In this document: one piece after another, positions 1-64,000 of the stretch
How the letters are laid out: each line of letters opens with the position of its first letter
Position numbering within the stretch: the first letter of the stretch is position 1
Assembly: GCA_008632985.1 (NCBI GenBank)
Contig: QPGO01000152.1
Coordinates: 124,001 to 188,000, forward strand
Direction: 5' to 3'
DNA: 64,000 nucleotides
Source of the DNA: Psammoneis japonica
Lineage: Eukaryota
Made by a program: the position numbers and the translations under genes
Notes under the pieces: model-generated
The model's database searches: none
What the model saw: only the letters and a program-made list of their open reading frames with translations
What the model was told of the DNA's origin: nothing

Positions 1-218
1 GGTGTGGAATTTGACAGAGTGAACGGCAATGCCGGCTTGAATTTTTTGGGCACCAAAACTGCAAAAAAAGCATTTTTGCAACAGGGGCGGCATTTTTCCA
101 TTGCTGAATTCTTCACATTCTTGCCACTCTCTCTCTGCTGTGTAAATGTGTGGAGAGCAAATTCCAATTTGGTGTGAGTCAGGCCCAAACGACCGTTCAA
201 CGTCTCTGGCGGGACACC

Positions 219-1690
219 CATTGACCACTTGTCTTTCTTTTTGTGGGTGTGGGTGTGCATGTGCCATTGCACGCAGCATTGCCTGCATGTGCGCAGGGCC
301 CTGCTGCCGGGGCTGGCAACAGTGGCAGGGTGGCGGGGCCAACGCACCGGTGACATGGATGACCGTTGTGTTTTGTGGCTCACGCCACCCCTGTGGCAGG
401 GGAGCTGTGCGTGTGTTCGTGGTTGCGCGCACGGCTTTGCCATCCATTGAGTTTTGATGTTGGCACCCACATGCATGTGTGCGTTCCACAAGCAAAAATC
501 CCCATTCCAGCATTTGTGCCCAAATGCACAAACAAATGAGAGGACATTTGTGTAAAAACACAATGAATGAGCCATGAATCTGCCGCGCAACCATGACATC
601 ACCACATTCTCCCCTGCTGCACCACAGGGCGGGGTGGGCTCATGCCATTTTTGGGGCTGTGGTGACGTGCACTGACACTCTTTTTTGTCCAATTTACCAC
701 CAAAATGGTGCATTGCACAAACTTTCTCATTGTTGTTCAACATGTTTTTTTCGAATGTGACCGTTTCGCGTGCAACTCACGACAAATGACATCCATTGAG
801 AGCCCCATGAATTTCCACCATGATGCACCGGCAATCCCAGTTTTACCGCAGTTTTGAGCTCTTCTGAAAAACCGCACTGCGCACCCATCGCAGGGATTTT
901 GTCGCTTTTTTAGGAAGTCCCCCGCGAACCCCAATGTCCCCAATGATCATTCTCACAATGCGAATGACACACCTGCACCAAACAAACCATGCCGTTTTGT
1001 GAATGCCAAGGGACACACTCTCAATCGCCAACATCCCGACCAACCCACCAACTGACTGACTGACTGACTGACTGACACGAAACCAGCCTGGCTGCGGGGA
1101 GCATTGACCACTTGTCTTTCTTTGTGGGTGTGGGTGTGTGTGCGGTTGCGTGCAGCATTGCCTGCACATGCGCAGGGCCCCACCACCAGGCTGGCATTGT
1201 GGCGGCAGGGTGGTGTGGCCACCGCACCGGTGACGCGGACGACCATTGTGTTTTGTGGCTCATGCCATTTTTGGGGCTGCAGCGAGGTGCAGGGACACTC
1301 TTTTTTGTCCAATTTACTGCCAAAATGACGCATCGCACAAACCTTCTTGTTGTTTGACATGTTTTTTGCAACATGACCGTTTTGCGTGCAACTCATGAAA
1401 AATTACATCTGTTAAGAGCTGGATGCATTTTTCACCACGATGCGCTGGCAATCCCAACTTTACTGCAGTTTCAAGCTCTTCCAAAAAACTGCACTACACA
1501 CCCGTTGCAGGGAATTTGTCGCTTTTCCAGGAAGTCCCCACGAACCCCAATGTCCCCAATGACAATTCTCAGAATGCAAATGACACACGTGTGCTAAACA
1601 AACCATGCCGTTTTGAATGCCGAGGGACACACTCTCAATCGCCGACATCCCAACCAACCAACCGACTGACTGACTGACTGACTGACATGA
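219..1690. repeat. Tandem duplication of a ~590-bp degenerate unit (copies ~219-1080 and ~1102-1690), each ending in an (ACTG)n microsatellite
   Basis: CATTGACCACTTGTCTTTCTTT starts at 219 and 1102; 637-1080 aligns with ~1257-1690; (ACTG)n at ~1051-1076 and ~1663-1686; copy 1 carries an extra insertion at 386-636. Confidence 0.85.
386..636. mobile_element. MITE-like non-autonomous DNA transposon with 9-bp target-site duplication
   Basis: Termini CACCCC...GGGGTG with imperfect TIRs; flanks GGCTCACGC (377-385) and GGCTCATGC (637-645); the second tandem copy has the empty site TTTTGTGGCTCATGCCATTTTT; a related end lies inverted at ~1768-1885. Confidence 0.75.
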
Positions 1691-1954
1691 AAAAGTCTGC
1701 AATCACCAACCACCAAGTGGTCAGTGAAAGTCTGCAATCACCAACCACCAAATGGTCAATGAAAAATCCCACCCCTGTGTCAGTGGAGAGTGTGTTTGGT
1801 GATGTCATGGTGATGCATGCTCACGTCATGGCATTTTTGTGTTTGTGTTCATGTGCATGAGACAACATTTGTGCACAAATGCTCACAGTTGCAGGAAAAA
1901 TCCTGAACCATGTGTGCTCTCCCCCAATCTTGAGCTGCCTCGAAGGGACCCCAC

Positions 1955-3306
1955 CAATGGAGACCTGGACATTTAAAAAACGGGAGACAGTGCGCACGCA
2001 CACAGAAATCACAAAATTCTGATTAAAAAAAACAACCATCACCATGACCGTCCATCTCATCCCAGTGGTCTGCATTGATGTTGTTGCTGCACAACACATC
2101 AGAACCCCATGTGTCCGCCATGGGCACAAAAGGCTGCTGATCACTGGTGTGTCACCTTCTCAAGAAGGATGGAACACATCGTTTGATTGCTTGTGCACCG
2201 TTTTGCGGCACAAAGTGATGGTGCATGACAGAGAGATGTGTTTGCTTGTTGACGCCAATTGGCTTGTCTCAGAAATGTGTCAATCTCATCAGTGGATGCA
2301 TGCTGTTGGGAGATGGTGTTCAGTCAGTGCAGCTGATGGATTTGTAGACGGCACAACACTTGGCATGACTGCAGGCATGCATGACAGTGACGGTGCCGGT
2401 CAGTGCAACAAAGCTCCCATCACGTTTTGCACAAGTTGTCCTTGTCATCAATCAAAACGGCACAGGTGCACACGTGAAGAATTTTCAAAATCTGTGGTTG
2501 GCATTGTGGTGCCTCCGCCCGCATGGAGAACAAGGACAAAAAGGGGCTTGTTGACTTGAAACTGCACCACATGGAAGTTGTGTTGTTGATCCAGCCAAAT
2601 GCACTGGCGGCGGTTGGAGCTGCTGGGCCCCAGCAGTGGTGGCAGTGGGAGCCTGTGTGCTGCCGGCACTGGTGGTGGTGGGAGCCTGTGCCAGTGCAGT
2701 GATGCCACTGGCGCTGGAGGTGGTTGGAGCCTTCTGCCACTGGTGCTGGTGGCAACAGGTGCCTGTGCACTGCTGCTGCAGCACTGGTGGCGGTGGGAGC
2801 CTGTGCAGCTGCTGGCACGGGCAGCGGTTGGAGCCCGTGTGCTGACAGCAAAATCAAGGTGGTTGGATCCCATTTGACAGGTGCCTGTGCACTGCTGCTG
2901 CAGCACTGGTGGCAGTGGGAGCCTGTGCAGCTGAAAATCATCTGTGCCAGACCCACCTGAGTTCTTGTTGTCTAGGAAACTGCGCCATTGAGCAAGCGCA
3001 AGCTGGCAACAAGGTCAACTCGACCGCCGACGTGAACGAGCATGTGACACATGGCTTGCCTTTTGGTTCCAGGCTAATTTCATGCACAATCCTTCAATGC
3101 AAACATGTAATGTCAACAACTGCTTCTTTGTGCTGACAATGAAGGAGTTGTTTCACACTGTCTTGTTGTCTCTTACAACCTTTTCTACTGCCTTTCTTGC
3201 AACCGCTTGATGTTGGTGTCGGATCTTTTGATGTTTTGGCATCTTTTTTGGTTTTTTGTGCAGTGCCACACTGTCCCCTGTTTTTTAAATGTCCAGGTCT
3301 CCATTG
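1955..3306. mobile_element. Degenerate TIR element (~40-bp inverted termini) with internal GGTGGCAGTGGGAGCCTGTGC-type tandem repeats
   Basis: CAATGGAGACCTGGACATTTAAAAAAC at 1955 is the reverse complement of the sequence ending at 3306; repeat array at ~2600-2935; no clean TSD. Confidence 0.55.
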
Positions 3307-3329
3307 AGCACTTTTGGTGCTCTCAAGCG

Positions 3330-5915
3330 CCGCAAAAAAAGCACGCGGCACAACAGCCTCACCATGATGCTTTCAAAACATTCATCCCCTCCCACTTCCG
3401 ACGGAAAAGCGACCAATGGCACTGATGATGCTAACACAACTGCAACCGGCAATGTTGCTGAAGTGGCCGTTGCACCCTCATTGCTTCTGAAATCATGCCT
3501 CATTTGCTGACACTCTGTTTTTTTCAGCTCCACAGCCTGCCGCAGCTTCTGGCATGAATGGCAACGCCGCTGATGCCTTTCCCGTAACTGCCATGCCCAA
3601 AACTTTTCCCAACCCAACTGGTGCAAGAGGTGACAATGTCGCTTTGTCTCTCCTTTGCCAAACACTGATGGAATTATTTTGCACCAACTGGCGCCATTTT
3701 CTGTTGCTGCGCAGCACTTTCAACAGCTTCATCTTGCTCTTTTTCAAGGGATGTGTTTTGGTTAAAGTGCCGTTTGTGCTGACAAACAGCTTCAAGGGAA
3801 TGTTTCAATGTGGTCTTGACTTGAACACTCTCAACATGCCACATGCATCCAGTGTTTCATGGCACTTCTTGGTCATGTTTGGCTTGTGTGCATTCTTTTG
3901 CTTGGTTGTTGGAGATCTGTCCCAAGAAATGCAAGAGTCCGTCAAGATTCAGCAGGGACTCAGAACGTTGACAAATGCCCCGGGTGGCCGCAACAGTTCG
4001 ACACTGAATCAGTCTTGAAGTCAGAAGCTGACAACTTGGAGCTCTTGCGGGGGCACAAATCCAACTTGGACACTGTGGAAAAGTGTCTTCTGGACAAGCA
4101 TCACCCAAAGAAGAAGCTTGCCACTGGTGTGGGTCAGCATGATTTCTTTGGGCAGATGTCCTCCAAGCAAGGTGGAAAGAAAAAGTCCTGATTGAAAATA
4201 ATGTGGTGTTGAGTGGCAGGTGTGGTCATGTGTGTTGCACTCATTTCCAAGGAACCATTCAAACATGAACCAAAAATCTATTCTGTGGTGGTCCATCTGG
4301 GTTTGTTCAAACCAGCACTCTGTCTCTCTCTCCAGGTTGTGGACATTTACAATGGCTGTGATGGAATCAAAATTGTCTCCCTCCATCTCCATCTCACTGC
4401 ACCTTGCCAATTGTGAACAGCAAAAGGCAACAAACACCAGCACTGCAGCCAACAGATGCAAGTGACTGGCCATCGGACATGTTCCTTTGTGACAGAACAT
4501 GCCACCAATTTTGCTCAGTTCCAGTGGCATCATGGGAGACGCCCAGTTGCGGGTCGGGGATTGGGCAGCAGGAACTGAATCAGGAGACAAGAAGTGCAAG
4601 TCTTCCGGATCACAAGTCTGCTGCAATTGTGGTGCAATGGGCAGAATGCTGATGTGGGCCACAACATTGGGTGTGGCAAAGTTGCCAAGGGAAGGCCGAT
4701 GCATCAATGGCACTTGCAACAGAAGCAGTGGCGTGCACTGTGGAGCATGAGTGAAAATGGTGTGAGACAGTGCAACAGCACCATTGGTGTTTTTGGCACA
4801 TGACAGCAATGCAAGAGTTGTCACCTGATGGACCGGGCAAAGTGGGAACCGCAACGGGGGTGCAATCAGCCAGAACATGGCTGACAGCATTGGCATTTGT
4901 GGTGGAAGCTGTGGGAGGCGTGCTGCGCAGCAACAGAAAAATGCTGTCAGTTGGCACCAAATGATTCAGCCAGTGTTTGGCCAAGGAGAGACAAAGCGAC
5001 ATCATTGCCTCTTGTGCCAGTTGGATTCAGAAATGTTTTGGGCAGTGTTGACTGATTGCTGGAATTGATTGCAATCAGCCTGTGATTGATTGCAATCGCG
5101 GTTGCAAACTCGATTGCAATGACCTGATTGTTGGGAAAGAGCCAAGGTCACAATCACAATTGACTGTTGCAATCATTTGCAATCAAAATTTGAGCTCTTT
5201 TTGTGGCTAAAATCAGCAAAATGGCTCGATTTCCCCTGCACGGGGGGCGCGCCTGGCCGGTGGGGCCATTGCAATCACGATTGCAATCGTCACACAGTCA
5301 GACCGCGCAATCGCTGCGCAATTGCAATTGACCAATTGCTGCTCCGCAGCGATGCAATCGCCTGGTTGCAATCTGATTGCTGCAGAAAACTTTGCAATTA
5401 GTCAACACTGGTTTCGGGCATGGCAGCTGACGCGTTCCAGCCCTGGGTGGGAGCTCGAAGCACTGACGTGTGACACAAATAATTTTTGTCATCTGTTGCA
5501 TGGTTTGCAAGCACATTTCTACGTGCAACATTTTAAAAAAATTGTCCAGACTCGCTGTTTTGCAAAGCCCCAAACGGTTCATGTGACAAATTTATAGAAA
5601 CAACAATGTGCCAGCTGCATTCTTCAATGTCTGAAGAATGCAACTGGCCAAGTAAAAAATGATTCACTTCAATCATGGGCGAGTTTGTGCGTTCGCAAAA
5701 TTGCCTCATTTTCTGTTGGCGATCATTGACAACTCAGCAAACAAGGTGTAATTTTGGAAGCAACAGGGGTGCGACGGCCACGTCAACAACATCACCTGTT
5801 GCAGTGGGGTCATTGTCATCAGTGCCGTCAGTCGCCTTTCTGTCGGAAGCGAGAGTGGACGAACATTTTGAAAGCATGATGGCAAGGTTGTTGTGCCACG
5901 TGCGGTTTTCACGGT
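3330..5915. repeat. Two inverted copies of an unclassified degenerate repeat
   Basis: ~3340-3510 matches the reverse complement of ~5735-5905; ~3595-3720 matches the reverse complement of ~4920-5045. Confidence 0.65.
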
Positions 5916-6152
5916 GGTGAGATGGCTGTGGGATTTTGATCAAATCAAGCTTGGTGAAGCGATCTGCCCTGCGGGTGCTGTGGCACAGTGCAAACCTGCA
6001 GCAGCATGGTGCCAACATGCACACAATGAACAAAATTGTGCAAAATTGTGGACATTTTCAAAAAGAAATGCTCCTTGTAAAATGTTCAAGAAATTGCATT
6101 TTAACAAACATCAAAAAATGAAAAACCAGCGCAAGCCGGACGCAACACTCTG

Positions 6153-6327
6153 TGCAAGATCTGGCTTGAGATGACTTGACAAAAGTTGTGAGAAACTGAG
6201 GAGAGACCCAATCATCGCTGATGTGGGAACAAACCTGATGGTTCTCAGCATGTCTGACACGTTGGTTAACACACATGTGTCAGAGAGGGCACACTTGGTC
6301 ATAGAGCACATGTGCCCATCTCATTCA
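6153..6327 (-). repeat. Gypsy 3' LTR
   Basis: Direct repeat of 11596-11770; TG...CA ends; adjacent PPT. Confidence 0.93.
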
Positions 6328-6636
6328 CTCTTCCCCTCCATGGTGCAAGGAACACGCGCACCATTGGAACCACTTGACTAAAATTCAAACCACACGCACA
6401 CAGAAAAGGGAACCCAGACGTTGGGAAGAAACCCTCAACTCTGATGCGGCACCACACAATGAACATTAATTTGTTCAACAACGTGCAGTGCTTGCAGCGC
6501 CAAAACAGTCCCATTGGCATGGACTTTTGTGCAATTCAAAATGGACCACAAGCTCATTTTTCCAACTTTGAAGGATCCACCGACTTGATTTGTGCATCTT
6601 GACTGGCTGGACAAGATTCTCATTGATCAATGCCTG

Positions 6637-7420
6637 TCAGTTGGCTTGAATTGTTGCAAGGTCAGTGACAACAGGCAGGTCCAAAATCACATCACATTGA
6701 AACACTAGAGCTCCACCGGAAACACCCACAGATCTTGAGTGGGAGCATCGTAAAGCACAAGAGGCTGAAGCAAGGGCATTGTCCACAATCTGCTTGGCCT
6801 GTTGAACATTCAAAGGTGGGTTAGCAACAACCACAGTGCGCAAGACATTGGCCACACCATCTGGTGCATTCATTCACAAATGGAGTTGGCTGTGGGATTT
6901 TGAGACGTTGTCGGCGCATCAGCAACACCTGCTTGATTTAGCAGCATTTGAAATTCCCAACCAATGAATTCTCCACCATTGTCATGGACACATTGATTTG
7001 GTCTGGGATGACAAGCTAACCAAAGGTTGTGAAACTTGTCAGTCACATGCTGACAAGTTTTGTTGTCAATGCACACGAGTTCAGTCAATCCAGTGACAGC
7101 ATCAATGCAAGTGAGAGCACTGAATTCAATCTCTTGGTCTTGAATTGGTGTTTTCCACGGTCCAATGAGATCAACTGCTGCTTCTGTCCACAGAGCCAAT
7201 GGTGCTTGACGTTGAGGCAACTCTCCATGTCCAGGACCCAATTGTTCAAATCGTTGACACGCATCACAAACAAATTCATCACAACATCAACACAATGCAG
7301 GATGATGCATGTGAGCACAAATGCTTTCATACAATCACACGACTCCACAATGGCCCAATGCAGGATGATGCCATGCAAGGACATCCGGCAACAACGCAGT
7401 GGGAGTGCAAATTTTCCAGG
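6637..7420 (-). pseudogene. Gypsy integrase remnant
   Basis: LAWHHPALGHCG zinc-binding remnant; VDLIGPW, LTCIDAVTGL, HDNGGEFIG and NPTANSICE core motifs; stops and frameshifts. Confidence 0.85.
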
Positions 7421-7849
7421 CTCCAGGCGGATCATTCACATGCAAACGACAACAAATGAGAGGACAATGGTTCACAATCTTGACCACAAACTGCTGCGGA
7501 TTCTGTTGTCTCTGTTGGTTCAGTTGGAGGTCTTCAAACTGGAATTGTTGTGTCCTTGATGTCTTGGTGGGATTTGGCATTTCGTCCAACATTGGACAAT
7601 TCAAAAAGCATTCAAACAATTCAGGCTCATCAAGCAAAGAGGAAACGGCAGCATGAGACTCATCAGAAGGATCAACAGGAGCATGGCAACACTTGAACCT
7701 GCAAGCGCCCAACTCCAAATCTTCTTCTTCCTTGGCCTTGCTCAATTCACTAGAATCCAACTTGTCAAAACGAACAATTTTTCCTTTGCGTTTGCCACTT
7801 GGCCCAAGGCTCTTCCCCTCCAAAGGTGGATCCACGCGGGGCAAACAAG

Positions 7850-9015
7850 AAAAACAATCGGCAAGCACGTTGTCCTTGCCTTTGACATGTTCAAATGCTG
7901 GCGCAAAATCTTCAAGGAACAGCTGCCAACAAAGGACGCACTGTGCATTCAAAGGTGTGAAAGGTGAGATTTTTATGGTCAGTGTGAACAGTGATGTCAG
8001 CACCGAGCAACATTGTGTGAAATTCTTTGAAGCACATGACGATGGCTGGGAGTTCTTTTTCCATTGTTGAGCAGTTACGTTGGGCCGCCGAAAGCTTCTT
8101 AGACCAATGCGCCACAGCTTTGCCATTTTGAACAATGGCTGCACCCATCTGGCAGTCTGATGCGTTGGTGCAGACATGGAATGGTGGGTTGTGGTTGGGG
8201 CAGGCCATCAATGCTTCTGCTGCAATTGCTGTCTTCATCTCTTTGAATGTTTTCTGACTTGCTTCCATCCAATGGAACTGACTCTTGCCTGTCAACTCAG
8301 TCAGAGGTGCAAGTGAGTGAGAACGGCAAGGCCACATGTTGCAACAGCAAGTTGCTGCACCAAGAAACAATCAAAGCTGAGCAGTGTTTCGTGGAGGTTG
8401 CATTCGCAGGATGGCTTTGACCTTTTTCTTCCACAGTTTAACGCCAGTCAGAGCAAGCCAATGCCCCAAGAAATCGGTTTCTTGAACACACCACTCGCAT
8501 TTCAACGGATTAACTTTCAATCCATTCTCCTTGAGACGATGCAGCACCTTGTCAAGACGAGAGAGATGGCAATCAAAGTCAGTGTCAAATGTGCCAATGT
8601 CATCAATGTGGGTTTCAACATCCAAACCATGTGGAATTTTCTCAATGACAGATTGAGCAATGTCTGGAGCTGGCTTCAATCCCACAGCCATGCGGCAGTG
8701 CTGGAATTTTCTGTGGGGAGTTGCAATCGCAGCTGGCTCCTTGCTTTTGTTGTCCAATTCCAAGTTGTGGTAAAACACAGTGAGATCAAGTTTCTTGAAG
8801 AATTTGCAGCCCGCTCTCCGCTGCAGCACATCTTGGATGGCTGGTGGAGGACACACTTTCTGTTTGAGGACCTTGTTGAGCTCATGGAAGTCGGACACCC
8901 ATCGCACTTGGCCATCCTTCTTTGGAGCAACAAAGGTGCCGGCTGCCCATTCTGCAGGTTTACATGGTTGCAGTGCACCAAGATCCACTGGATGCTTCAA
9001 TTCCTTTTTGAACAC
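7850..9015 (-). pseudogene. Gypsy reverse transcriptase-RNase H remnant
   Basis: VRWVSDFHELNK, FKKLDL, HIDDI (from YxDD), DFLGHWL; RNase H VCTNASDCQMGA, VAHWSKKL, EKEL, HTDHKNL, KGKDNVLAD. Confidence 0.92.
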
Positions 9016-9027
9016 TTCTTCATTAAC

Positions 9028-9885
9028 TCAAGCAACAGGAAACGGTTTTGAGTGACACAGAATGGCATTTTCATCCACTTCAAGGTGCACCTTTTCATGA
9101 GGATGGTGGCCCAACATTCTGTCAAATAAGGTTGAATGTTTTTCCAATGCCGCCAGCAGCTTCTTCTTTTGCTCTTCCATCAGATGGTCTAAATTCCGAA
9201 CCACTTCCACAGGATCCGTTGCTTTGCATTTGGCGTCTGGCATGCAGGTGTCACATCCATCGTCACATCTGTAGTTTGACTTGTCCTCACAGTCTTCATC
9301 AAACTCATCCATTTGGTCTAGAGCCATGTGCCAATTGCAGGACTTGGACCAATGACGGGGTTCTTTCATTGGGATCACACTGTCCAGCCATTGTAGCATC
9401 CTTGTGTCGTAACTCAAATTGAGGCCAGTCTTGTCCAAGAAATCTTGACCCAAAATGACATCACACGCACACGGAGCATTGAACACGTGAGCCATGCAGC
9501 CATCAATCCTTCGAGTCTTGTCAAACTCTGGCAACACAACATTGCTCAAGGCCACCCAACGACCCGACTGGAAAGGACCTGCAATGGTTTGAAAGGCTTG
9601 GACTCCGCATTCGTCAACAGACGGCACGGCTCCACGAGGTAGAACTTGGGACAAAATCATTGTGTGAGATCCACCAGAATCTAACAAAACACGCATCACA
9701 TGATTTGACTCATGCCGTTGGATCGATTTTGCAACAAGCAATGCAGATGGGACCAATGCGGTGCGCGAGACTTGCAAGTTCATTTTGGGGAGAGGAATGT
9801 TGTGTTCAAATGCATCTCGATCAAACACATCCCCCTCTTCATTCATGTAATTTTCTGCAGCATTTTCAAATTCAACAGGTGACAA
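9028..9885 (-). pseudogene. Gypsy aspartic protease region
   Basis: VLLDSGGSHTMI active-site motif and DVILGQDFL. Confidence 0.85.
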
Positions 9886-10132
9886 TTCATCAGGATTTTC
9901 AAAACGATCAAAAACAAAACATTCATCATTTCATTCAGGCAAAACACAATCATTCTCATCAACAAATGCTTCTCTTGTGGGCAATTGGGAGCATTCAGCT
10001 CCAGAGCATTCAGCTCCTTTCTTCTCAGAACTGCCAAGGAAACTGCCCATCTGGCTGAAACCTCACCACACCGTAATGTGGAAGGCCTCATCTGATCATG
10101 TCAAAATGGTGCACATCACCACGAGGAGCTTC

Positions 10133-11282
10133 TCAAGCCTGGTTGCCATTCACATTGTCTGCTTGAGCAGCACAGCCGTTGGCCTGACCTTGGCCTCCAC
10201 GGTTGTTGTTTTCATTGTGACAATGTTGACCACCACCTTGGTTGCCATTGTTGTTTTGATGCCCATTGTTGTTGTTGTCATTGTGACAGGTGCCACGACC
10301 TCCTTGGTTCTGGTTGCCACGACCACCAAAGCGTCCACTGCCTCCACGGCCTTGACCACGGCCTCCTTGGAAGCAACCTCCGCCTCGACCTCCACCGCCA
10401 CGGCCTCCTCCTTGACCGCCATGGTTCTGAGGCCCATGACAGTTAGGGTTGTTTGGATTGTCATGACACTGGCCCCATGTGTGCCATCCATGGTGCCACA
10501 GGACCGGACACAGATCACTTGCCTTTGGTTGGCTTTTGCTGTCCTTCTTGTTGCGGTTGCCCTTTTTGTTGCTGGAGTTCCCCACAATGCCGTTGTTGGA
10601 CTTGCGTCATTTGTCATCTTGACCGTTGGAAAAACACCTTCTTGTCACTCATGCAGGCTTGAACATCCACCATTGAATCTGCAACAAGGTTCTTGCCCAC
10701 ACGAATGTAAGACTGCTGCCAGGTCAAAGGGAAGGTGTAAAAAATGACATTTTTCTGCTCCTGCTCTGTAAGTTCAGGAACAGTTCCAGGCAAATGGTTG
10801 GCATGACAAAACAATGTTTCCATGTGATCAATGTGAGTTTCAGATTCTGCTGAGCAAGGCTTCTTGCAAGCAGGCAAATGCATCTTCATCGCATCGCAAG
10901 CTGTCAGTTTCATGCAGCACAGACAGTGGGCCAAGACAGCCTGATTAAATTGGGCTGCCGTTTGCTGATTCTGTTGGATGTTCGCGGCAACATTCTGCCA
11001 TTTTGCCTCTGCAGCACCTTGGAGACAATCCTCCAAAGCATCAAACAACTCTGTTCCGGCATCACAGTCCAGCCGTCTTGCTGCCTTCTGGAACCTGTCC
11101 TCCATGTGCAACAATGATTCAATTCCATGCTCTCCTGTAAAAACAGGACACATTTTTGAAAGTTTAGCACCATCATCAAAAGTTTGAGTGAGTTTCACTT
11201 CTTGTAATTCAGAATCCACGAATTTGGTCTTATGCTCAATGCACGCTTTCTCCAAGGCTTCTTGATGCATGGCAATGAACAA
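10133..11282 (-). pseudogene. Gypsy gag remnant
   Basis: Lies between the 5' LTR and the protease; CPVL..HGWHTWGQC knuckle-like motif followed by an RGG/Asn-rich tract. Confidence 0.7.
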
Positions 11283-11595
11283 TTTCAGCGATCAAACAAT
11301 CAACAATCCACAAGATGAACGAAACAAGGCATTCCCAATTGATCCACACAATGAGAACAATCAATGACTAAACAACAACAAATTCAACAGTGGCAACACA
11401 AACTTCGAGTTCAAACAAACGCTGCTCCAAATTGCCAATTTCAAGAGCACAATTGCACTGCAACTCCAATCGACTTTGAATGAAATTTTCTGCACAAGCA
11501 CACAGACAAATTTTCTCTCTTCTCAACAACACTCTTCACATTGTCATAAAACTGATGATGCAATGAACAAGCCACAACAATGACTGCAATTACAG

Positions 11596-11770
11596 TGCAA
11601 GATCTAGCTTGAGATGACTTGACAAAAGTTGTGGGAAACTGAGGAGAGACCCAATCATCGCTGATGCGGGAACCAACCCAACGGTTCTCAGCATGTCTAA
11701 CATGTCAGTTAACACACACACATCAGAGAGGGCACACTTGGTCATAGAGCACATGTGCCTGTCTCATTCA
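11596..11770 (-). repeat. Gypsy 5' LTR
   Basis: Direct repeat of 6153-6327. Confidence 0.93.
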
Positions 11771-12054
11771 CTCTGAAACAAGCCATCGGAGCTCAAGTTG
11801 ATGTTGGCCAGTTGCACAGAATGCATGCTGGACATGCACCAAGGAAAACCCAGACATGTGGCCAACTTTGGCCAAAGCTGGACACAACAAGGTTGCTGCA
11901 GATCTGTGCAGAGAGCCAGGGGTGCTGTCTGTGGGATGCAGGAGATTGCTTGTGCCTGCATGTGCATTTGCTTGTGCGCGAATGTTCCCTTCTCAATGCA
12001 TGTGATGACATCATCACACATCACACACAACCACATCCCACAGTGCCACTGACA

Positions 12055-13966
12055 CCACTTCCAGTGTGTTCCTGTGGCCTCTGCGGAGACTTTGAATCAT
12101 TGCACGCCAAATTTTGTGGGGCAGAGCTTTTTCAACGCATGGATCCAAATCTGCACCATGCACCGTGTTACAGCACAGCACTGCATCTTTTCAAAAATCA
12201 ACATCTGTCGGTGTTGTCAATGCCACCCATGCGTTGCAAGGCATGTCGCAATGGTGCATGTCCACTTTTTCTTGCTCCTCTTGTCATTGTCAATGTTGGC
12301 TTGATCTGCCATTCTCTTCTTTGATGCATGCTTTTTTGTCGCTTTTTCAGATTTTGCCATGAAATCCGTTCTGAACGCTGCTTTTGCACTCCCCTTTGCT
12401 CTTTGGTCTGTAGTTCACTTTCTGCATTTTCGGCACTCGGCTTTGGCTCGGGCATGGGCAACCTTTTTCACGAGATTCTTCCATGTGTGCTTCAGTGATG
12501 CAATGGTCAATCGTTTGCTGCTGTTCTCTTGGGCTGTTTTCAAGAAGGAGCGTTGCAAAACCTTGTCTCCCATTGCCTTCCCCATGCAGAAGTGAAGAAA
12601 ATCATTGCCACGACATTCAAAAGCTTTTGCGTCACAGTGTCCCCGCACCTGATGCAACAGTGTCTTTGCAACTGTAAAACAAGGTTTGGAAACCAAGGCA
12701 AGCCAACCCATGTTTTGACTTTGTTCTCCTTGTGAACAATGGTCACTCATGTGATCATTGTCCAATGTTGCTTTGTTGTGAGTGGCATTTTGATTTTGGA
12801 CTGGAGACGGCCGCCATCATTGACTCCTCAAACAACAAAAGAAGATCCCCCATCATGTGTTGACATGACACATTGAAGGTGAGCCCATCTGCATGGTTCA
12901 TTGTCCAAACAGCCTTGAACCAGTTTTCATTCACAGTGTGTACACTGACCCTTGCGATCTTCTGAAAATCATCATCGTTCTTCAACAGTCCATCATGTCT
13001 GGCTCATTAAAATGGGCTCAGTGGGGATTTCGGCAGCATTGCTTGGCATTCCTCTCAAGACTCAGTGGCACTGCCGTGTCTTTCCCTTGGCAGCAATTGC
13101 CGGTGAGAACATTTCTGTTTGTTCTGTGTTCATGTGTTCAATTTTGTTGCCTCTCTTGAAGCCTGTGTCGAAAACAATGTTCTCACTGCTTGCATCCCCC
13201 CTTCTCTTTTTGGCCTCCCACTGCAACTGCCGGCAGCTGCTTGCGGGGACGACATCTGCTGAATGACCTGGCGTGACAGTTCACAGGTCGTGGTTTGATG
13301 TGTGGCTTGGCATGATCAAGGCGAGAAAAAACAACGAATGCGTCCGATTGTGAAAGATGGAACAAGGAGAGCTGGCTGTCATGCACCCACAGGGTTCTGT
13401 CACAGTGTGCTCTAAATGTCCCATCAAAAGATTCACCCCACAGCATCAGACAGCATTGGGAGTCGCTCATGCTGACAATGGCAATGTTGGGATCTCAAAC
13501 GGATCTGGATCGGGCATCAGCATGATGTGATGCATGATGGTGCGACGGAAAAACCGCACCGCAACAAACCACCTGCACACAACTCTGGTCTCCTTGCGTG
13601 ATTTTCACAAGGCGGGTCATGTTGCGCTTGTTGGATGCCAAGTGTGCAGAATGTGTCACATTGCACTTGTCACCCAAGTTGCAAATGCAAGCCTTCTTTG
13701 CCTTCCTTTTTGTGTCGGTTGCAGCCTTGGTGTCAGGTGCCATTGCACTGAAAATTCACAAATGAAACAAAGTGGCTCTGATGGCAATTGCATCCATTTT
13801 GTTGTTTTGTTGTTCCGTTGACAGCAACATTGATGCTGATTGTCAAGTGCCATTGTGGTGCAGTGTTCAGAAAAAAATCAAAAATTTTGAAAAGCTCCGC
13901 CCCGCAAAATTCAGCATGCAAAAACTCGAAGTCCCCGCAGCCAATGCACAATCATGCTGGAAATGG
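12055..13966. mobile_element. Degenerate DNA transposon with ~110-bp imperfect TIRs
   Basis: CCACTTCCAG...CTGCGGAGACTTTGAATCATTGCACGCCAAATTTTGTGGGGCAGAGCTTTT from 12055 is inverted at ~13860-13966; decayed internal minus-strand ORF fragments; no clean TSD. Confidence 0.6.
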
Positions 13967-14791
13967 GAGGCCCGCTGGCAACTGATCTGACGCTGATTGA
14001 ACAAGGACAAATTGTTGAAGCCTGCGGTGGAGCCTGTGCAGCCCCACCTGTCCTGTTGTTTAATTGTGTGTCCATGATGCAAGCCATCGCAAATGCAGAC
14101 TGCGACCCGCATCTGGATTCAGTGCTGGGGTGGGGGTTCAAGAATGGTCACATGAAGAAAGACCAAGGGACAACACAAACACAAACACAATCTCACTTTC
14201 TTTCAATCAAATGCACACCACAGCACTGTCTCAGTTTTGTGGGCACGTCACATCCTCCAGTGCATGCCCAGTGTGGTGTGTGGGGTGACGCAAAAATGGC
14301 AACAGCAGCATGGTGTTTGAAGCAGACACCAAAGAAGGCATCTCCAAATGCTTCAAAAGCACATGTGGGCAACCCAGGGCTTGAGTGTCCATTGGTCTCA
14401 CACAGGAGTCAAAAGGAAATTTCTTGCAATCACTGTGTGCTGGCCCTGCTGATGGAAATTGAAGGCAAATGGCAAGAATTCAAACAACAACTCCTCACTG
14501 CTGTCTAAACAGCAGATGAGTCTCCGCTCAGAGACCGTTGCAGGAGCCAAAAGACGTGCAAGTCGGTGTGATCGGGCTGCTGTTGTCATTCTTGTGAGCC
14601 TTGTGGCTCGAAAGCAAACTACATCGCGCGCGAACGCGCGGAACTAAAGCACACAAAATTGTGCGCGGTAAACTAAACAGCGCGCGACATTTCGCACGCA
14701 CCCAAATCCTGTTCAAATCCTGTCACTCCCCAGTTTGCTTGAGGAGTCACAGAAACAGATTCGACTTCGGATTGACTAAAGAACTTTGGAG

Positions 14792-16465
14792 TCAAAGCAC
14801 CAAAACATGAGGAGACAAGAAAGGATCAAGATCCAAGAGCAATGTTGCATTCTCCAAGTGGGTCATCTTGAGATGAGCTGCGTCTCCCCAATTGCAGATG
14901 CCGTTGTGCTTTTCAAAGCTCAAGGCACACTTGGGATCTTGTGGGATTCCACATCTGCACTTGCAATGGAAGGAGCAAAGCTTGGTCTGGTTGACAATGT
15001 TGAACGGCGGGGCAACATTGCAGGCGGCATGGCGTTTGCACGACTCGGGGAACAGAGCAAGCATGAGTTCAAAGGCACAAGCGGTGGTCTTGTGTTCCAC
15101 CAATCTGATTGCAAGCTCAGCTGCATCTCCTGAGAGACTGATCCAATTGGAGAAACGAGTCTCAAGGTGCAAGCCTTCGGGGATCGGATTGGAGCAAGAC
15201 ATCTTGCAGTGCAAGGCTGCAGATGTCTGATTGGGGCAACCAGTCCCGTGCTGCAAGACTTCTGGGATCCAAAAGGACTTGCCAGTCTTGTGACACGAGT
15301 CTTCGGGGATCCAATCAGGAGGCCAAGTCTCGTGGCACAAGACTTGAGAGATCCAATCCGGAGGCCGAGTCTTGAGGTATGAGATGTGGAGGATCCAATT
15401 GGGAGGCCCGGTCTTGAGGCACGAGACGTGGAGAGTCCAGTTGGGAGGCCTGGTCTCAGGGCACGAGACTTGGGGCATCCGATCAGGAGGCCCAGTCTCG
15501 ATGTACGACACTTGGGGCATCCAATCAGGAGGCCCAGTCTCGAGGCACGAGACTTGAGGCATCCAATCAGGAGGCCCAGTCTCGAGGTGCGAGACTTGGG
15601 ACATCCAATCAGGAGACCTGGTCTCGAGGTACGAGACTTGGGGTCCCCAATCAGGAGACCTGGTCTCGAGGTACGAGACTTGGGGCATCCAATCAGGAGG
15701 CCCAGTCTCGAGGTACGAGACTTGGGGGATCCAACCAGGAGGCCCAGTCTCGAGGTACGAGACTTGAGGCATCCAATCAGGAGGCCCAGTCTCGAGGTAC
15801 GAGACTTGAGGCATCCAATCAGGAGACCTGGTCTCGAGGTGCGAGACTTGGGGCATCCAATCAGGGGGCCTGGTCTCGAGGTACGAGACTTGGGGCATCC
15901 AATCAGGAGGCCCAGTCTCGAGGTGCGAGACTTGAGGCATCCAATCAGGAGGCCTGGTCTCGAGGTACGAGCCTGTGCAAGGGCTGCAATCCTGCACTGG
16001 GCCGAGGTTGCTTGCAGGCGGGTTGGTCAAGACATGTGGGGCGCGACTGACACCACTTCTAGGGGACACCTGAGTGGCGGCACAGTGCAAGGCTGGTGTC
16101 AAAATGGCACTGGGTTCATCTGGTTTGGATGGCAAGGGACTCGGCACAGGTGCGGAGGGTGCTGCGCCAGTGGCTAGAGAGGTCAAGCAGTCCGGACCAA
16201 GGCGGCAGTTGCGAAATTCCTCGGGTGTGAGCAACTGGGGTTCATTGGTCACATCATCACCGTTGCAAACTTTGACAAAGCAGAAGCTGATCAAAGCTGC
16301 TAGGAGGTTTCTGTGGGTCCATGGCAAAGGCACTACATTGGCGCCGTCTCTGTAAGTGAGGGTGTCAATTTGGGTGGGTAAGAACGTGAACAATTCCTCG
16401 CACAATTCAATCCCGTTGATGGACAGGGCAGAACGAAGAGGGCTGTCATTGTCTTGATTGAGCAC
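14792..16465 (-). CDS. Copia-derived ORF: gag-like N-terminus, ~20 14-aa repeats, pre-RT fragment (expression unknown)
   Basis: 557-codon open frame; DSPLRSALSINGI...IDTLTY resembles diatom Copia gag starts; C-terminal CGIPQDPKCALSFEKHNG..NWGDA resembles the segment preceding Copia RT. Confidence 0.5.
   Translation of the reverse strand: MLNQDNDSPLRSALSINGIELCEELFTFLPTQIDTLTYRDGANVVPLPWTHRNLLAALISFCFVKVCNGDDVTNEPQLLTPEEFRNCRLGPDCLTSLATGAAPSAPVPSPLPSKPDEPSAILTPALHCAATQVSPRSGVSRAPHVLTNPPASNLGPVQDCSPCTGSYLETRPPDWMPQVSHLETGPPDWMPQVSYLETRPPDWMPQVSHLETRSPDWMPQVSYLETGPPDWMPQVSYLETGPPGWIPQVSYLETGPPDWMPQVSYLETRSPDWGPQVSYLETRSPDWMSQVSHLETGPPDWMPQVSCLETGPPDWMPQVSYIETGPPDRMPQVSCPETRPPNWTLHVSCLKTGPPNWILHISYLKTRPPDWISQVLCHETWPPDWIPEDSCHKTGKSFWIPEVLQHGTGCPNQTSAALHCKMSCSNPIPEGLHLETRFSNWISLSGDAAELAIRLVEHKTTACAFELMLALFPESCKRHAACNVAPPFNIVNQTKLCSFHCKCRCGIPQDPKCALSFEKHNGICNWGDAAHLKMTHLENATLLLDLDPFLSPHVLVL
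15130..15971. repeat. 42-bp tandem array (~20 units, ~15 well conserved) encoding SYLETGPPDWMPQV on the minus strand
   Basis: Unit GGCATCCAATCAGGAGGCCCAGTCTCGAGGTACGAGACTTGG repeats with period 42 and decays toward 15130. Confidence 0.95.
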
Positions 16466-18577
16466 AGTGCCTAGAATGCATTTGAAGCTGTCGGTTTGTT
16501 GCTGTCATGTGAGAACCATGACGGAGGACGGTGCAGTAGAAACAAAAGACAGGATCCAATCTAGAGCGCGATCTTGACTGGGAGTTTTGACTTGGAACTT
16601 GGCTTGAAAAAGACTTGACTTGAGCCAGACTTGACTTGAAATCTTGGACTGTCCTAAAATCAGAAGTCGCCGGGCTGTGCTGTCCCATTTGTTGTCAAGT
16701 GCTGAGCTTCCTATCCGGTCCGTAGAGTTGTGCCGGCACGTCCGAACCCGCAGCCAGCGGCGCTTTGGGTTGCTTACGAGTGGAGCAGCGGGTTGTAAAC
16801 CCCTGCAGGCAAGCTGACTAGAGGTGGACAAGACCCCCGAACCGTTCTTATTTTACATCGGTTGGATTTCCCGATCAGGCTGGCCAGTTGACGTAGGCGC
16901 AGGTGCTGTGGACGAACGAACAAACGCGGGAAAACACCCTCGCCCCAACGCAGGCTGCAATCACGGCTGCTTGCTCTCACAGTCGTCCTCGTGGACCTGG
17001 CAGAACTGCAGAGCACCAGTGGTCCGGGGCAGATCAGGTACAATGGACTCGGCGTGCTTGCAGAGTGGCAGCAAAGCTGCAGTCCAAAGAGTGGGTTCAA
17101 GTCCTTGGCCGTGAAGATGTGTGTGCACACATGTCTTCAGCGACGGAGATCCTTGAACATGTGGGGTTCTTGACCGTTAACCGTTGAATGGGCAGGGCCT
17201 GTGTCACGGGATGAGGATCAAGGATGGGCTTGGATGTGACCGTTCAATGCATGTCTTCAGCGATCAAAGGTGGCATGATCAATCCAGATGTCCAGCGGTG
17301 AGGAGACTTGACGGTGACGTTAACTTCCTGCCGATGCCCTGGCATTGGATGCGCGCAGACTTGCCGATGTGCGTAGAACATGTGCGGAGGTCCACGCAGA
17401 ATTGAGACAGTGCTGTCGGCAAATCAACGACGACGATGGCGGTTGCTCAATGGGTTGACAATGAGCAAGACTGTTAATCTGACAGAAATTGAAGGCAAAT
17501 GGCAAGAATTCAAACAATGACTCCTTGCTGCTGTCTAAATGGCAGATGAGTCTCCGCTCAGAGACCGTTGCAGGAGCCGAAAGACATGCAAGTCGGTGCA
17601 ATCGGGCTGCTGTCATCATTCTTGTGAGCCTTGTGGCTCGAAAGCAAACTGCATCGCACGCGAACGCGCGGAACCAAAGCACACAAAACTGTGCGCGGTA
17701 AACCAAACAGCGCGCGACATTTCGCGCGCACCTGAATCCTGTTCAAATCCTGTCACCTGCGCTGCCTCTCTTCTTTGAGAGCAGCAGGGTTGTTGCAGAG
17801 CAAGCTGCCTGTGCCAGGAGACAAAAATGCATGAGTGCTGCTGGCACTGCTGACTGAGCTGTGGCTGCATTGTGCACACATGCCAGCATGCTCTGTGCTC
17901 TGCAAAAATGAGACAAGAGCACAAAAGAGCTTGTGACCAGAGCTGGCACTCTGCAAGAGCGGCTTTCAATGATGATGATGCACGGCAAGCTCAAAGAGCT
18001 CCTGCGGGGCACTTTTGTCAACTTTTTGGATTGGAAGACAAGAATGCAGTGCTTGACAAGTTGTTGGTGTGAGAACACAGAAAAATGAGATGCGACAAAA
18101 ACCACCAACAAGTGCCAGCAGGTTCTGAAGTCTGCGGAGGCACCAGGAGGTTTGCCAGCCATTCTTGCCACAGCACCAGTGCTTTTCTAAAACTGAATGT
18201 TTGCGCACATCACAAGAACAAAGCAAGAGACAAGACACTCTTTCACACGTGCATGTAGGAACGAGGGCGGCTGCGAAAGCACGCACAGCGAGGCGCTGAC
18301 AGTGACTGGCTAGCAGGGGGTCAGACGGTCGGTGATGCGATGACGTTTCGTGCCTGAAGACATGGCCTTCAGTCGTCACTCTCGCCAGTTATTTACAGTG
18401 ACAGACGCGGCAGACAGCAAGACGATCGTTTTCCCGCCATGTTATGTATGCGTGTACTCAACCGCATCAACGCGAAGTGATGGTGAGATGTGAAGATGGG
18501 TGAGTGCCGTGAAAACACTCGGCACTCGGCACATCCATCGCAGAGCGCAACTGTGCCAACACTGTAAACGAAACTAA

Positions 18578-19824
18578 ATGGTTCAAGCTTTTCTCCGGTT
18601 ATTGACTCGGCGGCGGTGGAGGACTTTTACTTCTATTTCGACACGACGGCTCCTCTACACACAGATCGATGAAGAAGAGGCTCGTCGCCTTCAGCCCTCG
18701 ATTCGTAAACATGCCGCCATGGCTCCGAATCCCGTGAGTTTGGAAGAAGTCTTGAGAGCCACGGAGGAGCCAATCAATGAGGTGGCAGGGTTTCTACAGA
18801 CGGAATTCTCCATTCGATGTGCCCAACGGATACTCATGATGCAAAAGCGAATACCACAATTTGCACAAATCGAAGAACTCCAACAAGCTTATTACTTACA
18901 CTTGAACGCCTTTGCTGCAGTGCAACGAGTAGGCGATATGGAACTGGATACCGATAACAACTTTAGGAACGTGGTTCTCGCCGTTGTCGAGAATGGTAGA
19001 GACATCATTCCGCTCATGTGCCAGGGCATGCTCCGACTGGTGCGAGAGAACAGCGACGTAGATGAGGCGTTTTGTGACAAGTTTCTCAATGAATTTTGTT
19101 GAATCGCATTGGAACAAACGTTTTAATGTCACAGTATCTGTCTATATGTAATGAGACGCCCACGAGCATTGTGAATCCTCATTGCGATGTCACGGCTCTG
19201 TGTCGCACGACGGCTCGAGATGTACAGTTGCTCTGCAAGCGTGAGACTGGATACTTTCCGAACATTTGTGTGGAATCCTATTCTACAAGTGAGGATCACG
19301 AAAAAGACAGCGCCGCCACTTTTGCCTTTATCCCAGCGGCGCTTTCGTACATTCTCCAAGAGTTGCTCAAGAACAGCTCCGTCGCGACAGCCAACAAGGT
19401 TGCAGCTGTGCGGCACAACAAAAACAACACGGATCAAGCACGTCCTATATCGGTGGTGGTGTGTACAGATGACAGACGCGTCATGATTAATGTGGGAGAT
19501 CTGGCGGGTGGGATACCCTTTGATGTTGGTCAACACATATGGTCCTATCTCTATACAACCACAAAACAAAAAACCGGAGATGGTAGAGATGATGGAGATG
19601 CAACGGAACTTGGTGGATTCGGTGTTGGCCTACCATTGTCCCGGCTCTATGCGAGCTATTTGGGCGGATCACTTAATCTCGTATCTTTGCCGGGTTATGG
19701 AACACATGCGTATTTGTTTTTGCCTCGATTGACTGAAAATTTGGTGGAGATTGTGCCGGGGCACGACGATAATGAATGGGATCGTGCGGCTGCAACAAAA
19801 TCCTTTGGGGAATTCATACTTTAA
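18578..19824 (+). CDS. Mitochondrial pyruvate/branched-chain ketoacid dehydrogenase kinase family protein (one apparent frameshift at ~19095)
   Basis: Arg-rich transit-like N-terminus; EFSIRCAQRI, NRIGTNVLMSQY, ELLKNS (N-box), DLAGGIP (G1), GGFGVGLPLSRLYASYLGGSL and GYGTHAY. Confidence 0.85.
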
Positions 19825-20079
19825 AGCGTTGTGGTGTTTGCAAGAAATAAGCTATTTAACTAGTGGCGCGAAGTTCATTCTTCCGATTTTATTAATCGGA
19901 ACAGACGGATAGATGGGCTTATAAATCGGGGAAGCACAAAGAATTATTGCCGCACGAACGAGTCGCTCCCCACCCACAGTACTCTTGAGTGTAAGGATAC
20001 TAGCGCGACTCCTACAACTGTATCAAGAAAAGCTGAAAACTAGTTTCTAAATCGGTAACTGCAAACTAAATTATTGCTG

Positions 20080-23000
20080 TTACGATGAAGGGTACTTTAT
20101 GTCTTCTTCCGTCAAGGAACGACCCATAACAATCCATGGATGTCGAAGTGCCGCTTCCGCTGTTGGTCTTCCATCCGGGTCAATGGTTAATAGAGTCCGT
20201 ACGAAATCAACAAACATAACTTGCTCTTCTTCTTCCGCTGTGCCCTTGGGGCGTTCCATCAAGTTTGAATCAAAGCCTAATCTTGCAGCGAGTGTGGTTG
20301 ACTTTGGTTGAAATACGTCAAACAAAGGTTGAGAGTCACGGTGTCGTCGGCTGTCATCGTCGCTCTCTTCATCGCCCTCGAAACTCAACAGCCCCGAAGG
20401 ATCCTTCTTTTCTTCGTCGCCCGACGACTCCACTTGCTCATACAGCAAGCCACTGTTTGCGAAGAAGCGTCCACTCTGACGGCCTGAGGCTATCATGTGA
20501 CGAGGGAAAGGCCCACAGATAGCTTCGATTCGACTGAGCATAGAAACAATCGAATCGTTTTGGAATGTGACCTCCCCCGTATACATTTCCGCCACAACGC
20601 AGCCAAGAGACCAAATGTCAATCTTCCCATCGTAAGGCAATCCAAGTACGACTTCAGGAGCTCTGTAGCTTCGACTTTGTATGTACGAGCTTTGTCGGTC
20701 CGTTAGGTAACAGCTGCTGCCAAAATCAATCAACTTCACCTTCGCCCGGGAGTATGAAGAAAGCAATATGTTTTCTGGCTTCACATCCGAGTGGACTAGA
20801 CGTAACTTATGCACAAAGTCAAGTGCAATCAAAACTTGCCTCGTGATGTAGCACAATCGGGAGAGAGTGAAGTACGGTTCCTCGTCATTGTCGATGATAA
20901 ACTTGCCGAATTCAAACAGATTCTGCCGTAGGAGTTCTGTCACAATAATCAGATGCTCACGATGATAAAAGAAGGTTTTCATTTCGACAATACAATTTTC
21001 GTCGCACTTTCCAGTTTTCCGCAGTAGCTCGAGAATCTTGATTTCGTCAAGGGACTGGTCAAAGAAATCCTTTGTGTTTTTGATGACCTTGAGGCATACT
21101 TCCTCGTGTGTCTAAGCGAAAGTAGAAAAAGCCAACGACATGAGAAAACAAAGCAAACGCATCGCAACTGAAGTACGAATCGAAAACACTTACCGTTCCA
21201 GATTCGGTGGTAGTTTCTGAGTTCAGGTCAATACAGCGATAGGCAGTGCTGAACGCTGCGCTGCCGATTTCGTTCTCCACCAGATACTGTCCGGCGACTA
21301 TATTCCCAGGTTCCAAGAAGAGATCTTTTGTCGGCTCAAATCCAGTAACATTCGATTTGTAAATAATGGGCAAGTGGAAGTACTCAAGATCACCCATTTC
21401 GCCTTTGCCAGAGGGGCGCACCCCGGGGAAATCGGGATGAGCTTCGACCGCTGGCTCTTCGTCAGATGAATTATCTGACTCATCACCCGAGCTAAGCGTC
21501 TCGCTGCCGGACAGTGATTCATCACTGGCGGCGGATGAAACTGAGTCGGAGGTATGACTGTTGTCTGCGTCAGGAGTCCGCTTCTCCAGCAACTCTCCCG
21601 CCTTGACGGCATTGTAGCGTTTCTCTTCTCGGTCTAATAACTCCTCCGCTTCCTCGAGGTCTCGCTCAAACCCTCTATCCGATTCTTTAGTTTCAGTATC
21701 TAGTTTGGCAGGCGCACTGTCATTCGCTCCGCTCAAGCTCCTTTCTGATTTATCAATGACAGAATTTAACATCTTCTGAAATTCCCTTTCCACACGACGT
21801 AGCTGTGATCTCGACAAACGAATGATTCGGTAGCCTGCTTCGTTTGGATTAGAATCATCCCATGCAGGTATCTTCTCCAAAGCTTCTTGCTTTGACGAAG
21901 GATCTACACCATATGGAAGTAAATGTGCGCACAGCGTCCTCATTAACTCCCGTGCTTCCTCGTCGATAGATTCCTCCTCCTCCACGTCAGCCGCGTACTT
22001 GTCACGGGAAGCATCCTTTTCCTTTGGAGAATCGTTCGTGAGAGCACTGCTCATGAACGACATGAAACTCTCCGCATTTACAGATAATGACTGTAGTATA
22101 GTGGGAGATGCCGTAGAGTCAGTATCAGAGTCAGAAGTCGATTCATCGTCCGTGTCAGTATAGTCTTCGTCATCTTCGTATGCTTGGGTAGATGGGGAGA
22201 CTGAAGGTTCTAGAACCACTCCTGTCGTACCTCCAGCCTTTTTACTAAGGGGCCCCAGTACTCTGCTAATCGAATCGTTTCCTCCATCCATTGATTCGAG
22301 CGTGACGCTATCTTCGTATTCGTGCTCCGACTCATTCATGTCAAACGACTTTGAGATCGTGCTTTTCGGGGAGATCCCGTGTTCCAGTAGCGTTGATGAA
22401 GGGGTATCGTAATCCCCATCACCCAAATCTGCTTTAACGCCCGTAGCAGCCTTAAGTAGTTGTTTCTTGTTCTTTGCAATCTCTCTGAGAGTTTCTTCCT
22501 CCGCAAGCAGCTCATCAACCACGGATAAGTTCTTCATTCCCGATTCGGTTTCACCTAGATCAGACGGTTCCCTCTCGACTCTTCGTCGGGTAGGTCTGGC
22601 CTCTCGATCATTGTGAGTGGAAGCAACAGAATCACTGCCATGGGGATTCACCAAGGCTTCCAGGGCTTGGGACAATGAATCTTTGACAATGCCGTCAACC
22701 TCAGAATCAAACGAAGATCGTGTTTGCAAAAGTCGGTCGACTTCGAGTGGTTGTCGACGGTCTCCAGTGTCACAGCTACCTGCTCGCTCGAGAATAGCCA
22801 ACAACACCCGTTCGACTCCTCGTTGCACCTCTTCTTCTCTCGACTCGAAGGTAGTGCCTGATTGGTCTGTAAAGGAATCCTTCCGATTGCTTTCAAGGGA
22901 TTGTGCGACCGGGTCGCCATGCATTATATTTGGTGCATTTTCTGAACCCTCGGTTTCCCTAAAGAGATCGTCCGACTGAGCCTTCCTCATTTCGAGGTCC

Positions 23001-24216
23001 TGAGGAGGGCTGAGTAAATCAGACTCTTCGGGGTAGCGTCTCCCACCATCGCATCTGGCGGTTCCAGTACGGCAAGTCGGGAGGCGTACTTGGCAATTCG
23101 TTCCTCGCGAGCAAGGTTATCCAATTCCTGCTCAGAATCTTCCGAGGCTACTTCGTCGTCTTCAACATCGGAGGCTGACTGCTCCTTGCCATCTTGCGTC
23201 GATTCAAACGAGCTCACAGCGTCACCGGGTGAATCGGATACTTGATCAGAAATCTCTGCAGAATCCCCTTCATCCTCCTCCTCGAGTCTGGAACGGAGAA
23301 TTCGATCTGGAGTCCTTCTTAGTAAAATCGGATCATCTCCTTCCGCGTCTGAAGCTGCTGCTTCAGAACTCTGAACTTGGGCCAGAGGCTTGCTGTACTG
23401 TTGTCGCAGCATCAAAATCGCCTCTCGGATGGCTTCTTCATACGGGTTATTCTTTTTTCCGCTGCTCCGCCCATTACTGGAAGGTCTAAGGTTTTCAAAG
23501 CTCTCGACACGTTTTCGCAGTGCAGCTTCAGCGACATCCTCTTCTCGTAGCGACGATCGGTCGTCCCGATGCACATATCCTTGGCTGTAAGATCCGTTCG
23601 TATTGGCATGCCGAGGTGTAGCATCTGCGCCTCGATGCCCGCGTCTCTGGTTTCGCTCTCGTTCTGTTTCTTGAAGAGACCGTAAGATCTCGTCACTGTC
23701 CGCAATCATACTCTGTGGAGGATCTTCATCAGCTGTATCGATCTCTTTGATCTGTTCTCTGCCAGGAACCAATCGCTCTGCTCCGGATTTTTCGCGCAAA
23801 TCTGAATTTCTAGCTTCTCTTCTTCCCGGTCGGCTCCGCAGAGGCGAGTACTTTTTTGATAAAAGCGTGTCAAGCATCTCGTTTCTCTTTGCAACTATAT
23901 CGCGCGACTGACGGTTCACCTCTTTGGCGTTGTAAAAATTGAATCGGTTGGGATCATCGTCTTCTCCTGCGCTGCTCGGCGTCAAGGCATCATTGATTTC
24001 ATCGGCATCATAAAAGCTGAACCGCGTCTGATTTGTGGATGCACCCGGATCCGACAGCGCCTTTTCATCGTCGTCCTTGACGTCTACAGCATCCATTTCT
24101 GCTTCTTCGGCTGTCTCCATCATGACACCGGAGGAGTCTTCGGACATGGCCAACCAAGCCTTTGTTGTTGTTTCCCCGTGGCTTGCAGTCGAAGGCATGC
24201 TCACCCTCACGGTCAC
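20080..24216 (-). CDS. DYRK-family (CMGC) protein kinase with a long acidic low-complexity N-terminus
   Basis: GSAAFSTA loop, CLKVIKN, HSDVKPENILL, DFGSSC, YIQSRSYRAPE, DIWSLGC; GT-AG intron 21112-21193 joins the frames; probable frameshift near 23030; start uncertain. Confidence 0.85.
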
Positions 24217-24259
24217 CTTGCCATGCCCGCGCTCCTCATCTCATTTTCCATCTTTGTTT

Positions 24260-24520
24260 CACCAAAAAAATATTCGACGCTCTAGACTGAAAATCATTTA
24301 TTCGATTATTCATATATTTAATGTTTAATCGATTATACATATATATAATTTTTAATAAGTTAATACATTTAACATTATTCATTAAGATAATACAATGATT
24401 TTGTATAGTATCCGACAACGTTTCATATCATTACATACGTATTTATAGATCAATGCCGAAATGTCGATCAATTTTAGTCGTGATATGAATAATTTAATTT
24501 CATGTTCGTACACTAACATA
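24260..24520. promoter_or_regulatory. Very AT-rich spacer between divergent genes (candidate bidirectional promoter)
   Basis: TATA/ATTA-rich tract between the head-to-head kinase and glycosyltransferase genes. Confidence 0.4.
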
Positions 24521-24651
24521 CACTCCAACGGCCCAACATGATGACGTCATTCTGAAAGCTCAAACAACTATCTGGCATTCATTATATTGCGCATCGGTTT
24601 GTCGTGGCTTCGCTCGAGACAGACAATAAACACCGGCATAAGAGCTCGACC

Positions 24652-26241
24652 ATGAAGTCTTCCTCTGAAACCGGCGGTAATGGCGTTTCAAGGGGTTCCT
24701 GCAGCCTAAGAGTATTTCGGCACTTTATAGTCTTTCTAACGATCGCAGGATCACTCTGCTCGTTTGTAATTTTAAGTCGAATGGTTTCATCGGATACACA
24801 GAACGCTGACCTGGATGCTGCAATGACACACTTGCAATCCGTTCGAAACGAATTCAGAATTGGTGCTACTCTTGATGAAAAATCAAAAGTTAAAAAGTCG
24901 AATGAATCATTACCTGCCGTAAAGTCAGAGTCGCTTCCGTTGGGGCTTCGAAATGTGTTGGAACGGGCTCTCAGACACCAAAAGATTTGTTCTGGCTTGA
25001 ACAAAACAGCAGCCCTTGAGGAAAAACCGTCGAATGTTACAGATCTTCCTGATTTTGGAATCATTGACGCACTTTCGAACTACCAACCAAGCTCCGAACA
25101 AGAGGCTCAAAAGTGGAGTCAATGCAGAGTGCCACCAGCATCCGAATGCAACGAGACAACGTTTTCAGTTGTGTTTCTCGCGCACAATCCGGATCGATTG
25201 CAGCATATGAAACGAATGATTGGGCAAATGATTGATGGACGAACAGAATGGAAGGATCTTGTGGAGGAAGTTATTGTGGTTTGGAATGGTGAGCGAGAAC
25301 TAAATGAAACGGGGTTTGGAGCTGGCTTGGAGGCATTGAGTACAGAAAGCAATCTCCGTATTGTGTATCCTCTCAAATTGGGATATCCAAACGACTTGTT
25401 GAATCGATACAATCTCGATGTACTTGAGGTTAAAACAAAAGCACTCTTGTACTACGACGACGATGGCCCTTTTTACAGCAACGCGGCGATTCGCGGGGGT
25501 TTCGAACTTTGGAAAAGAAACTCAAACGCGCAGATTGGTGCCATGGCGAGACGGCTCGACGTTGGACCGCGACAAATCAAGGAGAAACAAGCAATGTTTG
25601 AAGGTCTCAGTGACTTGCATTTTGTGTCACATTGTCGTGCAAACGGAGATTCGGTCTTTTACAATTACTACATTTTTGCTCACTTTGGCGCAAACATGGT
25701 GTTGCCAAGTGGATCGTTTTTGCATTCGGATTTTCTGTGCTTTGTGTGGCACCCAGCTTTGGAGGAGTTGCGACAGTTCGTCCGAGATGATGACGTACAT
25801 CCTGATGACGCTACAGTATCAATGGTTGTGAGCCAAGTTGCCGGCAGAGCCCCCAAGGTATACCCGCGAAGAATAAATCCCAAGAAACAAGGACGTCGAC
25901 GATTGCTCGAAATTCCAAAACCAGCACGTGGCAACTCAACCACCCAGTCCTTCCGAAAATCTAATGTTGAGTCAAGCTTTAAGGAAAAGAGCGAGACTAG
26001 ACGAGGCAGAAGGAAACTCCTTTGGGAGCAAGCTGGTTGGGGCGGCATGAGAAACAATGCTGTGAACTCTCTTGTGTCGTATTTTGGTGGCCTCAACTCT
26101 GGGTCATTGGGATGGTGCTACGGGACAGAGTATCACAAGGTTACCAGAAAGAAGGAGGACGTGTGTAATCCGGAAATGGCGGACGTGGGGATGCTCCCGT
26201 GGATGACGGACAACCATGAGCCGCTGGCCGTTTGTCAATAA
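24652..26241 (+). CDS. Glycosyltransferase family 64 (exostosin/EXTL2-like), type II membrane protein
   Basis: N-terminal TM helix; EVIVVWN, LLNRY, YYDDD (DxD), FELWK, MVLPSGSFLH, HPDD. Confidence 0.8.
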   Translation: MKSSSETGGNGVSRGSCSLRVFRHFIVFLTIAGSLCSFVILSRMVSSDTQNADLDAAMTHLQSVRNEFRIGATLDEKSKVKKSNESLPAVKSESLPLGLRNVLERALRHQKICSGLNKTAALEEKPSNVTDLPDFGIIDALSNYQPSSEQEAQKWSQCRVPPASECNETTFSVVFLAHNPDRLQHMKRMIGQMIDGRTEWKDLVEEVIVVWNGERELNETGFGAGLEALSTESNLRIVYPLKLGYPNDLLNRYNLDVLEVKTKALLYYDDDGPFYSNAAIRGGFELWKRNSNAQIGAMARRLDVGPRQIKEKQAMFEGLSDLHFVSHCRANGDSVFYNYYIFAHFGANMVLPSGSFLHSDFLCFVWHPALEELRQFVRDDDVHPDDATVSMVVSQVAGRAPKVYPRRINPKKQGRRRLLEIPKPARGNSTTQSFRKSNVESSFKEKSETRRGRRKLLWEQAGWGGMRNNAVNSLVSYFGGLNSGSLGWCYGTEYHKVTRKKEDVCNPEMADVGMLPWMTDNHEPLAVCQ

Positions 26242-26871
26242 GGTTGGTTGCGTTTAGGGGGAGGGCCACTTGTTGTTATCCTGCCAGTGCCTAATTATTG
26301 AGGATGGGCGGTAAAGTCACATCAAAGAGGGACATGTCTGCTTCTTTCGTTTTTTCGGAACGTGACCATGGCAACAGATTGAAGTACAAGTAAGGACGAT
26401 GTATCTCCTCACAAGTGGAAGCGCCCTTTGTATTTTCTAGAATCCTATCAATGCACTTCCTTGGAGGTAAGGCGCTGGGTTACAGGGGTAGCTTAACTCC
26501 TCACAGCCAAAGTCGATACGTACAGCTTTTCGCCCTGATGAGCCTCCCTTTTATTCTCAACACTTTCTCCCAGAAATTTACACACGCGGAACTGCATGGG
26601 CTAGAGAGCAGGGTCAAATGACAAGCCACTACTAGCTACAGTAGGTAGAGCTGTGTCCCACACTCCACCGTGTAGCGCCAACGTCCACAAATTACATCGC
26701 GTGAACGTAGAAGTACTGTACCTAGGCAGGAGAATCTCGCTCTGTGCATGAACCCCGAGCTGTGCGAGTAGGTACTCTAGCTACTCGTACCAGTAGTGTG
26801 CAGGACAAGGAGGCTCTCGCTAGCTACCTACGGCACTCAACAGCTACTCTATTCGTCCAACGTCACAATAT

Positions 26872-27326
26872 GATCGTTACGTAGTGAGCGAACCCATTGC
26901 ACACTAGAGAAGCACGTGTCTACCAAGATACCTTAGAGTAATCTAAGTAGGTTTTTCTCATTCACCATGTACACGGATCTCGCTATCTACCCACTCAAAA
27001 GATCGTCACCTGATGAGCGAACCCCTTGCACACTAAAGAAGCACGTGTATACCAAAAGATACCTTGGTTTTTTACACTCAAATCTAAATGGGTTTTTCTC
27101 AATCACTACATGAATGAATCTCGCTATCTACGTACACAAAAGATCGTCACGTAATGAGCGAACCCCTTGCACACTAAAGAAGCACGTGTCTACCAAGATA
27201 CCATTCTTACAGTACGTTCTACAACATGAACAAAAATGAATCTCAAAATCACGTGCCGGTAGTCGAGTCGTCATGGTGTGTGCGAACCCCTTGCACACTA
27301 AAGAAGCACGTGCCTACCAAGATACC
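26872..27326. repeat. Four-copy ~130-140-bp tandem repeat containing CACGTG, upstream of the MFSD5 gene
   Basis: GCGAACCC(A/C)TTGCACACTA(G/A)AGAAGCACGTG core in units starting at ~26872, 27001, 27142 and ~27270. Confidence 0.85.
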
Positions 27327-27624
27327 TATAAGTAATACATTTTAAAAAAGCTGAATACGACGATAATATCGGGCAATAAATAAATCCTGTTTTAGAATAT
27401 GACGGAGACACCATCTACTGCCCCTTCTCATCTTGAGAATGGGCGGCACAGCCAGATAGATAGGTCGTCTCATAAAAAAGTCAGAAACGGAAGATTGAAG
27501 AAGTCTCAAATCTTTTTTTCGCGATGGAAGGTGTCACCTGATAATGCACGAACCTACTCTCCTTCAGCGCAACTTCCCTCCAACAGAGGAGAGAGAAGAA
27601 AGTCCTCTTTCTCCTGCGGGCACC

Positions 27625-30052
27625 ATGATTGCACGTACTTTGGGTGGAGGCGTGAATGATGTCTGTGTAGGCACTCAAGTCTGTTCTTTCGATTCTCTTG
27701 CGATTGGGTGTTCCGAAGGTTTGAAAGAACCTTTCTTGCTTTCAGATACGAAAGATGCGGCGATTTTGCCGTCTCCGCATGCCATGAAACACTCCGCGAG
27801 GACCTATTACTGTGACACAGTAGTTGCTCAGCATCCTCTAGATGTTTGTAATGTCACCATGGCCGATTGTGAAAGAAAAGAAGTCGCAACTCCGTTCAAC
27901 AACTGTCACAGGAAGAAAAATGAGAGGCCATGTGGAAAGAGCCCTGATAACTATACTGACATCGATTCTCGCTCTTGCTTTTCTGGTAGAGAAAAGGAAG
28001 GCGTTTGCCGAGACGATTTCAATTCCTGCGTTGTGATGGTGCCTAAAGTGCAAGCAACCAGCAGATCATCCTTTACTTCATTTCGAATCAACTACCTCAT
28101 CGTTATCATAGCAATCATGTTGGCAGATGGACTTCAAGGTGAGTGAGACGAGAGTTAAAGATATCATTGCAGTTGCGCTTGTCGTACGCGTTCATAAACG
28201 TTCGATATCTCGTGGTCGTTCAAATAATATACTCACATGAAACATGAATTATCTTTTACAACCTTTTTTTTCTTTAATAGGAACTCATTTGTATGTACTA
28301 TATGAAGGGTATGGTTTTTCTGTGGCTTCACTGTACTGCTTAGGCTTTTTGACTGGAGCTGTCGCGTCTCCCATTACTGGACCTCTTGTCGACAGATTCG
28401 GCAGGAAAAAGTCTGCCGTTGCGTATTGCCTCCTTGAAATTGCCATTAACCAGCTTGAACAATACCCCTACCTACCTGGCCTGATCATCAGCCGCATGGT
28501 TGGTGGGATCACAACGAATCTTCTCTCGACCGTATTTGAAACGTGGCTTGACACAGAGTACCGCCGTCGGGGGTTCAAGAAATGCGACTACGAGATCCTC
28601 ATGAGAGATTCGGTGGTGGTTAGCAACTTGGCAGCCATTTGTTCAGGCTATCTGGCACACCTTCTCGCTGATCACTTGGGTCCAAAGGGACCTTTCAAGG
28701 GTGCGGTGACGTGCACTTGCATTGCCCTAGGAGTGGTCATGATGGTTTGGTCGGAGAACTATGGAAGTGAGGAACCCAGCACAAAGTCAGCAAGCCGTTT
28801 CTTGAGTGAGTTTTGTTTATGTTATTTTGTTGAGGACTTGATGAGTGAATCATATTCTCTAATGACGATGATTTCCCTCGTTGTGACGGCTTTCTATAAA
28901 ACAGATGATGCTTTCAACACCTTCAGGTCCGACTCGAGAGTCTTACGGGTTGGTCTGATTCACGGTCTCACCACTGGTGCGATCCAGATCTTTATCTTTT
29001 TGTGGTCGCCATCGCTTCGTACCTTTGCCAAGAATGCGCCACTTGATGTCGTTGGTGTTGACAAGAATGGTGAGCCGGCGTACGGTCTTATCTTTGGAGC
29101 CTTCATGGCTTGCGGAGTAATTGGCGGTGTCGCGGCTCCTTATCTTCGAAAGGCTGTCACTGCATTGCTGTCGCCACTTTCAAACCTTCAAGGCGATTCC
29201 ATCAAAGTAGAAGGCGAGGGCGAGGTGAAGCCCATGGCGGTTGAATTTCTTGCGGCATGGTGTTACATTGCCTGTTCGTTGCTCTTGCTAACGCCTTGCG
29301 TAGTTTCAACCGATTCATCCTCGTCTTTCACAATTTGCTTTGTGGCTTTCTTGCTGTACGAGATTTTGATTGGTGTTTATCTACCCACTGCTGGAGTTAT
29401 TCGGTCCATCTATTTTCCTTCTGATTCGAGATGCTCTATTTTGACAATGCCCCAGGTATTGGTAAATGTTGCGGTCTCCGTGGGGGTTGCTTCTACAAAC
29501 TTCATCACGTGAGTTCATAGTACCTATCGAGTTATCAGCCAGCTGATGTGCGTAGATGTTCTTCCACTCACCGTTTTGGGTACCATTATTCTTTCTACTA
29601 TGTATAGTCTCCAAACTGCTTTCACGGCTGTTTCATTTCTCATGATGGCAGCAGCAATTCTTCAGCTCACTTTAGTGCCAGCCAAGGAATGGTCAAGTTT
29701 CTTTGTAAGAGTTGATCGTGTTCAAAAGTTGGCAAGGAGGTTATCTTTCAATGCCTGTGATAAGCTTCGTCGTTCAAGCTCGCTTATTGCTGAGTACGGA
29801 TCTTGCAGGAAAAGTACGCCTATGTTGGAGAAAGCCTTGTTGGAAGAGCCGTCACTACGGAGGAGTAGGTCCGTGACGACAGTAAAAGGCGAGCTGCTGA
29901 TTGGTTTCGATGTGCAGCGTCGATCATGCTCTCCTCCTTCAGTCCGACGTTGCTCGGATGCATCTACCAGCACATCCGCGTCGGACGCCAGTACCGTCTC
30001 CTCGACCGCATCTGAAGACAATGGCGACATCTGGCAACAGAACGCGACATGA
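27625..30052 (+). CDS. MFS_5 / MFSD5-type (molybdate-anion) transporter
   Basis: ADGLQG|THLYVLYEGYGF, GPLVDRFGRKK, GGITTNLLSTVFETW, WSENYG, FIFLWSP, YGLIFGAFM; introns 28139-28280, 28806-28904 and 29509-29607; start uncertain. Confidence 0.85.
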
Positions 30053-30396
30053 TGGCAAATGATTTGCGGCACGAGAGACCGTTCTGACTGCACGTTTTAT
30101 TCGGAATTCATTTGAACTGTCGCAGCACTGCTCGTAAAGTCTTTAGAGAGAGTAGTTTAAGTGCTGTTGTAAAAAAACATTAACGAAACAAAGATGACGC
30201 CACTTGATTCAACGTTTGCTTTCAGTATCGGTACCTATCCGTATAGAAATACATGTTTGCAGTACTACAATTCTTAACTGTAGGCGTGCTCATTCTTCCT
30301 TTTTTGCAGTACTGCCGACAATGAGCATTCGGCTACTTTGGTCATTCATTGTCTTGGAGAATACATATTCACCACAATGCTTAATCGCAGGCGTGC

Positions 30397-31256
30397 TCAT
30401 TCTTCCTTTTTTGCAGTACTGTCGACAATGAGCATTCGATTACTTTGTTCATTCATTGTCTTGGCCATTTCATCCAGCCTCGCATTGATTCGCTGTAATG
30501 GGTCCTTGGTTGCATCGTTGAAAACGTCATAGACTACCTGAAGTCCAATAAACTTTCCCACTCGAGTGTTGGCTAGAAAATGCAGCAAGTCCAAGAAGTC
30601 CACATCTCCATCCTTGTCGCTGTCCAGTCCAAGATACCGTCCCAAGGCTTGTGCGAGATGTGAAGTAAGGAAAAAGAAGAGCCATACGCAAAGGACAGAA
30701 ATGATGGGATATATTGCAAAGGCAGCAATGCAACCGGCGATGCATCCTAGAAGAATCAAGATGATGGCAGGCCCAATGTACAGTGTGAGTAATGTCAACA
30801 CCAACATGTAGCCTCGCGGTAAGAATAAGAATCCAGAAAACACCGAGATGCCATACAAGACATTGCATACAACTGAGAGCAAAGCTATTGTTGACTCTTC
30901 GTCAGGAAGCTTGCCAACTGTCAAGTAAATCTACAGTCATGATATTATGAACAGTGTAGAGACCAGACAGCATGTGAGTCGACTTTAGATAGCATAAAAT
31001 CGTTTGATATCAAAAGACTCACATAAAATTTGTATTTTCGAGTGTTGACAGCTTGGTAAATTTCTTTTCCAATCATTTCGACGAGAAAATGAACTCTTGG
31101 CATGTTGCCGCCGCCAGCATCATCATCAGCTTCTTCTTGTGGTGGCTCTTGTTTTTGTCTTCTCGCTTGGACAACCGTTAAGCATAAGCATAGGATAACC
31201 AGAAATTGAAACAATCGAGGATTTAGAAACGAAGTAAGAGAGCGGCGACTGATCAT
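30397..31256 (-). CDS. Uncharacterised membrane protein with signal peptide and EF-hand-like loop
   Basis: Hydrophobic N-terminus (FLVILCLCLTVVQA), several TM helices, DSDKDGDVDFLD; intron boundaries near 30900-31030 unresolved. Confidence 0.6.
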
Positions 31257-31457
31257 GGTGGCAGTAGTTTTTGTCGGTTGTTGATCTTCAAACTTGAAAC
31301 GACGCGGGAAAGATCGGGAACCCGGAAGTAACAGCAAGATGCGAACGCGCGATTTTTGCGCGAAAAGGTAGATTAGCTCATATCCTTTTCGAAATTTGCG
31401 GTGGGTGGAAATTCCAATCTCCAAATCCCCCAAATTACACAGAACATAAAAACAACC

Positions 31458-33128
31458 ATGGCCAGTTTCTCGGTCCCTTACGTTGCCCCCAACCCGTCGT
31501 CATGGGGTCCTCCCAGTGAGACGGACGAGGCCAACCCCAATGCTCCTTCTAACAAGTTCGAGTTGTTGCCTTATGCTCCGTTTGGTCGAAACGATCGTCT
31601 CGGACGAGCCGCAGACTTCACCGGACGATACCACGGAAGCCGTACTGGCGGACGTTACACTCCCCGCGATGACAACAAGGAGTTTCAGTACAAGGTGGAC
31701 GCCGAGGAGCAGTCGTCCTTTCAGTTGGTCGATACAACCAAGTCTCAGACGACCAGTTCCAGCCGTCGGTTTGTCACGCCCGCTGCGCGTCGTCGTCAGC
31801 ACTCTGCTCGGTTGCGTCAAGTCAATGCCCGTCGTCAGGGCGATGGAGGAGGACGTGGCGGTGGACAGGATCGCTTTCAGAATGCACAGCGCACTCGTGG
31901 AGGAGGTAGAGGTGGACGTGGTGGCCGTGGCTTTGGAGGTCGTGGAGGATACCGGCGGAACTATCAGAACCGTTTGGATCGACAGGCCTCTGTCTCGGTT
32001 CAGCCAGACTGGAAGCAGGTGGAAGAGCTCGACTTGGCCAAGCTCACAAAGACACTCGTGGCATCGACAAGTCTTCCTGGAACGGAAGATTTGTGCTGGG
32101 CAGGCTTTTTGGACGCCTACAATGATTCATACGACAAGGTCACGGCACGTGCTCCCGTCACGCTCAAGCGCAGTGAAACCAAAGAGTTTTACCCCGTCAC
32201 CACCACGGACGATCCCGTCTTGGAGAAATTGGCCATTGACGAAACGGGCAATGTCTTTTGTACGGATGCCATCTTGGCTCATCTCATGACGTGCACACGT
32301 TCTGTCAACCCGTGGGATTTGGTGATTCAGAAACTCCCTTCGGGCATGTTGTTCTTTGACAAGCGGGACAATTCCCAGTTTGACTATCTGTCTGTGCACG
32401 AGACGGCTCACTCGCCGCCCAACGATGATGACCCCAATGGGGTGAATACTCCTGAGCGCTTGGCGCTGGAAGCTACCATGATTAATCAAAACTTTACTCA
32501 GCAGATTCTCAAGAAAACTGGGCGAAAGGACTTTGAGTACCCCAACCCCTTTTTTGATGAAGAGGACGCGGATGGTATGGAACCCGCCTCTGTCGCATAC
32601 CGTTATCGTAAGTTTGACTTGGGCGACGATATTAATCTCGTATGCCGTACCGAGCTCCATGGTATTGTCAAGAAGACACAGCACATGACTGCTTTTGCCC
32701 TCAACGAGTACACGGCTCCGACCACCAGCTCGTGGCAGGCTCAGAATCAGATTGTCTGGCGCGACAAGATTGATTCCCAGATTGGAGCCGTCTTGGCCAC
32801 AGAGCTCAAGAACAACTCCTTCAAGTTGGCCAAATGGACGGCTCAGTCTCTCTTGTCGGGTGCCGATCAAATGAAGATTGGCTTTGTCTCGCGAGTCTCG
32901 CCCAAGAATGCCTACGAGCACGCCATTTTGGCAACGCAGTTTTACCGTCCAAAGGACTTTGCCACCCAAATCACGCTTAGTGAAAACAACATGTGGGCCA
33001 TGATTCGCATGTTTGTCCAACTCATGCGAAAGCAAGAAGACGGCAAATACGTGCTTATGAGGGATCCCAACAAGGCGATCCTACGGCTCTATGCGGTGCC
33101 GCCGAATACCTTTGAAGACGAGGAATAG
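31458..33128 (+). CDS. EIF3D: Eukaryotic translation initiation factor 3 subunit D
   Basis: [78 protein letters not shown]. Confidence 0.97.
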
Positions 33129-33225
33129 ATTGAAAAAGTTACTTACGGGAAAAAAGGATGAAAAGCACACTTTAGCATTGCGTGATTAATCTGTAAGGAA
33201 TTTTTTTATCAAGAAGTCACTCTTG

Positions 33226-35005
33226 CTATCGTTTCTTTCCTTTACGGCGCAAATCACGTAGTGCACTCCGACTGCGTGCCAAGTCACACGTTGCGTTCGC
33301 ATCATTCCCTGCTACACTCTTTTGGTACATTGCAATCCACTTGTTGGTTTGCTCTGTCGTTCCTCCCCAGATATACCACATTGACACAAAGGGAGACGAC
33401 TTTTTGTGAACATCACTTTTTCGTTTGTCGCGAAAGTCCTTGGGTGGCAAGTACACGTACCGCTTTCTTGGAACCAAATAAAAGGGATGGAGATTGTACT
33501 TTTCCAAAGAACGCTTGTAGTAGTCCTTCTTGTGTACCCAGGTGGGCATGAGCAAAAGCCATGGTCGGGTTCCAAAGTTTCTCTCTGTCACGTGATGAAT
33601 CAGTCGTTCCACATGATTGCCACTGTACGGAGGGTTGGTGATGAGGGCGTTAAAGTCAGGATAGCCCACCCCGGTGGACCATACCTTGTAGCAGTCTCTG
33701 TTTTCATTGTGCACATTAGAAAAGCCCAAGCTCTCCAAGTTGCGTCTCACTGCTCCATTACAATAGTAAGGATCATACAATGCAAGTTTCTGTCTCGACA
33801 ACCCATTATGGCAGAGCGCATCTAGAAACATCGATACATCTTGGTAGGACTCCAACGGTGACTCACAATGATCGTCGGGGTCTGTAGGGAATGGAAAGTA
33901 ACCTGATCCGGAAGATTCTGCCTTACTTTCCGATGGATCCACTTTTTGCGACTCTATTATCGGGAACGATCAGCAAGTTTGTGTGAGTTCATTTCACAGC
34001 GAACCGAGCGGGAAGAATTGTTTTGTCCGTAAGGCTATTGAGAACATCTCAGTTGGAGTAGAAAATAATACAGATGTCACACCCGCCTCACAGTCTAAAA
34101 CGCAGGAGACAAAGCAAAGGACCGTGGCTTCATCCTTATGAAACATTTTGCTCCACAAAAAATCATCCAAGGATTTCGCTTCATCTCCTGTTGATGCGTT
34201 GCATCTGTTCTTGCATGATATTTGACCGGCACACGTCATGAAAAGAAAAAGACAAGCTCCGGCTTCGATACATGCTAAGTTTTTTGACAAAATCGGCGCT
34301 GAGAGTGATCTTACCTTTGAATGCTCCATCACTTAGAATCACCATGCCCTCCTCATTCAAAGAGCCAACCTGGATCAAATCTCCTTCATCCGTTCTTTCC
34401 AGAGCTGAGTAGACCTTACGTCGTTTAGTATCTATGAGTACCATCAACATTTCTCCGTTTTCCTCTGGATGGGGAACCATTCGTCCTTCAAGCGGTGTTT
34501 CTTCTTCGTCCTCTCGGTTTGTGGAGGCTACTCCTTCCACTCCAGCCGCCTCAGCTTCGTTCTTATCGTTTGCATACTCTTCTGCTTTGTCTCTACACTT
34601 GTCGGTCCTTGGCTTCTTATAAAGAGGTTCCGCGGATGCATATACACTAGCCTTTAGCTCCTTGGCAAGGTTTGATATTTTCTCAAGTCCCTCGTCCGTC
34701 GACTGAGTCTGCGTTCGAAGCAAAAAGTCATCGTCGAGCTGTTCCGGTTCAATTGAGGCTGCCGCAGCAAACACGCTACCCCAGGACAGACCACCACCCC
34801 CACCTGAAGAAGAGTTCGCAATGGTCTCAATGTTTGTATCAAGCTTTACCTGAATGCATGGAACGGAAGAACTCTCACCGGTATCCGCATCATGGTCTGC
34901 GCTATCAGTGCAGTCGGAAGATCGGATTCGCTTCTTTGACTTTTCTTTCTTTCGTTGCTTTTCCTTCTTCTTTTTCTTCTTCTCGTGGCCCATGCTGATA
35001 TTCAT
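33226..35005 (-). CDS. Putative SAM-dependent amino-methyltransferase (NPPY motif) with Lys-rich and acidic N-terminal extension
   Basis: DDHCESP, LYDPYYCNG, ITNPPYS, RPWLLLMP; the 3' ORF has no ATG, but phase-1 GT-AG intron 33954-34314 joins it in frame to ORF 34181-35005; basic tracts at both ends. Confidence 0.7.
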
Positions 35006-38000
35006 TTATAAGACTCATGGAGAGGTCACTCGCAATCAATACCAACAGCAACTACCGGTAAGTCTTTGTTTCGAGCGAGGCGTCATCGTCATCGTCTCGT
35101 CGTGTGGCTCTTGTGCAGTGCGCGCATCGCGCTGTTCGAGGTGTTGCTGGTGTTGTCCGTGTGTCTTGCTGACAGCATTTACTTGTGCTTGGGCTGGGCT
35201 AGCTAGCTGCCATCACTTTGAGTTTGCTTGTCGACTTGCCCTTGCCATTGTCGCCATTGAGAGACCACCCAAAAACAAGCAACCCTCTTTGAGGACAAGC
35301 TCCATCCCTGAGTGTGTTCTTTTTTCCCAGTGGTGCTTTTCTGGAACTTGTGGGCCGGGGGTGCAGGCATCTGGGTGCAGCAGCAAAAATGGTGATCCAC
35401 TTTTTTGGTGAAAGTGGTCCCATGTGTGCATGCTCTGCATCACAACCCACCCCAACTTCTAGTCTCCTCCTCTCTCCTCTGCAGTGCTCATGGCCAAGAC
35501 ATGGAGGGGTCATCATGTTGTGGACGTGGGTTTTCTTGATGTCATGAACCATGTCTCTCCTTCCTTGTCCCTGTGAGCTGTTGTGAACAGTGTGCAGAAG
35601 CTGTCTCAATGCTGTTGTCAAGCAGCAGCTTTGTCAGAGAGAAAAGAGGAGGGAATCCACGCACATGCAATGGTGCAGCAGTGTTCATGTCATCAAGGCA
35701 ACAACTGTGCCATGAACCATGAAGTGCTTGAACGAAAAATGTCCCATGGACGCCACGGCGACAGCTGGTCAACTGAATCTTTGGCTGTGTTTGAGATGAC
35801 GGGTCCAAGTTTTCTGAGAAAGCTGTGCCAGGGAATTGCACCATGTTTCGGCCAGTCTGCATGTCGAACAGCAGTGACTCTTTTGACTTTGCAAAGATTC
35901 ATGATTTGCAGGACGATTGCATTGACTGGACTTTGTTCCTTTCTGACACAATGCTTTCTTGGATCAATCGATGAGTGCCACACACTCCATCGCACACTCC
36001 GCACAGCAACATCACTTGACCGAACTGCAACAATTCTCCAAAGAAGTCTCTGGAACCTTTGCTCAGAAACCCTTCAATCTTGGTGCGGATCCCAAGCTCG
36101 CATCCAAACCCACACATTGCAATGCCCATGGTTCCACAACTTCTGCCTTTTCCATGCAGATCGAGATGCTCACACTTGTTGTAAATGTGCAAAACGCAAC
36201 TGTTTGGAGATTCTGTGTCAAATGATGTGCCATTTTCATCCTTTGTCTCCATGTCAATTAAACATGGCAATGTTGTTTCATTGTCACAGTCGGCAAAACT
36301 CTCACAAAGCCAAAGTCTGCCCAAGTTCATGTCAAACAAATTTGCCTGAAGTCCAGTCTTTTTGTCCATGACATGAATGCGAGTGGGACAAGGACACTGT
36401 GCACAGTGATGCACTCCCTTGCAGCAGGCAATGATTCTGCCAGCTCTGCTTTCCTCTTCATGACAGCATTCAAAGGGTGGAAAATGACAATCGTTCTCGT
36501 CAAAAAAGTCTGGCAAATTCAAGTGAAGAACAAAACCACTGTCTTCAGTGTTTGTTGCCATCTGACAAGTGTCTGCAAAGGCGCATTGTGTGGTGAAATC
36601 ATTCAACAAACATCCGTCCATCTCGATGATGAGCGCGCATTTGGTGGCATTGAGTTTGGCACCACATCCCGGATCTGCAGGCCCAGGCAGCGTTGCTCCT
36701 TCCAACCTTTCTTTTTGGTCCTGATCATGAGTTTTCCGGGTGTCAATTGCCTCAACTCGGTCGTGAATCCTTTGCCTCAAGAGTTGTTTCCAGTCAATGT
36801 TGTCATTGCTGCTGCTGCTGCCCTTGTCATCTACTCCTTCTGAAACAAACCTGACTTGTGCTTGCAAGATGGGGGCGTGCTGCTTGCATCCAAACTGCAA
36901 ATCACCCAAAGGAATCTTCTTGTCATGAGAAGAGCACTCCAAAAGTGTGGTCACAACTTCCTTGACAAACTCCTTTTCAGAAATCTCAAATTCATTTGTT
37001 GGATTTTTGTCTTCTCGGTGGGTGGAGCAGGGGAGGTTGTGGATGCCATTTTAAAACTTGAGACAGTGTGTCATGGCAACAGGGAAGCAGCAAAAGACAG
37101 GCTTCAGGATGATGCTGTGCTGGCAAAAGGCAAATGGGGCCTGCTGAAGCTGAGCAGCAGGATGATGTTTTCAGTTTCCAAGATGATGCCGAAGTCTGGA
37201 AGTCTGGCTGAGTGCTGCCACGTTGAGCGTGTGGACGAACGTGCGTGCAGTGCAATGACTTGTTGCTCGACCTGCACAATGAATGGGGTGGACATGTTCT
37301 TGCACACCAGCAGGGGGTGGGTGATGATGTGTGCAAATGGACAATGTTCAACTCATGCATGCTGCGTGCCAAGCAAATGCACCCAAGTGCACTCATCTCT
37401 GACAGCTGTTGGCATCAGAAAATCATTGAATGTTGTGCACACTCTCCAAGGGAGTCATTTTCTCAGCAGGCAACTTCTGCCACCATCAGTCTTGCCAGTG
37501 CTGTCTGTGCGTGTTTGTGAAACTCTGCGCCACTTCGCATCACCACCACTTCCTTGGCTTGGTTGACAGGCTCGCCCCTTGCTGTTCCACACATGCCCCC
37601 ACAGGGTCCTCAGGCTGTTTGCTTTGTGACTTTCAAAGTTTCCACATTTGACATGACTTTTGGAGTTGCCCTTGCTTTGTGTCCTTCAAAATTTCCACAC
37701 CCAGCACAACTTTTTGAGCTGCCCTTGTTGTTTTCATCAGCTCAGCACCCCAGTGCATCAATGCTCAGAGCCCCTCCCCAACTCCTCCTCTCTGTGGCAA
37801 CTGATGCTCATGGCCAAGATTTGGAGGTCATCATGTTGTGGATGTGGGTTTTGCTTTACCTTTTGTGCCATGATTCTCTGTCCTTGTTGTTGTGAGCAGC
37901 ATGCAAGCAACAACAAAGCTGATTTTTGCTTGCCAGGTTGCCACATTTTCAGAGAGAAGAAGAAGAGGAAACTCACAATGGCAACTTGGTGTGCTGCTTG

Positions 38001-39949
38001 AATGGCATGCCAGGAGCTGTGGTGCACTGGGCACCCCACCCATGCCACAGCCATTGGGTGTTGAGTGGGGGGGGGGGGGTGAATGCCACTGCCACGTCTC
38101 CAAAATGTGAGAGGGAGTGCGGGGTGTTCATGTTGACTGCCTCCAGCAGTGCATCAGCAAAACCCATCAAGAGCATCTGCAGCAAGTGGCAACAAGAAAA
38201 CAAAGGAGGTGAGATGGAAACTGTGGCATGAGCTGGATGGGTGCATCTGGTGTGGAAGCTCAGCCTGGCAGTTGAGGAAAATGCAGGGAGAGATGACTCA
38301 GAAGGAGCCAGCAGACTTCAACAGCTGCCAACTTCTGTTTGTGCAAGCCTGCACTTTTGCAGATGCAACCACTGATGGCACTTGCAAACTTTGGTCATTG
38401 CTCTCAGAAACCCTCCTCTGGAAAATGGATTTGACCTCCAGATGATGGCACTGAGTGACTGCTCACTCTTCAGCAAATCTTGTCACCAGCCACTTTTGCA
38501 GACATTCAGCAGCAGTGTGTCATTGCCACCTTGTGTTGATGACCCACATGACATGTCACAATTTGAAAAGCTGCACCTTTGTCTGTCAACTTTTGGCCCT
38601 TCTTGTTCTGCTGTGGCCAGCTGAGACAAGAAGGGAGGAGCGAACTTGCAGCTCTGCCCAAGCCAGAAAATGCCTTGATGATTGTGTGTAAAATGCACAA
38701 GGAAGGGCAAACATGTTGTGACAATGGTGCGCACTCAAGAAGACATTCCAGGTGAGGAGCATGTCACCATGTTTGTTGCACGTGTGTTCTTGAGAAAAGT
38801 GTTTCCAACTCATCTCAAAACATGTGCCAACCCAGTTGGCAACTTTTTGGATGTTTCAGATGTGTTCAAGGTGGTTGACACAGTTGGCTTTTTAATTTAG
38901 ATGTTTGGTGTTTGGTGTGGTTAGAGTTTTTTTAGATGTCCAGCAAGGTGCCAGCTGGACATTCTTCATTGGCCATGCAGCTCAAACAATGGGTTGGCAA
39001 TTTTTTGGAGACATTTGAGTTGAGCTTGGCTTGTGAGACATTTGAGATGGGCCGGCAATTTTTTTGGATGCTTGAGACACCTTGGCAGTTTTTTTTCTTT
39101 TTGCGTGAGCTGGTTGGAGCTCATCAAAGCTGCTGATGTGCGTGTGTGCTCGCACAGGTGACAACAAAAATCACATGTGCCAGCAAATTCAATTGAAGTG
39201 TGTCTGCACACTGGCATGTGTCACATCACAACTCAATTGCGCAATCTTCCTCACCCACAAGAGGTGTCTTGAAGTGTCAAAAACCCAGATTCCAAGTGCA
39301 AACCACAACAAAAAGCATTGCAGATGTGTGCGCACTTGACAATGAAGAACTTCAACATCTTTAACAAAATTGGATGCTCCAGCCACCACACCACACTTTA
39401 AAAGGTCTGTCTGGTTTTCTGGACTGCTCGCTCCTTTTTGGATCTGTGACTCTAGTGGACAAAAGAGCTCCAGCAGTGTCTTGCTGATTTTTCAGTTAAA
39501 AAAAATGCTGTGCAGCGTCCAGCAAATGTGAGAAAAGTGCGTTGTTCACAAAGCCCTGAATGGCACACTGCCTTGCTGGTCAGGCAATGTCCAAAGAGAT
39601 GTTTGAAAGCAGAGTTCTCTGTCAGCTGCAGATTGTGAACAAACCACACAAACAGATCTCAGATGTTCTTAAATGTGCATGATGCAAGAGGTGTGGTCAA
39701 AAGGCCACAAGACACTGGAAAGTTCTGCTCAATCAAGATCCAGTGATCAAGCTCCAGCCATCTGGCAGTTGACACATCAACTTTCTTGTTCTGGATGGCA
39801 ACAAGTGGGGTTGTGCAATGGGCATTGTGTGTGTAATTTGTGCTTCCTTTGGCACTTCCCACAGACAGTGCTTGGAGAGAATTTGAGAGCCACACCATCA
39901 TTTTTTGACAGCACACTTGTCTCCACCACATTTGTGAAAGAACTCAGCA

Positions 39950-41250
39950 TCATGTTGGTGCCAAACCCACCATTCTCAGAAAGAGATGGGTTTTCCTTTT
40001 TGATCAGATCAACCTGCCATTTGTTGAGCCAAAATGGACATTTGTGTTTGTGGTGCCATTGTCCCTGACCCCAGCAGCAGTGCTTGTGGCCCACAGAACA
40101 ACTCTCTGGAATGAGCTCATGCAGCATGGGGAAGACAAGAAATGTCATTTGCTGGAAGTCTGTCACTCTGCAAAGACAACAAATGACAAAAACATGGTCA
40201 ATTGTTTGAGCATTTTGTCATCCAGAGATGCCTTTCAAATGGCAACAGTGCAATCTAGGAGGAAGATGATTGGCAGAAATTGGCACTGATTGCTTCAACA
40301 GAGGTCCACTGTTCAAACTTTATGGCAACATTGACCTCATTTGGAAGCCAGTCTGCAACGCACACAGAGCTCTCAAGTTCATGTGAATTTGCACAATGAT
40401 GATGTGGCGCCATCCTTTTGCTTGCAACTTGTGCAGGAAAGTCAGCTGGCTCCAAAACTTTGGCACTTTTTGCTTGTTGCACTTGGGCCCTGAGGAAATG
40501 CCATGACAAATCTTGTGAGCAACTTGGTCTAGCCACCCATCTTTGTGATGAGGCTGATGAGAAAAAGTGCTCATGATGATGGCAGGAGAGAGCACAAAGT
40601 GTTGCATCTTTCAAACAGCTTCCAGCAAGAATTCTGCGTCATGTTTTGAAAATTTGCACAATGACCAGATGGGTGCTTTTTTCTGCAATTTGTGCTGTTG
40701 GCACTTGAGTGTGAAGAAAGTGTGCTCTGTGTTCTGTGTTGTCCAAGCTCAGCTGCCTGCAGGCCATGCATCCATGATGCATCCAGCAGAAGTGTTTGTT
40801 GCCAGGGCAGTGCTCCATTGTCCATTGCAGAGGCCAGGAATGTGGTGCACACCAAGAAAACACAGGCAAGAAATTGCACTTCTGCTCAACCCATGGGCTG
40901 CAGTTTTGCATGAGTGAGGAGATCAACAAACCTTGGGATTGGCACAACCAACACATGATTTTACATCTCCATTTGAGATGCCACGTGTCTTTGCACTGAC
41001 TTTTTCTTGGTCTCTGCTCTGCTGCTGATCTTTGCAAACACACAGTTGCACCTTGAACAGAGCAGACCTGCCTGGGCCAGCCTGTGTTCCTCCGTGGCAG
41101 TGATCTTTCAGTGCCAAGACTTGCTGCACAATTGAGTGGGCCATCACTGACAAAAACACCACCAAATGCTTTGTCTGCATTCCACAACAAAATGATCAAC
41201 ACATTTGCAGTGACACACCACTGGTCAGATGAAAGACAAATCAATTTTGC
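39950..41250 (-). mobile_element. Probable non-LTR retrotransposon remnant (RNase H and C-terminal region); second copy at ~43840-44190
   Basis: FVSDG, LEPADF and HCANSH(E) resemble decayed LINE RNase H motifs; ~40100-40180 and ~40425-40645 align with ~43840-43920 and ~43985-44190. Confidence 0.4.
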
Positions 41251-41699
41251 ACAAATTGTGAGAAGACAAGAACACAACAGCTTTGGTGTCAGAAAACGGT
41301 TTTGCCATGTTGTTTGCATGGGCCCACCTTTTGGCCCCTTGTTTGTGGTCACTTCTCTTGTGAGCTCCTCTGTCATCAGCAGTCTTCATTGCAAAATGCT
41401 GTGTCTCATTTGCTGTTGTCTCCCTTCACCAATCCAGCCACAGGGACATGTTGAGAATGCAACAAAACCACAACAGGCATTCTCTTGTTTGCTTGTTGTT
41501 TTTTCTCACAACAGTGAGAAGACCACAAGAGCTTCTCAGCTGTTGCAAGCCTTGCACTCTACAGAGCCTCCAACAGCTGAGCTGGCCACACCCTCAACTT
41601 GGTTTGTTTGTGGTTTGCAGCTCTCTTGTCTGCACCTTGTGTGACATTGGCGCACAATCTGCTGCAACTTCAAACACATTCCTGCAACAAGATTGGCTC

Positions 41700-43300
41700 T
41701 GCTGGTGAGTCAGGTGAGTTCACAATTCACTTCCAGAGCTTCAAGGCACCATGCAAGATTTCATGAAGAAATCAGCAATCATGACATCCACTGGATGGTG
41801 CTCAATTTGCACTTCAACATCCCAATCCTTGATGTGCTGGTCACCAGCAATGAAGAAATGTCTGATGTTGAAGTGTCTTGTCTGTCTGCCACTGGTGGCT
41901 CTTCCATTTTACTCTGGCAGCATGGCACTCTGGTTGTCTTGGTGCACCACATTGTGTTTGACCTCACATCCTTGGGCTGCCAGAAAATGCCCAGTCCAAA
42001 CAACCAGTGGCGCGCTGTTGTCCATGCCTGCCAATTCCGCCTCAGCCAAGCCTTTTGCGTTTGGTTTCTGCTTGGTCAACATGGAGTGCACAGATCCCTT
42101 TCCTGGAGACATGGCCACGCCAGTGTGATTCTTGCACTCCTGGTGGACAGCCAGGAAAGGAAGCATCTGTGCCTGTCATTTGGTGGCAAGGTCTTGATCT
42201 GCCTCCAAAGTTAGAACCAGGTCCTCAGATCTGTTTGGATGCTGTGCTCACCTTTGCAGCCTTTTCCAGTGATCTTCCAGAGGAGCTGCCACCCAAGCAA
42301 ACAGAAACAACACTTCAGTTTGAATGTTGGGACAAGCTTGGAGGCATGCTGGGCAGAGGAGTTTGGCAGCCAGATGGTGGTGTGCCTCAGCCTGGTCTTT
42401 TGACAAGGGTTGGAACTTGTTGCTGGTGTCCACTGTGAACAGGTTTTTGCATGCCAGGTCAGGTGCAATGCCATTCATGGATTTGACCTTTCCATCTTCT
42501 GAATGATGCCCAGGTGGTCATGTGTCTTTCGTTGGTGGATGGTGACAGGAGTCAATTCTCTGTGCTTCTTGTTGAGCTTGGCAGCTGTGTCTTCTGGCAC
42601 CTCCTGTTGCTCTGTGTGGGACAGTTTCAGGTCATTAAAATGCCACACTGTTGTGAATTGCTGACGGTTCACAACCTTGATGACCAAACACCAGTCATGT
42701 GGGTTCATCTCAAACCAAAGGTCTTGGCATGAGAATGAGAAAAGATTCTTCCAGAATGGTGGAGCTGCTTGTTGGGTCCTGCACAATCTTTTCTTGAGTT
42801 CAACATGCCTTTTTCCCATCACCATGCACTTGCGGCACTTCTTGGGATCCACCCAATGCAACAATTCAGCAATTGTTTTGCCTTGGCTGCCTTTGATTCC
42901 AACATGGACCAACTCATCCATGTCTGTGTGCGCATGGATGCTCTGGGAGTCAACAGTCATGACTTGTGCACAGACAAGAAAAGGGCTTGATTGCTCAATG
43001 CAAGGCAGAGCTCTTGCACACACATTGCTTTCTTCAATCAGCACAACCTCTCCCTTCAATGCTCCCATCTCTTTTCTGCTTGAAGCACATCAGGCACCAA
43101 AGTCCATCCTTTTTCTGTTCCCTGGACAAATCATTGGCAAACACAGGCTGCGCCACATTGTGTGAGTCCAGCTGCCTCATCTCCTTGACCACAGCATCTG
43201 CTCTAGCCCTTCCAAGCACCTTCCTCAAACCCTTTTTCAAGGACATTTGTTCTGTGAGGAACAGCACTCCTGCTGGGTCTTTGAAGTGTTGTGTGACCAG
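41700..43300 (-). mobile_element. Ty1/Copia pol remnant (RT-RNase H)
   Basis: QMSLKKGL, KQKRDGSIEGRGCAD, FEMNPHDWC, VWHFNDLKLSH, HTGVAMSPGKG, KQKPNAKGLAEAEL, VHQDNQSAM. Confidence 0.9.
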
Positions 43301-45371
43301 GTGGAGCTGACGGTCAAGCTCCTTGCCATGCCAGTGTCAGTGGTCTTGCTCTCTGTGTCTTTGGTTGCAGGACTCCATTCATCTGCCACACATCTGCAGC
43401 TCATGTCATCAACCATTTGATTGCATTCTTTGTTTTCTGATTCATCATCAGAGTCTTCATGAACTCCGAGTGTTGGGGGTTCATCTTTGTCCTTGCCATT
43501 GCTGGGGAGACATCATTGATGGTGCAGTTGGCATCTCTGGGAATGAGGTTGGGAACATTGGCCAGCTGTGCTGTTGCTGCATCTTTGTCTTCCTCCACTC
43601 CTGTGTGTTCCCCAGAGAATCTGAGTTGTTGTCATGGGCCCCCCCAGGCTGTCAGTGTCTCCTGTGTCTCCCACTCCTGGGGTGCCCACCTGTTGAATGT
43701 CATTCACTCCTGTGTTTTTTGGTGGCTGGCGTGCACCCACTTTTGTGTTTCCTCAGGTGTTGGACACATTTCTGTTTGTCTCTCTGTGGCATTGTCACCC
43801 CATGTTCCCACTTGCTGTGCTTGTGGTGGCACACAGAGTCACTCTCTAGGATGAGCTCATGCTGCAGCACATGGAAGACAAGGAACATCATTTTCTAGAA
43901 GTCTGTTTCTTGGCAGACACAGCCAATGACACCAAATCAGGTTTGCACCCTCCTGTTTGACCCAATGTTTTCTGGAAATTGACCCATGTTGAGGAAAGTG
44001 AGTTGGCTCCACAACTTTGACACAGCACACTTGTGCACCTGGGCTTCAGGATGTGTGGCAACAAATCATGTCAGCAACTTGGTCCAGCCACCCATCTTTG
44101 AGACAAAGCTGACAAGATGCACCTCCAATGACAACAGCACACAGCATTGCATTTTTCAAAAAGCCATCAGCAAGAGTTCTGTTTCATGATTGGAAAATTT
44201 GCAATGGCCAGACAGGTGCTTGATGTGATTTTTCATGCTGCTGGTTGCTCATTGAGCAAAGAAGGTGTGTTTTTTGTGTCATCTGAGTTCAGTGGCAGGT
44301 CAGGTCCACACACTTTTTTGTGGAAATGCTTGTTGTCAGAGCGGCACTCCAGCCACAGAGGCAAAGAATGCAGCATGTGAGTTTGCAGTTTTTTTTGCGT
44401 GGGTGGGGTGATCAACAATGAACACTGGAGTCAGCGCAGCAACACATTTCATGTCTCTGTTGACACAGTTGACATCCTCCTTGCCACACCAGTTTTTCTT
44501 GGTTTCTCTGCACTGCTGCTCTCCCCTGCAAATGCATTGTTGTGCGTCAAACTCAGCAGCAGACCTGGGCTGGCCCATGCCTCCCAAGTTGATGCTCAGA
44601 AAACAGCTTTGTTGCATTGCCTTGATGGGCTCACTGCATTGCTCACCCTTGTTTGTGACACATTGGTCCATTTCTGAAAATGGGTGCCATCATGAGACGA
44701 CACTGTGCCCGCTGGGTTTGTGTGGTGGAATGGCAAAAAAGGCAAAGAGTTGGTTTTTCCAAATTGCTCTTTTTCGCAGCATTTTTTTTGTGTGGCTCTG
44801 CAGCCACAGACTGAGCTGCCAACTTTTTTGTCATCAAGCACAGATCTGGCTGAGAAGAAGCCACCAGCCACATTTTGTCATGCTGCTTTTTCTTTTCTGT
44901 TGTCCTTGCGTTTGTTTTTGCAAGCTTGAGCGCTTGCAACGCAACTTGCTGAAACGACCATGCTTCATCAAGTGCATTGAGCAGTTTGGGAACAAAGATG
45001 TTCTAGTGCAAAGCTCTGCCAGACAAGGTGTCTTTTTGCACGTGCCACAACAGGGGCAGGGCACGGCCATGAATCGTTTCCCTCCTGTTGTCATCATGAC
45101 AAGAAGCATCGACCACTGCTGGCGGCGGCGCAGCAGAGGCACGCATGCATGTGTGTTGCTTGCTGCAATAGTTAGTTGATGTGGGTTCTGCCACGTCACA
45201 GCCCCATTTCCACAGAGCCCTGGTCAGGGGTGAGCCTTACTGTACGGTAACTTCCTTGTGCATCAAAGAATATATATCTTATATCCCGTATCTCGTAACA
45301 CTGTTGTCTTCAGTCGTCAGTTCCTTTGTTGCTTGATGATTGAGTTCGACTTGACGTCGAGAAGCGTAGCA

Positions 45372-48300
45372 ATGACGACTGAGCTTGTTGATAAAGTCAA
45401 GAGTGTTGGGTCCTTCACCCTCAAACTCCTTGAAGGATGGGTATGGAAAGATACAGCTTCAATCACGTCCTCTTGGCGGTTGACAAATTTGTTCGTTGCG
45501 GAGACAACGATTCTCGTTACAGCCTCGATTATTTTTGTGCTGTACTTTTGGACGTTAAATCGACAGGCACATTTGAAAAGCACAAAGGGATCTACAATCA
45601 CATACAAGGTCGCGGATAAAGCTCAATATATTGATAGCGATGAAGATGAGGATGAGCAAAATGGCGATGCAACGAAGAAATCTACTATATCGAGAAGAAG
45701 AAGTTCCGCCAGACAAGCTCTCTTGGAATACAACACTGAGCAAGACGATGACGAGTTCGATACGGATGTGGAGACCGAAAGCCCTGAAAATAAAGAACGG
45801 AAAAGAAGACCAAGCATGCAACAACAGGGTCTTGCTGATATTGTGGATCACATCAAACTCTTTTCTTATTTGAATAAGGAAGCTCTGAAAATCTGTCTGA
45901 ACTATGTGGAGGTCGTGGATGTTTCAGAGGGAGAATATTTATTTGGGCGAAAGAAGTATGATGGATCTCTTTTGGCAGTAATGTCTGGTGAAGTGAAGGT
46001 CTACTTTCACGATTATGGCTTGCCCAAAGAAGACAGAATGGGTCAAGACGGAGGATCTGCAGATGAATTTGGCGAGGTGGTTGATTTCACGGTAGGGTCG
46101 GGCCACGTCGTCACGCCACTGTTATCATTGTTAGATGCACTTGTCATGGATCAGAAAAGAAAGGATGCTACGCTGAGATCGACTTCCAAGTCACTGCTGT
46201 TGTCATCTGGAATCTCGGCAGTCGCTACTGCTTCTGGCACTCGAGTCATTCGCATACCTCCAAGGTGCTTTTCCGAGGTATTAGAGCAGTTTCCTCAAGA
46301 AGTTTATCGAATTGCACAAACCACTGTTGGGCGTGTTCAAAGAATAGCAGTCCTGACGCTCGTGAAGACGTTGGGATTGCGTTCTGAATTGCTTTTGTGG
46401 GACAAAAAGGAAGCGCCAATACACGAGGGCACCAAGTTAACGAAATGGAAGCGTATCCAGTCAGTTCTCGATGAACGCCGCAAAGAAGTAAAAGTGCCTG
46501 GACAAAACGAGAAACTCCTTGATGAGCTACTGAGGGCTGATGCAGCAGCAGTAGCCGCTGTCCAACTGGGATGTCCAAAAGAGGACAGCAAGGCCCATGC
46601 TCTTCTTCAGGAGCACGCCAAAATTGTGAATCTCGCCGCTGGTACCATGATAATCAATCCTTCAACTCGTCAAGAAGCTGTGTATTTGCTTCTGCATGGG
46701 AAAGTGGAGGTGGGACTTGCGAGTCAGCAGGATGCGAGTTCGTCCGCAAGTAGCGGAGTAGATTCGTCTCTTTCATTCCAACCGTTTCGCACGGCCAAGC
46801 AGGGTGCCCTCATTGGTACACTCATGTGCTTTGGGAACAATGAAAGTATCTTCTCGGCGCAATGTTATGATTCGGGAGATGAATCCGAAAGCTGCGTGCT
46901 ACTTCGAATCCCCAAGCATGTTTTCCACGAAATCCTGTCGATGTATCCTAAAGCAATGGTCCGGTGTCTCGATTTGCTCTTCAATACCATCTCACCACTC
47001 GTCCACCTTCTCAACTGGAACTCGGAATGGGATCATGTGGAGGCGTCTACATCTGTTGCAAAGCGAGGGAGTCCGTGTGATGCCATGTTTATTGTGTTGA
47101 GTGGACGGCTTCGCGCAAAGGACCGTCTTCGCTCAGATTTCCCGACGAGGCGGTTTGAGGAATACGGCAGGGGAAAGTGTGTCGGAGAAATAATAGGTTT
47201 GACTGAGTCTTCTTGGCCGTACGACGTGTTCGCTGTTCGGCAATGCGAGCTTGCTAGAGTTCCAATAAAAACGCTGGTGGCAATGATTTCTCGATTCCCA
47301 GCAGCCGGCCTGCACTTTGCACGTGTGATTGCTTCAAAAGTCAATGGTCGGCGAATGAAAGATCAACCTTTTTTGGTTGATTCAATTCCCCGGAGCCAGC
47401 TGGCCACCCCTACCGGTATTTCAACCAGCCTCCTTCCAAGTTACGGCCTGAATCTTGCAACTGTTGCTGTTGTGAGTCTGAGTTCAGATATCGATCTATC
47501 CAGTTTCTGCTCATCTCTAGTTTCTGCGTTTGGACATATCGCCCCTACAAAACTCATGACCAAGGCACTGGCACGTGAGCAACTAGGTGAAAAGATATAC
47601 CGCCAACGAAATTCTATGCATGACCTCGTCATGACGCGGCTTTTGGCAGAACTTGAAGAAAACAACCGCCTGGTGGTTTACCAAGCTGACCTTAACTACA
47701 CTTGGTGGACAAAGCTTTGTATCCTGCAGGCTGATTGTATCCTTCTCGTCGTCAACGCAGATAGGGCTCCGGAAGAGAAGCGGGTGGAAAAGTCTTTGGC
47801 TTGGGCATTCGATTCAATGGACGTTCGGATCGAACTAGTGGTGGTTGGTCAAGGTGACCAAAGTACCGAGGAGCCAGAAGGCGATGATTATGAGCTGGAC
47901 GACGACATGAATGTCTCAGACAAATTGAATAATTGGAGCGAAGATCGAGAATGGATCAATGGTCATCATTTAGTCCGTTCGCCATTCTCGAGACACATGC
48001 TTGACTTTCATCGAATGTGCAGACGTGTAGCGGGCATTTCTGTCGGTTTGGTTTTGGGAGGTGGTGGAGCGCGTGGTCTTGCTCACTTGGGTGTCATAAA
48101 GGCTCTTCAAGAGGCAGGAATAATCATCGACATGGTCGGTGGAACGTCTCAGGGAGCATTCATCGCAGCGCTTTACGCTAAATCACCGGACAACTTTGAG
48201 ACACTGTTAAACGCAAGTCGCAAAATGTCGGATAAGATGGCCAGCATGAAAGAGAAGCTGTTGGATCTGACGCTACCAATGACAAGTATGTTCAGTGGCA

Positions 48301-48938
48301 GGCGGTTTAACCACGCCGTTCGAAGTGTACTAGGAACCATACGAATCCAAGATCTTGTGCTGAATTTTTTCTGTGTAACGACAGATATTCAAAAACGAGA
48401 GCTTGTGGTGCACTCAAAGGGTTTGCTATGGAAATATGTAAGAGCTTCGATGTCTCTCACTGGGTACCTTCCTCCCGTTTCTGAGGGCGGATCGTTGCTT
48501 GTTGACGGAGGCTACATGAATGTGTTACCGGCAGACGTGATGCGCGAGCAATTCCGCGCAAAAACAGTAATTGCAGTGGATGTTTCGCCTGAAGAAGAGC
48601 GTGACTATCTGGATTACGGTATGCACCTTAGTGGCTGGTGGCTACTTTGGAACAGTTTGAATCCCTTTGTTCACACTGTGAAAGTGCCGTCAATCGGCGA
48701 CATCAGTGACTCGCTTCGATGGGTGGGGTCGGATCACCACAGGAAGAAGATTAAGAACGCCACCGATCTTCATCTCAGTCCTCCGATAAAAGAGTATGGG
48801 ACTTTAGAATACGGCAAGTTCGACGAGATCGTTGAGAAGGGGTATGTTTATGCGAAACCAATTGTTGAGGATTTTGTGAGACGGAATCCAAGGCTTGTTT
48901 CTCGAAATTGGTCAGGTTCTCCGCTGGAAGAAAAATGA
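45372..48938 (+). CDS. NTE1: Neuropathy target esterase / NTE1-type lysophospholipase (cNMP-binding domains plus patatin domain)
   Basis: N-terminal TM helix, three cNMP-like segments, GGGGARG, GTSQG nucleophile, VRASMSL, LVDGGY; start uncertain. Confidence 0.93.
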   Translation: MTTELVDKVKSVGSFTLKLLEGWVWKDTASITSSWRLTNLFVAETTILVTASIIFVLYFWTLNRQAHLKSTKGSTITYKVADKAQYIDSDEDEDEQNGDATKKSTISRRRSSARQALLEYNTEQDDDEFDTDVETESPENKERKRRPSMQQQGLADIVDHIKLFSYLNKEALKICLNYVEVVDVSEGEYLFGRKKYDGSLLAVMSGEVKVYFHDYGLPKEDRMGQDGGSADEFGEVVDFTVGSGHVVTPLLSLLDALVMDQKRKDATLRSTSKSLLLSSGISAVATASGTRVIRIPPRCFSEVLEQFPQEVYRIAQTTVGRVQRIAVLTLVKTLGLRSELLLWDKKEAPIHEGTKLTKWKRIQSVLDERRKEVKVPGQNEKLLDELLRADAAAVAAVQLGCPKEDSKAHALLQEHAKIVNLAAGTMIINPSTRQEAVYLLLHGKVEVGLASQQDASSSASSGVDSSLSFQPFRTAKQGALIGTLMCFGNNESIFSAQCYDSGDESESCVLLRIPKHVFHEILSMYPKAMVRCLDLLFNTISPLVHLLNWNSEWDHVEASTSVAKRGSPCDAMFIVLSGRLRAKDRLRSDFPTRRFEEYGRGKCVGEIIGLTESSWPYDVFAVRQCELARVPIKTLVAMISRFPAAGLHFARVIASKVNGRRMKDQPFLVDSIPRSQLATPTGISTSLLPSYGLNLATVAVVSLSSDIDLSSFCSSLVSAFGHIAPTKLMTKALAREQLGEKIYRQRNSMHDLVMTRLLAELEENNRLVVYQADLNYTWWTKLCILQADCILLVVNADRAPEEKRVEKSLAWAFDSMDVRIELVVVGQGDQSTEEPEGDDYELDDDMNVSDKLNNWSEDREWINGHHLVRSPFSRHMLDFHRMCRRVAGISVGLVLGGGGARGLAHLGVIKALQEAGIIIDMVGGTSQGAFIAALYAKSPDNFETLLNASRKMSDKMASMKEKLLDLTLPMTSMFSGRRFNHAVRSVLGTIRIQDLVLNFFCVTTDIQKRELVVHSKGLLWKYVRASMSLTGYLPPVSEGGSLLVDGGYMNVLPADVMREQFRAKTVIAVDVSPEEERDYLDYGMHLSGWWLLWNSLNPFVHTVKVPSIGDISDSLRWVGSDHHRKKIKNATDLHLSPPIKEYGTLEYGKFDEIVEKGYVYAKPIVEDFVRRNPRLVSRNWSGSPLEEK

Positions 48939-49327
48939 CTCCTCAATCTCACAGTGGCAGTAACCCGAGAGGAGAAAGCTAGATGAGCTAACTCGCTAGT
49001 AAACATTATCATCATCCCGCTGCCGAGGCCATCAAACCGAAGAAACCGCATCCGTCCTTTGCACTTTATCGCACTGCAAAAAGTTCAGAACTGTTGCAAG
49101 ATTGGGCGTGCGGAAGTTCCCATGTGCTACCACCTCCAGTCGGGTGGCTTGAAGTTTCAACAAGTTTTAACAGAAGGCTTGTTATTTGAAAGGGGTTCTA
49201 TGTATGTAGCTCCGGTCTTTATGTTACAACCGAATCGATAGCTTAGCATTTGGTAGGTTGTAACAGTTTCAATTTTCATGATTGAGTTTCTTGTCTCCAC
49301 CAATTGTTGCTGGAACGAAATCGAGAA

Positions 49328-50476
49328 TCACTTGTGAATCCAGTCCACTTTGACAATTTTACGTCCCTTGAGGTACTTGTCAATTGACATGGCAGCGATG
49401 CATCCGTCAGAAGAGGCTACTACAACCTGCTTGAACGGCGTATTTCGGATATCACCTATAGCAAAGACTCCTTTGACTGATGTTTCCATATCTTCGTTCA
49501 CAACCACGCCACCGTCTTCCGAGACGTCAACCTTGGACTGAATATAATCCGTGATGGGTTTTGAACCTCCACCCGCCCCATAGATAAACGCCCCTGCTAC
49601 AGGAATGATTTCAGGGTCTTCGGCACCAAATGGCTGGACTTTCACGCCTGTTACACCAGAATCATCTCCCTCTACACCCAAAAGCCGGGTTCTGTCCCAA
49701 TGCTTGACATTGCCTCGATCTAGCAAATCCTCGATAAGTGAATCATCGACATCGTTGTTTCTTTCCACACCCGATGAAGCTATACTCAATGGTGTTTGGG
49801 TGATCCAGTGAACGGTTGACGCAAACTTGGTCAAGAACATTGCTTCTTCCATGGCTTCTCCTGTACCACCAAAGACAGCCACCTCTTCATCGCGGTAGAA
49901 AGCCCCGTCACAGGTAGCACAGTAGCTCACACCTTGACCAAGGTACTTTTCTTCTCCTGGAAAGGGCGGGGACGCCCTCCCCATGGCTCCTGTGGCTAGT
50001 ACAAGAGCCTTGGCCTTGACGGTAACGTCAGGTGTGTAAACCGTCGTACTGTATTTCTCCCCATCTCCTTCTTCAATGTCCACCATGAAAACTTGAGCTC
50101 TTCTGTAATCCGTACCGTAATCAACAGCCTGTTTCCGCATCTGATCTAACAGCTCTTGACCCGTCATACTGCGATCGACGCCGGGATAGTTAGCAATGTG
50201 TGATGTGATCGCTAAGGCACCCACACTTGGATTCTTATCAATGATCACCGTCTTGAGATCTGCTCTCGCCGTGTACAAGGCACATGTGCAACCAGCGGGT
50301 CCACCTCCGACGATAGCCACATCGCACTCAACCATCTCCATGCCCAATCTAGTAGAGCTGCTTGGCTGGAGACTACGACCAACATGATGATGTGTGGTCG
50401 TCGTCTTGACAACAAACGCTGACGACGAGCCGAATGTCAGAGCGACAATGAGCTGTAGTTTCGACACGAGCTGCAT
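49328..50476 (-). CDS. Plastid-targeted flavin thioredoxin reductase (TrxB fold, DTR/FFTR-like)
   Basis: Signal peptide plus SSA-FVV cleavage motif; GGGPAG, IANYPG, LATGA, GVSYCATCDG, FAIGD; C-terminal VDWIHK. Confidence 0.92.
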   Translation of the reverse strand: MQLVSKLQLIVALTFGSSSAFVVKTTTTHHHVGRSLQPSSSTRLGMEMVECDVAIVGGGPAGCTCALYTARADLKTVIIDKNPSVGALAITSHIANYPGVDRSMTGQELLDQMRKQAVDYGTDYRRAQVFMVDIEEGDGEKYSTTVYTPDVTVKAKALVLATGAMGRASPPFPGEEKYLGQGVSYCATCDGAFYRDEEVAVFGGTGEAMEEAMFLTKFASTVHWITQTPLSIASSGVERNNDVDDSLIEDLLDRGNVKHWDRTRLLGVEGDDSGVTGVKVQPFGAEDPEIIPVAGAFIYGAGGGSKPITDYIQSKVDVSEDGGVVVNEDMETSVKGVFAIGDIRNTPFKQVVVASSDGCIAAMSIDKYLKGRKIVKVDWIHK

Positions 50477-50617
50477 GCTGGGAGGGTAAAAAACGAAAAA
50501 CGAGAAGCAGTGTGGAGACAACCTTCAGGCTTGCACTACCATTGCCGATTTCCTTATCACAAGAAGTAATGATTTTTTGATGATTGACGAAGCTGGAAGC
50601 CGAAGGTGCGATCCGAA

Positions 50618-50831
50618 GATCTGGGGGACGTCTTCGGAAGTGAGACTGTCGAAGAAAGTTACGTAGATTTTGTACTAAAACAGTCTGTCAATCAGTGCGA
50701 TTGGGTATTTGGGACCTCTGGACAGATCCTACGTGTTTTTTTTTGCGTACAAATTGTACTGGGAAAACCCCAAACGCACTGGCGATCAGACCGCCTTCGA
50801 CGATCTCACTTCCAAAGACGCCCCCCAGATC
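50618..50831. mobile_element. MITE-like inverted-repeat element upstream of the thioredoxin reductase
   Basis: 37-bp arms at 50618-50654 and 50795-50831 (4 mismatches by eye), plus an inner imperfect arm pair. Confidence 0.55.
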
Positions 50832-50929
50832 GACACCAACGTTCTTCGCGTCGCATACGTCATTGGCGTCACTGTGAGCGTTTCCTGCTGGCGGTGAAAA
50901 AGCGCGCGCAAATCTCGTCAAGACATTTT

Positions 50930-52250
50930 AGGTGCATGGACTTTTAAAATGCCAAATGCTGAAAAACTAAAAAGCCATGAGAGATGCGATGATGAGAGCA
51001 GAGAGTGTGGTCTCAGCAGCAGAGCAAGTAGAGATGAGGCAGAACACTGCACATGAGTCAGGAAGATGCAGAGCAAAACTGCAAAATGCGGGGCACCAGA
51101 GCAAACTCTGTTGCGTGTGCTGGCAACACGCACCCCAGAGGCAAAGAGCCCAGAGCACCTGGGGGGTTTTTGATCGCAAGGAAGTGGTCAGCCCAAGACA
51201 AGGAAGAAACACAAGGAACAATCTTTGTGCTAAGATCTGTGGTAGAATCCCATGCACTGGTGGATTGTGATGTCAGCTGTGGTGCTGCACGTGCTTTTGA
51301 TGCGCAGCTGTCAGCGGCGACAAGCCCGCAAGCCATCCGGCGCTGCAAGTGCCATCACCACAGGGAACAGAACTCATCATGACAGCCATTGTCAATGATA
51401 GACAACGCAGGCAGCCAGAGAAAGCTCAAGGAGCTTTTTGTTGACAGGTGCATCTGTTGAACAACTCTGCTCCCAACTTGAGCTTGTTGCGGACTCAACT
51501 TTGGAGAGAGCACACTGGAAGTCAACATGGGAGCATGTTGTCTCTTTGTCCTGAAAAATGTGGTGCCCAGCCAAAGGTGTCTGCCTTGCTCATTGAGTGC
51601 AGTGTGTTGAAACAATGTGTCAGCAGCTGCAGGCTCCAGAAAAGTTGGCCGCTGGATGAAACCATCATGTCAGCTGCAGCAGCTGCACAGCCCAGCAAAT
51701 CAGGGCAATTGATTTTTCCTCATCTGGTTTCCTTGACTTTCCTCATCTGAGGAACATCAGGGTTAAATGAAAAGAGTTCCCTGCAACAAAAAAACTGGGC
51801 TGAGCCAGAGGAAGAAGTTTTGTCCCCACTGTCTTCGCGCACAAAGCTGCCCACTCCTCTCAGTGCCTCAGCTTGTCCACATCTTTCTTGGCGGCCTGGC
51901 AGCCCACAACAAATAAACAAGTGCAGCTTTGGCTCACAATGTGGTGCAACCAGAAAACAGCATTGGCATCATCTTTCTTGGTGGCCTCGCAGCCTGCAAC
52001 AACCCAAGCAAGCGCAGCTTCGGCTCACACTGTGGTGCAACCCAGCCAGAAAACAGCCTTGAACTGGCATCTTTCTTGGTGGCCTGGCAGCCCACAACAA
52101 CCCAAACAAGCACAGCTTTGGCTCACACTGTGACGCAACCAGAAAACAGCCTTGGCGTCTGATCACGGCTCTTCACACACAGCATGCTTTTGTGAGCGGC
52201 CCAGCCATTGTTGTTTGGACATCCACACACATCACGACCAGTGGCTGCTT
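50930..52250. repeat. Small TpA/CpG-depleted repeat island with a three-copy ~90-bp tandem repeat
   Basis: CATCTTTCTTGG(C/T)GGCCT...CAGAAAACAGC units at ~51880, 51970 and 52068. Confidence 0.75.
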
Positions 52251-52276
52251 TACGTACAGTATTAGTAGCACTGAGT

Positions 52277-54159
52277 ATGCTACCGGAGGACTCAACCGGT
52301 CCCGGCGTCCGTGACTGAAATTTCACCACGGTGAAGCACGAGAGTCGAATAATTCGATTGGACTCAACCGGTCCCGATTTTGCATTGAAAACGGCATGTT
52401 GTACTTTGATGCATCTCGCCATGGCATACATCGTTGGGTCGATGTATCTTTCATGTGGGATCTTTTTCTATCGTTGTTATAAAGAGGTTGATGCATTGGT
52501 TTGGTTTCCTGGGGGCTTTGATGGCGACACACGGTACAAACGGTTGCGTGCCTCGACTCGTGACTCGATTGCTGCACGGTACGGGTGACATCTGAATGGT
52601 CGACAACGTTGCCGTGGTAAGTTCTTTCTGTGTTTTCTCATTTTATACCGTTTATCTACTCACTAAAGATGTTGTTTGTGCTTTGTTACAGCTTCATAGG
52701 AGGATATATCGTCTCGTACGGTCGATTATTGCATCTGCAATATTGGCATCTTTTTCACGTCGTCGTCATCACAAAAGCGCATCCGTTTGGGAGCCTTGTG
52801 CTTCATCCCACTCCACATCTTTTGGTACATCTATTTTTACTATTTATTTGGACTTGTGACAAGCTTGATATGTTTTTGAAGGTCTTGGTCGGCTCGCAAT
52901 CACAGCATGTCGTTTTTCGGCGATAACAATTTCTTGAAAGTGCATGCCGTGGGAACAAAACGATGCGATGGAGTCTCGGGGATACTCACGACATTGGCAT
53001 TTGTCAGACAGCCTTTCCATAGTCCAAAGAAGGTAACCCTGTGAGCATGTTGTGATTGATTGAGTTTTGGACTCGTTTTGACGAAACTTGCATACCTCAC
53101 GAGCCTTTTTTGGTGCGTCTCGATCATGCGCACAGGTGTCTGGTCCTTTTTGACCCTTTCCACCTACCCTTCAACCGCATTATCATCATTATCTAAGACA
53201 CAATATTGTCCACGTTATTTTGGGAGATCTTTGTGGTGTAACTACGACTCTAGGCTTTGCAATGGGTAAAATGGGAAGGTTGAGGCTTGTGTTGGCGGGT
53301 TCATCGCCTCCTCTTGAATGCGCGGATGCCACGAACCGCTGATGTTACTTGGGGGCATAAAAATTAGTAAGGCGACTCAGCTCTACATTTAAAAGGTGCC
53401 CTAGTGAGTATACTGTGACATGTAACCCCAATGGATTATTATTGTGTACGTTGTTCCACTCATATTTTCATTTTGCCTGTCATTTTCCAGTGTGACTGTC
53501 GTTGACCGTTAAAGCTTGCAGTGGCATTTCCAGGCCCATGTTCTACATGACAGATATCTTTTGATACTCTTTGCTCATATGGGGAAATCAGATCCTGGAG
53601 CACTCAGTTCCTAGTCGGGTGTAGAGAGGTACAAGTGCAATGGATGAAATTTGGACCAGGGCACAGATGGAGTTGGGGCGAACATGCTGTTTCTTCTCGC
53701 TGGTAGAGTTAGTTAGTGTGGGTGTGCGTGCGGATGGCCTCTCTATTTAGGGCTACTACTCTCTAGAGTGCTACAGTGCCACTCTAGAGTAGAACTTGGC
53801 GCAAAAGGTAAGAGATCAATTTTTTTGTGATTTTCGACTCGTCGCGGCATCTTCGGCGTTGTCCGTTGACGACGATAAGCAATCCATTGAAATGACTTAT
53901 AGACTTATAGCATTTTGTTGTTCTTTAGAGATATGATTGTATAGCTTCTAGTATTCTAGCTTTCTTCAAGGGTAGGATTGTATCGCATGTCCTTCGAGAA
54001 GAAGTCGCTTTGCGTTATCATTGCGTTGTGGCGGCACTCTCAAACTCATCCATCGCGGCGGCTTGTGCGTAGGGCTACGTACTAATTCTAGCGAGCGTCC
54101 GTCAGTCAGCCGGCGGGACCGGTTGAGGCAGCGGGACCGGTTGAGTCCGCCGGTAGTAT
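52277..54159. mobile_element. Non-autonomous TIR element (~1.9 kb)
   Basis: 28-bp TIRs at 52277-52304 and 54132-54159; subterminal repeats of CTCAACCGGTCCCG; imperfect flank duplication GTAGCACTGAGT / GTAGCACGAGC. Confidence 0.65.
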
Positions 54160-54392
54160 GTAGCACGAGCAATGCCTGTAAGCGCGCAATCGTGACGTGG
54201 CGGACGAAACCCAGCACACCCAGCCAATCAAAAAGCACGCACAGAAAAAATGACCACCACCTCGCTCGCTCGCTCATTATCACTCACTCACATCGCCATT
54301 TTGCAAGTGCCGAAGTGCCGAAAGCGGTGTCAGAATAGTGGCGCTGTTGCGGGTTGCTGCCAGTTGATGCATCGATCAGGCAGCTCAAGAAG

Positions 54393-54623
54393 ATGGATCT
54401 CACCGCTCAAGTTGGCGCCCTTGTCGGGACTAGTTTAATTCTATACTTTGCGACAGGCCCACGTGAAAAGGGACAGAATGAGGATGAGATGTGGATAAAG
54501 GAAGTACAGGAAGGCACGCAGTTAAGAGGGGCTTTCCGATATTCTCCCTACCATCGCAAAGACTCTCTACGACGACAGCTTTCATCCTTGAGTTCCGATA
54601 CAACGGGCTCATTAGCTAGTTAA
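54393..54623 (+). CDS. Small (76-aa) single-pass membrane protein, hypothetical
   Basis: ATG start, hydrophobic VGALVGTSLILYFA segment, charged tail, located in a normal-composition block. Confidence 0.45.
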   Translation: MDLTAQVGALVGTSLILYFATGPREKGQNEDEMWIKEVQEGTQLRGAFRYSPYHRKDSLRRQLSSLSSDTTGSLAS

Positions 54624-54906
54624 GTTAAGAGGGATCGTTTTGCGACGAGAGACGTAGAAGTCGGACAAGCGTCTTTCAGGAACTGGTCGCTGATTGTACA
54701 TAAGAGATCCCCGAGGAGAAGAGGCGAGAGTAAGAGATGGCGCACGTGAAAGTGGCGATTGAAACGGCAAATTTCTATCTCTTGCCATGATGAATACGAA
54801 GTAATAACTGCTATGATAGACTACATGTCACAGTGTCACTTCTGTCTAATCGAAAGTCGGACTTAACAGCGATTGCGAATGCGGGCTCACACATGACGTC
54901 CTGCTA

Positions 54907-57900
54907 TCACGCATCATCTACCCCTAATTTCCAGTCCGTTTTCTGGCCAACCTCGTATATAGTGTTCAGTGCCTGCTCGAACCTTCCTTCCTTCTTCAGT
55001 TCTAGTGCCCTATGATAGAGTTTGTAGGCTGTCCCTGCATCCTCGATCGAATCGTGAGTGTCCTGCTGCATATCGTGACCCAACACGTGATTAGCTAGGA
55101 ATCGGAGAGAAATGAACCTCATCTTGTCCTTGTGGAAAATATCTACAGTGTCAATGATCTGACGAGGCGGAACAAACAAGTTGACCATGAAGAAGTCTTG
55201 CCTCAGACCGTGCCCCACAAAAATGCAACCTCTGAGAGCGCAATTCGACGCAGGGGAAGATAGTAAGCACAGCTTTTCCCAGACACAATAACACAGCAAC
55301 CGCATTCTCACCTCTGTAGAAGGAGACGAAGCTTTAGGTACGCAGTGCGCATTGACACAAGATGATGAGGACTCCGTTTTGGGTCTAGATCACGGGCGAC
55401 GATCCCGCTAAATCTTGTGAGATAATCTACAACGGGTTCGTGCGGAAGAACATAGTCATCTATGATGACAGTTCCGTCCCGGCAATCAATGACCGACATT
55501 CTCGCAAGAGTGCTACGCGCTTCTCTAACAGTAACCTTGGAACCTGTGGCAGTTAGAATAGATTTCTCTTCTTGCACTGACACGAACTCAGCATCAAAAG
55601 CGATTAAATCACCGTCACCTGGGAGGTCTGCAATACGAACAAAGAGCAGTGCTGAATCAAAAACATTCAAAAAAGGAGTTGCGCAGCTGCATAGTACTCA
55701 CCCTCGACACTTTGGAAAGTGTACGGCGGTGGTTTGCCATTCCCGATAGACCGTGTGTTCATAACGACAACAGGGGACAAAGGATTATTCTCCACCTCTT
55801 CGTCTAATTCTGCCTCATTCTCCTCATCTCCTTGCCCTTCGTCGACCGCGCGATAAATTACAAGACACGGTTCCTTGAATGGGACGTGAAAAGCCCTTGC
55901 ATCTTCGACGACAGTGTCGGTGACAACATAGCCATTGAACATCACCCAATCGTCCTCAGTGCTGCTGTCGACTTCCTCCAACCGATCTCTCACCATCTCC
56001 GCTCGTTTCAAGAACACTTCCTTGCTTGTGCCAGCAGTTTGTGTTAAATGCCGGAAAGGCTGGTCATCGTCAGGCAAAGCAGCATCTGCAGATACGGCTG
56101 ATTCGGCAATTTGCTCTGCTCGGTCAATCTGGGAACTAAGAACTCGCTTCTTGTAGACCCGAGGAACACGGCAATGTAAGATATGGTGGCCATTATATTT
56201 CTCTTTCTCGGCAGACTCCGAATCATCATGGATGAACGACAGGACCGCATCGAGTCTATACTGAACTTCCCTGCCGTGCTCTCGGCCATTTGTCAATACA
56301 TCAGAAACGGCCCTTGGCAATTTCGACTTGCCACTACACGACCTCCAGGATTTCTGTTCCGGAGCTTCACCATCCTCTTGTAGTTCGCTTACCACCACAT
56401 TCCCGTCCTCCTGCAGTTCCACCTTGACGAATTCGGGCAAAAAGTGTCCGTGTTTAGAATCACCGGATCGCCACACAGACAGTCCGTCATCAGCGCCTCT
56501 CTTTCCAGAACACGAACATGAAAGCGCAAGAACCTTGGGAAGTGATGAAGCAATCTTTCTCTGTACCACAGTTTCATATGAGTTCGAGGTTTTGTTCCAT
56601 GCTCGAAGTCGCGATTCCTTACAGAGGGAGTAACGGAGAATCTCCCTAAACGACGAAGCGTTCCATCCAGAGTTCGGAAGCGGTTCAACGGCCAACTCCA
56701 CTGTCAAAGCCCTAGAGGAAGATACTGAAGGAGGTCCCGAACCCGAAATGAACTCGTTGATGCTGGTGAAACTAAGTCCGTATAGTGAATCAATAAGCTT
56801 TGCATTGGTGGACGAGTCTCCTGACAGATCTCTATCGAGACGATGAAGCAGAAACCTGAAAAATGCTTCTGGACGACGAGCTGTTTCCACCGCAGCCGGC
56901 GCTCCATCCAAGAGCGCAAGGGCTGATGCCTCTGGCGTGACTGTAAACGCTGTCAAGAAATTATAAGGAACGAATGCGCCAACCTTTGCTTTCAGGGAAT
57001 CGTGTGGGCTGCTATTGTCGTTGGGATGGGTAAGGGCGTTCGAACTGATACTTTCAATCTGGTTGAATAGGAATCCTAATTCAGGAGAGAGAGTCGGTGC
57101 CTTCTCGGACGATTTCATGAAGTTTAAGCGACTGTCATGCTGAGATTTGAGGATGGCAGCTCTAATTTCTGGAACAAAATAAGCCAACACCAGAACAGAC
57201 GGAACAAAAGAATTTGGCATTGTATGAGGATACTCCCATCCAGGCCAAAGACCCGTGTTGTTGAATTGAGCATGATCGAAGTACGAAGCACCAATATGAG
57301 TTGGCCTCATGGTAAGGGCATATCGAGGAGGAATTTCGCCTTCATCATCAATCTCTCCGGAACCACCCTTTATTTTCAAGGAGAACGAATCAGTGAGAAA
57401 CAGAAAACAGAAGGAAAGCCCGCGTTGTTTGTACTCACAACTGCCCCGTCATTCCACGATCCCTTCTGCCTTTCACCCCATTTTTTCTTCCCGGCATCCA
57501 CGACTACATCGTAGCAAATACGAACATGCTCCTCAGAGTATATCAACTTGTTCGGATTGGGCAAGGGTTCCATCTCACTATCTGAATCGTTCTCGAGTAA
57601 ACGTAACTTGAGTTCGGAGGTGGGAACAGTAGCAAGATAGTCGTTGTCAACTTTTGTAGTAGCATTCATGACTTCCGAAGAAACATTCCTCTTTGGAGTA
57701 GTCAACAGCGCTTTCTTCGCTAGAGGACCAAATGAATTGTGGTGGTGGCGTCGATCACCGTTTCCCAACGGTGTAAGAGTAGGTTCTGCTAGAAATGTAT
57801 AGAGGGAAAATGCAGCCTTGTTTGGACCATTTTCTCTTATAAGAGTTCTGGGGTCAATGGGAAGTGGTGGTACCGGGGGATCAAATGACGGCATCACCAG

Positions 57901-59613
57901 GGGTTCACGTTGATTCGGATCGGACGGGGTCCCTCTTGCACCTGCACCGCCGCGCGGCATTTGACCCGTCATGTCACTGGCTCCTGACGGCACGAATTCG
58001 CTTCCCATATTCCCAAACGCATGCGTCGTAGCCTCGTATCCCGACATGCGATATTGCAGCAAGTTGCTTCGAGAAGTGCCAAGCGCCATGCTGGGCCCCG
58101 AAATTGCCATTGACGTAATGCTCTCGCCAGGTCCTAGGCTGGGTGCCAAGAAAGATTCAGGAGCACCGTTGCTAGTTTCAAAAGGCGTAATGATTTGCAC
58201 TCCGCCGCCGCTCTGACCACTACATACCAAAACACGGCTGTGACTTTCGTCCTCACTGTTGCCATTGGGTAAGAATGAAACAAGTCGTGGTCCACCCTGC
58301 ATTCCATTGAATGTGTGAACAACACCACCACGGCCCAAGAAGCGTGCGTCGTAGATCATGACAAAGTGATCAGGGTATGCGTAGGGTGTCACTGTGTTGG
58401 AGGATGGTCGAGAGGAGTACCCCGCAGTACAAATTAAATGTCCGTTTTCCGACACTGAGACCGACGTAACTCCGCCGGTATGGCTCTTGATCTTTGCCAG
58501 ATCTAGCCCTCCCCGTTGTCGCCAAGACCCGTCAAAGAGACGTATCGTTCCATCAGAACAGCCCGCCACTATTGCTTGCTTTTGATGATTTGTGGCCATG
58601 GACGTAACTGCAAAAGAATCGTTGTTGCTGTCAGTCTTGAACCCGTGCGACGAAATTATTCGTAATCCCTGATACAGATCCATGCAGTGGGCGTGTTGTG
58701 ATTTGTAAGCCCCCCAAGCTGCTCCACCCACAGTCATGTGCGTCATTGTGCCCCCATCACTAGGGTGCGGTGTGCCGGCCATCATGCCCGACATATCTTG
58801 ATCGCTAACAACCAATCCACCCTGACTGTGCACACGAACAGCAGACGGCGAAACCGACGCAATGTATCCTTCAAAAGGGATTAGTGTCCGAATACCCATT
58901 TGGCACTGTGAAGATGTCAAGGGCGAGACATATGGCGCAGTCTCAACGTCAGATATCCCACCGCAGTAAGGTGGACGGTATGCATGAGGCGGTCTTCGTT
59001 GCTGAGTCCCTCGCGACACCACGCTGCTGGACGAATCAAAATTGTAAATGGTTTTCATGAGAGATTTCAAAACCGCCGAGTCAGCCTCTGGATGTCCGGC
59101 ACATGACGAATATAACATGCCGTCTGTTAAGCTATGAGTAACCAAGAGAGATGCTCTGTTTGTTTGTTGGCCTACTGGACGCCGCTTGCCTGAATGTCCC
59201 ATTGACTGCGTGTGCGATGCGACGTGTATCGCAGCAGACACATCATTGTAAGCTACGGCACTGACGGGAGCTCCGTATAGTTCTGGGATCAAGGGAGCGA
59301 CAGGATAATAACAACCAGGTGGGACTGATGCTTCTGGATTAGCGAGTTGCTGCTGTTGATCTAGCATTTCTGGATGATGATTCCAGTCACCGTACGAATC
59401 CGGGTGGTATTCTTGCAGCTGCGGAGCATACTGGTACCCAGAATCATCATAATACGCCTCCCCTCCACCCATTCCTGGCTGACTCATATACTGGGGTGGT
59501 TGTTGAGCTCCATAGTATGCATCATGATGATCTGCGGGGTTGTTGTTGGGCGGATAGTATGCACCTCCACCGCCGACGTTGTTTGGGTCAAAGTTGGAAG
59601 CGTTGGCGTTCAT
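54907..59613 (-). CDS. PAN2: PAN2 poly(A) deadenylase catalytic subunit (WD40, pseudo-UCH, DEDD nuclease)
   Basis: IAFDAEFV, LARMSVI, IDDY, DYLTRFSGI, FVGHGL..DF, SLRFLA, HDSIEDA; introns 57368-57438, 55628-55701 and 55232-55311. Confidence 0.93.
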
Positions 59614-60459
59614 GTTTCGTGAAACTTCGACCCCAACAATTTCCTAATCACAAATAGACCTTGGATGGAAAAGAGAACTTGCAGTGTTAAACCATCCAGC
59701 CGCCATTTAGTAGTCGCAGCCTCAAGATCCTCCGTTGCTCGTTGCTCATGGGTGTCTGGAGTCTTCGATCACTAAATCAAGCTTCATGTAGAACTCACGT
59801 AATTTTTGTACCATGAGTGGATCTTTCGTATTAAGCTACAGAGAATTCCCGGAATTCGGAATCCAAACTATCACAACTGAGAACTGTGTGCGCGCGAAAC
59901 GCACACAATCTGTGCGGCCCATCTATCTTCCCCTCAATTTCCTTTTCCCCTTCCTTTTCCACCCTCAATTCCTCCCTACATCCACAACTCCTCCACATCC
60001 AGTTCGTTTCTTCCTCCAACAACCTCTTTTCTCTTGTGCCCAACCAAATAAAGATTATGCCAGGTAAGGCATGACAGGGCCTAGAGTACAAAAATATAAT
60101 GTGTGAGACAGAAACATCAGGCCATTTCTTCCGGTCATTTCATATTAGTCATTGTGCACCAGTTTGAAAGAACTTTCCTGTGTCACGTAACGGAATAGCA
60201 TTTGTCCAGTGCAAGAACTCATCTTTATTTTATTATTTAGTATCTATATAAAATTTAATGATGAAAATGACCGAAAGATTTCTCCGTAAGCAGTTTTGAA
60301 CACACATGATTCTCCGTGCGTTGAAGTTCACTCCGAGCGTGGAGCGAAATCGTGACCGTGACCGTGACACCTTGGCAAGTACACACAACGTGAGATGAGC
60401 ACTCTCTCACTTCTCCCGAGGATCGCCTCAGTGTCAGAGATAGAGATCGAGAGGATACC

Positions 60460-63400
60460 ATGAGCGACATTGAAGTTGAAAAAGCCGTTTCGACCGAGGA
60501 GGGTGCCATGAATGGCTCCACCTCCTTGTTGGTGGAGGTCACGGATCTCGACGCCTTTCAAGGAGACACGCTAGAAGCAAAGATTGACAGTTTCATCGAT
60601 GCTCATGGGATTGCCATGATTGCCAAGACGCACTGTCCCTTTTGTCTCGATGCCAAGGAGTTTCTGGCGGAGACTATGGGAGCCCGTGTGCACGTGATTT
60701 CCATCGATACGCATCCTGAAGGCGGCGAGATCTTTAAGATTGTCAAGGACAAGACCAAGCACGCGACTGTGCCCGTCATTTTTATTAAGGGAAGGTTTGT
60801 TGGAGGCTGTGACGATATCAAGGCTCTTGACGCCAAGGACGAACTCGAAGACATGATTGGTGACCTTGTCGAGCATCCCAAGACGATTGGTACGGACACT
60901 CTCGAAACGGCCAAGCTTACTCCCAAAAGCCGCGGAACGGCTCGGAATCCTCCTTTCTGGTTTCCGAACGTTGTCAACAATGTAAGTACGAGCTTGGAGT
61001 GCTCTATACTGTGCTGGCAAAGTCGTATCGCTGGTACTCACGCACGTTATGTTTCTCCTCTTTTCAGTACGTTGTGAGGCTCACTGGTCTTCAAGTGTTT
61101 GGACTTTGCATTGTGAGCATGGTTTTCTACAAGGAGACCTGGGCACAATACCTTGCTCCGGGCTTGCTTGTGGACTTTTGTCTACGCATGGTGGCTGGAT
61201 CGTCGGTGTCGCCCTTGGGTATGATTGCAACCGTCGCTTCGGCACCCTTTCGCCCACAGTTTCGGCCAGGACCTCCCAAGCAATTTGCGGCGCTCTGCGG
61301 AGTATCCTTTACGCTCTTGGCTACCATTTTTTACTTTGTCGACTTTGACGGTCGCGACATTGTCGCGGTTGTCATTCTTGGAATGTTGGCGGTTGCAGCT
61401 GGACTCGAGGCTTTCTTGTAAGTATTGAATGATTGATTGTGGTGTGGCTTTGTTTGGACTGCAGCTCACATAATTTTCGCTGCCGACTTTTTGGTTCTAC
61501 CTACAGTGACTTTTGTTTGGGCTGTCTCTTCTTTAGCTATGGCATTCGGTTTGGGATATTTCCTGATAGTGTCTATCGTATTTACACGTCCTCCAAGCAA
61601 GAAGTCGAGGACAGCTGGGACTATATGTTTCAAGACTCTGGCGCTCCAAAGCCTGAAAAGGTGGATACCGATCCCACGAGCCCCGTTGCTCTCAAGTACA
61701 AGAAGAAGCTCGACGAATGGACCAAGGATGACTTTCACTTGGTTCGAAACATGTCGGTTGGGTATTTTGCAATGCCGCTTGCCATTTTTGGACTCGCCAC
61801 TGCCTTCAAGATTGGTTCAGAGTGGAATGAAGGCCTTCGTCAGCTTCAAAAGGAGAGCACTTCAACCTTTCAGGAGGTACCCGTTGCATGGTTTCAGACC
61901 TTCTCGGTAATTGGAGCTGTCGTGTTCATTATCTTCTTGGTCTTGTACTGCATCCGCTTGTTTCAGTATCCCCACAAGTGTCAAACGGAATGGGAGTAAG
62001 TCAGGACAATCAAGCTGATCTCGTGTTCATTTGTGCCTGATACTCACACTGTCCACACTGTTCTTGTCGTTGTTAGTTGTCCTCTCCGTTCTCCGAGCTT
62101 TGGAGCAATCACTATTTGTTTCATGTTAGGCGCTTTCTTGGTGTACGACCAAATCAACGAAGATAACAACAACACGTCGACGTTTGCTCGTATTATTTTC
62201 TGGATGGGGGCTGTCGCGCAAGTCCTTTTGACCATTTCCAAGATGGGAGAGTGGATTGGGACTCGCCTTGAGCTTGAACACGTTCACCCTCATTGGATGA
62301 TTCTTCCTGTTGGACTGTCCGTTGCAGCCCTGTGTGCTCCCATCATTCCCATGTTTGAGCAAGAGGAAGGCAACGAGGATAACCATGCGGAAGCCAACAT
62401 TCTTGTTGGACGTTTCTTCTTTTCGTTTGCCTTTCTCATGTGGATCACGCTTTTCGTCATTACGTTCTTCAAGGTGGCTACTACGCACAACTCTGACAAC
62501 CGTATTCGTCACGGTGTTTTTATTTGGCTGGCGGCACCATGCATCATTGGTTTGGCGCAGGCCTCCATTTGCCTGTTGGAGGCTGAACAGGGGTTGAGGC
62601 CAGCTCAAGAATGCAGCAATGAATTCTCGAACTATTACTTTATTGGAATGTTCTTCTTCCTTTCCTTCCTATGGGCGACTTTTCCGTACATTGGATTCTT
62701 TGGCAGGGACAAGTTCGGCATGGGATACTGGATTGAGTGCTTTGCATTTGACACTCTCGCAGCATGTTCTGCATTCTTTTACGCACTCAATGGATTCAAC
62801 GCAAGCAAGACGCTCATGTACATTGGTCTTGTTGTGGCGTCAATTGCCAACATGGTGGCTTTGTGCCACACGATTGTCGCGATTATTCGTGGTCGTGGTG
62901 TATTTACTCCGGAAGTCAAGTGGGGACCTTTGTCCTTCATGAAGCTTACCCACGAAGCGTTCCGTGGCAACATTGACAGACTTCGCACCCTTATTGACGC
63001 CGTGGATCTAAACGACAAGTCATCGCAAGGGGAAGCCAACCTTGGGTTATTTGCTGCCTACTTCAATCGTTTCTGCATTGTTCACCATGAACACGCGAAA
63101 CACGAAGATGAAGTGATCTTCAAGACCTTCAACGACTTCTTTAGTGGCCACACCAAGTTCTATAACGACGACCACGCGGCGGATCATATCAAGATGGAGG
63201 GCTGGCGCGAATCTTGCAACATGCTCTTGGATACGAATATGAGCAATGACGTTCGTCAAGAGGCACTTGATTCCCTCAAAGCGGAACTCAACCCGTTCTT
63301 TGACCACTTTGAAGAACATCTCAGGGGCGAGGAAGCCAACCTCCAACCAATTGGAAGGAAGTACATTCCGCTTGAGCTCCAGAAGCAGATTTCACGTGAA

Positions 63401-63723
63401 GTGTTCCTCATTACGAGCGCTGAAAATTGGGAGGTCATTATTCCTTATGTAGTGAACAATGTTCCGCGCCACTTGCAACGAGTGCGCTATCTCAAGGTCC
63501 TCCTTTGGGCGATGCCTGAGCGTGCCCAGCAGATTGGTGCAATCGTCTATCGTAACTCCGATTCAGTTACCTGGGGTACGTGGCCACCTCTGAAAAGAAT
63601 TCAATGCTTTCAACTTGAGGATCTTACCAACTGCTTTACTTTTTATCTCTTGCAGAACGTCTCAAGGTTGATGTTCCTGAAATGATTCCTCGTGCGGCTC
63701 CAGGTTGGAGGAGGTACTATTAG
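60460..63723 (+). CDS. Fusion protein: glutaredoxin, DUF4395-like membrane domain, SLAC1/TDT anion-channel domain, hemerythrin (HHE) domain
   Basis: CPFC, TVP, FVGGCDD; NNYVVR..SPLG..PPKQFA..LEAF|FDFCLGC; YFAMPLAIFGLA, HPHWMILPVG, FIWLAAP, YWIECF; HEAFR, HAKHEDEVIF, HLRGEE; frame-preserving introns 60982-61067, 61418-61506, 61996-62076 and 63576-63655. Confidence 0.85.
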
Positions 63724-64000
63724 GTTGGATGCTTAAAAGTTTGCCCTTGCACAATTCATGTACCCGTAGGAGTACGCATGAAAAGGAGCAATGGAAGCAC
63801 CGCTTCCGTACTTCTTGTACCTCCTTGTACAAAGGATTGCGCGGATGCTTTCTGTATATATCTGTTAGGTTCAGTTTCCCTTATATTAGTTTTTGTACCA
63901 ATCCTCTCTAATGAACCTTGCGATTTCAATGATTTGGCCCAAGTTTGCTTCCCCCTCGTGTGTCTTCATGTGTGCAACATGTGACCTTTCATCACGGTAT

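What the first reader, a model, noticed from the sequence alone, without database searches (positions are those of the whole stretch)
1..18300. Repeat-restricted TpA->TpG/CpA hypermutation, opposite in direction to RIP: candidate undescribed genome-defence system
Seen: in transposon-derived blocks TA is almost absent, CG is depleted and TG/CA dominates, while adjacent genes and intergenic DNA have plenty of both. Established: CpG->TpG/CpA follows from 5mC deamination, and fungal RIP creates TpA from CpA; neither destroys TpA. Inference: a second process changes the A of TpA to G on either strand, only in repeats. Adenine (or modified adenine) deamination to hypoxanthine or error-prone repair in silenced chromatin would do this. 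I know of no description of such a process but cannot search the literature.
Basis: partly seen in the sequence, partly recalled or inferred. Interest (0 to 1): 0.92.

Follow-up and report, generated by a model that had tools for sequence, protein, structure and literature searches.

The report
TpA-erasing hypermutation of diatom repeat blocks
In this diatom genome piece, dead transposon blocks have had almost every TA and most CG steps rewritten to TG or CA after insertion, a mutation pattern whose TA half matches no process described in the papers I could search.

Summary
Three sharply bounded blocks (1-15295, 35142-45167, 51035-52250) hold 133 TA where 1058 are expected at the neighbouring rate. 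CG falls to about a third, TG and CA rise by half, and G+C is unchanged. Flanking genes place the window in a diatom.

The change is a polarised mutation, not native composition. In a Ty3/gypsy relic, 1 of 14 conserved Tyr codons survives (10 are now TGY or CAY; the catalytic YxDD reads HIDD) and 1 of 12 conserved Arg. 80 related elements from metagenomes have normal TA.

It acted on DNA after insertion: 37 of 39 differences between the LTR pairs lie in pyrimidine-purine steps, many as TG opposite CA.

It is context-specific. RTAY is 99% erased (2 left of about 321 expected) and YTAR about 37% kept, so the target is A in 5'-TAY or its paired T.

The CpG half fits 5mC deamination. The TpA half has no known counterpart; ten literature searches found no description. 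The enzyme, dependence on repetition and a defence role remain inferences. Raw reads could not be checked, so a modified-base calling artefact is not excluded (about 10%).

The parts
1..15295 (.). Hypermutated block 1 (runs to the window start): TA o/e 0.09, CG 0.46, TG 1.74, CA 1.76
3731..4188 (+). Relic of a host-type EMC3 gene (C-terminal two thirds, one frame change near 3985). It has 1 TA in 458 bp. None of 6 Tyr of the best database homologue is kept (4 are now C or H). Of 10 Arg, 2 are kept and 5 are now C or H.
   Evidence: Pfam PF01956 E 4.7e-11; solved EMC3 chains E 4.8e-12, SWYFL read as SWHFL and FGLR read as FGLC
6152..6331 (.). LTR of the Ty3/gypsy relic (pairs with 11595-11774, 90.6% identical)
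6332..11594 (-). Internal part of the Ty3/gypsy relic. Gag-like, protease-RT-RNase H and integrase pieces lie in at least four different frames with in-frame TGA stops.
8371..9027 (-). Reverse-transcriptase ORF; the catalytic YxDD motif reads HIDD
   Evidence: Pfam RVT_1 E 3.3e-17; Ty3 RT chain 4ol8_A E 2.3e-23 with alignment
11595..11774 (.). Second LTR of the Ty3/gypsy relic
14449..17756 (.). Partly mutated element bounded by 278-bp direct repeats (14449-14726 and 17479-17756, 92% identical). No protein was recognised in it.
15295..15971 (.). 42-bp tandem array of 16 copies. At its single consensus TA (in GTAC), 5 copies have T>C and 3 have A>G, intermixed between neighbouring copies.
35142..45167 (.). 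Hypermutated block 2, the most extreme (TA o/e 0.05, CG 0.18). Its origin is unidentified. It ends about 70 bp before the open frame of the NTE-type gene.
51035..52250 (.). Hypermutated block 3, a 1.2-kb island between two genes, with a 98-bp tandem repeat at 51880-52141

Best explanation
The blocks are dead transposon and pseudogene DNA of a diatom. After insertion this DNA underwent a DNA-level, strand-symmetric, transition-only hypermutation at the two self-complementary pyrimidine-purine steps. CpG became TpG/CpA, most strongly in TCG/CGA and least in GCGC. That fits deamination of 5-methylcytosine in methylated transposons. TpA became TpG/CpA with its own specificity: RTAY is erased almost completely and YTAR is partly spared. 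So one strand-level event is A>G in 5'-TAY, or equally T>C in 5'-RTA. Shown here: the polarity, the timing after insertion, the action on both strands, the context rule, the sharp confinement to blocks, and a rate two or more orders of magnitude above other sites. Inferred: the TpA half is enzymatic. The selectivity is too high for spontaneous damage or a sloppy polymerase. My preferred chemistry is deamination of adenine to hypoxanthine on DNA by a deaminase with a 5'-T preference, working in silenced or repeated DNA like RIP but in the opposite direction. The outcome is permanent inactivation: Tyr codons are lost, Arg codons become stops, and G+C stays unchanged.
For: Size and confinement of the signal. 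Polarity, using 137 of the 150 listed RT homologues (those with at least 2.5% Tyr; 13 were left out) laid on the window by tblastn, which gave 242 conserved columns: Tyr kept 1 of 14 (6 to Cys TGY, 4 to His CAY, 2 Phe, 1 Met). Arg kept 1 of 12 (5 Cys, 3 TGA stops, 1 His, 1 Gln, 1 Lys). Leu to Pro three times as CCA. By contrast Trp 7/7, His 5/5, Cys 4/4, Glu 7/7, Lys 10/11 and Gly 22/24 were kept. YxDD reads HIDD. The EMC3 relic keeps 0 of 6 Tyr. After insertion and on DNA: the two LTR pairs differ at 39 columns, 37 of them in pyrimidine-purine steps (235 such columns against 223 others carrying 2 differences; binomial p 4e-9). These include 12 sites with TG opposite CA. Neighbouring tandem-array copies differ as TA, TG or CA at one site. 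Symmetry: TG 2968 against CA 2941. Context: RTAY 2 left against about 321 expected, half-sites 62 against about 534, YTAR 63 against about 168. Not native composition: 80 of 80 related metagenome loci have TA o/e 0.46-1.08. Not only this assembly: 5 of the 150 listed database homologues have under 1.5% Tyr, and they carry Cys or His at 3 to 9 of the conserved-Tyr columns they cover. Real decay: the pol relic needs at least three frame changes, while neighbouring genes have uninterrupted frames up to 1234 codons.
Against: So the bases themselves, copy number and dependence on repetition are untested. No enzyme candidate was seen or could be sought. Natural adenine deamination of DNA is, to my recall, undescribed. 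No strand-coordinated patches of TG or CA were found (runs test z -0.2, -1.6, -0.8), so there is no sign of a processive single-strand deaminase. None of the 80 metagenome loci shows the signature, so its spread in nature rests only on five unnamed database proteins. Only 17 of 67 mismatches between the EMC3 relic and its best homologue are explained by these changes alone, so that comparison is across a diverged pair. Most of the block DNA could not be shown to be transposon-derived.
Confidence: 0.6

Rival explanations
1. Passive decay driven by a modified base. In silenced DNA the T or the A of TpA carries a modification (for example an oxidised thymine or a methylated adenine) that mispairs at replication, as 5mC does by deamination. 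No dedicated mutator or defence function is then needed.
For: This model would give the same block confinement and symmetry as the CpG half. A tetranucleotide rule (RTAY) is what a sequence-specific modifying enzyme would give.
Against: Passages of 10.1101/2024.10.28.620566 report that the diatom Phaeodactylum exclusively harboured 5mC of the two marks studied, that eukaryotic 6mA is at ApT and not in transposons, and that its mutagenic potential seems limited. No TpA-specific modification in diatoms is known to me (recall). TpA loss is more complete than CpG loss in every block, which would require a very mutagenic mark.
Confidence: 0.14
2. Base-calling or polishing artefact. The blocks are heavily modified (5mC at CG and an unknown mark at RTAY), and a long-read caller reads the modified bases as the other purine or pyrimidine. 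Each strand then reports TG, and the consensus picks TG or CA.
For: Errors induced by modification in nanopore data are typically transitions with strand bias (recalled, not from a call). The read-level test could not be run.
Against: It would need about 99% of RTAY sites to be miscalled. Neighbouring copies of a 42-bp array, covered by the same reads, differ as TA, TG or CA. The relic also carries at least three frame changes while flanking genes are intact. Tyr-free relatives with the same Cys/His substitutions occur in entries from three sources, on contigs of 1.3-2.3 kb where the length was reported.
Confidence: 0.1
3. Error-prone patch repair. T:G mismatches from 5mC deamination, or from a RID-like DNMT4 enzyme, recruit mismatch repair with a polymerase-eta-like enzyme that miscopies WA motifs, as in the second phase of antibody hypermutation.
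For: CpG and TpA loss occur together in the same blocks. Polymerase eta favours A>G at TA (recalled). Passages of PMC9998398 state that diatoms encode DNMT4 enzymes related to fungal RID, of unknown function.
Against: AA is not depleted (block/background 1.10). Only 2 of 223 columns outside pyrimidine-purine steps differ between LTRs, while RTAY is 99% lost. That selectivity is far beyond such a polymerase. Changes at conserved Tyr are 10 transitions against 3 others, whereas this polymerase gives many transversions (recalled).
Confidence: 0.07
4. RNA-level A-to-I hyperediting of retrotransposon transcripts (ADAR-like) fixed by reverse transcription.
For: A>G with a 5' U preference resembles ADAR and ADAT enzymes (recalled).
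Against: The two LTRs of one element, identical at insertion, now differ at these sites, including TG opposite CA. Both strands are hit equally. A host-gene relic and a tandem array are hit too. ADARs are confined to animals (recalled).
Confidence: 0.02
5. Native composition or selection against CpG and UpA in the elements, or foreign DNA with its own dinucleotide bias.
For: Joint CpG and UpA avoidance is known in RNA viruses (recalled).
Against: Catalytic and conserved residues are destroyed and stops are created. 80 of 80 related loci have normal TA.
Confidence: 0.01

Closest known systems
Repeat-induced point mutation (RIP) of Neurospora and other ascomycetes (RID, DIM-2)
   Same: It acts on DNA in place, hits both strands, makes only transitions, depends on dinucleotide context, is confined to transposon or duplicate blocks with sharp edges, and destroys coding capacity. 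Diatoms carry DNMT4 enzymes related to RID (PMC9998398, passages).
   Different: RIP turns CpA into TpA and makes DNA AT-rich (recalled). Here TpA is destroyed, G+C is unchanged and half of the changes are A:T to G:C. The host is a diatom. Dependence on duplication and on a sexual stage is untested.
TCG-to-TTG hypermutation of transposons in Pucciniomycotina such as Microbotryum (seen only as titles in the listing; properties recalled), and 5mC-driven CpG decay in methylated diatom transposons
   Same: CpG loss to TpG/CpA in transposons is strongest with a 5' T (TCGA 0.17, TCGT 0.12 against GCGC 0.88 of the background frequency).
   Different: Those processes leave TpA alone. Metagenome relatives L044 and L046 show such CpG-only decay (CG o/e 0.11 and 0.27 with TA 0.76 and 0.81).
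Adenosine deaminases acting next to a 5' U (ADAR, tRNA deaminases TadA and ADAT2/3) and laboratory adenine base editors derived from TadA (all recalled)
   Same: The outcome is A to G with a 5' T/U neighbour. TadA's natural site is U-A-C, which fits 5'-TAY.
   Different: The natural enzymes act on RNA. DNA activity is known to me only from engineered TadA. No such gene was seen or could be sought here.
Antibody somatic hypermutation (AID plus polymerase eta at WA motifs; recalled)
   Same: It combines C deamination with A:T mutations at TA.
   Different: That process is far less site-selective, also hits AA and gives many transversions. None of this is seen here.

Membership tests
Fungal RIP | C-to-T at CpA producing excess TpA and AT-rich DNA | tested here: not met
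   TA o/e is 0.05-0.09 in the blocks and G+C is 0.48-0.52, the same as the flanks. Polarised changes destroy TA.
Fungal RIP | Mutation of DNA in place, after duplication or insertion, on both strands, by transitions only | tested here: met
   37 of 39 LTR differences lie in pyrimidine-purine steps, 12 of them as TG opposite CA. TG 2968 against CA 2941.
Fungal RIP | Restricted to sequences present in two or more copies above a length threshold | not testable with these tools
   No genome is held. Within the window, short duplicates of 200-330 bp outside the blocks are not mutated.
Fungal RIP | Requires a RID-type DNMT | not testable with these tools
   The literature reports RID-related DNMT4 in many diatoms, of unknown function (PMC9998398, passages). 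The window encodes none.
5mC deamination decay of CpG | Polarised CG to TG/CA in methylated DNA | tested here: met
   Conserved Arg kept 1 of 12: 5 Cys (TGY), 3 TGA stops, 1 His, 1 Gln, 1 Lys. Methylation itself was not measured.
ADAR-type RNA hyperediting fixed by retrotransposition | Changes arise before integration and on the transcribed strand only | tested here: not met
   The LTRs of one element differ at these sites. Conserved Tyr went to Cys (A>G on the coding strand) 6 times and to His (T>C) 4 times.
Polymerase-eta type WA mutagenesis | A:T mutations at both TA and AA with a large share of transversions | tested here: not met
   AA is 1.10 times background. 10 of the 13 changes at conserved Tyr are transitions. 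2 differences in 223 columns outside pyrimidine-purine steps.
Ty3/gypsy LTR retrotransposon (element 6152-11774) | LTR pair flanking gag-like, protease-RT-RNase H and integrase in that order | tested here: met
   LTRs are 90.6% identical. RVT_1 E 3.3e-17. Ty3 RT E 2.3e-23. Full-length homologues align colinearly over 11216-6441.

The most novel reading that the evidence does not exclude
Diatoms possess a natural DNA-level A:T-to-G:C editor with 5'-RTAY-3' specificity. It would be an adenine deaminase acting on DNA, or a thymine-to-cytosine aminase comparable to the reverse U-to-C editing domains of hornworts and ferns (recalled). Together with 5mC deamination it would serve as a RIP-like, GC-neutral genome defence that erases Tyr codons and all TAA/TAG-containing sequence from repeats.
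Probability: 0.35. Interest if true: 0.95.

Novelty: new variant of a known kind. Interest (0 to 1): 0.8.

Why it matters
Targeted hypermutation of repeats is so far known as C-to-T chemistry: RIP, TCG hypermutation and APOBEC editing. A process that removes TpA by A:T-to-G:C transitions, with a tetranucleotide rule and a rate hundreds of times above background, would be a new mutational chemistry in nature.

It would also be a second, convergent way of killing transposons for good, found in a major group of marine primary producers. If an enzyme is behind it, that enzyme would be a natural DNA adenine (or thymine) editor of direct interest for base editing.

There are practical consequences. 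Such blocks lose TAA and TAG stops, so they fill with long false ORFs. Their transposons escape homology-based annotation, since 24 ORFs of at least 150 aa and 134 further ORFs of 70 aa or more from the blocks gave only two credible Pfam matches. LTR-based dating is also badly inflated.

Tried and rejected
- Whole genome: none is held.
- Content of the rest of the blocks. Pfam on 24 ORFs of at least 150 aa and on 134 of the 183 ORFs of at least 70 aa listed (I left out 49 ORFs already scanned or largely overlapping others) gave only RVT_1, EMC3 and three matches below their curated cut-offs.
- Looser tblastn with the 137 homologues found nothing outside 6300-11600 (6 chance-level hits).
- The 383-aa ORF 35899-37050(-) had no homologue and no Atlas hit. 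By my own estimate this length is unlikely by chance.
- The Atlas on an unexplained gene ORF gave no usable lead.
- Strand-coordinated clusters of TG or CA: runs test z -0.21, -1.63, -0.76 in the blocks against +0.13, -0.94, -1.15 in the background. There is no evidence for them.
- Coding-strand asymmetry in the gypsy relic (TG 633, CA 488) was rejected as evidence, because intact relatives also have TG above CA on that strand.
- Names or organisms for the Tyr-free database proteins: none returned.
- Earlier findings of this scan: nothing relevant.
- One paper opened on a word match (10.1101/2022.06.24.497555) was irrelevant.
- Literature searches found no description of TpA-to-TpG/CpA hypermutation. 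Subscription journals are mostly outside that library.
Full report
**What is there.** Dinucleotide ratios in 1-kb windows and a two-state segmentation show three blocks.
- 1-15295: TA o/e 0.09, CG 0.46, TG 1.74, CA 1.76.
- 35142-45167: TA 0.05, CG 0.18.
- 51035-52250: TA 0.07, CG 0.31.

Between the blocks TA is 0.54-0.60 and CG 0.92-0.95. G+C is the same everywhere (0.48-0.52). Pooled, the blocks hold 133 TA where 1058 are expected at the background rate (p 7e-166). They hold 537 CG against 1464, 2968 TG against 1948 and 2941 CA against 1833. The loss of TA plus CG roughly equals the gain of TG plus CA. Edges are sharp at 100 bp. The stretch 15296-18300 is only partly affected.

**Host.** The flanking DNA carries intron-poor eukaryotic genes (eIF3d, an NTE-type patatin lipase, thioredoxin reductase, a kinase). 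The best named relatives of eIF3d are diatoms: Seminavis robusta 68%, Epithemia 65%, Mayamaea 64%, a partial MMETSP diatom transcript 75%, and Thalassiosira and Cyclotella 55-57%. Unnamed hits reach 72-74%. So the window is from a diatom.

**What the blocks contain.**
- 6152-11774 is a Ty3/gypsy relic. It has a 180-bp LTR pair at 90.6% identity, an RT ORF (RVT_1 E 3.3e-17; Ty3 RT E 2.3e-23) and colinear matches to full-length homologues. Those matches need at least three frame changes and pass several TGA stops.
- 14449-17756 is bounded by 278-bp direct repeats (92% identical) and holds a 42-bp tandem array.
- 3731-4188 is a relic of a host-type EMC3 gene.
- In the rest nothing was recognised.

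So 'transposon-derived' is shown for only part of the blocks.

**Polarity.** I searched the RT ORF against 1.84 billion representative proteins. I took 137 of the 150 listed hits, those with at least 2.5% Tyr (13 were left out), and laid them on the window. This gave 242 columns where at least 8 homologues are aligned and 60% agree.
- Tyr is kept 1 of 14 times: 6 Cys as TGY, 4 His as CAY, 2 Phe, 1 Met.
- Arg is kept 1 of 12 times: 5 Cys, 3 TGA stops, 1 His, 1 Gln, 1 Lys.
- Leu became Pro three times as CCA.
- By contrast Trp 7/7, His 5/5, Cys 4/4, Glu 7/7, Lys 10/11, Gly 22/24 and Asp 17/19 are kept.

The catalytic YxDD reads HIDD. Over 597 codons the relic has 3 Tyr, 27 Cys and 31 His. The EMC3 relic keeps 0 of 6 Tyr of its best homologue (4 are now C or H). 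Of 10 Arg, 2 are kept and 5 are now C or H. Only 17 of its 67 mismatches are explained by these changes alone, so that homologue is not a close ancestor. The ancestral sequence therefore had TA and CG, and both were changed by transitions in both strand senses.

**Not native composition.** 80 related RT loci fetched from metagenome contigs all have TA o/e 0.46-1.08. These are the best 80 of 518 confirmed matches, so the sample favours intact copies. Two of them (L044, L046) show CpG loss alone.

**After insertion, on DNA.** The two LTR pairs differ at 39 columns. 37 of these lie in pyrimidine-purine steps: 235 such columns against 223 others that carry 2 differences (p 4e-9). By class there are 12 sites with TG opposite CA, 5 with TA against TG or CA, 7 with CG against TG or CA, and 3 others. 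LTRs are identical at integration, so these changes arose in place. This excludes RNA editing before reverse transcription. In the 42-bp array the single consensus TA (in GTAC) is T>C in 5 copies and A>G in 3 of 16, intermixed between neighbours. With 0.9% divergence outside pyrimidine-purine steps and about 99% loss at the best sites, the rate at those sites is hundreds of times that of other sites.

**Context rule.**
- RTAY: 2 left where about 321 are expected (ATAT 0 against 94 in the background sample, GTAC 1/123, ATAC 1/105, GTAT 0/101).
- Half-sites RTAR and YTAY: 62 against about 534.
- YTAR: 63 against about 168 (TTAA 25/62, CTAA 16/51, CTAG 15/56).

A site survives only if both strands present TAR. 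The strand-level target is therefore A in 5'-TAY, or equally T in 5'-RTA.

CpG loss is strongest in TCGA and TCGT (0.17 and 0.12 of the background frequency) and weakest in GCGC (0.88). TG and CA are equal overall, and runs tests show no strand-coordinated patches.

**Outside this assembly.** Five of the 150 listed homologues have under 1.5% Tyr. At nine conserved-Tyr columns they carry Cys or His at 9 of 9 (P0006), 4 of 7, 4 of 6, 4 of 7 and 3 of 5 covered positions. Two further proteins are partly affected. I chose these rows for the alignment on purpose. The two looked up (P0006, P0036) come from NCBI and Logan on contigs of 1.3-2.3 kb. No organism names were returned.

**Mechanism.** The CpG half is what deamination of 5mC in methylated diatom transposons would give. 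Methylation was not measured here. For the TpA half I rank the options as follows.
- An enzymatic DNA-level activity, most simply adenine deamination next to a 5' T. The very high site selectivity supports it. No enzyme is known or was seen.
- A mutagenic base modification at RTAY. passages speak against 6mA in a diatom and against 6mA in transposons.
- A base-calling artefact. It is made unlikely by the near-complete conversion, the array pattern, the frame changes and the Tyr-free proteins in other sources.
- Polymerase-eta-type patch repair. AA is not affected, transversions are few and the selectivity is too high.

RNA editing and native composition are excluded. Passages of PMC9998398 state that many diatoms encode DNMT4 enzymes related to fungal RID, of unknown function. 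That is a lead for the CpG half or for targeting, not evidence.

**Novelty.** Ten full-text searches found no description of repeat-confined TpA-to-TpG/CpA mutation in diatoms or elsewhere. The library lacks most subscription journals. Properties of RIP, TCG hypermutation, ADAR, TadA and ADAT, polymerase eta and reverse U-to-C editing are given from recall. I file the finding as a new variant of repeat hypermutation. Its TpA chemistry, if enzymatic, would be new.

Noticed in passing
window 1-18300 and 35142-45167: TAA and TAG are almost absent, so the blocks are full of long open frames in all six frames. Many of the 69 ORFs of at least 150 aa in the window lie there. One is a 570-aa frame running through the 42-bp tandem array (14792-16504, minus strand). 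These would be called as false genes.
   Followed up: partly
window 35899-37050 (-): A 383-aa open frame in block 2, longer than chance allows by my estimate from the TGA frequency (about 0.03 such ORFs expected). It has no homologue and no Atlas hit. It is possibly the relic of an unrecognised element.
   Followed up: partly
window 62000-63685 (+): A single open frame joins a SLAC1/TehA-type anion channel domain (E 1.4e-20) to a C-terminal hemerythrin domain (E 1.7e-7), an unusual fusion.
   Followed up: no
L044 and L046 (whole loci): Related gypsy elements from metagenomes show strong CpG loss (CG o/e 0.11 and 0.27) but normal TA (0.76 and 0.81). Their hosts seem to have the CpG process without the TpA process.
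   Followed up: no
P0006, P0036, P0075, P0134, P0146 (database proteins): These reverse transcriptases have 0-1% tyrosine, with Cys or His at conserved Tyr positions. P0006 still has 7.4% Arg, which hints that TpA loss can run ahead of CpG loss.
   Followed up: partly
window 20080-24240 (-): Three overlapping open frames (a kinase domain in 20080-21111, plus 685-aa and 417-aa frames without Pfam matches) look like one large gene split by short introns or frame changes.
   Followed up: no
window 26860-27327 and 30267-30464: Short tandem duplications (141-bp and 107-bp units) lie in the unmutated gene-rich DNA and keep normal TA. Either duplicates of this size escape the process or these are recent.
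   Followed up: no

What the first reader, a model, noticed from the sequence alone, without database searches (positions are those of the whole stretch)
6153..11770. Gypsy LTR pair differs almost only at pyrimidine-purine dinucleotides
Hand alignment of the two 175-bp LTRs (identical at insertion) gives 17 mismatches and no indels. Fifteen lie in YR dinucleotides: five TG<->CA double swaps (e.g. ACACATGTGTCAG vs ACACACACATCAG), two TA/TG and three CG/TG. A TG<->CA swap is most simply two independent single hits on an ancestral TA or CG. With only two background changes, the element looks young yet heavily mutated, so ordinary LTR-divergence dating would overestimate its age.
Basis: seen in the sequence. 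Interest (0 to 1): 0.72.

Follow-up and report, generated by a model that had tools for sequence, protein, structure and literature searches.

The report
TA-erasing hypermutation of diatom retrotransposon
The two end repeats of this dead diatom retrotransposon differ mainly because, after insertion, nearly every TA step was rewritten to TG or CA (and many CG steps too) by a fast, locally confined mutation process whose enzyme is unknown and which makes such elements look several times older than they are.

Summary
Confirmed. The 175-bp LTRs (6153-6327, 11596-11770; target duplication CTCTG) of a Ty3/Gypsy element in a pennate diatom differ at 17 sites, 15 of them YR-to-YR. In 36 other LTR copies all five TG/CA swap sites also occur as TA (6-18 copies) and never as CG, so C-to-T alone cannot explain them. 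Against a barely affected copy, close relatives have lost 80-88% of TA sites to TG or CA; the closest has only 0.04% background transversions. CG decays at least 5-13 times more slowly. Hits are strand-symmetric, unclustered, largely independent between copies and favour TAY over TAR. An LTR is spared only next to TA-normal host DNA (8 of 16 versus 0 of 29), so position, not homology, decides. Over 13 LTR pairs raw divergence is 10.2%, non-YR divergence 1.0%; ordinary dating overestimates age about tenfold (this pair alone: 5-9-fold, wide interval). The same signature is in print once, in the unrelated alga Bigelowiella (2026 preprint); this scan noted it before on other DNA of this genome. 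Most likely chemistry: adenine deamination in silent chromatin (inferred; enzyme not identified).

The parts
6148..6152 (.). target-site duplication CTCTG, left copy
6153..6327 (-). 3' LTR (175 bp, TG...CA); 2 TA left
   Evidence: 3' identity inferred from the adjacent polypurine tract and the gene order
6328..6341 (-). polypurine tract next to the 3' LTR
   Evidence: sequence
6870..7286 (-). open stretch with integrase core match (PF00665, E 2.8e-5, below the curated cut-off)
7912..8370 (-). open stretch with RNase H match (PF17919, PF17917)
8371..9027 (-). open stretch with reverse transcriptase match (PF00078, E 3e-17); 1 Tyr in 218 residues, motif reads HIDD
9028..9930 (-). open stretch with an LLDSGG aspartic-protease-like motif near 9670-9700; no Pfam match
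   Evidence: read from the sequence; negative
10133..11291 (-). two open stretches in the gag position; no Pfam match, identity inferred from position
11596..11770 (-). 5' LTR (175 bp, TG...CA); 4 TA left
11771..11775 (.). target-site duplication CTCTG, right copy
1..18200 (.). TA-depleted block holding the element (TA observed/expected mostly 0.0-0.2, up to 0.43 around the 42-bp array; CG 0.1-0.8)
35300..45000 (.). second depleted block (TA 0.0-0.14; CG mostly 0.03-0.15 in 37500-44500)
51000..52000 (.). small depleted block with short repeats

Best explanation
The element is a dead Ty3/Gypsy retrotransposon in a pennate diatom. After each copy inserted, a fast mutation process confined to blocks of repeat-rich DNA turned A:T into G:C at TpA steps, one hit per site on either strand (TA to TG or TA to CA); the product is no longer a target, so the process saturates. 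A slower process turns CG into TG or CA. Two LTRs hit on opposite strands at one TA give the TG/CA swaps. SHOWN: direction, specificity, post-insertion timing, strand symmetry, lack of clustering, TAY over TAR preference, dependence on the neighbourhood (about 0.93). INFERRED: that the blocks are silent, CG-methylated chromatin; that CG loss is deamination of 5-methylcytosine; that the TA change is enzymatic deamination of adenine to hypoxanthine in DNA (about 0.7), most likely by a TadA/ADAT2-fold enzyme (about 0.45) or by the single-domain ADAR-like protein that this genome and other diatoms encode beside a second family member (about 0.15); that it serves as genome defence.
For: Site states across LTR copies. 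Against the least depleted copy L043 the window copy keeps 28 of 231 TA (112 CA, 83 TG, 2 CG); L033 keeps 13% of 230 TA with background transitions 1.56% and transversions 0.04%. Private changes in 9 hit copies: CA>CG 28 of 4390, AA>AG 47 of 4240, GA>GG 33 of 3819, transversions 45 of 23744, against about one hit per A at TA: at least 100-fold specific. No strand coordination (r between -0.014 and 0.012 in 8 distance bins); copy-to-copy agreement 0.58-0.71 against 0.55-0.56 expected from context. 3' base preference from branch ratios C 3.3, T 2.1, G 1.35, A 1 and, from DNA outside this family, T 7.7, C 5.8, G 2.6, A 1 with an additive two-strand model R2 0.99. Spared LTRs 8 of 16 beside TA-normal DNA, 0 of 29 beside depleted DNA, Fisher p 6e-5. 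TadA-derived editors show YAY over YAR and TAC preference (PMC12528748, PMC9126838; passages). De novo TpA-only A>G/T>C mutation was measured in Bigelowiella (bioRxiv 10.64898/2026.01.13.699255). CG methylation of diatom transposons by DNMT5a: PMC9998398 (passages). Candidate deaminases are present.
Against: Nothing ties any enzyme to the process; ADAT2 is universal and the ADAR-like paralogue is diatom-wide, so presence proves little. Engineered TadA editors also accept CA, whereas CA>CG here is not above AA or GA. A deaminase on single-stranded DNA might leave strand-coordinated clusters; none were found, though saturation over many rounds could erase them. TA is self-complementary, so sequence alone cannot tell a lesion on A from one on T. 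The two context estimates disagree on whether C or T ranks first. Copy agreement is slightly above expectation: some hits may be inherited or longer context matters. Half of the LTRs beside normal DNA are hit anyway (8 of 16) and several whole copies are only partly depleted, unexplained. No methylation, chromatin or RNA data were examined.
Confidence: 0.65

Rival explanations
1. Same footprint, but the lesion is on thymine: T in RTA context is oxidised (5-hydroxymethyl- or 5-formyluracil) in silent blocks and mispairs with G, giving T>C.
For: TA symmetry makes TAY>TGY identical to RTA>RCA. Dinoflagellate 5hmU is made by TET/JBP enzymes, marks transposons and is reported to replace T preferentially in TA and TC (PMC11572971, title and passages).
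Against: No Tet_JBP (PF12851) match in this genome (no positive control rang, so weak). TC steps are not hypermutated here (GA>GG 33 of 3819). That formyluracil pairs with G is recalled, not checked.
Confidence: 0.15
2. Error-prone repair synthesis (polymerase eta type) triggered by G:T mismatches from methylcytosine deamination writes A>G at TA.
For: TA and CG loss occur in the same blocks; polymerase eta favours WA motifs (recalled).
Against: AA>AG is about 1%, no higher than GA or CA and at least 100-fold below TA; transversions at TA are almost absent; TA is already saturated where CG is 85% intact (L033); no local clustering.
Confidence: 0.07
3. Only C>T acts (CpG deamination or classical RIP, CA>TA); TA-bearing copies are the derived ones.
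For: CG>TG/CA is real and explains 170 of 437 polymorphic TG/CA columns; diatoms encode RID-related DNMT4 (PMC9998398).
Against: Columns carrying TG, CA and TA but no CG (219 of 437; 171 without L043) cannot arise by C>T from one state. Element DNA is TA-poor (0.11), not TA-rich. The conserved tyrosine of the RT motif is Tyr in 11 of 18 copies, His in 4, Cys in 3, which gives the direction independently.
Confidence: 0.02
4. Sequencing or assembly artefact: a modified base at TA is miscalled.
For: An earlier scan note raised a read mismatch at another locus. The one read set may be the assembly's own sample and its library is not on record. No listed exact contig piece spans a swap site of the LTRs.
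Against: Seven of the eight listed contig pieces of run X1 (1,889 bases, depth 32-45) match the window with no difference. A miscall would be fixed by context and repeat across copies; agreement is only 0.58-0.71. Whole copies of the same family are nearly untouched.
Confidence: 0.03

Closest known systems
TpA hypermutation of integrated NCLDV and virophage DNA in Bigelowiella natans (Mettrop et al., bioRxiv 10.64898/2026.01.13.699255; read abstract to conclusion, parts 1-3 of 5; supplements closed)
   Same: A>G and T>C restricted to TpA, both strands, local, on foreign DNA; TpA-poor, CpA+TpG-rich tracts; ADAT2 proposed as candidate; extension to transposons suggested there.
   Different: Stramenopile host, not rhizarian; saturated (TA observed/expected about 0.1 against 0.45 in their viral region); shown on retrotransposon copies with an internal clock; accompanied by CG decay (the words CpG, diatom, context and trinucleotide do not occur in their main text); 3' base preference and neighbourhood dependence measured here.
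Repeat-induced point mutation (RIP) of ascomycetes (features recalled; link to RID/DNMT4 from PMC9998398 passages)
   Same: Transition hypermutation of repeats at a fixed dinucleotide, killing transposon reading frames and distorting LTR dating.
   Different: Opposite direction (destroys TA instead of making it); acts on A:T pairs; one LTR of a pair or a whole copy can be spared, according to the neighbourhood.
TadA/ADAT2 deaminases and adenine base editors
   Same: A>G with a 5' pyrimidine and YAY over YAR (PMC12528748), TAC motif (PMC9126838).
   Different: Engineered editors take CA as well; here CA is not a target. No natural enzyme is shown to do this in a diatom.
Ty3/Gypsy LTR retrotransposons
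   Same: PR-RT-RNase H-integrase order, TG...CA LTRs, 5-bp target duplication, polypurine tract.
   Different: Pol is broken into several open stretches, all seven listed ending in TGA; tyrosines nearly gone.

Membership tests
Ty3/Gypsy LTR retrotransposon | integrase downstream of RT and RNase H | tested here: met
   RT 8374-9027, RNase H 7915-8370, integrase 6873-7286 on the minus strand (integrase match below curated cut-off)
Ty3/Gypsy LTR retrotransposon | TG...CA LTRs, short target duplication, polypurine tract | tested here: met
Ty3/Gypsy LTR retrotransposon | tRNA primer-binding site; placement in an RT tree | not tested
   no analysis made
Bigelowiella-type TpA hypermutation | A>G/T>C confined to TpA, both strands | tested here: met
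Bigelowiella-type TpA hypermutation | confined to tracts of foreign or mobile DNA, host genes spared | tested here: met
   gene-bearing stretches TA about 0.3-0.9, element block about 0.1
Bigelowiella-type TpA hypermutation | rate about 1000-fold above background per generation, active in some lines only | not testable with these tools
   only a relative excess of at least 100-fold over other A>G changes could be measured
Bigelowiella-type TpA hypermutation | target is transcriptionally silent and need not be repeated | tested here: inconclusive
   no RNA data; being repeated is not sufficient, but a single-copy target was not tested
Fungal RIP | C>T at CpA creating TpA | tested here: not met
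Fungal RIP | both members of a linked duplication are mutated, triggered by homology | tested here: not met
   one LTR spared in 8 of 16 cases beside normal DNA, 0 of 29 otherwise; L043 LTR pair differs at only 4 of 175 columns
Fungal RIP | needs RID/DNMT4, acts before meiosis | not testable with these tools
   C5-methyltransferase matches exist but were not classified
TadA/ADAT2-type DNA deamination | YAY over YAR preference | tested here: met
   against PMC12528748
TadA/ADAT2-type DNA deamination | activity also at CA, as in engineered editors | tested here: not met
   CA>CG 28 of 4390, not above AA or GA
TadA/ADAT2-type DNA deamination | enzyme shown to deaminate DNA adenine | not testable with these tools
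   candidates only
Polymerase eta A:T mutagenesis | WA motif including AA (recalled) | tested here: not met

The most novel reading that the evidence does not exclude
Diatoms run a dedicated, chromatin-guided adenine-to-guanine DNA editor that erases TpA (TAY first) in transposon blocks soon after insertion and stops near the edge of active host DNA: a genome-defence system chemically opposite to RIP, shared with or convergent on Bigelowiella, driven by a natural DNA adenosine deaminase with stricter TA specificity than engineered base editors.
Probability: 0.5. Interest if true: 0.85.

Novelty: new member of a known kind. Interest (0 to 1): 0.6.

Why it matters
It extends a mutation process so far in print for one rhizarian alga to diatoms and to retrotransposons, with an internal clock (LTR pairs) that shows how fast and how specific it is. 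It gives a fingerprint (TA only, TAY over TAR, no clusters, position-dependent) against which candidate enzymes can be tested; a natural DNA adenine deaminase of this kind would matter for genome defence and for base editing. It also warns that transposon ages in diatoms derived from identity with a constant mutation rate (as in bioRxiv 10.1101/2025.10.24.684338, passages) can be inflated about tenfold in genomes with this process; whether the species dated there have it was not tested.

Tried and rejected
Strand-coordinated clusters: the window pair suggested them (six of seven TA-type sites TG in one LTR) but 14 copies show none. Secondary activity at CA: an apparent 5-10% against L043 fell to 0.64% when only private changes were counted. 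TET/JBP search: no match, no positive control. Metagenome scan with the RT stretch: 1 distant relative of 236 candidates, 29% identity, TA 0.79, uninformative on other diatoms. A special protection of the 5' LTR: 7 of 10 against 1 of 6 beside normal DNA, p 0.12, and confounded because the TA-rich half lies outermost in the 5' LTR: not established. Read laying gave contigs only; other letters listed there come from other copies of the family and say nothing on ongoing mutation. Atlas search for the deaminase-dioxygenase fusion gave only dioxygenase hits under 0.9. No tRNA gene in the window. Literature: nine searches (listings seen) found no report of TpA hypermutation in diatoms; most subscription journals are not in the library.
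Full report
Observation. The stretches 6153-6327 and 11596-11770 align without gaps and differ at 17 of 175 columns: five TG/CA double swaps, two TA/TG, three CG/TG, one other transition, one transversion. Both begin TG and end CA and the element is flanked by CTCTG on both sides. Random placement of 17 transitions gave 15 or more YR-to-YR changes in 105 of 100,000 trials and five or more swaps once.

What it is. Pfam finds RT, RNase H and a weak integrase match on the minus strand in Ty3/Gypsy order; a polypurine tract adjoins 6327, so the left repeat is the 3' LTR (inference). Pol is split into several open stretches; the seven listed all end in TGA, and the RT stretch has 1 tyrosine in 218 residues against 19 in 583 for a host gene. 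The host is a diatom: the named relatives of the window's eIF3d that rank highest are pennate diatoms (68% Seminavis). The element lies in a block (1 to about 18200) with TA observed/expected near 0.1, against about 0.55 in gene-bearing DNA; a second block (about 35300-45000) has lost CG as well.

Direction of change. The genome search returned 41 LTR matches, a lower bound. I fetched 60 stretches. In 36 other LTRs the five swap sites read TA in 18, 15, 8, 6 and 13 copies and CG in none; the two TA/TG sites read TA in 25 and 18 and CA in 7 and 12. Two CG/TG sites read CG in 27 and 28; the third sits at an indel, with C in 31 of 36 and no TA. Over the whole element, among 21 copies or pieces, 437 columns show both TG and CA at least twice: 219 also show TA only, 170 CG only, 17 both, 31 neither; without the least depleted copy 171, 173, 10 and 80. 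The first residue of the RT motif is Tyr in 11 of 18 copies, His in 4 and Cys in 3, as TAY to CAY or TGY predicts. So both TA and CG feed TG/CA, and C>T alone is excluded.

Rates and specificity. Copy L043 has host-like composition (TA 0.61, CG 1.02). Its four closest relatives (91-93% identical) keep 12-20% of its TA sites and 67-85% of its CG sites; L033 differs from it by 1.56% transitions and 0.04% transversions outside YR steps. TA became CG in 1 of 230 sites. Hits per site are 1.6-2.1 for TA and 0.16-0.40 for CG, a ratio of 5-13 that saturation makes a lower bound. Private changes in nine hit copies are 0.64% for CA>CG, 1.1% AA>AG, 0.86% GA>GG, 13% CG>TG and 0.19% transversions. The window copy keeps 28 of 231 TA and 87 of 275 CG, the lowest CG retention of the 20 compared.

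Fingerprint. Branch ratios at 252 sites in 14 copies give relative rates by the base after the A of C 3.3, T 2.1, G 1.35, A 1, with strand factor 0.91. In 178 depleted versus 272 normal 500-bp bins outside this family, surviving TA ranges from 0.4% (ATAT) to 42% (TTAA) of normal; an additive two-strand model fits with R2 0.99 and rates T 7.7, C 5.8, G 2.6, A 1. The two estimates agree on TAY over TAG over TAA and disagree on C versus T. There is no strand coordination at any distance and copies agree at only 0.58-0.71 of hit sites against 0.55-0.56 expected, so most hits came after insertion.

What decides the target. Of 55 LTRs assigned as 5' or 3', 8 adjoined an interior that was not depleted and 2 lacked a flank; among the other 45, at least half of the TA-type sites survive in 8 of 16 LTRs beside TA-normal DNA and in 0 of 29 beside depleted DNA (p 6e-5). 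Protection reaches 100-300 bases into the element. The window copy has depleted DNA on both sides and both LTRs are hit. L043's own LTRs differ at 4 of 175 columns. Repetition is therefore not sufficient; position matters, which suggests chromatin domains (inference). Against this: half of the LTRs beside normal DNA are hit.

Dating. In 13 LTR pairs 234 of 2304 columns differ (10.2%): 52 swaps, 69 TA-type and 42 CG-type single changes, 11 other transitions, 8 transversions; columns outside YR steps differ at 11 of 1135 (1.0%, interval 0.5-1.7%). For the window pair raw distance is 0.104 and background 0.012 on 1-2 events (interval 0.0003-0.065); its private non-YR changes along the element (6 transversions in 2049 columns) fit 1-2%.

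Artefact check. Seven of eight listed contig pieces of run X1 match the window exactly over 1,889 bases at depth 32-45; none spans a swap site, the library is not on record and the run may be the assembly's own sample. The low agreement between copies argues separately against miscalling.

Mechanism. Shown: A:T to G:C at TpA, post-insertion, local, saturating. Inferred: silent, CG-methylated chromatin (DNMT5a methylates transposon CG in Phaeodactylum, PMC9998398, passages) and deamination of adenine. TadA-derived editors prefer YAY over YAR and TAC (PMC12528748, PMC9126838, passages), but they also take CA, which is not a target here. The genome encodes an ADAT2-like protein (C26; best solved match ADAT2, E 8e-12), a TadA-like protein (C38), and two A_deamin proteins (C40, C79); the C79 protein weakly matches ADAR catalytic domains (E 1e-4) and has single-domain relatives across diatoms. 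None is tied to the process. A thymine lesion cannot be excluded (PMC11572971, passages; no TET/JBP match, weak). Polymerase eta (motif recalled) is disfavoured by the AA rate.

Comparison and novelty. Mettrop et al. (bioRxiv 10.64898/2026.01.13.699255; parts 1-3 of 5 read; supplements closed, and their mutation table bears on the context comparison) measured TpA-only A>G/T>C mutation about 1000-fold above background in integrated viral DNA of Bigelowiella and proposed ADAT2. The diatom footprint has the same signature; it fails both RIP features tested. Nine literature searches found no diatom report. Earlier notes of this scan describe the same process on other DNA of this genome and gave the lead to the preprint; they are not independent support. 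My context analysis preceded the context notes. Verdict: real, a new member of a kind reported once; interest 0.6.

Noticed in passing
L075:316-1785 (G000 contig C79): One open frame of 490 residues joins a zinc-dependent deaminase domain (HAE...PCVMC) to a DIOX_N plus 2OG-Fe(II) oxygenase domain; the Atlas returned only dioxygenase-alone clusters below 0.9. Probably nucleobase metabolism; fusion not checked in other species.
   Followed up: partly
L081/L082 (G000 contig C79, 344558-345390): A second adenosine-deaminase (editase) gene with a DCHAE motif beside the C40 gene; 296 relatives found, the named ones all in diatoms, with this domain alone. Function unknown to me.
   Followed up: partly
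L089, L090, L091, L095 (contigs C301, C297): C5 DNA-methyltransferase matches lying in TA-depleted DNA (TA 0.07-0.11), some with stops: probably mobile-element-borne methyltransferases that were themselves hit.
   Followed up: no
window 14449-14726 and 17479-17756: A second 278-bp direct repeat pair 3030 apart with the same spectrum: 21 of 22 mismatches YR-to-YR, 7 swaps; it encloses a 42-bp tandem array (about 15159-16046) that keeps more TA than its surroundings.
   Followed up: partly
window 37500-44500: CG is as depleted as TA here (mostly 0.03-0.15), unlike in the Gypsy block (about 0.4): probably older or more heavily methylated DNA. The block ends sharply at about 45000-45200, just before a patatin/cNMP (NTE-like) gene.
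   Followed up: no
private changes in 9 copies: Outside TA, A>G is three times commoner before a pyrimidine (74 of 5282) than before a purine (34 of 7167), echoing the on-target preference; CT>TT is also raised (42 of 2909). Possibly weak off-target activity; not tested further.
   Followed up: no
L039, L049, L042 (contigs C160, C265): A subfamily about 81-83% identical to the rest is only partly depleted (TA 0.37-0.51), with TA and CG lost at similar rates.
   Followed up: partly
L071/L072 (contigs C41, C317): A two-domain dCMP deaminase gene present with identical second-domain protein on two contigs, possibly haplotigs.
   Followed up: no
window 26860-27336 and 30264-30473: Short dispersed repeats in TA-normal DNA that keep their TA: further cases of repeats that escape.
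   Followed up: partly

Follow-up and report, generated by a model that had tools for sequence, protein, structure and literature searches.

Repeated DNA in a 64,000-base stretch of the genome of the diatom Psammoneis japonica (the whole of which we call the window) appears to undergo, after its insertion, a region-restricted and strand-symmetric mutation of TpA to TpG or CpA, alongside decay of CpG. We put the probability of this reading at roughly 0.8. The first-pass annotation of this DNA had noticed the loss of conserved tyrosines in the pol region of a single Gypsy element, at positions 6870-9015. Beyond what was noticed then, the effect spans 45% of the window, is accompanied by CpG decay and arose after insertion.

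A dead Gypsy element has lost nearly all of its conserved tyrosines

The tyrosine-poor region belongs to a degenerate LTR retrotransposon, the parts of which are as follows.

6153..11770, minus strand: degenerate Ty3/Gypsy LTR retrotransposon of 5618 bp, with an LTR pair, a target-site duplication and the order PR-RT-RNase H-IN
11596..11770, minus strand: 5' LTR, 175 bp, TG..CA ends
6153..6327, minus strand: 3' LTR, 175 bp, TG..CA ends
6148..6152 and 11771-11775, no strand: left and right copies of the 5-bp target-site duplication CTCTG, read from the sequence
6328..6339, minus strand: polypurine-tract-like run GGAGGGGAAGAG (element strand), abutting the 3' LTR and named from its position and composition
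10614..11291, minus strand: presumed gag ORF upstream of pol, named from its position only
9028..9930, minus strand: N-terminal pol with the aspartic-protease motif LLDSGGS (tblastn to residues 9-637 of P0121 over 9867-7951)
8371..9027, minus strand: reverse transcriptase, in which the YxDD motif is HIDD (RVT_1, E = 3.3e-17)
7912..8370, minus strand: RNase H domain with five Tyr-to-Cys/His positions (RT_RNaseH_2, E = 2.5e-23)
6870..7961, minus strand: frame-shifted integrase region, interrupted by two TGA stops (rve, and tblastn to residues 634-993 of relatives)

Pfam gives the domain order RVT_1, RT_RNaseH_2, rve, the last with a match (E = 2.8e-5) below Pfam's cut-off, and tblastn alignments are colinear with relatives of 1077-1142 amino acids that carry these Pfam domains. 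Pfam scans of the presumed gag ORF and of the N-terminal pol piece alone returned no match; the protease motif of the latter, LLDSGGS, compares with FDSGGS in the consensus of the relatives. The element has six stops in frame, each of them TGA, and its frame shifts at least twice, near 7955 and near 6855. With these stops, the frameshifts and HIDD it has no intact coding capacity and is a dead copy. It is also the only copy of this Gypsy family that tblastn finds within the 64,000 bases.

For comparison we used 60 intact relatives, the first 60 of the 76 relatives with at least 1000 amino acids among the 120 matches listed of 288. At the 22 columns where at least 60% of these relatives have Tyr, the element has Tyr once, Cys ten times, His nine times and Phe twice, whereas other conserved residues are retained at 338 of 419 columns (Fisher p = 1.4e-13). 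Arginine is retained at 8 of 26 Arg columns and elsewhere replaced by Cys (7), Gln (4), a stop (3), His (2) or Lys (2). All nine motifs in which the first-pass annotation had seen His or Cys in place of Tyr are indeed encoded on the minus strand of this region, and its interpretation holds at eight of the ten positions concerned, at which 41-60 of the 60 relatives have Tyr. These are AGC (59), ACPNHN (54), VCT (41), SDCQ (52), VAH (51), RNC (60), ACHPRP (59 under the element's His; under the neighbouring Cys, Arg in 58/60) and the catalytic YxDD itself, the Tyr of which is replaced by His (HIDD, codon CAC at 8608-8610; Tyr in 55/60), as had been claimed. The interpretation is weak for FLGH (Tyr 33/60, His 26/60) and VHTDH (Tyr 24, Phe 18 and His 13 among the 60): relatives often carry His there, and His is therefore natural at both. 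Only at these two of the ten positions do intact relatives naturally have the residue that had been read as a replacement.

At the DNA level, 89-107 TA would be expected at positions 6870-9015 and 11 are present (Poisson p < 1e-25); the whole element (6153..11770) has 45 where 235-283 are expected. TA-containing codons number 13 of 1037 in the element, whereas 55 relatives have 96.7 of them per 1000 codons in their ORFs; codon boundaries at which T meets A number 8 of 339 versus 24.4% in relatives. The fate of individual codons, which the first-pass annotation had proposed to count, follows the same pattern: among the 1037 codons there are no ATA and no GTA, four each of TTA, CTA and TAC, and one TAT, and TTG, GTG, GCA, TGY and CAY are raised.

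TpA-poor DNA forms blocks with sharp edges

TpA-poor DNA makes up three blocks, comprising 28,952 of the 64,000 bases. They are listed here together with two further features of block 1.

1..18200, no strand: block 1, TpA-poor and repeat-rich, containing the Gypsy element; TpA odds ratio mostly 0-0.19 in 500-base windows
35250..45000, no strand: block 2, TpA-poor and the most CpG-poor; from 35501 to 45000, TpA 0-0.14 and CpG 0.03-0.42
51030..52250, no strand: block 3, TpA-poor and small, with five TA in 1.2 kb
3491..4015, plus strand: host-type gene fragment of the EMC3/TMCO1 family (Pfam EMC3_TMCO1, E = 4.7e-11)
14449..17756, no strand: very abundant repeat unit with 278-bp direct repeats (92% identical) and a 42-bp tandem array inside

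The odds ratios in the blocks versus the rest of the window are 0.09 versus 0.59 for TA, 0.38 versus 0.97 for CG, 1.78 versus 1.16 for CA and 1.71 versus 1.13 for TG. The remaining 12 dinucleotides differ by 0.81-1.24 fold between blocks and rest, and base composition is the same. Since AA and TT are undepleted (1.11 and 1.09 fold), targeting of WA by a polymerase-eta-type enzyme is ruled out. The survival of TA relative to gene regions depends on its context, being 0.03 for ATA/TAT, 0.10-0.13 for GTA/TAC, 0.18-0.20 for CTA/TAG and 0.25-0.30 for TTA/TAA. The stop triplets TAA/TAG amount to 229/1604 inside the blocks versus 1156/2531 outside.

Non-coding DNA in the blocks is equally TpA-depleted, and tandem repeats and spacers are affected too. 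Compared with human EMC3, the EMC3 fragment shows Tyr-to-His/Cys and Arg-to-Cys changes as in the element (SWY/SWH, GLR/GLC, IYS/FCL). A Pfam scan of 62 ORFs of at least 110 amino acids in the other TpA-poor DNA recovered nothing beyond this fragment and one sub-threshold DUF match.

Block edges are a few hundred bases wide and adjoin genes with normal TpA. In sequencing run X1, repeat depth drops to the single-copy level at about 18010, coincident with the edge of block 1; the 500-base windows that depart from the low values of this block lie at 15501-17000 (TpA 0.27-0.43) and 18001-18500 (0.28). The positions of TA place the edges of block 2 at 35204/35460 and 45004/45169, and its border window 35001-35500 has a TpA of 0.33 and a CpG of 0.53. 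The repeat unit at 14449..17756 reaches an X1 depth of up to about 118,000 versus 60-100 in unique DNA. The bin 4003-4669, also within block 1, has a depth of 72 in X1, which is the single-copy level. As part of the blocks is thus at single-copy depth, repetition as the trigger stays a candidate only; a chromatin domain may be the cue in its place, or the DNA may consist of old repeats, by now more than 15% different.

The change occurred after insertion, in DNA and on both strands

Other genomic copies of the repeats were compared with the window. Among the best-supported 40 differing sites (1398 further sites differ besides), the other copies have TA where the window has TG or CA at 13 sites and the reverse is seen at 1; by the same comparison, the other copies have CG at 11 sites, with the reverse again at 1. 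The direction from TA to CA or TG, earlier deduced from protein conservation, is thus backed by codon fate and by the other copies as well.

Of the 12 events that separate the two LTRs of the element, 10 lie at TA/CG-type sites. In the 278-bp repeat pair there are 7 CA/TG doubles, 3 events of TA type, 4 of CG type and 1 other. Taken together, the two LTR-type pairs (453 columns) show 12 CA-versus-TG doubles, which in LTRs are compatible with either a TA or a CG ancestor, in addition to 5 events of TA type, 7 of CG type and only 3 others. Across the 9 alignable repeat pairs of the blocks there are 46 such doubles, versus 0 among 42 events in the 2 alignable control pairs outside; one of ten block pairs and one of three control pairs, the copies of which overlap in tandem, were left out. 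The rate excess over background is very roughly hundred-fold, as estimated from only 3 background events.

There is no coding-strand bias, Tyr having become Cys 10 times and His 9 times. Neighbouring CA/TG doubles in the repeat pairs have the same orientation in 23 cases and different orientations in 15 (p = 0.26), and runs tests on the CA/TG order gave no signal for or against processive, strand-coordinated events (z -1.34 to 0.07, blocks and controls alike). Contigs of run X1 with a word depth of about 35 agree letter for letter with the window inside the blocks, 7980-8314 included; such exact matches, 287-480 bases long, occur at eight places. As X1 was probably made from the sample that was also assembled, they rule out assembly error and are not independent biology. 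Because of the LTR-pair differences, the other copies and the exact read-derived contigs, we place the change after insertion, in DNA and on both strands. It has sharp domain edges and a context preference.

TpA loss appears separable from CpG decay

The 78 related loci that we collected from metagenomes have a normal TpA of 0.42-1.08; they are the best-scoring matches, found via intact peptide motifs, and are uninformative on how frequent decay is. Judged by these sequences, TA poverty is not native to the family of the element. A Tyr-to-Cys/His pattern is also present in predicted proteins from other public data, namely P0157/P0243 (JGI/IMG), P0248, P0310 and P0287. P0248 has Tyr at 0 of 19 Tyr columns and retains Arg at 20 of 22. 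L070 and L075, on the other hand, have a low CpG (0.11 and 0.27) with normal TpA. Within the window, CpG spans 0.06 to 0.75 among the 28 one-kb windows with a TpA of at most 0.2. These comparisons suggest that TpA loss is separable from CpG decay. Over all 64 one-kb windows the two depletions correlate with r = 0.83, and a single shared cause is therefore possible within this genome.

Comparison with known systems

TpA-specific hypermutation has been described for NCLDV and virophage DNA integrated into the genome of Bigelowiella natans (Mettrop et al., bioRxiv 10.64898/2026.01.13.699255). According to this preprint, de novo mutations of TpA to TpG or CpA arise in the integrated viral DNA at about 6e-7 per site per generation, a rate about 1000 times that of the background, with sporadic occurrence among lines; reverse transcriptase and DDE domains are enriched among the TpA-poor coding sequences, and an adenine deaminase is proposed by the authors as the cause. 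As the preprint presents them, the two systems have in common the change of TpA to TpG or CpA on both strands, the restriction to locally bounded regions of foreign or silent DNA, and a long-term state in which TpA is low and CpA+TpG is high. Moreover, 27 of our 64 one-kb windows pass the cut-offs given there (TpA <=0.43, CpA+TpG >=1.52). As far as standing sequence can tell, the diatom signature matches hypermutation of the B. natans kind.

There are differences as well. The host is a diatom (Stramenopila) here and a chlorarachniophyte (Rhizaria) there; depletion is near saturation here (0.09) and is given as 0.45 for the B. natans NCLDV region; and the targets here comprise LTR retrotransposons and further repeats as well as a fragment of a host gene, versus the viral inserts that the preprint describes. 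CpG decay runs alongside in Psammoneis, whereas the term CpG is absent from the main text of the preprint, and its text yielded no counterpart of our ATA/TAT preference. The evidence reported for B. natans includes de novo mutations; ours consists of comparisons between existing sequences. Searches of the literature for TpA-directed decay in diatoms brought up no report.

Fungal RIP is similar in that repeats are inactivated in place, dinucleotide-specifically, on both strands and with fairly sharp edges. Its polarity is opposite, however: RIP of ascomycete fungi is described as converting CpA/TpG to TpA (PMC2621366), whereas the diatom blocks lose TpA (0.09) and gain CpA (1.78) and TpG (1.71). 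Base composition is the same in these blocks, in contrast to the AT-rich drift under RIP. Methylated CpG decays in silenced transposons of vertebrates and plants. Such decay accounts for the CpG to TpG/CpA part of our results, that is, for Arg to Cys, Gln, His or stop and for the TGA stops, but it cannot remove TpA, and P0248 shows loss of TpA only, L070/L075 loss of CpG only. APOBEC3 and ADAR likewise cause deaminase-type transitions that inactivate retroelements; as these enzymes are described, their substrate is RNA or cDNA, of which they edit a single strand before integration, whereas the diatom changes are post-insertion, symmetric and found in non-retroelement DNA too.

Proposed process and alternative explanations

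In the process that we propose, repeated DNA would, once inserted or duplicated, enter strand-symmetric, region-restricted point mutation. TpA would become TpG or CpA, one or the other of its bases undergoing an A:T to G:C transition; the change would be strongest at ATA/TAT, weakest at TTA/TAA and near completion in the window. A second process on the same blocks would turn CpG into TpG/CpA, the usual fate of methylated cytosine. Jointly they would eliminate Tyr codons (TAY to CAY/TGY) as well as ATA, GTA, CTA and TTA codons, convert CGA to TGA stops, remove TAA/TAG and destroy the catalytic YxDD, leaving a permanently disabled element with recognisable LTRs and target-site duplication. We infer that this is an active genome defence, the chemistry of which may, by analogy with the proposal for B. 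natans, be enzymatic adenine deamination in 5'-TA-3'.

A reaction on thymine rather than adenine would leave the same marks, since TpA is its own reverse complement and T to C on either strand and A to G fit all results equally well; a preference for ATA can, besides, be read as one for a T flanked by A. Oxidised thymine mispairs with G. The T in TpA might be modified or oxidised to 5-hydroxymethyl- or 5-formyl-uracil by a TET/JBP-type dioxygenase, or be alkylated, and mispair with G so as to yield T to C. We consider this unlikely, since the sole experimental precedent (10.64898/2026.01.13.699255) reads the signature as adenine deamination, although this reading is, in the preprint's own presentation, itself a proposal. 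Less likely still is a single ADAT2/3-like deaminase of dual specificity that would, within the same silent domains, remove CpG as well as TpA. Both depletions do occur in the same blocks and are correlated, as given above, and the preprint cites reports of ADAT2 enzymes that deaminate A and C in DNA (10.64898/2026.01.13.699255). The two decays nevertheless occur apart in P0248 (no Tyr, Arg 20/22) and in the CpG-poor L070/L075 with their normal TpA, CpG varies widely among the TpA-poor one-kb windows (0.06 to 0.75 in 28), and in B. natans 230 of 231 mutations in two viral hypermutable regions are reported as A to G or T to C, all 230 of them on TpA (10.64898/2026.01.13.699255).

Adenine deamination in inserted DNA also has to be weighed against editing of retrotransposon RNA or cDNA before integration by an ADAR-like or APOBEC-like enzyme, the edits being copied into the genome. 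ADAR-type enzymes favour U before the edited A, as stated in the preprint (10.64898/2026.01.13.699255). Such editing is very improbable: LTRs are identical at integration, yet ours differ mainly at these dinucleotides and with independent CA and TG outcomes, the strands are equally affected, and the EMC3 fragment, tandem repeats and spacers have changed in the same way as the retroelement. Modified bases can give transition-type miscalls on some platforms. A sequencing or assembly artefact of this or another sort has an even slighter chance of being correct, given the exact matches to contigs of depth about 35 at eight places, the same Tyr-to-Cys/His pattern in P0157/P0243, P0248, P0310 and P0287 from other public data, and frameshifts and an LTR pattern that fit real decay. 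Finally, the family could natively avoid TA and function with His or Cys for Tyr, or selection could have removed TA. The natural His of some relatives at FLGH and VHTDH agrees with this, but we give it next to no credence in view of the prevalence of Tyr in relatives at the other eight positions (41-60/60), the TpA of their DNA (0.42-1.08), the broken frame of the element (six stops, at least two shifts), and the equal depletion of non-coding DNA.

Implications

We see about even odds for a broader proposal, according to which diatoms defend themselves by DNA editing dedicated to TpA: an adenine deaminase or thymine modifier, recruited to repeats independently of cytosine methylation, would kill transposons by removing their TA; together with that of Bigelowiella such a defence would be an opposite-polarity counterpart of RIP, ancient or recurrent in SAR. 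A mutational genome defence for which one 2026 preprint is so far the only source would then extend to diatoms, which are major primary producers, and repeats whose TpA is down to about one seventh of normal would show the end state of the process. The order ATA/TAT > GTA/TAC > CTA/TAG > TTA/TAA, the independence from CpG and the sharp domain edges offer handles for testing. Any genome or metagenome could be screened for low TpA together with high CpA/TpG and for pol genes free of Tyr.

Dating of LTR elements by LTR divergence would be badly wrong in such genomes. A dedicated defence of this kind, if real, would mould much of the DNA in diatom genomes and fill gene predictions with false ORFs that are long and poor in stops. 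The near absence of TAA/TAG leads to long spurious ORFs, and decayed elements have been filed as proteins (P0157, P0248, P0310 and P0287).

Tyrosine loss in the pol region of a Gypsy element

The conserved tyrosines in question belong to a Ty3/Gypsy retrotransposon, recognised by its LTRs, target-site duplication and pol domains:

6153-11770, minus strand, Ty3/Gypsy retrotransposon carrying the Tyr changes

Its LTRs are 175 bp long with TG..CA ends, the target-site duplication is the 5-bp CTCTG, and a purine run adjoins the 3' LTR. Pol aligns colinearly with intact relatives, 1077-1142 aa long, and matches RVT_1 and RT_RNaseH_2, together with a weak rve match. The element is a dead copy, since it contains six in-frame stops, TGA in every case, and frameshifts near 7955 and near 6855.

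A search with the pol piece as a read-through, with X in place of stops, recovered 288 relatives (37-57% identity among the 120 listed). The first 60 of the 76 relatives of at least 1000 aa were aligned with the two in-frame pieces of the element. In 22 alignment columns Tyr is shared by 60% or more of the relatives; there the element reads Cys 10 times, His 9 times, Phe twice and Tyr once. Across the 419 columns where a residue other than Tyr or Arg is conserved, the element retains it at 338 (Fisher p = 1.4e-13). Of the 26 columns with conserved Arg, 8 still show it; the others have changed to Cys (7), Gln (4), a stop (3), Lys (2) or His (2). Most other replacements are a single transition at TA or CG, including Leu->Pro (6), Val->Ala (4), Ile->Val (4), Pro->Leu (4), Asp->Asn (3) and Ala->Thr (3).

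The first-pass annotation had proposed that Tyr was systematically replaced by His or Cys, which across its motifs amounts to ten positions. This holds at eight of them, where 41-60 of the 60 relatives carry Tyr. The remaining two are naturally variable, and only there do relatives themselves commonly have a replacement such as His (n=60; FLGH: Tyr 33, His 26; VHTDH: Tyr 24, Phe 18, His 13). Codon counts agree with the claim: codons containing TA number 13 of 1037 in the element versus 96.7 per 1000 in relatives, the baseline being long ORFs from 55 of 78 related metagenome loci, and T|A codon junctions 8 of 339 versus 24.4%. Across 6870..9015, 11 TA are observed and 89-107 expected. The feature is, however, far larger than this finding in pol.

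TpA-poor blocks adjoin genes of normal composition

TpA loss is not confined to pol: sliding windows delimit three TpA-poor blocks, 28,952 bases in total:

1 to ~18200, TpA-poor block 1
~35250 to 45000, TpA-poor block 2
~51030 to 52250, TpA-poor block 3

The TpA odds ratio is 0.09 in the blocks and 0.59 in the rest of the window, and that of CpG is 0.38 versus 0.97. CpA and TpG reach 1.78 and 1.71, compared to 1.16 and 1.13 in the rest. The remaining twelve dinucleotides stay within 0.81-1.24 fold, with no change in base composition. Block edges span a few hundred bases and adjoin genes of normal composition. The window is diatom nuclear DNA: an intron-free eIF3d ORF of 583 aa has best matches of 72-74% identity, and its named matches are diatoms (Seminavis 68%, Epithemia 65%, Mayamaea 64%). 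Further genes are ordinary eukaryotic ones, encoding a patatin/NTE-type esterase, kinases, an MFS transporter and a ubiquitin hydrolase.

Besides the Gypsy element, the blocks contain the following features:

3491-4015, EMC3/TMCO1-family host-type gene fragment, within block 1
14449-17756, 3.3-kb repeat unit between 278-bp direct repeats of 92% identity
40038-40678 and 43766-44221, direct repeats ~72% identical and 3.6 kb apart, block 2

Compared to human EMC3, the gene fragment shows SWY->SWH, GLR->GLC and IYS->FCL, the same pattern as in pol. Inverted repeats surround it (3335-3510/5734-5909, 77%; 3594-3730/4905-5044, 81%), and depth over 3335-5909 in the sequencing run X1 is roughly fivefold that of single-copy DNA; a mobile element may have picked the fragment up or been duplicated together with it. 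TpA and CpG nearly vanish in 4001-4500 (3 and 2 sites), and the X1 depth bin spanning most of it (4003-4669) is at the single-copy level of 72. This stretch is either a very old repeat or a sign of the process spreading into unique DNA.

Inside the 3.3-kb unit lie a 570-aa ORF without Pfam match and, at 15159-16046, a 42-bp tandem array listed as 15 overlapping 300-nt copies. Summed X1 depth reaches ~118,000, compared to 60-100 in unique DNA, and the unit is therefore among the most abundant repeats of the genome. Its interior (TpA 0.27-0.43) is less depleted than its surroundings. The block 2 direct repeats are possible LTRs of an old element in which no coding domain is recognisable.

The stop triplets TAA and TAG number 229 of 1604 in the blocks versus 1156 of 2531 outside. 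Because they are nearly gone, long overlapping ORFs arise: 62 of at least 110 aa in 1-18200 and 35250-45000, in all six frames, 60 of them without Pfam match. Gene finders would over-predict in these two blocks.

Direction and timing of the changes

Eight X1 contigs of 287-480 bases show zero differences from the window. Seven lie in block 1, and one of these, spanning 7980-8314, includes six codons of the first-pass annotation. X1 probably derives from the same sample as the assembly, and these contigs therefore exclude assembly or polishing error only. Nor is low TpA native to the family: in the 78 related elements, the best-scoring metagenome matches found through intact peptide motifs, TpA is 0.42-1.08.

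The proposed TA->CA/TG direction is borne out by protein conservation and, independently, by other genomic copies in the X1 reads. From the X1 Logan contigs (word depth ~35; thousands of related contigs), 10,071 were placed on the window, departing from it by transitions at 1124 places and by transversions at 263. Of the 40 best-supported differing sites (1398 further sites lie outside this set), 13 show TG/CA in the window against TA in other copies and 11 show TG/CA against CG, with a single reverse case for each.

An element integrates with two identical LTRs. Between the Gypsy LTRs there are now 5 CA-vs-TG doubles, 2 TA-type, 3 CG-type and 2 other events, and between the LTR-like repeats 14449-14726 and 17479-17756 there are 7 doubles, 3 TA-type and 4 CG-type events and a single other one. 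In young LTR pairs, events of TA/CG type thus number 24 and all others 3. Within the blocks, nine repeat pairs could be aligned and contain 46 doubles, compared to 0 of 42 events in two alignable control pairs from normal DNA. A double means that one ancestral TA or CG mutated independently in each copy, on opposite strands; the process therefore hit chromosomal DNA after insertion, and on both strands. Coding-strand bias is absent (Tyr->Cys 10, Tyr->His 9), and neighbouring events in repeat pairs show no sign of strand sharing (23 same, 15 different, p = 0.26). In one segment pair of the block 2 direct repeats, all 7 doubles have a single orientation.

TpA and CpG decay are separable

Diatom transposons are presumably CpG-methylated. 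CpG loss is read here as ordinary methylated-cytosine decay and TpA loss as a separate process, because three comparisons uncouple them. The public pol-related protein P0248 has lost every Tyr, yet retains Arg at 20 of 22 columns; the related Gypsy loci L070 and L075 have CpG of 0.11 and 0.27 with normal TpA (0.76 and 0.81), so that some hosts apparently show CpG decay alone; and within the window TpA is equally low at CpG 0.06 and at CpG 0.75.

Relative to gene regions, TA survival depends on the flank: 0.03 for ATA/TAT, 0.10-0.13 for GTA/TAC, 0.18-0.20 for CTA/TAG and 0.25-0.30 for TTA/TAA, with values symmetric between reverse complements. A polymerase-eta-like WA signature is ruled out, as AA/TT is undepleted. 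The blocks record a domain-restricted, post-insertion, strand-symmetric, TpA-specific A:T->G:C process with flanking-base preference. We infer that it is enzymatic and acts in genome defence; repetition, silencing marks or foreign origin may be what recruits it. Since TpA is palindromic, the sequence fits adenine deamination and thymine modification alike.

Relation to known systems

The same TpA signature was reported in April 2026 for Bigelowiella natans, where 230 of 231 new mutations were A->G or T->C, all at TpA, in an integrated giant-virus region and a virophage region, at ~6e-7 per site per generation and in some lines only (10.64898/2026.01.13.699255). TpA-poor coding sequences of that species are enriched in reverse transcriptase and DDE domains, and its authors' unproven proposal is that an ADAT2-like enzyme deaminates adenine (10.64898/2026.01.13.699255). 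The words diatom, Phaeodactylum, stramenopile and CpG are absent from the preprint's main text (10.64898/2026.01.13.699255). At the level of literature listings, we found no report of TpA-directed decay in diatoms. By the Bigelowiella extreme-5% cut-offs, 27 of 64 one-kb windows pass. Fungal RIP, the nearest classical analogue, has the opposite polarity. The present case is best classed with the Bigelowiella type of hypermutation, known until now from a single description; it comes from a new lineage, affects transposons and is saturated.

Four further public predicted proteins show Tyr->Cys/His at the same columns: P0157/P0243 (Cys 10, His 4, Tyr 3, Phe 2), P0248 (Cys 7, His 10, Tyr 0), P0310 (Cys 5, His 3, Tyr 0) and P0287 (His 6, Cys 3, Tyr 1). 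Three ordinary relatives, as controls, retain Tyr at 14-15 of 16-19 columns. Judged by their residues, these proteins look like TpA-decayed elements, with ORFs seemingly still open because the decay deletes stop codons. In public collections they are annotated as hypothetical proteins; they are 424-751 aa long and represent Gypsy pol ORFs with little or no Tyr.

Follow-up and report, generated by a model that had tools for sequence, protein, structure and literature searches.

Changes after insertion of a young LTR element in a diatom match TpA-specific hypermutation alongside slower CpG decay

The window, a 64-kb stretch of diatom nuclear DNA, contained an LTR element of only 3,306 bp. Two direct repeats of 276 bp with TG..CA ends (left LTR, 14450-14725; right LTR, 17480-17755) are 92% identical without gaps and enclose an interior of 2,754 bp (14726-17479). 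Directly outside them the same 5-mer was found at 14445-14449 and at 17756-17760, a target-site duplication of 5 bp where 4-6 bp is expected; such a duplication and long terminal direct repeats with TG..CA ends are the structural features of an LTR retrotransposon. Read on the minus strand, the LTR at 14450-14725 adjoins purine-rich sequence that ends in GGGGAG and resembles a polypurine tract; should the element have this orientation, this would probably be its 3' LTR. We found no TGG-type primer-binding site beside either LTR, and the 64-kb window held no tRNA gene for comparison. The interior (TA observed/expected ratio, o/e, 0.23; CG o/e 0.62) contains, at 15159-15998, an array in which a 42-bp unit is repeated in tandem about 20 times; TRF by itself gave 15295-15971, period 42 and 16.1 copies.

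The first-pass annotation had named the element Copia. Over all six frames, 33 ORFs of 45 aa or longer overlapped the interior, and a Pfam scan gave none of them a credible match at E<=0.1; at E<=0.001 nothing fell in the element interior, and the hits overall were at chance level. The longest interior ORF (14795-16504, minus strand) had no homologue in the search, Gypsy polyproteins did not match the element by tblastn, and gag, pol and integrase went undetected in the interior. With neither reverse transcriptase nor integrase nor any other domain to be detected, the Copia label is unsupported. The Ty1/Copia domains (a pol with, in this order, protease, integrase, reverse transcriptase and RNase H; Pfam RVT_2, rve and gag) were among those undetected, and the superfamily is unassignable. 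No further copies of the LTR family occurred within the 64-kb window. The element is probably a young LTR retrotransposon, non-autonomous or unclassifiable, inside an older transposon-derived block of the diatom nuclear genome, a judgement made jointly with the two-process reading of its Y-R mutations given below.

The block that hosts the element (1-18190) is depleted in TpA and enriched in TG/CA, with TA o/e 0.04 and CG o/e 0.21-0.43 in the flanks, and it ends about 400 bp short of the first gene ORF (18578). A second, older depleted block was located at 35205-45004, where TA and CG make up 1.2% and 3.9% of Y-R sites and repeat pairs show 9-11% transversions; this block had been described as having lost both dinucleotides, and the counts per 500 bp between 35 and 45 kb bear this out (TA o/e 0.00-0.14, CG o/e 0.03-0.42). 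A small depleted islet between genes (50970-52250) contains a 98-bp tandem repeat. TA o/e was 0.03-0.19 inside the three blocks versus 0.5-0.8 in adjacent genes, and the transition took place within a few hundred bp, which shows the sharp borders of the TA process. TA accounted for 2.0% and TG+CA for 90% of Y-R sites in the blocks, compared with 16.8% and 60% in genic DNA, and the block values are opposite to the signature of fungal RIP (TpA excess, CpA/TpG deficit).

In the ungapped alignment of the 276 LTR positions there were 22 differences, all of them transitions, with no transversions and no gap columns, and for 21 of them the dinucleotide concerned is Y-R in the left as well as the right LTR; the earlier hand count was thus reproduced exactly. 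Its swap classes agree with the Y-R table as well: seven CA/TG, two TA/CA, one TA/TG and four CG/CA, beside 18 CG/CG and two TA/TA sites. As first described, the LTRs are rich in CG (20 in each; o/e 1.16 left, 1.10 right) and poor in TA (five left and two right; o/e 0.30 and 0.13), and isolated CGs are mostly unchanged in both copies. Since the two LTRs were copied from one template and were identical at insertion, the Y-R differences arose after integration, and the pair shows in this way the post-integration timing of the TA process. Background change in the pair is one in 276 bp. When 22 transitions were placed at random on the LTR in 100,000 trials, TG<->CA doublets had a mean of 0.29 and a maximum of 4, and at least seven were reached in 0 of 100,000. 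The seven doublets are best read as sites with a presumed ancestral TA that mutated independently in both LTRs.

A joint Poisson fit to the LTR pair, with TA and CG sites together, gave about 17.5 ancestral TA sites with a loss probability of 0.80 per LTR (95% profile 0.62-0.91), and about 22 CG sites with a loss probability of 0.10 (0.04-0.23), so that the TA/CG rate ratio is about 15. The homogeneous fit predicted 0.7 TA/TA sites and 5.6 single hits where two and three were observed, and rates therefore vary among sites. The swaps might instead come from CpG decay alone, as methylated CpGs deaminated on opposite strands in an LTR family that was TA-poor from the start. With 18 CG/CG sites against four CG/CA, however, the CG loss probability of 0.10 predicts only 0.11 swaps by this route (the probability of at least seven is 4e-11), a CG-only origin is 8.3 log-likelihood units worse, and the three TA/TG-or-CA differences are not CpG events.

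A degenerate Ty3/Gypsy element at 6152-11774 (minus strand; 180-bp LTRs at 6152-6331 and 11595-11774), with reverse transcriptase, RNase H and integrase in that order on the minus strand, served as a test of polarity. At the 23 codons where 60% or more of the homologues have Tyr, the window copy has Tyr at one, Cys at 10, His at 10 and Phe at two, Cys and His together taking 20 of the 23. Because Tyr went to Cys and to His in 10 columns each, the change from TA to TG or CA is directional and affects both strands; the columns show both properties of the TA process. Further changes were Leu to Pro (CCA) in six columns and Val to Ala (GCA) in four. Consensus Arg (n=37) was replaced by Cys at nine, Gln at eight, stop at five and His at three, indicating that CG to TG and CG to CA are genuine in the window, as an origin by CpG decay alone would have it. 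Tyr to Cys/His at 20 of 23 columns, however, is impossible from CpG, and we consider that explanation very improbable. Within this one element, where age is equal, TA was kept at 1/21 Tyr codons and CG at 9/34 Arg-CGN-type codons (Fisher p = 0.07). The control gene eIF3d kept Tyr at 11/13 and Arg at 31/32 positions.

The same columns bear on RNA-level editing, by which ADAR-like A-to-I changes on transposon transcripts would be fixed by reverse transcription and the depletion would be inherited, not acquired in place. APOBEC (C to U, on cDNA) and ADAR (A to I, on dsRNA) of animals resemble the present case in that they mutate selfish elements, deaminating bases with a preference for certain neighbours, but they act on RNA or replication intermediates before or during integration and are strand-asymmetric, whereas here resident DNA is changed on both strands equally. 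ADARs are known from animals only, which also counts against this explanation. The equality of T-to-C (His, 10) and A-to-G (Cys, 10) changes on the Gypsy coding strand, with the LTR-LTR divergence, means that editing of sense RNA before integration is not the sole cause, and the 21 Y-R differences between LTRs copied from one template postdate integration. In its favour, the discussion of the available Bigelowiella natans preprint text notes that ADAR-type enzymes favour a 5' U (bioRxiv 10.64898/2026.01.13.699255). Some depletion may also predate insertion: if ancestrally TA, 0/7 swap sites would have been in RTAY context, the class lost fastest elsewhere, and this hints that the source copy was already without its most susceptible TAs before inserting; it also counts against reading these seven sites as ancestral TA. 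As the explanation for the whole pattern, RNA editing seems to us extremely unlikely.

Survival of TA depended on the flanking bases. With genic DNA standing in for the ancestral composition of the transposon blocks, TA survival was 0.5% at RTAY, 11.5% at mixed flanks and 36% at YTAR (normalised 0.005, 0.115 and 0.363), and CG survival was opposite in trend (46% at RTAY-type, 33% at mixed and 24% at YTAR-type flanks). Among surviving TAs, RTAY made up 2/124 in the old blocks versus 428/1356 in genic DNA. Judged by these survival values, the TA process favours RTAY flanks and the CG process does not, which shows the flank preference of the former. The 42-bp array carries traces of both processes. 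One unit column has TA, TG and CA variants and never CG, and because CG is absent there TA is the hub of the column; another column has CA, TG and CG variants with CG as the hub, as CpG decay alone would also produce. Nine RTAY-type TAs persist in the array, in about half of the units, and they fit poorly with a uniform and continuing attack across the whole element.

Retention of TpA and CpG against transversion divergence, the plot proposed in the first-pass annotation, could be followed in 10 repeat pairs. The CG share of Y-R sites declines with transversion divergence (Spearman rho -0.71, p = 0.02), and the TA share, already at its floor, exceeds 0.07 in no pair, not even at 0-0.6% transversions. 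Five lines of evidence from the 64-kb window (the LTR fit, the Gypsy Tyr codons, Tyr versus Arg, the repeat pairs and the flank rules) thus support the view, put forward at the outset, that TpA is lost faster than CpG decays and that the two can be separated. If the mutation rate is 4.77e-10 (PMC6604790, in its available part), the loss of 0.80 per TA site against one background change per 276 bp gives, as a rough clock, about 4e-7 per TA site per generation, to be read as an order of magnitude only. A mutation-accumulation study of P. tricornutum reports no such TpA signature in its available text, where 'TpA' and 'transposable' have zero occurrences.

Passive regional mutation bias or selection would need no dedicated system; for example, flexible TpA steps in compact chromatin might suffer damage that is poorly repaired. 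TpA is indeed mildly under-represented everywhere (genic TA o/e 0.6), and DNA mechanics could underlie the RTAY preference. A loss of about 80% per TA site against one background change in 276 bp, block borders only a few hundred bp wide beside genes, and loss that goes on in dead elements, where coding or RNA selection is gone, all argue against it, and we regard it as very unlikely, if slightly less so than CpG decay alone.

The interior, particularly about 15.6-17.1 kb, had been thought to retain more TA than the LTRs, suggesting spread from the flanks or dependence on copy number. The counts do not sustain this: 33 TA in 2,754 bp of interior (1.20/100 bp) compare with seven in 552 bp of LTR (1.27/100 bp), and the 26 in 1,501 bp at 15600-17100 (1.73/100 bp) are not a significant excess (for interior and 15600-17100 against the LTRs, conditional binomial p = 0.83 and 0.56; Fisher on Y-R sites p = 1.0 and 0.33). 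Because the interior excess is not there, both ideas lose their premise. A repeat-induced, homology-dependent trigger as in fungal RIP, in place of targeting by chromatin domain, would point the same way as the copy-number idea, and all classifiable depleted sequence is transposon-like or duplicated. RIP is also alike in being transition-only, dinucleotide-specific and very fast, in degrading transposons while sparing adjacent genes, and in leaving sharp-edged compositional blocks. It requires a RID/DNMT4-type enzyme and a sexual cycle. The mutation type is the reverse, however: RIP changes C:G to T:A mainly at CpA and makes TpA, whereas TpA is destroyed here. Comparison of interior and LTR TA revealed no duplication dependence, the LTRs being no more depleted than the single-copy interior, and in gene-rich DNA the tandem duplications at 26.9-27.3 kb and 30.26-30.46 kb, both short, keep their TAs and have no swaps. 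In B. natans, the NCLDV region that is hypermutated occurs as a single copy according to the available preprint text (bioRxiv 10.64898/2026.01.13.699255). Such a trigger appears unlikely to us.

Considering these results, we propose that two separate processes have altered the DNA of the element since its integration, with nearly all changes at Y-R dinucleotides. The first would be a fast, domain-restricted change of TpA to TpG or CpA (A:T to G:C), acting on either strand equally with a strong preference for R-T-A-Y; per site it would run about 15 times as fast as CpG decay and exceed background by two to three orders of magnitude. The second would be the ordinary, slower decay of CpG to TpG/CpA, as in methylated transposons; CpG methylation of diatom transposons is documented in the available parts of two reports (PMC2806351, PMC9998398). 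5-Methylcytosine decay resembles this slower process in its CG to TG/CA changes, in Arg to Cys, Gln, His or stop, and in a CG share declining with age, but it leaves the TA loss, the change of Tyr to Cys/His and the different flank dependence unexplained. TG and CA would be the common sink of both processes, and for this reason old blocks come to have almost no TA or CG left, while their TG+CA reaches about 1.8 times the expected level. Taken as one claim with the identification of the element above, this reading of TpA hypermutation plus slower CpG decay, in a young LTR element within an older block, is in our judgement probable.

We infer that an enzyme targeting silenced or foreign DNA lies behind the TpA process and that the process acts in bursts. 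DNA adenine deamination, as proposed for Bigelowiella natans, and thymine modification are the most likely candidates; no deaminase gene was found within the 64-kb window. A DNA-level process at TpA might do without adenine deamination altogether and begin at thymine, if this were oxidised to 5-hydroxymethyl- or 5-formyl-uracil that mispaired with G, or if repair of T:G/A:C mismatches were biased. As TpA is self-complementary, T-to-C and A-to-G changes are indistinguishable from sequence, and the palindromic RTAY preference suits any enzyme, or any effect of DNA structure, for which the two strands are equivalent. No thymine-modifying gene was seen in the 64-kb window, and nothing in it counts against such a lesion, which we hold to be rather unlikely.

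In the literature searched, A:T to G:C hypermutation aimed at TpA was described once, in 2026, for integrated viruses of an unrelated rhizarian alga. In mutation-accumulation lines of B. natans, the available preprint text reports hypermutation of integrated viral DNA solely from TpA to TpG/CpA at about 6e-7 per site per generation, an enrichment of RT and DDE domains in TpA-depleted, CpA+TpG-enriched sequences, and an ADAT2-like DNA adenine deaminase as the proposed, not demonstrated, cause (Mettrop et al., bioRxiv 10.64898/2026.01.13.699255). So far as that text goes, both systems have TpG and CpA as the sole product pair on both strands, are restricted to certain non-host regions (here the eIF3d control is untouched), and show clustered long-term TpA depletion with CpA/TpG enrichment and an activity that is apparently not constant; the rate is about 1000 times background there, and the value of about 4e-7 here is an indirect estimate. 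On the same footing, the systems differ in host (a rhizarian there, a diatom, hence a stramenopile, here), in targets (giant-virus and virophage insertions there, LTR retrotransposons and their debris here) and in depth of depletion, which is far greater here (Rho 0.45 for the NCLDV region there, TA o/e 0.03-0.15 here). RTAY is strongly preferred over YTAR here, whereas the available text reports no flank preference beyond TpA; CpG decay coexists here and is not discussed in that text. New mutations were observed there, whereas the process here is known from its sequence footprint.

The post-insertion changes of this young diatom LTR element, almost only at TpA and more slowly at CpG, match TpA-specific hypermutation of selfish DNA, so the TpA process is probably not peculiar to a single species, and in diatoms, which are major primary producers of the sea, it may affect the composition of heterochromatin. 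Beyond the B. natans report, the present case shows how TpA loss is timed against CpG decay (TpA goes first, at about 15 times the rate), gives a flank rule (RTAY) and provides evidence for action on both strands of resident retrotransposon DNA. We might speculate, though with more doubt than belief, on an old dedicated defence common to diatoms and chlorarachniophytes, which would recognise silenced or foreign DNA and, without depending on cytosine methylation, edit A (or T) at double-stranded R-T-A-Y in bursts shortly after integration. In that case A:T base editing would parallel fungal RIP and be widespread among eukaryotes, with a 4-bp target rule readable directly from genomes. For LTR dating, counting Y-R sites would overstate the age of the element about 20-fold. 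Because TAA and TAG codons have been lost, long spurious ORFs fill the blocks, which is a hazard for annotation.

The window is diatom nuclear DNA, in which gene-rich stretches are interleaved with three compositionally odd blocks, poor in TA and rich in TG and CA. The ORF of eIF3 subunit D (31377-33125) is uninterrupted and its best matches show 72-74% identity; identity is 68% with Seminavis robusta and 55-65% with other pennate and centric diatoms. Long, intron-poor ORFs in the gene-rich stretches encode a kinase, an MFS transporter, eIF3d, an NTE-type patatin lipase and others, and the observed/expected ratio (o/e) there is 0.5-0.8 for TA and about 1 for CG. The depleted DNA comprises block 1 (1 to ~18190), block 2 (~35205-45004) and an intergenic islet of ~1.3 kb (~50970-52250), with TA o/e in the range 0.03-0.19 and TG+CA enriched ~1.8-fold. 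The composition switches from block to gene within a few hundred bases beside the adjoining ORFs. Windowed composition confirmed the first-pass annotation in that the 35-45 kb block has lost TA as well as CG. The islet is TpA- and CpG-poor, contains a 98-bp tandem repeat at 51880-52141, and is possibly a solo LTR or transposon fragment.

Blocks 1-18190 and 35205-45004 are filled with many long overlapping ORFs in several frames without family match; these are spurious, since the TAA and TAG stop codons have been lost, and such blocks are a trap for gene prediction. A Pfam scan of the ORFs of 70-119 aa across 35.2-45.1 kb gave no credible match. Two collinear repeat pieces in block 2 (40038-40678 and 43766-44221), ~3.6 kb apart, with 72-73% identity and 9-11% transversions, are probably the LTRs of a far older element. 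Within the TpA-depleted block 1, an EMC3/TMCO1-like fragment (3491-4015, plus strand; Pfam E = 4.7e-11) belongs to an inverted duplication (3335-3730 / 4905-5909), the arms of which differ mainly by transitions with 9 and 4 TG<->CA doublets (TG in one copy, CA in the other). This piece may be a fragment of a host gene, captured or pseudogenised, that was mutated alike.

Block 1 also contains a 3306 bp LTR retrotransposon (14450-17755). Its LTR ends are exact (14450-14725 and 17480-17755; 276 bp each, with TG..CA termini), and an identical 5-bp target-site duplication lies immediately outside both LTRs. The flanks are far more TA-depleted (TA o/e 0.04) than the element (0.13-0.30), therefore the element is a later arrival. 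It had been labelled Copia, for which we found no basis: the interior is overlapped in six frames by 33 ORFs of 45 aa or more, none with a credible Pfam match, and the scan of ORFs of at least 120 aa in the whole window did not reveal its superfamily either. Residues 1-190 of the minus-strand ORF 14795-16504, the longest of the element, found no homologue at E<=0.001 among the proteins of 313-998 aa searched, and tblastn with 81 Gypsy polyproteins gave matches confined to 6.3-11.2 kb and none in this element. The window contained no tRNA genes for comparison with a primer-binding site, and self-BLAST of the window returned just the two LTRs and no further copies. It is described as a non-autonomous or unclassifiable LTR element carrying a 42-bp tandem array. 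Its long ORFs were rejected as genes, such ORFs being expected because TA loss deletes two of the three stop codons.

The two LTRs align without gaps over 276 bp and differ by 22 transitions and no transversions, 21 of them at dinucleotides with the pyrimidine-purine (Y-R) pattern in each copy, as had been counted by hand. The tally of Y-R sites is CA/TG 7, TA/CA 2, TA/TG 1, CG/CA 4, CG/CG 18 and TA/TA 2, in exact agreement with the hand count. The LTRs contain five and two TAs and carry 20 CGs each. When 22 transitions were placed at random, seven doublets appeared in none of 100,000 trials (mean 0.29, maximum 4), therefore the seven adjacent double changes are not due to chance. A TG<->CA doublet arises when an ancestral TA (or CG) is altered in both LTRs, once per strand. 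For the CG sites, 18 intact pairs and four single changes correspond to a per-LTR loss of 0.10, which predicts 0.11 doublets (P(>=7) = 4e-11). A route to the swaps through CG only was set aside, its fit being 8.3 log-likelihood units poorer. Isolated CGs, besides those in CGCG runs, are mostly unchanged in both LTRs, so a fast-decaying CpG subclass is not apparent. Through a joint likelihood fit of the LTR pair by grid search, we obtained ~17.5 ancestral TA sites with a loss of 0.80 per LTR (0.62-0.91) and ~22 CG sites with a loss of 0.10 (0.04-0.23), a TA:CG loss rate ratio of ~15.

The homogeneous model predicted 0.7 intact TA pairs, and two were observed; such an underprediction is expected if sites differ in susceptibility. 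None of the seven swap sites would be RTAY (TA with a purine before and a pyrimidine after it), which suggests that the source copy was already without the TAs of highest susceptibility, and the TA poverty of the element may be inherited in part. The residual TAs of both LTRs stand exclusively in CTAA, GTAA or CTAC. The interior had been thought richer in TA than the LTRs, and this did not hold: 33 TAs in 2754 bp (1.20/100 bp) compare with 7 in 552 bp (1.27/100 bp), and the supposed excess at 15.6-17.1 kb (1.73/100 bp) is not significant (p = 0.56; p = 0.33 over Y-R sites).

LTR differences alone leave TA loss and TA gain undecided, and proteins were therefore taken as outgroup for a second element in block 1, a degenerate minus-strand Ty3/Gypsy element (6152-11774) in which RT is followed by RNase H and then integrase. 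Its 180-bp LTRs are 16 transitions and one transversion apart and include five TG<->CA doublets, and its pol region contains stop codons on read-through. The homologue query was a single RT ORF of this element; among the best 120 polyprotein relatives listed, the 81 of at least 900 aa served for a tblastn alignment to the window and the 39 shorter ones were excluded. A column counted as conserved where 10 or more homologues were aligned and 60% or more of them agreed, giving 578 codons. At the 23 Tyr columns, the copy has Tyr once, Cys 10 times, His 10 times and Phe twice, and TAY->TGY and TAY->CAY are equally frequent. Six Leu->Pro (CCA) changes, four Val->Ala (GCA), one Ile->Thr (ACA) and one Ile->Met (ATG) are consistent with the same rule. 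The Tyr in the RT active-site motif region reads His. Arg was kept in 10 of 37 consensus Arg columns (9 CGN, 1 AGA) and otherwise replaced by Cys (9), Gln (8), TGA stop (5), His (3) or Lys (2), which is the signature of CpG decay. All five stops at conserved Arg positions are TGA, as expected from CGA. In the eIF3d control by the same procedure (112 of 120 listed homologues, at least 500 aa; 367 conserved columns), Tyr was retained at 11 of 13 and Arg at 31 of 32 columns.

That TpA is lost before CpG and by a distinct process, as proposed in the first-pass annotation, is supported within the window by three independent lines: the LTR pair, the Gypsy element and ten pairs of repeats in the depleted blocks. 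In the Gypsy element, with equal time for both, one TA remains among 21 Tyr codons and nine CGs among 34 Arg-type codons (p = 0.07). Across the ten pairs, CG as a share of Y-R sites declines from 0.28 to 0 with increasing transversion divergence (0 to 0.11; rho -0.71, p = 0.02; a small sample of families that may differ in starting CG content). TA does not exceed 0.07 of Y-R sites in any of the ten; its genic share is 0.17. Each process has its own flank dependence. TA survival relative to genic DNA, normalised for each flank pair, is 0.5% for R-TA-Y, 11.5% for mixed flanks and 36% for Y-TA-R, and CG survival in the same classes is 46%, 33% and 24%. Only 2 of 124 TAs remaining in the old blocks are RTAY, compared with 428 of 1356 in genic DNA.

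Nine RTAY-type TAs (eight GTAC and one GTAT) persist in the 42-bp array (15159-15998), spread over about half the units; the element outside the array has one RTAY in 31 TAs, and the type is almost extinct elsewhere in depleted DNA. The position of this TA falls, in each unit, in the loop of a 6-bp inverted repeat, and several units are identical. It is possible that TA-bearing units were re-amplified after an early mutation burst, and local protection is also possible. One column of the units reads TA, TG or CA and never CG, and another reads CA or TG and once CG; both routes into TG/CA therefore exist.

Resident DNA was changed after its integration, equally on the two strands and only within the transposon blocks. 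The changes are specific to TpA with a preference for RTAY, and much faster than CpG decay. We infer a targeted enzymatic process. Adenine deamination to inosine and a G-pairing thymine lesion are inseparable by sequence because TpA is self-complementary. We might speculate that the palindromic four-base preference reflects a reader that acts symmetrically on duplex DNA, or the ease with which the TpA step opens in alternating purine-pyrimidine runs. We considered RNA-level editing, RIP and GC-biased conversion as explanations and set them aside; fungal RIP is a functional analogue, but it makes TpA and the process here destroys it. Two tandem duplications in gene-rich DNA (26860-27336 with 141-bp units; 30264-30473 with 107-bp units) still have their TAs and are free of TG<->CA doublets, therefore short duplication alone is insufficient to attract the process.

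A similar process was described in Bigelowiella natans. According to the available text of a 2026 preprint (10.64898/2026.01.13.699255), two integrated viral regions mutated in some mutation-accumulation lines only, at ~6e-7 per site per generation, almost only by A->G/T->C changes and all at TpA; the genome contains clusters poor in TpA and rich in CpA+TpG, RT and DDE domains are enriched in the TpA-depleted predicted coding sequences, and an ADAT2-like DNA adenine deaminase was proposed. The same text does not mention diatoms or CpG. Here, the one LTR difference in 22 outside Y-R context, with the Phaeodactylum mutation rate of 4.77e-10 (accessible part of PMC6604790), gives ~4e-7 per TA site per generation, a very rough clock that is of the same order. 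The window supports this diatom as a second host, beside B. natans, of TpA-directed hypermutation of selfish DNA, and the flank rule, the kinetics and the retrotransposon targets are new relative to that system. No diatom report of TpA-targeted mutation was found in the literature covered, which lay outside subscription journals, and term searches did not find it in the accessible text of papers on retrotransposons (PMC2806351), DNA methyltransferases (PMC9998398) and mutation rate (PMC6604790).

Among the 120 listed Gypsy homologues of other organisms, a set biased to intact ORFs, one had Cys or His at 30% or more of the Tyr columns. P0134, a Gypsy relative from another organism on an ENA contig, reads Cys/His at 5 of 10 aligned Tyr columns and retains Arg in 8 of its 11 Arg columns, none of which reads Cys, His, Gln or Trp; it may carry the same TpA-first signature elsewhere.

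What the first reader, a model, noticed from the sequence alone, without database searches (positions are those of the whole stretch)
60460..63723. Glutaredoxin-DUF4395-SLAC1/TDT-hemerythrin fusion: possible redox- or O2/metal-gated anion channel
Four GT-AG introns join one frame containing a dithiol Grx (CPFC), a small membrane domain ending in CLGC, a multi-TM SLAC1/TehA-like domain that keeps a Phe at the apparent gate position (YWIECF) and a His/Glu hemerythrin domain. Plant SLAC1 is gated by phosphorylation. A channel carrying its own thiol relay and di-iron sensor suggests a different regulatory logic and gives DUF4395 a functional context. Function is inferred only.
Basis: partly seen in the sequence, partly recalled or inferred. 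Interest (0 to 1): 0.8.

Follow-up and report, generated by a model that had tools for sequence, protein, structure and literature searches.

The report
Anion channel with built-in redox relay
This intact gene encodes an unstudied membrane protein, conserved in many algae and other protists, that joins a SLAC1-type anion pore to a glutathione-driven thiol relay and an iron-binding domain, so the channel probably responds directly to the cell's redox and iron state.

Summary
Five exons give one 975-aa frame: glutaredoxin (CPFC), DUF4395, a TDT/SLAC1 pore, a hemerythrin-like domain and a conserved unnamed tail. An intronless paralogue in the same genome and complete transcripts of relatives confirm the fusion. 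The same domain order occurs in diatoms, brown, green and red algae, haptophytes, choanoflagellates, ichthyosporeans and euglenozoans. The gate Phe (TehA F262), the DUF4395 CxxC and six di-iron ligands are nearly invariant. The iron site is the BRUTUS/FBXL5/RIC type, not an oxygen carrier. DUF4395 nearly always comes with a second dithiol: a thioredoxin-fold neighbour or fusion (22 of 30 actinobacterial loci), its own tail CxxC (87 of the other 88 loci), or here a fused Grx, swapped for an Rdx fold in one choanoflagellate. Some bacterial copies lie in sulfur-transfer operons. Best reading (0.45): a redox-controlled anion channel, glutathione to Grx to membrane CxxC, with a di-iron modulator. 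A catalytic reduce-and-export role for sulfur anions is the main rival. Function is inferred only. Ten paper searches found no description. The scan noted this architecture earlier in two other genomes.

The parts
60460..60981 (+). Exon 1 (aa 1-174): acidic N-terminus with no hydrophobic signal segment, glutaredoxin, linker, start of DUF4395
60595..60864 (+). Class I-type glutaredoxin domain (aa ~46-135): CPFC at 60634-60645, TVP cis-Pro motif, GGCDD
   Evidence: Pfam PF00462 E 8e-12; TIGR02180 73 bits, below its 87-bit cut-off; C59 in 78 of 80 ungapped rows, C62 replaced by S/T in 14
60982..61067 (+). Intron 1, 86 nt, phase 0
   Evidence: junction gap-free
60964..61561 (+). DUF4395 four-helix membrane domain (aa ~169-309, across introns 1 and 2): conserved R178, R214, K245, Q246, C251, E288 and CxxC C294/C297 (61514-61525)
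   Evidence: PF14340 E 4e-16; C294 and C297 each 92 of 95, C251 71 of 95; model of the paralogue domain pLDDT 94.7
61068..61417 (+). Exon 2 (aa 175-291)
61418..61506 (+). Intron 2, 89 nt, phase 2
61507..61995 (+). Exon 3 (aa 291-454): CxxC of DUF4395, conserved linker, TDT TM1-TM2
61996..62076 (+). Intron 3, 81 nt, phase 2; retention gives an immediate stop
61745..62893 (+). TDT/SLAC1 ten-helix pore domain (aa ~371-726, across intron 3); gate Phe F676 at 62741-62743
   Evidence: PF03595; profile alignment to SLAH1, SLAH3 and TehA; fold Z 37.7, rmsd 2.1 over 306 residues to TehA 3m71 for a homologue's model
62077..63575 (+). Exon 4 (aa 454-954): TDT TM3-TM10, hemerythrin-like domain, most of the tail
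62939..63361 (+). Hemerythrin-like di-metal domain (aa ~742-882): H746, H793xxxE797, H820, H868xxxE872
   Evidence: PF01814 E 1.4e-7; ligands in 86-90 of 95; best PDB sequence match FBXL5 E 1.2e-4
63362..63723 (+). Conserved helical C-terminal tail (aa 883-975, across intron 4 and exon 5) and stop; no Pfam family
   Evidence: 61% mean identity, the highest of any domain; R966 92 of 92, G941 89 of 91; no Pfam hit
63576..63655 (+). Intron 4, 80 nt, phase 1
63656..63723 (+). Exon 5 (aa 954-975 and TAG)

Best explanation
One polypeptide forms a TDT/SLAC1-type small-anion channel whose Phe-plugged pore is controlled from the cytosolic side by its own redox machinery, instead of by the kinase-read N-terminus of plant SLAC1. 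Shown by sequence or model: one conserved gene; an intact ten-helix pore with the gate Phe; an intact Grx active site; a four-helix membrane domain with a near-invariant CxxC; a six-ligand di-metal site directly after the last pore helix, followed by a conserved tail; the whole predicted as one packed unit. Inferred: with Grx cytosolic and four DUF4395 helices, the CxxC, C251 and the conserved Arg/Lys/Glu all face the cytosol. Glutathione reduces Grx C59 and Grx reduces the DUF4395 CxxC. The state of that dithiol, with the oxidation or occupancy of the di-iron site (O2, H2O2, iron supply), sets channel opening, and the relay may also re-reduce the di-iron centre. The permeant anion and the direction of control are unknown.
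For: Same domain order in 49 of 49 long homologues with family-built profiles (32 of 49 carry all four Pfam labels). Intronless paralogue. AlphaFold model of a 57% identical homologue: pLDDT 89.9, pTM 0.88 over 984 aa. Gate Phe = TehA F262, 92 of 95. DUF4395 comes with a second dithiol: a thioredoxin-fold neighbour or fusion in 22 of 30 actinobacterial loci, in at least four gene arrangements. All 22 lack a tail CxxC, while 8 of 8 and 79 of 80 loci without a thioredoxin hit have one, and 0 of 96 eukaryotic fusions have it. Grx is replaced by an Rdx fold in Salpingoeca macrocollata. A separate thioredoxin-DUF4395 gene lies in this genome. Di-iron centres with this motif in BTS/BTSL2 are oxidised by O2 and H2O2 and only very slowly reduced by glutathione alone (PMC12022348, passages), a reason to carry a catalyst. 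One clade that lost the CxxC keeps the gate Phe, as expected if the relay regulates the pore and does not form it.
Against: There are no functional, expression or localisation data. Two or more iron ligands are lost in 7 of 95 homologues, 6 of which keep the CxxC, so the modules are not strictly coupled. The three CxxC-less homologues are one clade, a single event. The thioredoxin versus tail-CxxC pattern follows largely one split between two bacterial subtypes, and the thioredoxin profile was seeded on the first subtype. The in-genome thioredoxin-DUF4395 gene has both features. The bacterial subtype closest to the eukaryotic domain has no thioredoxin neighbour.
Confidence: 0.45

Rival explanations
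1. Catalytic reduce-and-export module. DUF4395's CxxC in an Arg/Lys pocket attacks a sulfur species (thiosulfate, sulfane sulfur, S-sulfocysteine) or a related oxyanion (selenite, tellurite, arsenate). Grx and glutathione resolve the adduct, and the pore passes the substrate or product, such as sulfite.
For: 7 of 30 actinobacterial loci read LmeA, thioredoxin, DUF4395, rhodanese, SseC, and all 7 have a Cys-rich upstream stretch (5-7 Cys in 10 codons, against at most 4 in the other 23). This matches the cysteine-attenuated Ms5788-cysA2 operon (10.1101/834739, section 5). 3 of 30 have DsrE neighbours. In the subtype nearer the eukaryotic domain, TauE/SafE lies directly upstream in 3 of 80 loci, a cysKM-family gene in 2 and an O-acetylhomoserine sulfhydrylase divergently in 1. 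R178, R214 and K245 are conserved beside the Cys.
Against: The strong sulfur link belongs to the more distant bacterial subtype and one lineage. In the nearer subtype no neighbour family recurs in more than 9 of 80 loci, and two of the three TauE loci are close kin (77% identity). The pore is TehA/SLAH-like; that fungal Ssu1 exports sulfite is recalled, and kinship to it was not tested. The identity of Ms5788 as DUF4395 is inferred from gene order; the paper does not name the domain.
Confidence: 0.25
2. Nitrite/NO module. The di-iron domain acts like YtfE/ScdA (nitrite reductase or NO binder) fed by the thiol relay, and it controls or is fed by a nitrate/nitrite-permeable pore.
For: Same six-ligand motif as RIC proteins; TIGR03652 matches 6 of 11 members weakly (best E 1.2e-4); ScdA and YtfE appear at E 0.08-0.8. 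YtfE and ScdA reduce nitrite (PMC9052748 and PMC12412097, search listing only; PMC9268430 passage). Nitrate permeability of SLAC/SLAH channels is recalled.
Against: FBXL5 matches better than RICs. The window's own domain has no NCBIfam hit. No ScdA N-terminal domain. PMC9268430 calls the YtfE rate very slow. The family includes heterotrophs such as choanoflagellates and euglenozoans.
Confidence: 0.12
3. Metal-site reading. The CxxC pairs are ligands for Zn, an Fe-S cluster or a toxic metal(loid) (core CxxC plus tail CxxC in bacteria, core CxxC plus Grx or C251 here), and the protein is an iron- or metal-gated channel with no thiol relay.
For: Core plus tail CxxC would give four Cys in one bacterial subtype. 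Three conserved Cys in the eukaryotic domain. Closest solved di-iron domain is the iron sensor FBXL5. Moss GSTH joins a Cys-bearing thioredoxin fold to hemerythrin plus about 100 unannotated residues (PMC4138524, passages).
Against: The second Grx Cys is Ser or Thr in 14 of 80 rows, which suits monothiol glutathione chemistry better than a four-Cys site. C251 is replaced in 24 of 95. Grx can be swapped for an Rdx fold. That CPFC glutaredoxins rarely bind Fe-S clusters is recalled.
Confidence: 0.13
4. Annotation artefact: adjacent separate genes joined by wrongly chosen splice sites.
For: No transcript of this gene was seen. Many shorter database fragments carry only some domains.
Against: Intronless 963-aa paralogue; four metagenomic contigs with all domains in one stop-free frame (two are near-identical); transcriptome records marked complete; gap-free junctions.
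Confidence: 0.01

Closest known systems
Plant SLAC1/SLAH S-type anion channels and Haemophilus TehA (TDT family, PF03595)
   Same: Ten-helix fold (Z 38.6 to SLAH1 9m7s and 37.7 to TehA 3m71, tied), gate Phe, and motifs at TM1, after TM2, TM5, TM7 and TM9.
   Different: About 20% identity. It carries Grx, DUF4395, a di-iron domain and a conserved tail instead of the phosphorylated cytosolic N-terminus of SLAC1 (recalled); TehA has no extra domain. The same genome also has an ordinary SLAH-like gene with a long low-complexity N-terminus (L140).
Hemerythrin-like sensors FBXL5 and BRUTUS/HRZ
   Same: H-HxxxE-H-HxxxE motif as given for BTS (PMC12022348); best PDB sequence match FBXL5 including the fifth helix (E 1.2e-4); fold Z 10.7.
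   Different: Those control ubiquitin ligases; here the domain follows a channel. The match is weak, and PF0695, NMB1532, Mka HLP and DcrH-Hr score alike by fold.
RIC di-iron proteins YtfE and ScdA
   Same: Same ligand pattern; weak profile matches; they too pair a Cys-bearing domain with the di-iron bundle (PMC9268430).
   Different: No ScdA N-terminal domain; below all cut-offs; soluble bacterial proteins.
Bacterial DUF4395 proteins (including the likely Ms5788 of the mycobacterial cysA2 operon)
   Same: Homologous over the whole domain (profile probability 99.8%, E 1.8e-30); core CxxC; partnership with thioredoxin folds.
   Different: Stand-alone or fused only to thioredoxin; no TDT or hemerythrin neighbour in 80 loci or 30 loci; function unknown.
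Hemerythrin GSTs (GSTH) of mosses and lycophytes
   Same: A Cys-bearing thioredoxin fold (CPF/YT) fused to hemerythrin plus about 100 unannotated residues (PMC4138524).
   Different: Soluble GST fold, no membrane part; homology of the tails was not tested.
VKOR/DsbB-type membrane thiol oxidoreductases (recalled analogy)
   Same: Four membrane helices with a CxxC served by a thioredoxin-fold partner, sometimes fused.
   Different: Neither appeared in the sequence or fold searches of DUF4395; here the CxxC is inferred to face the cytosol.

Membership tests
TDT/SLAC1 family (PF03595) | Profile score above the curated cut-off | tested here: met
   Exon 4 alone 75.9 bits against 27.9; paralogue 93.7. 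TIGR00816 scores 46.6 against 237 on the exon 4 part only.
TDT/SLAC1 family (PF03595) | Ten-helix barrel fold | tested here: met
   Homologue model versus TehA 3m71: Z 37.7, rmsd 2.1, 306 aligned; TM-score 0.81 on the target.
TDT/SLAC1 family (PF03595) | Pore-blocking Phe on TM9 (TehA F262) | tested here: met
   Profile column of F676 aligns with TehA residue 262, counted from the printed alignment; 92 of 95, 2 gaps, 1 Ile.
TDT/SLAC1 family (PF03595) | Anion conduction | not testable with these tools
   Needs electrophysiology.
TDT/SLAC1 family (PF03595) | Trimer | not tested
   No oligomer job was run.
Plant SLAC1 orthologues | Kinase-phosphorylated cytosolic N-terminal regulatory region (recalled) | tested here: not met
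   The N-terminal 370 residues are Grx, DUF4395 and a conserved linker.
Plant SLAC1 orthologues | Groups with SLAC/SLAH in a tree | not tested
   No plant sequence came back as a usable record; profile and fold scores for SLAH1 and TehA are near ties.
Fungal Ssu1/Mae1 TDT transporters | Sequence kinship to that subfamily | not tested
   No such sequence was fetched; TM1 matches TehA/SLAH.
Class I dithiol glutaredoxin | CP(Y/F)C, cis-Pro TVP and GG motifs; Grx fold | tested here: met
   CPFC 59-62, P105, G115, G116; Z 17.2, rmsd 1.6 to yeast Grx1.
Class I dithiol glutaredoxin | TIGR02180 equivalog cut-off | tested here: not met
   73.1 bits against 87.25; PF00462 cut-off is passed.
Class I dithiol glutaredoxin | Glutathione-dependent activity | not testable with these tools
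   Needs an assay.
DUF4395 (PF14340) | Profile score and two conserved Cys | tested here: met
   59.9 bits against 24.5; C294 and C297 92 of 95.
Hemerythrin-like HHE domain (PF01814) | H-HxxxE-H-HxxxE motif in a four-helix bundle | tested here: met
   H746, H793/E797, H820, H868/E872; motif as stated in PMC12022348; 32.5 bits against 25.3.
Hemerythrin-like HHE domain (PF01814) | Binds two irons and is redox active | not testable with these tools
   Needs metal analysis and spectroscopy.
O2-carrying hemerythrins | Five His with HxxxH and HxxxxD (motif recalled) | tested here: not met
   Last motif is HxxxE (E872 50 of 50); H824 in only 24 of 50.
RIC proteins (YtfE/ScdA) | ScdA N-terminal domain and TIGR03652 membership | tested here: not met
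   No such domain; best E 1.2e-4 in 6 of 11 members, none for the window's own domain.
VKOR/DsbB membrane oxidoreductases | Shared fold with DUF4395 | tested here: inconclusive
   Only generic four-helix bundles at Z 9.5 or less.

The most novel reading that the evidence does not exclude
DUF4395 is a new kind of cytosol-facing membrane thiol oxidoreductase. This protein would then be a self-contained machine in which electrons run from glutathione through Grx and the membrane CxxC to a di-iron centre or a bound sulfur or nitrogen oxyanion, the chemistry being coupled directly to opening of, or flux through, a SLAC1-type pore. Such an enzyme-channel would be ancient in eukaryotes, and may be the missing algal kin of plant SLAC channels.
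Probability: 0.2. Interest if true: 0.9.

Novelty: new variant of a known kind. Interest (0 to 1): 0.7.

Why it matters
SLAC1-type channels are known from land plants as kinase-gated and from bacteria as bare TehA pores. A four-module version conserved from diatoms to choanoflagellates would add a third control logic, with sensor and reset built into the channel, in organisms that drive much of marine carbon, nitrogen and sulfur cycling. It also makes an uncharacterised family testable: DUF4395 now has a predicted partner (a thioredoxin fold), a predicted active site (cytosolic CxxC in a basic pocket) and a possible sulfur link. A 2012 survey said that closer relatives of SLAC-like channels still had to be found in chlorophytes (PMC3509319); this family occurs in green and red algae and is a candidate to test.

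Tried and rejected
RNA evidence: no RNA holder was listed for the stretch, so no reads were laid. Complex prediction of Grx against DUF4395 (homologue P0005) returned no verdict, score 0.00; it is not used either way. Single-sequence search of exon 4 against PDB found nothing; profiles were needed. DUF4395 has no solved relative by sequence or a specific fold match; the ESM Atlas returned only DUF4395 clusters and, for the hemerythrin plus tail part, leads under 0.9. No viral relative of the DUF4395 domain: 0 of 28 pattern matches confirmed. A conserved operon around the bacterial subtype nearest to the eukaryotic domain was sought and not found: top recurrent family 9 of 80 loci, and no Grx, TDT or hemerythrin neighbour. 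Of 147 flanking ORFs picked, 143 were scanned with Pfam (66 of 70 upstream, 77 of 77 downstream); none hit a thioredoxin fold, but many picks were wrong-frame ORFs. Co-loss of Grx C117 and the DUF4395 CxxC first looked like coupling but is one clade, so it was dropped as evidence. An arsenic-detox reading (three Cys plus Grx) was considered: the LMW-phosphatase neighbours (6 of 80 loci, opposite strand, mostly close kin) gave no arsenate-reductase model. A tree with plant SLAC/SLAH was not possible: the last homologue search returned only family members and 10 TehA-like proteins of 320-331 aa. Ten paper searches: DUF4395 occurs in 2 papers, once each in a list; SLAC1 with hemerythrin 2 listings, SLAC1 with diatom and glutaredoxin 4, SLAC1 with TehA and diatom 0; none of the listings concerns this fusion. 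The library lacks most subscription papers, and no supplements were searched; expression tables there could mention these genes.
Full report
Observation. Exons 60460-60981, 61068-61417, 61507-61995, 62077-63575 and 63656-63723 give 975 aa without an internal stop, with GT-AG introns of 86, 89, 81 and 80 nt (one search had off-by-one coordinates). Scanned exon by exon, Pfam finds glutaredoxin (E 8e-12), DUF4395 (4e-16), SLAC1 (4e-21, plus 5e-5 in exon 3) and hemerythrin (1.4e-7). No RNA run was available, so splicing of this gene rests on comparison. The genome holds an intronless paralogue with a 963-aa ORF and the same four domains, 56% identical over 956 aligned residues. All four junctions align without indels to it and to the 19 database homologues displayed. 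Four metagenomic contigs carry all domains in one stop-free frame. Several homologues are transcriptome records marked complete.

Distribution. A search with exon 4 among long proteins gave 49 hits from 3998 candidates; 32 of 49 carry all four Pfam labels. Profiles built from the family place the domains in the same order in 49 of 49 (partly circular). Named records include diatoms (Helicotheca, Seminavis, Epithemia, Fistulifera), brown algae (Scytosiphon, Nemacystus, Ectocarpus), Tribonema, the labyrinthulid Mucochytrium, the haptophyte Chrysotila, green algae (Myrmecia, Pyramimonas, Raphidocelis, Pedinophyceae), the red alga Porphyridium, choanoflagellates (Diaphanoeca, Stephanoeca, Salpingoeca), ichthyosporeans (Pirum, Creolimax) and euglenozoans (Lacrimia, Papus). 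An amoebozoan record, Mayorella, starts at DUF4395. None of the named fusion records is prokaryotic, but most records are unnamed. The closest named hits are diatoms, so the window is probably a diatom (inference). Databases label these proteins automatically as glutaredoxin, TehA-like permease or SLAH3. My tree (FastTree on the DUF4395 and TDT columns, midpoint root) does not follow the species tree cleanly and cannot tell ancient origin from transfer.

The pore. The family profile matches SLAH1 (E 1.7e-29), SLAH3 (2.3e-29), TehA (2.3e-27 to 2e-23) and SLAC1 (6.7e-22). The column of F676 aligns with TehA F262, counted from the printed alignment. It is kept in 92 of 95 homologues of 780 aa or more (the set includes several near-duplicates). 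An AlphaFold model of the Seminavis homologue (57% identical; the window's spliced protein itself was not folded) has pLDDT 89.9 and pTM 0.88 over 984 aa, which suggests that the domains pack as one unit. It superposes on TehA with Z 37.7, rmsd 2.1 over 306 residues, and on SLAH1 with Z 38.6. The genome also has an ordinary SLAH-like gene with a long N-terminus and one more TDT gene, so the fusion is an addition, not the only channel.

The di-iron domain and tail. H746, H793xxxE797, H820 and H868xxxE872 are kept in 86-90 of 95 rows. This is the H-HxxxE-H-HxxxE motif given for BRUTUS/HRZ (PMC12022348, passages), not the O2-carrier motif (recalled; H824 is in only 24 of 50). The best PDB sequence match is FBXL5 (E 1.2e-4, including the fifth helix), then ScdA and YtfE at E 0.08-0.8. 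Fold matches are PF0695, NMB1532, FBXL5, Mka HLP and DcrH-Hr at Z 10-13. BTS-type centres are oxidised by O2 and H2O2, and glutathione alone reduces them only very slowly. Seven of 95 homologues have lost two or more ligands, scattered over the tree, and six of these keep the DUF4395 CxxC. The tail, aa 883-975, has no Pfam family yet is the most conserved domain (61% mean identity). With the 78%-conserved linker before the di-iron domain, it is the likely cytosolic contact with the pore (inference).

DUF4395. It folds as four membrane helices with confidence (pLDDT 94.7) but matches only generic bundles. C294 and C297 are each kept in 92 of 95 rows, C251 in 71, and R178, R214, K245 and E288 in 80-87. 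With Grx in the cytosol, these residues all fall at the cytosolic ends of the helices (inference from the helix order). The three rows without the CxxC are one clade and keep the gate Phe.

Bacterial context of DUF4395. The family is in 117 of 301 actinobacterial genomes sampled (seven of the genomes searched are flagged unpublished). Of the 30 best loci, 22 have a thioredoxin-fold gene beside or fused to DUF4395, upstream, divergent, downstream or C-terminal. Seven of these continue with rhodanese and SseC and carry a Cys-rich upstream stretch, and three have DsrE genes (one thioredoxin and DsrE locus, L109, is from unpublished G271). That order fits the Ms5788-cysA2 operon, which is attenuated by cysteine (10.1101/834739, section 5 and passages; PMC4633059, passages). 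The paper does not name DUF4395, so the identification is my inference. The other 8 loci and 80 further loci (the best 80 of 592) belong to the subtype closest to the eukaryotic domain. They show no thioredoxin hit, but 87 of 88 carry a second CxxC in their own tail, which all 22 thioredoxin-linked loci and all 96 eukaryotic fusions lack. Their neighbours are mostly unrelated, with a weak sulfur theme: TauE 3, cysKM 2, homocysteine synthase 1 of 80. In Salpingoeca macrocollata an Rdx fold replaces Grx, Raphidocelis has two Grx domains, and this genome has a separate thioredoxin-DUF4395 gene with both a thioredoxin and a tail CxxC. The common rule is that the DUF4395 CxxC is served by a second dithiol. 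Caveats: the bacterial pattern is largely one subtype split, and my thioredoxin profile was seeded on one subtype.

How it most likely works. I commit to a redox-controlled anion channel (0.45). Glutathione reduces Grx, Grx reduces the membrane CxxC, and that state, together with a di-iron site sensing O2, H2O2 or iron, moves the Phe gate through the conserved linker and tail; the relay may reset the iron centre. The second Grx Cys is Ser or Thr in 14 of 80 rows, which fits monothiol glutathione chemistry. The parts and their conservation are shown; every link between them is inferred. Rivals are a catalytic reduce-and-export module for sulfur or related oxyanions (0.25), a metal-site reading (0.13), a nitrite/NO module (0.12) and an artefact (0.01).

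Comparison and novelty. It is a member of the TDT family by profile, fold and gate residue, but not a plant SLAC1 orthologue by architecture. Its di-iron domain is hemerythrin-like but neither an O2 carrier nor a RIC. Moss GSTH is a precedent for a thiol domain fused to hemerythrin (PMC4138524, passages), and FBXL5 and BTS for hemerythrin as a sensor (PMC4356067, passages). A 2012 survey found only Mae1-like TDTs in algae and mentions neither glutaredoxin nor hemerythrin (PMC3509319, passages). Ten searches of the open library showed no paper on the fusion; subscription papers and supplements were not seen. The scan itself noted the architecture in two other genomes; these are AI notes, not evidence. 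Verdict: a real, widespread, apparently undescribed variant of a known channel family, with a concrete and testable mechanism and no functional data. Interest 0.7.

Noticed in passing
L002:163-3054 (G000:C68): Intronless 963-aa paralogue with all four domains, 56% identical; a convenient construct for expression.
   Followed up: yes
L004:569-1881 (G000:C90): Separate gene with a nucleoredoxin-like thioredoxin (CPHC) in frame with the start of a DUF4395 that ends in a tail CxxC; two introns inferred; no channel.
   Followed up: partly
L140:1399-2928 minus (G000:C202) and L143:997-2995 minus (G000:C52): Two further TDT genes in the genome: a SLAH-like one with a long low-complexity N-terminus, and a more distant one with a conserved-looking C-terminal extension.
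   Followed up: partly
window 60395-60463 +: A 22-codon out-of-frame ORF whose TGA overlaps the main ATG (ATGA). It could be an upstream ORF or chance; the transcript start is unknown.
   Followed up: no
window 55667-59643 -: Divergent neighbour with WD40 and UCH_1 domains, PAN2-like (name recalled), about 850 nt from the fusion's ATG; no functional link seen.
   Followed up: partly
protein P0235 (Salpingoeca macrocollata): An Rdx/SelW-like fold replaces glutaredoxin at the N-terminus of the same architecture.
   Followed up: yes
protein P0191 (unnamed metagenome record): CRAL-TRIO plus glutaredoxin plus DUF4395, ending right after DUF4395; several other short records also end there, so a channel-less Grx-DUF4395 form may exist.
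   Followed up: partly
proteins P0025, P0032, P0236: One diatom-clade lineage has lost the DUF4395 CxxC (P0032 also the iron ligands) but keeps the gate Phe where covered: a possible unregulated or differently regulated channel.
   Followed up: partly
L017:1400-4501 and L036:271-2665: Chloroflexota loci with MoeB-like, cysKM-family and DUF4395 genes in one direction (an Rrf2-like gene leads in L017; MoeB and Rrf2 names read from sequence, not scanned).
   Followed up: partly
L086:7004-7444 (Spirosoma plasmid NZ_CP089539.1): DUF4395 between a sterol desaturase and a phytanoyl-CoA dioxygenase gene, downstream of nirBD; the only plasmid hit among 72,556 records.
   Followed up: no
L131-L134, L136, L137, about 150 nt after the match: The last exon of the conserved tail appears repeated three or four times in tandem in these near-identical metagenomic contigs.
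   Followed up: no
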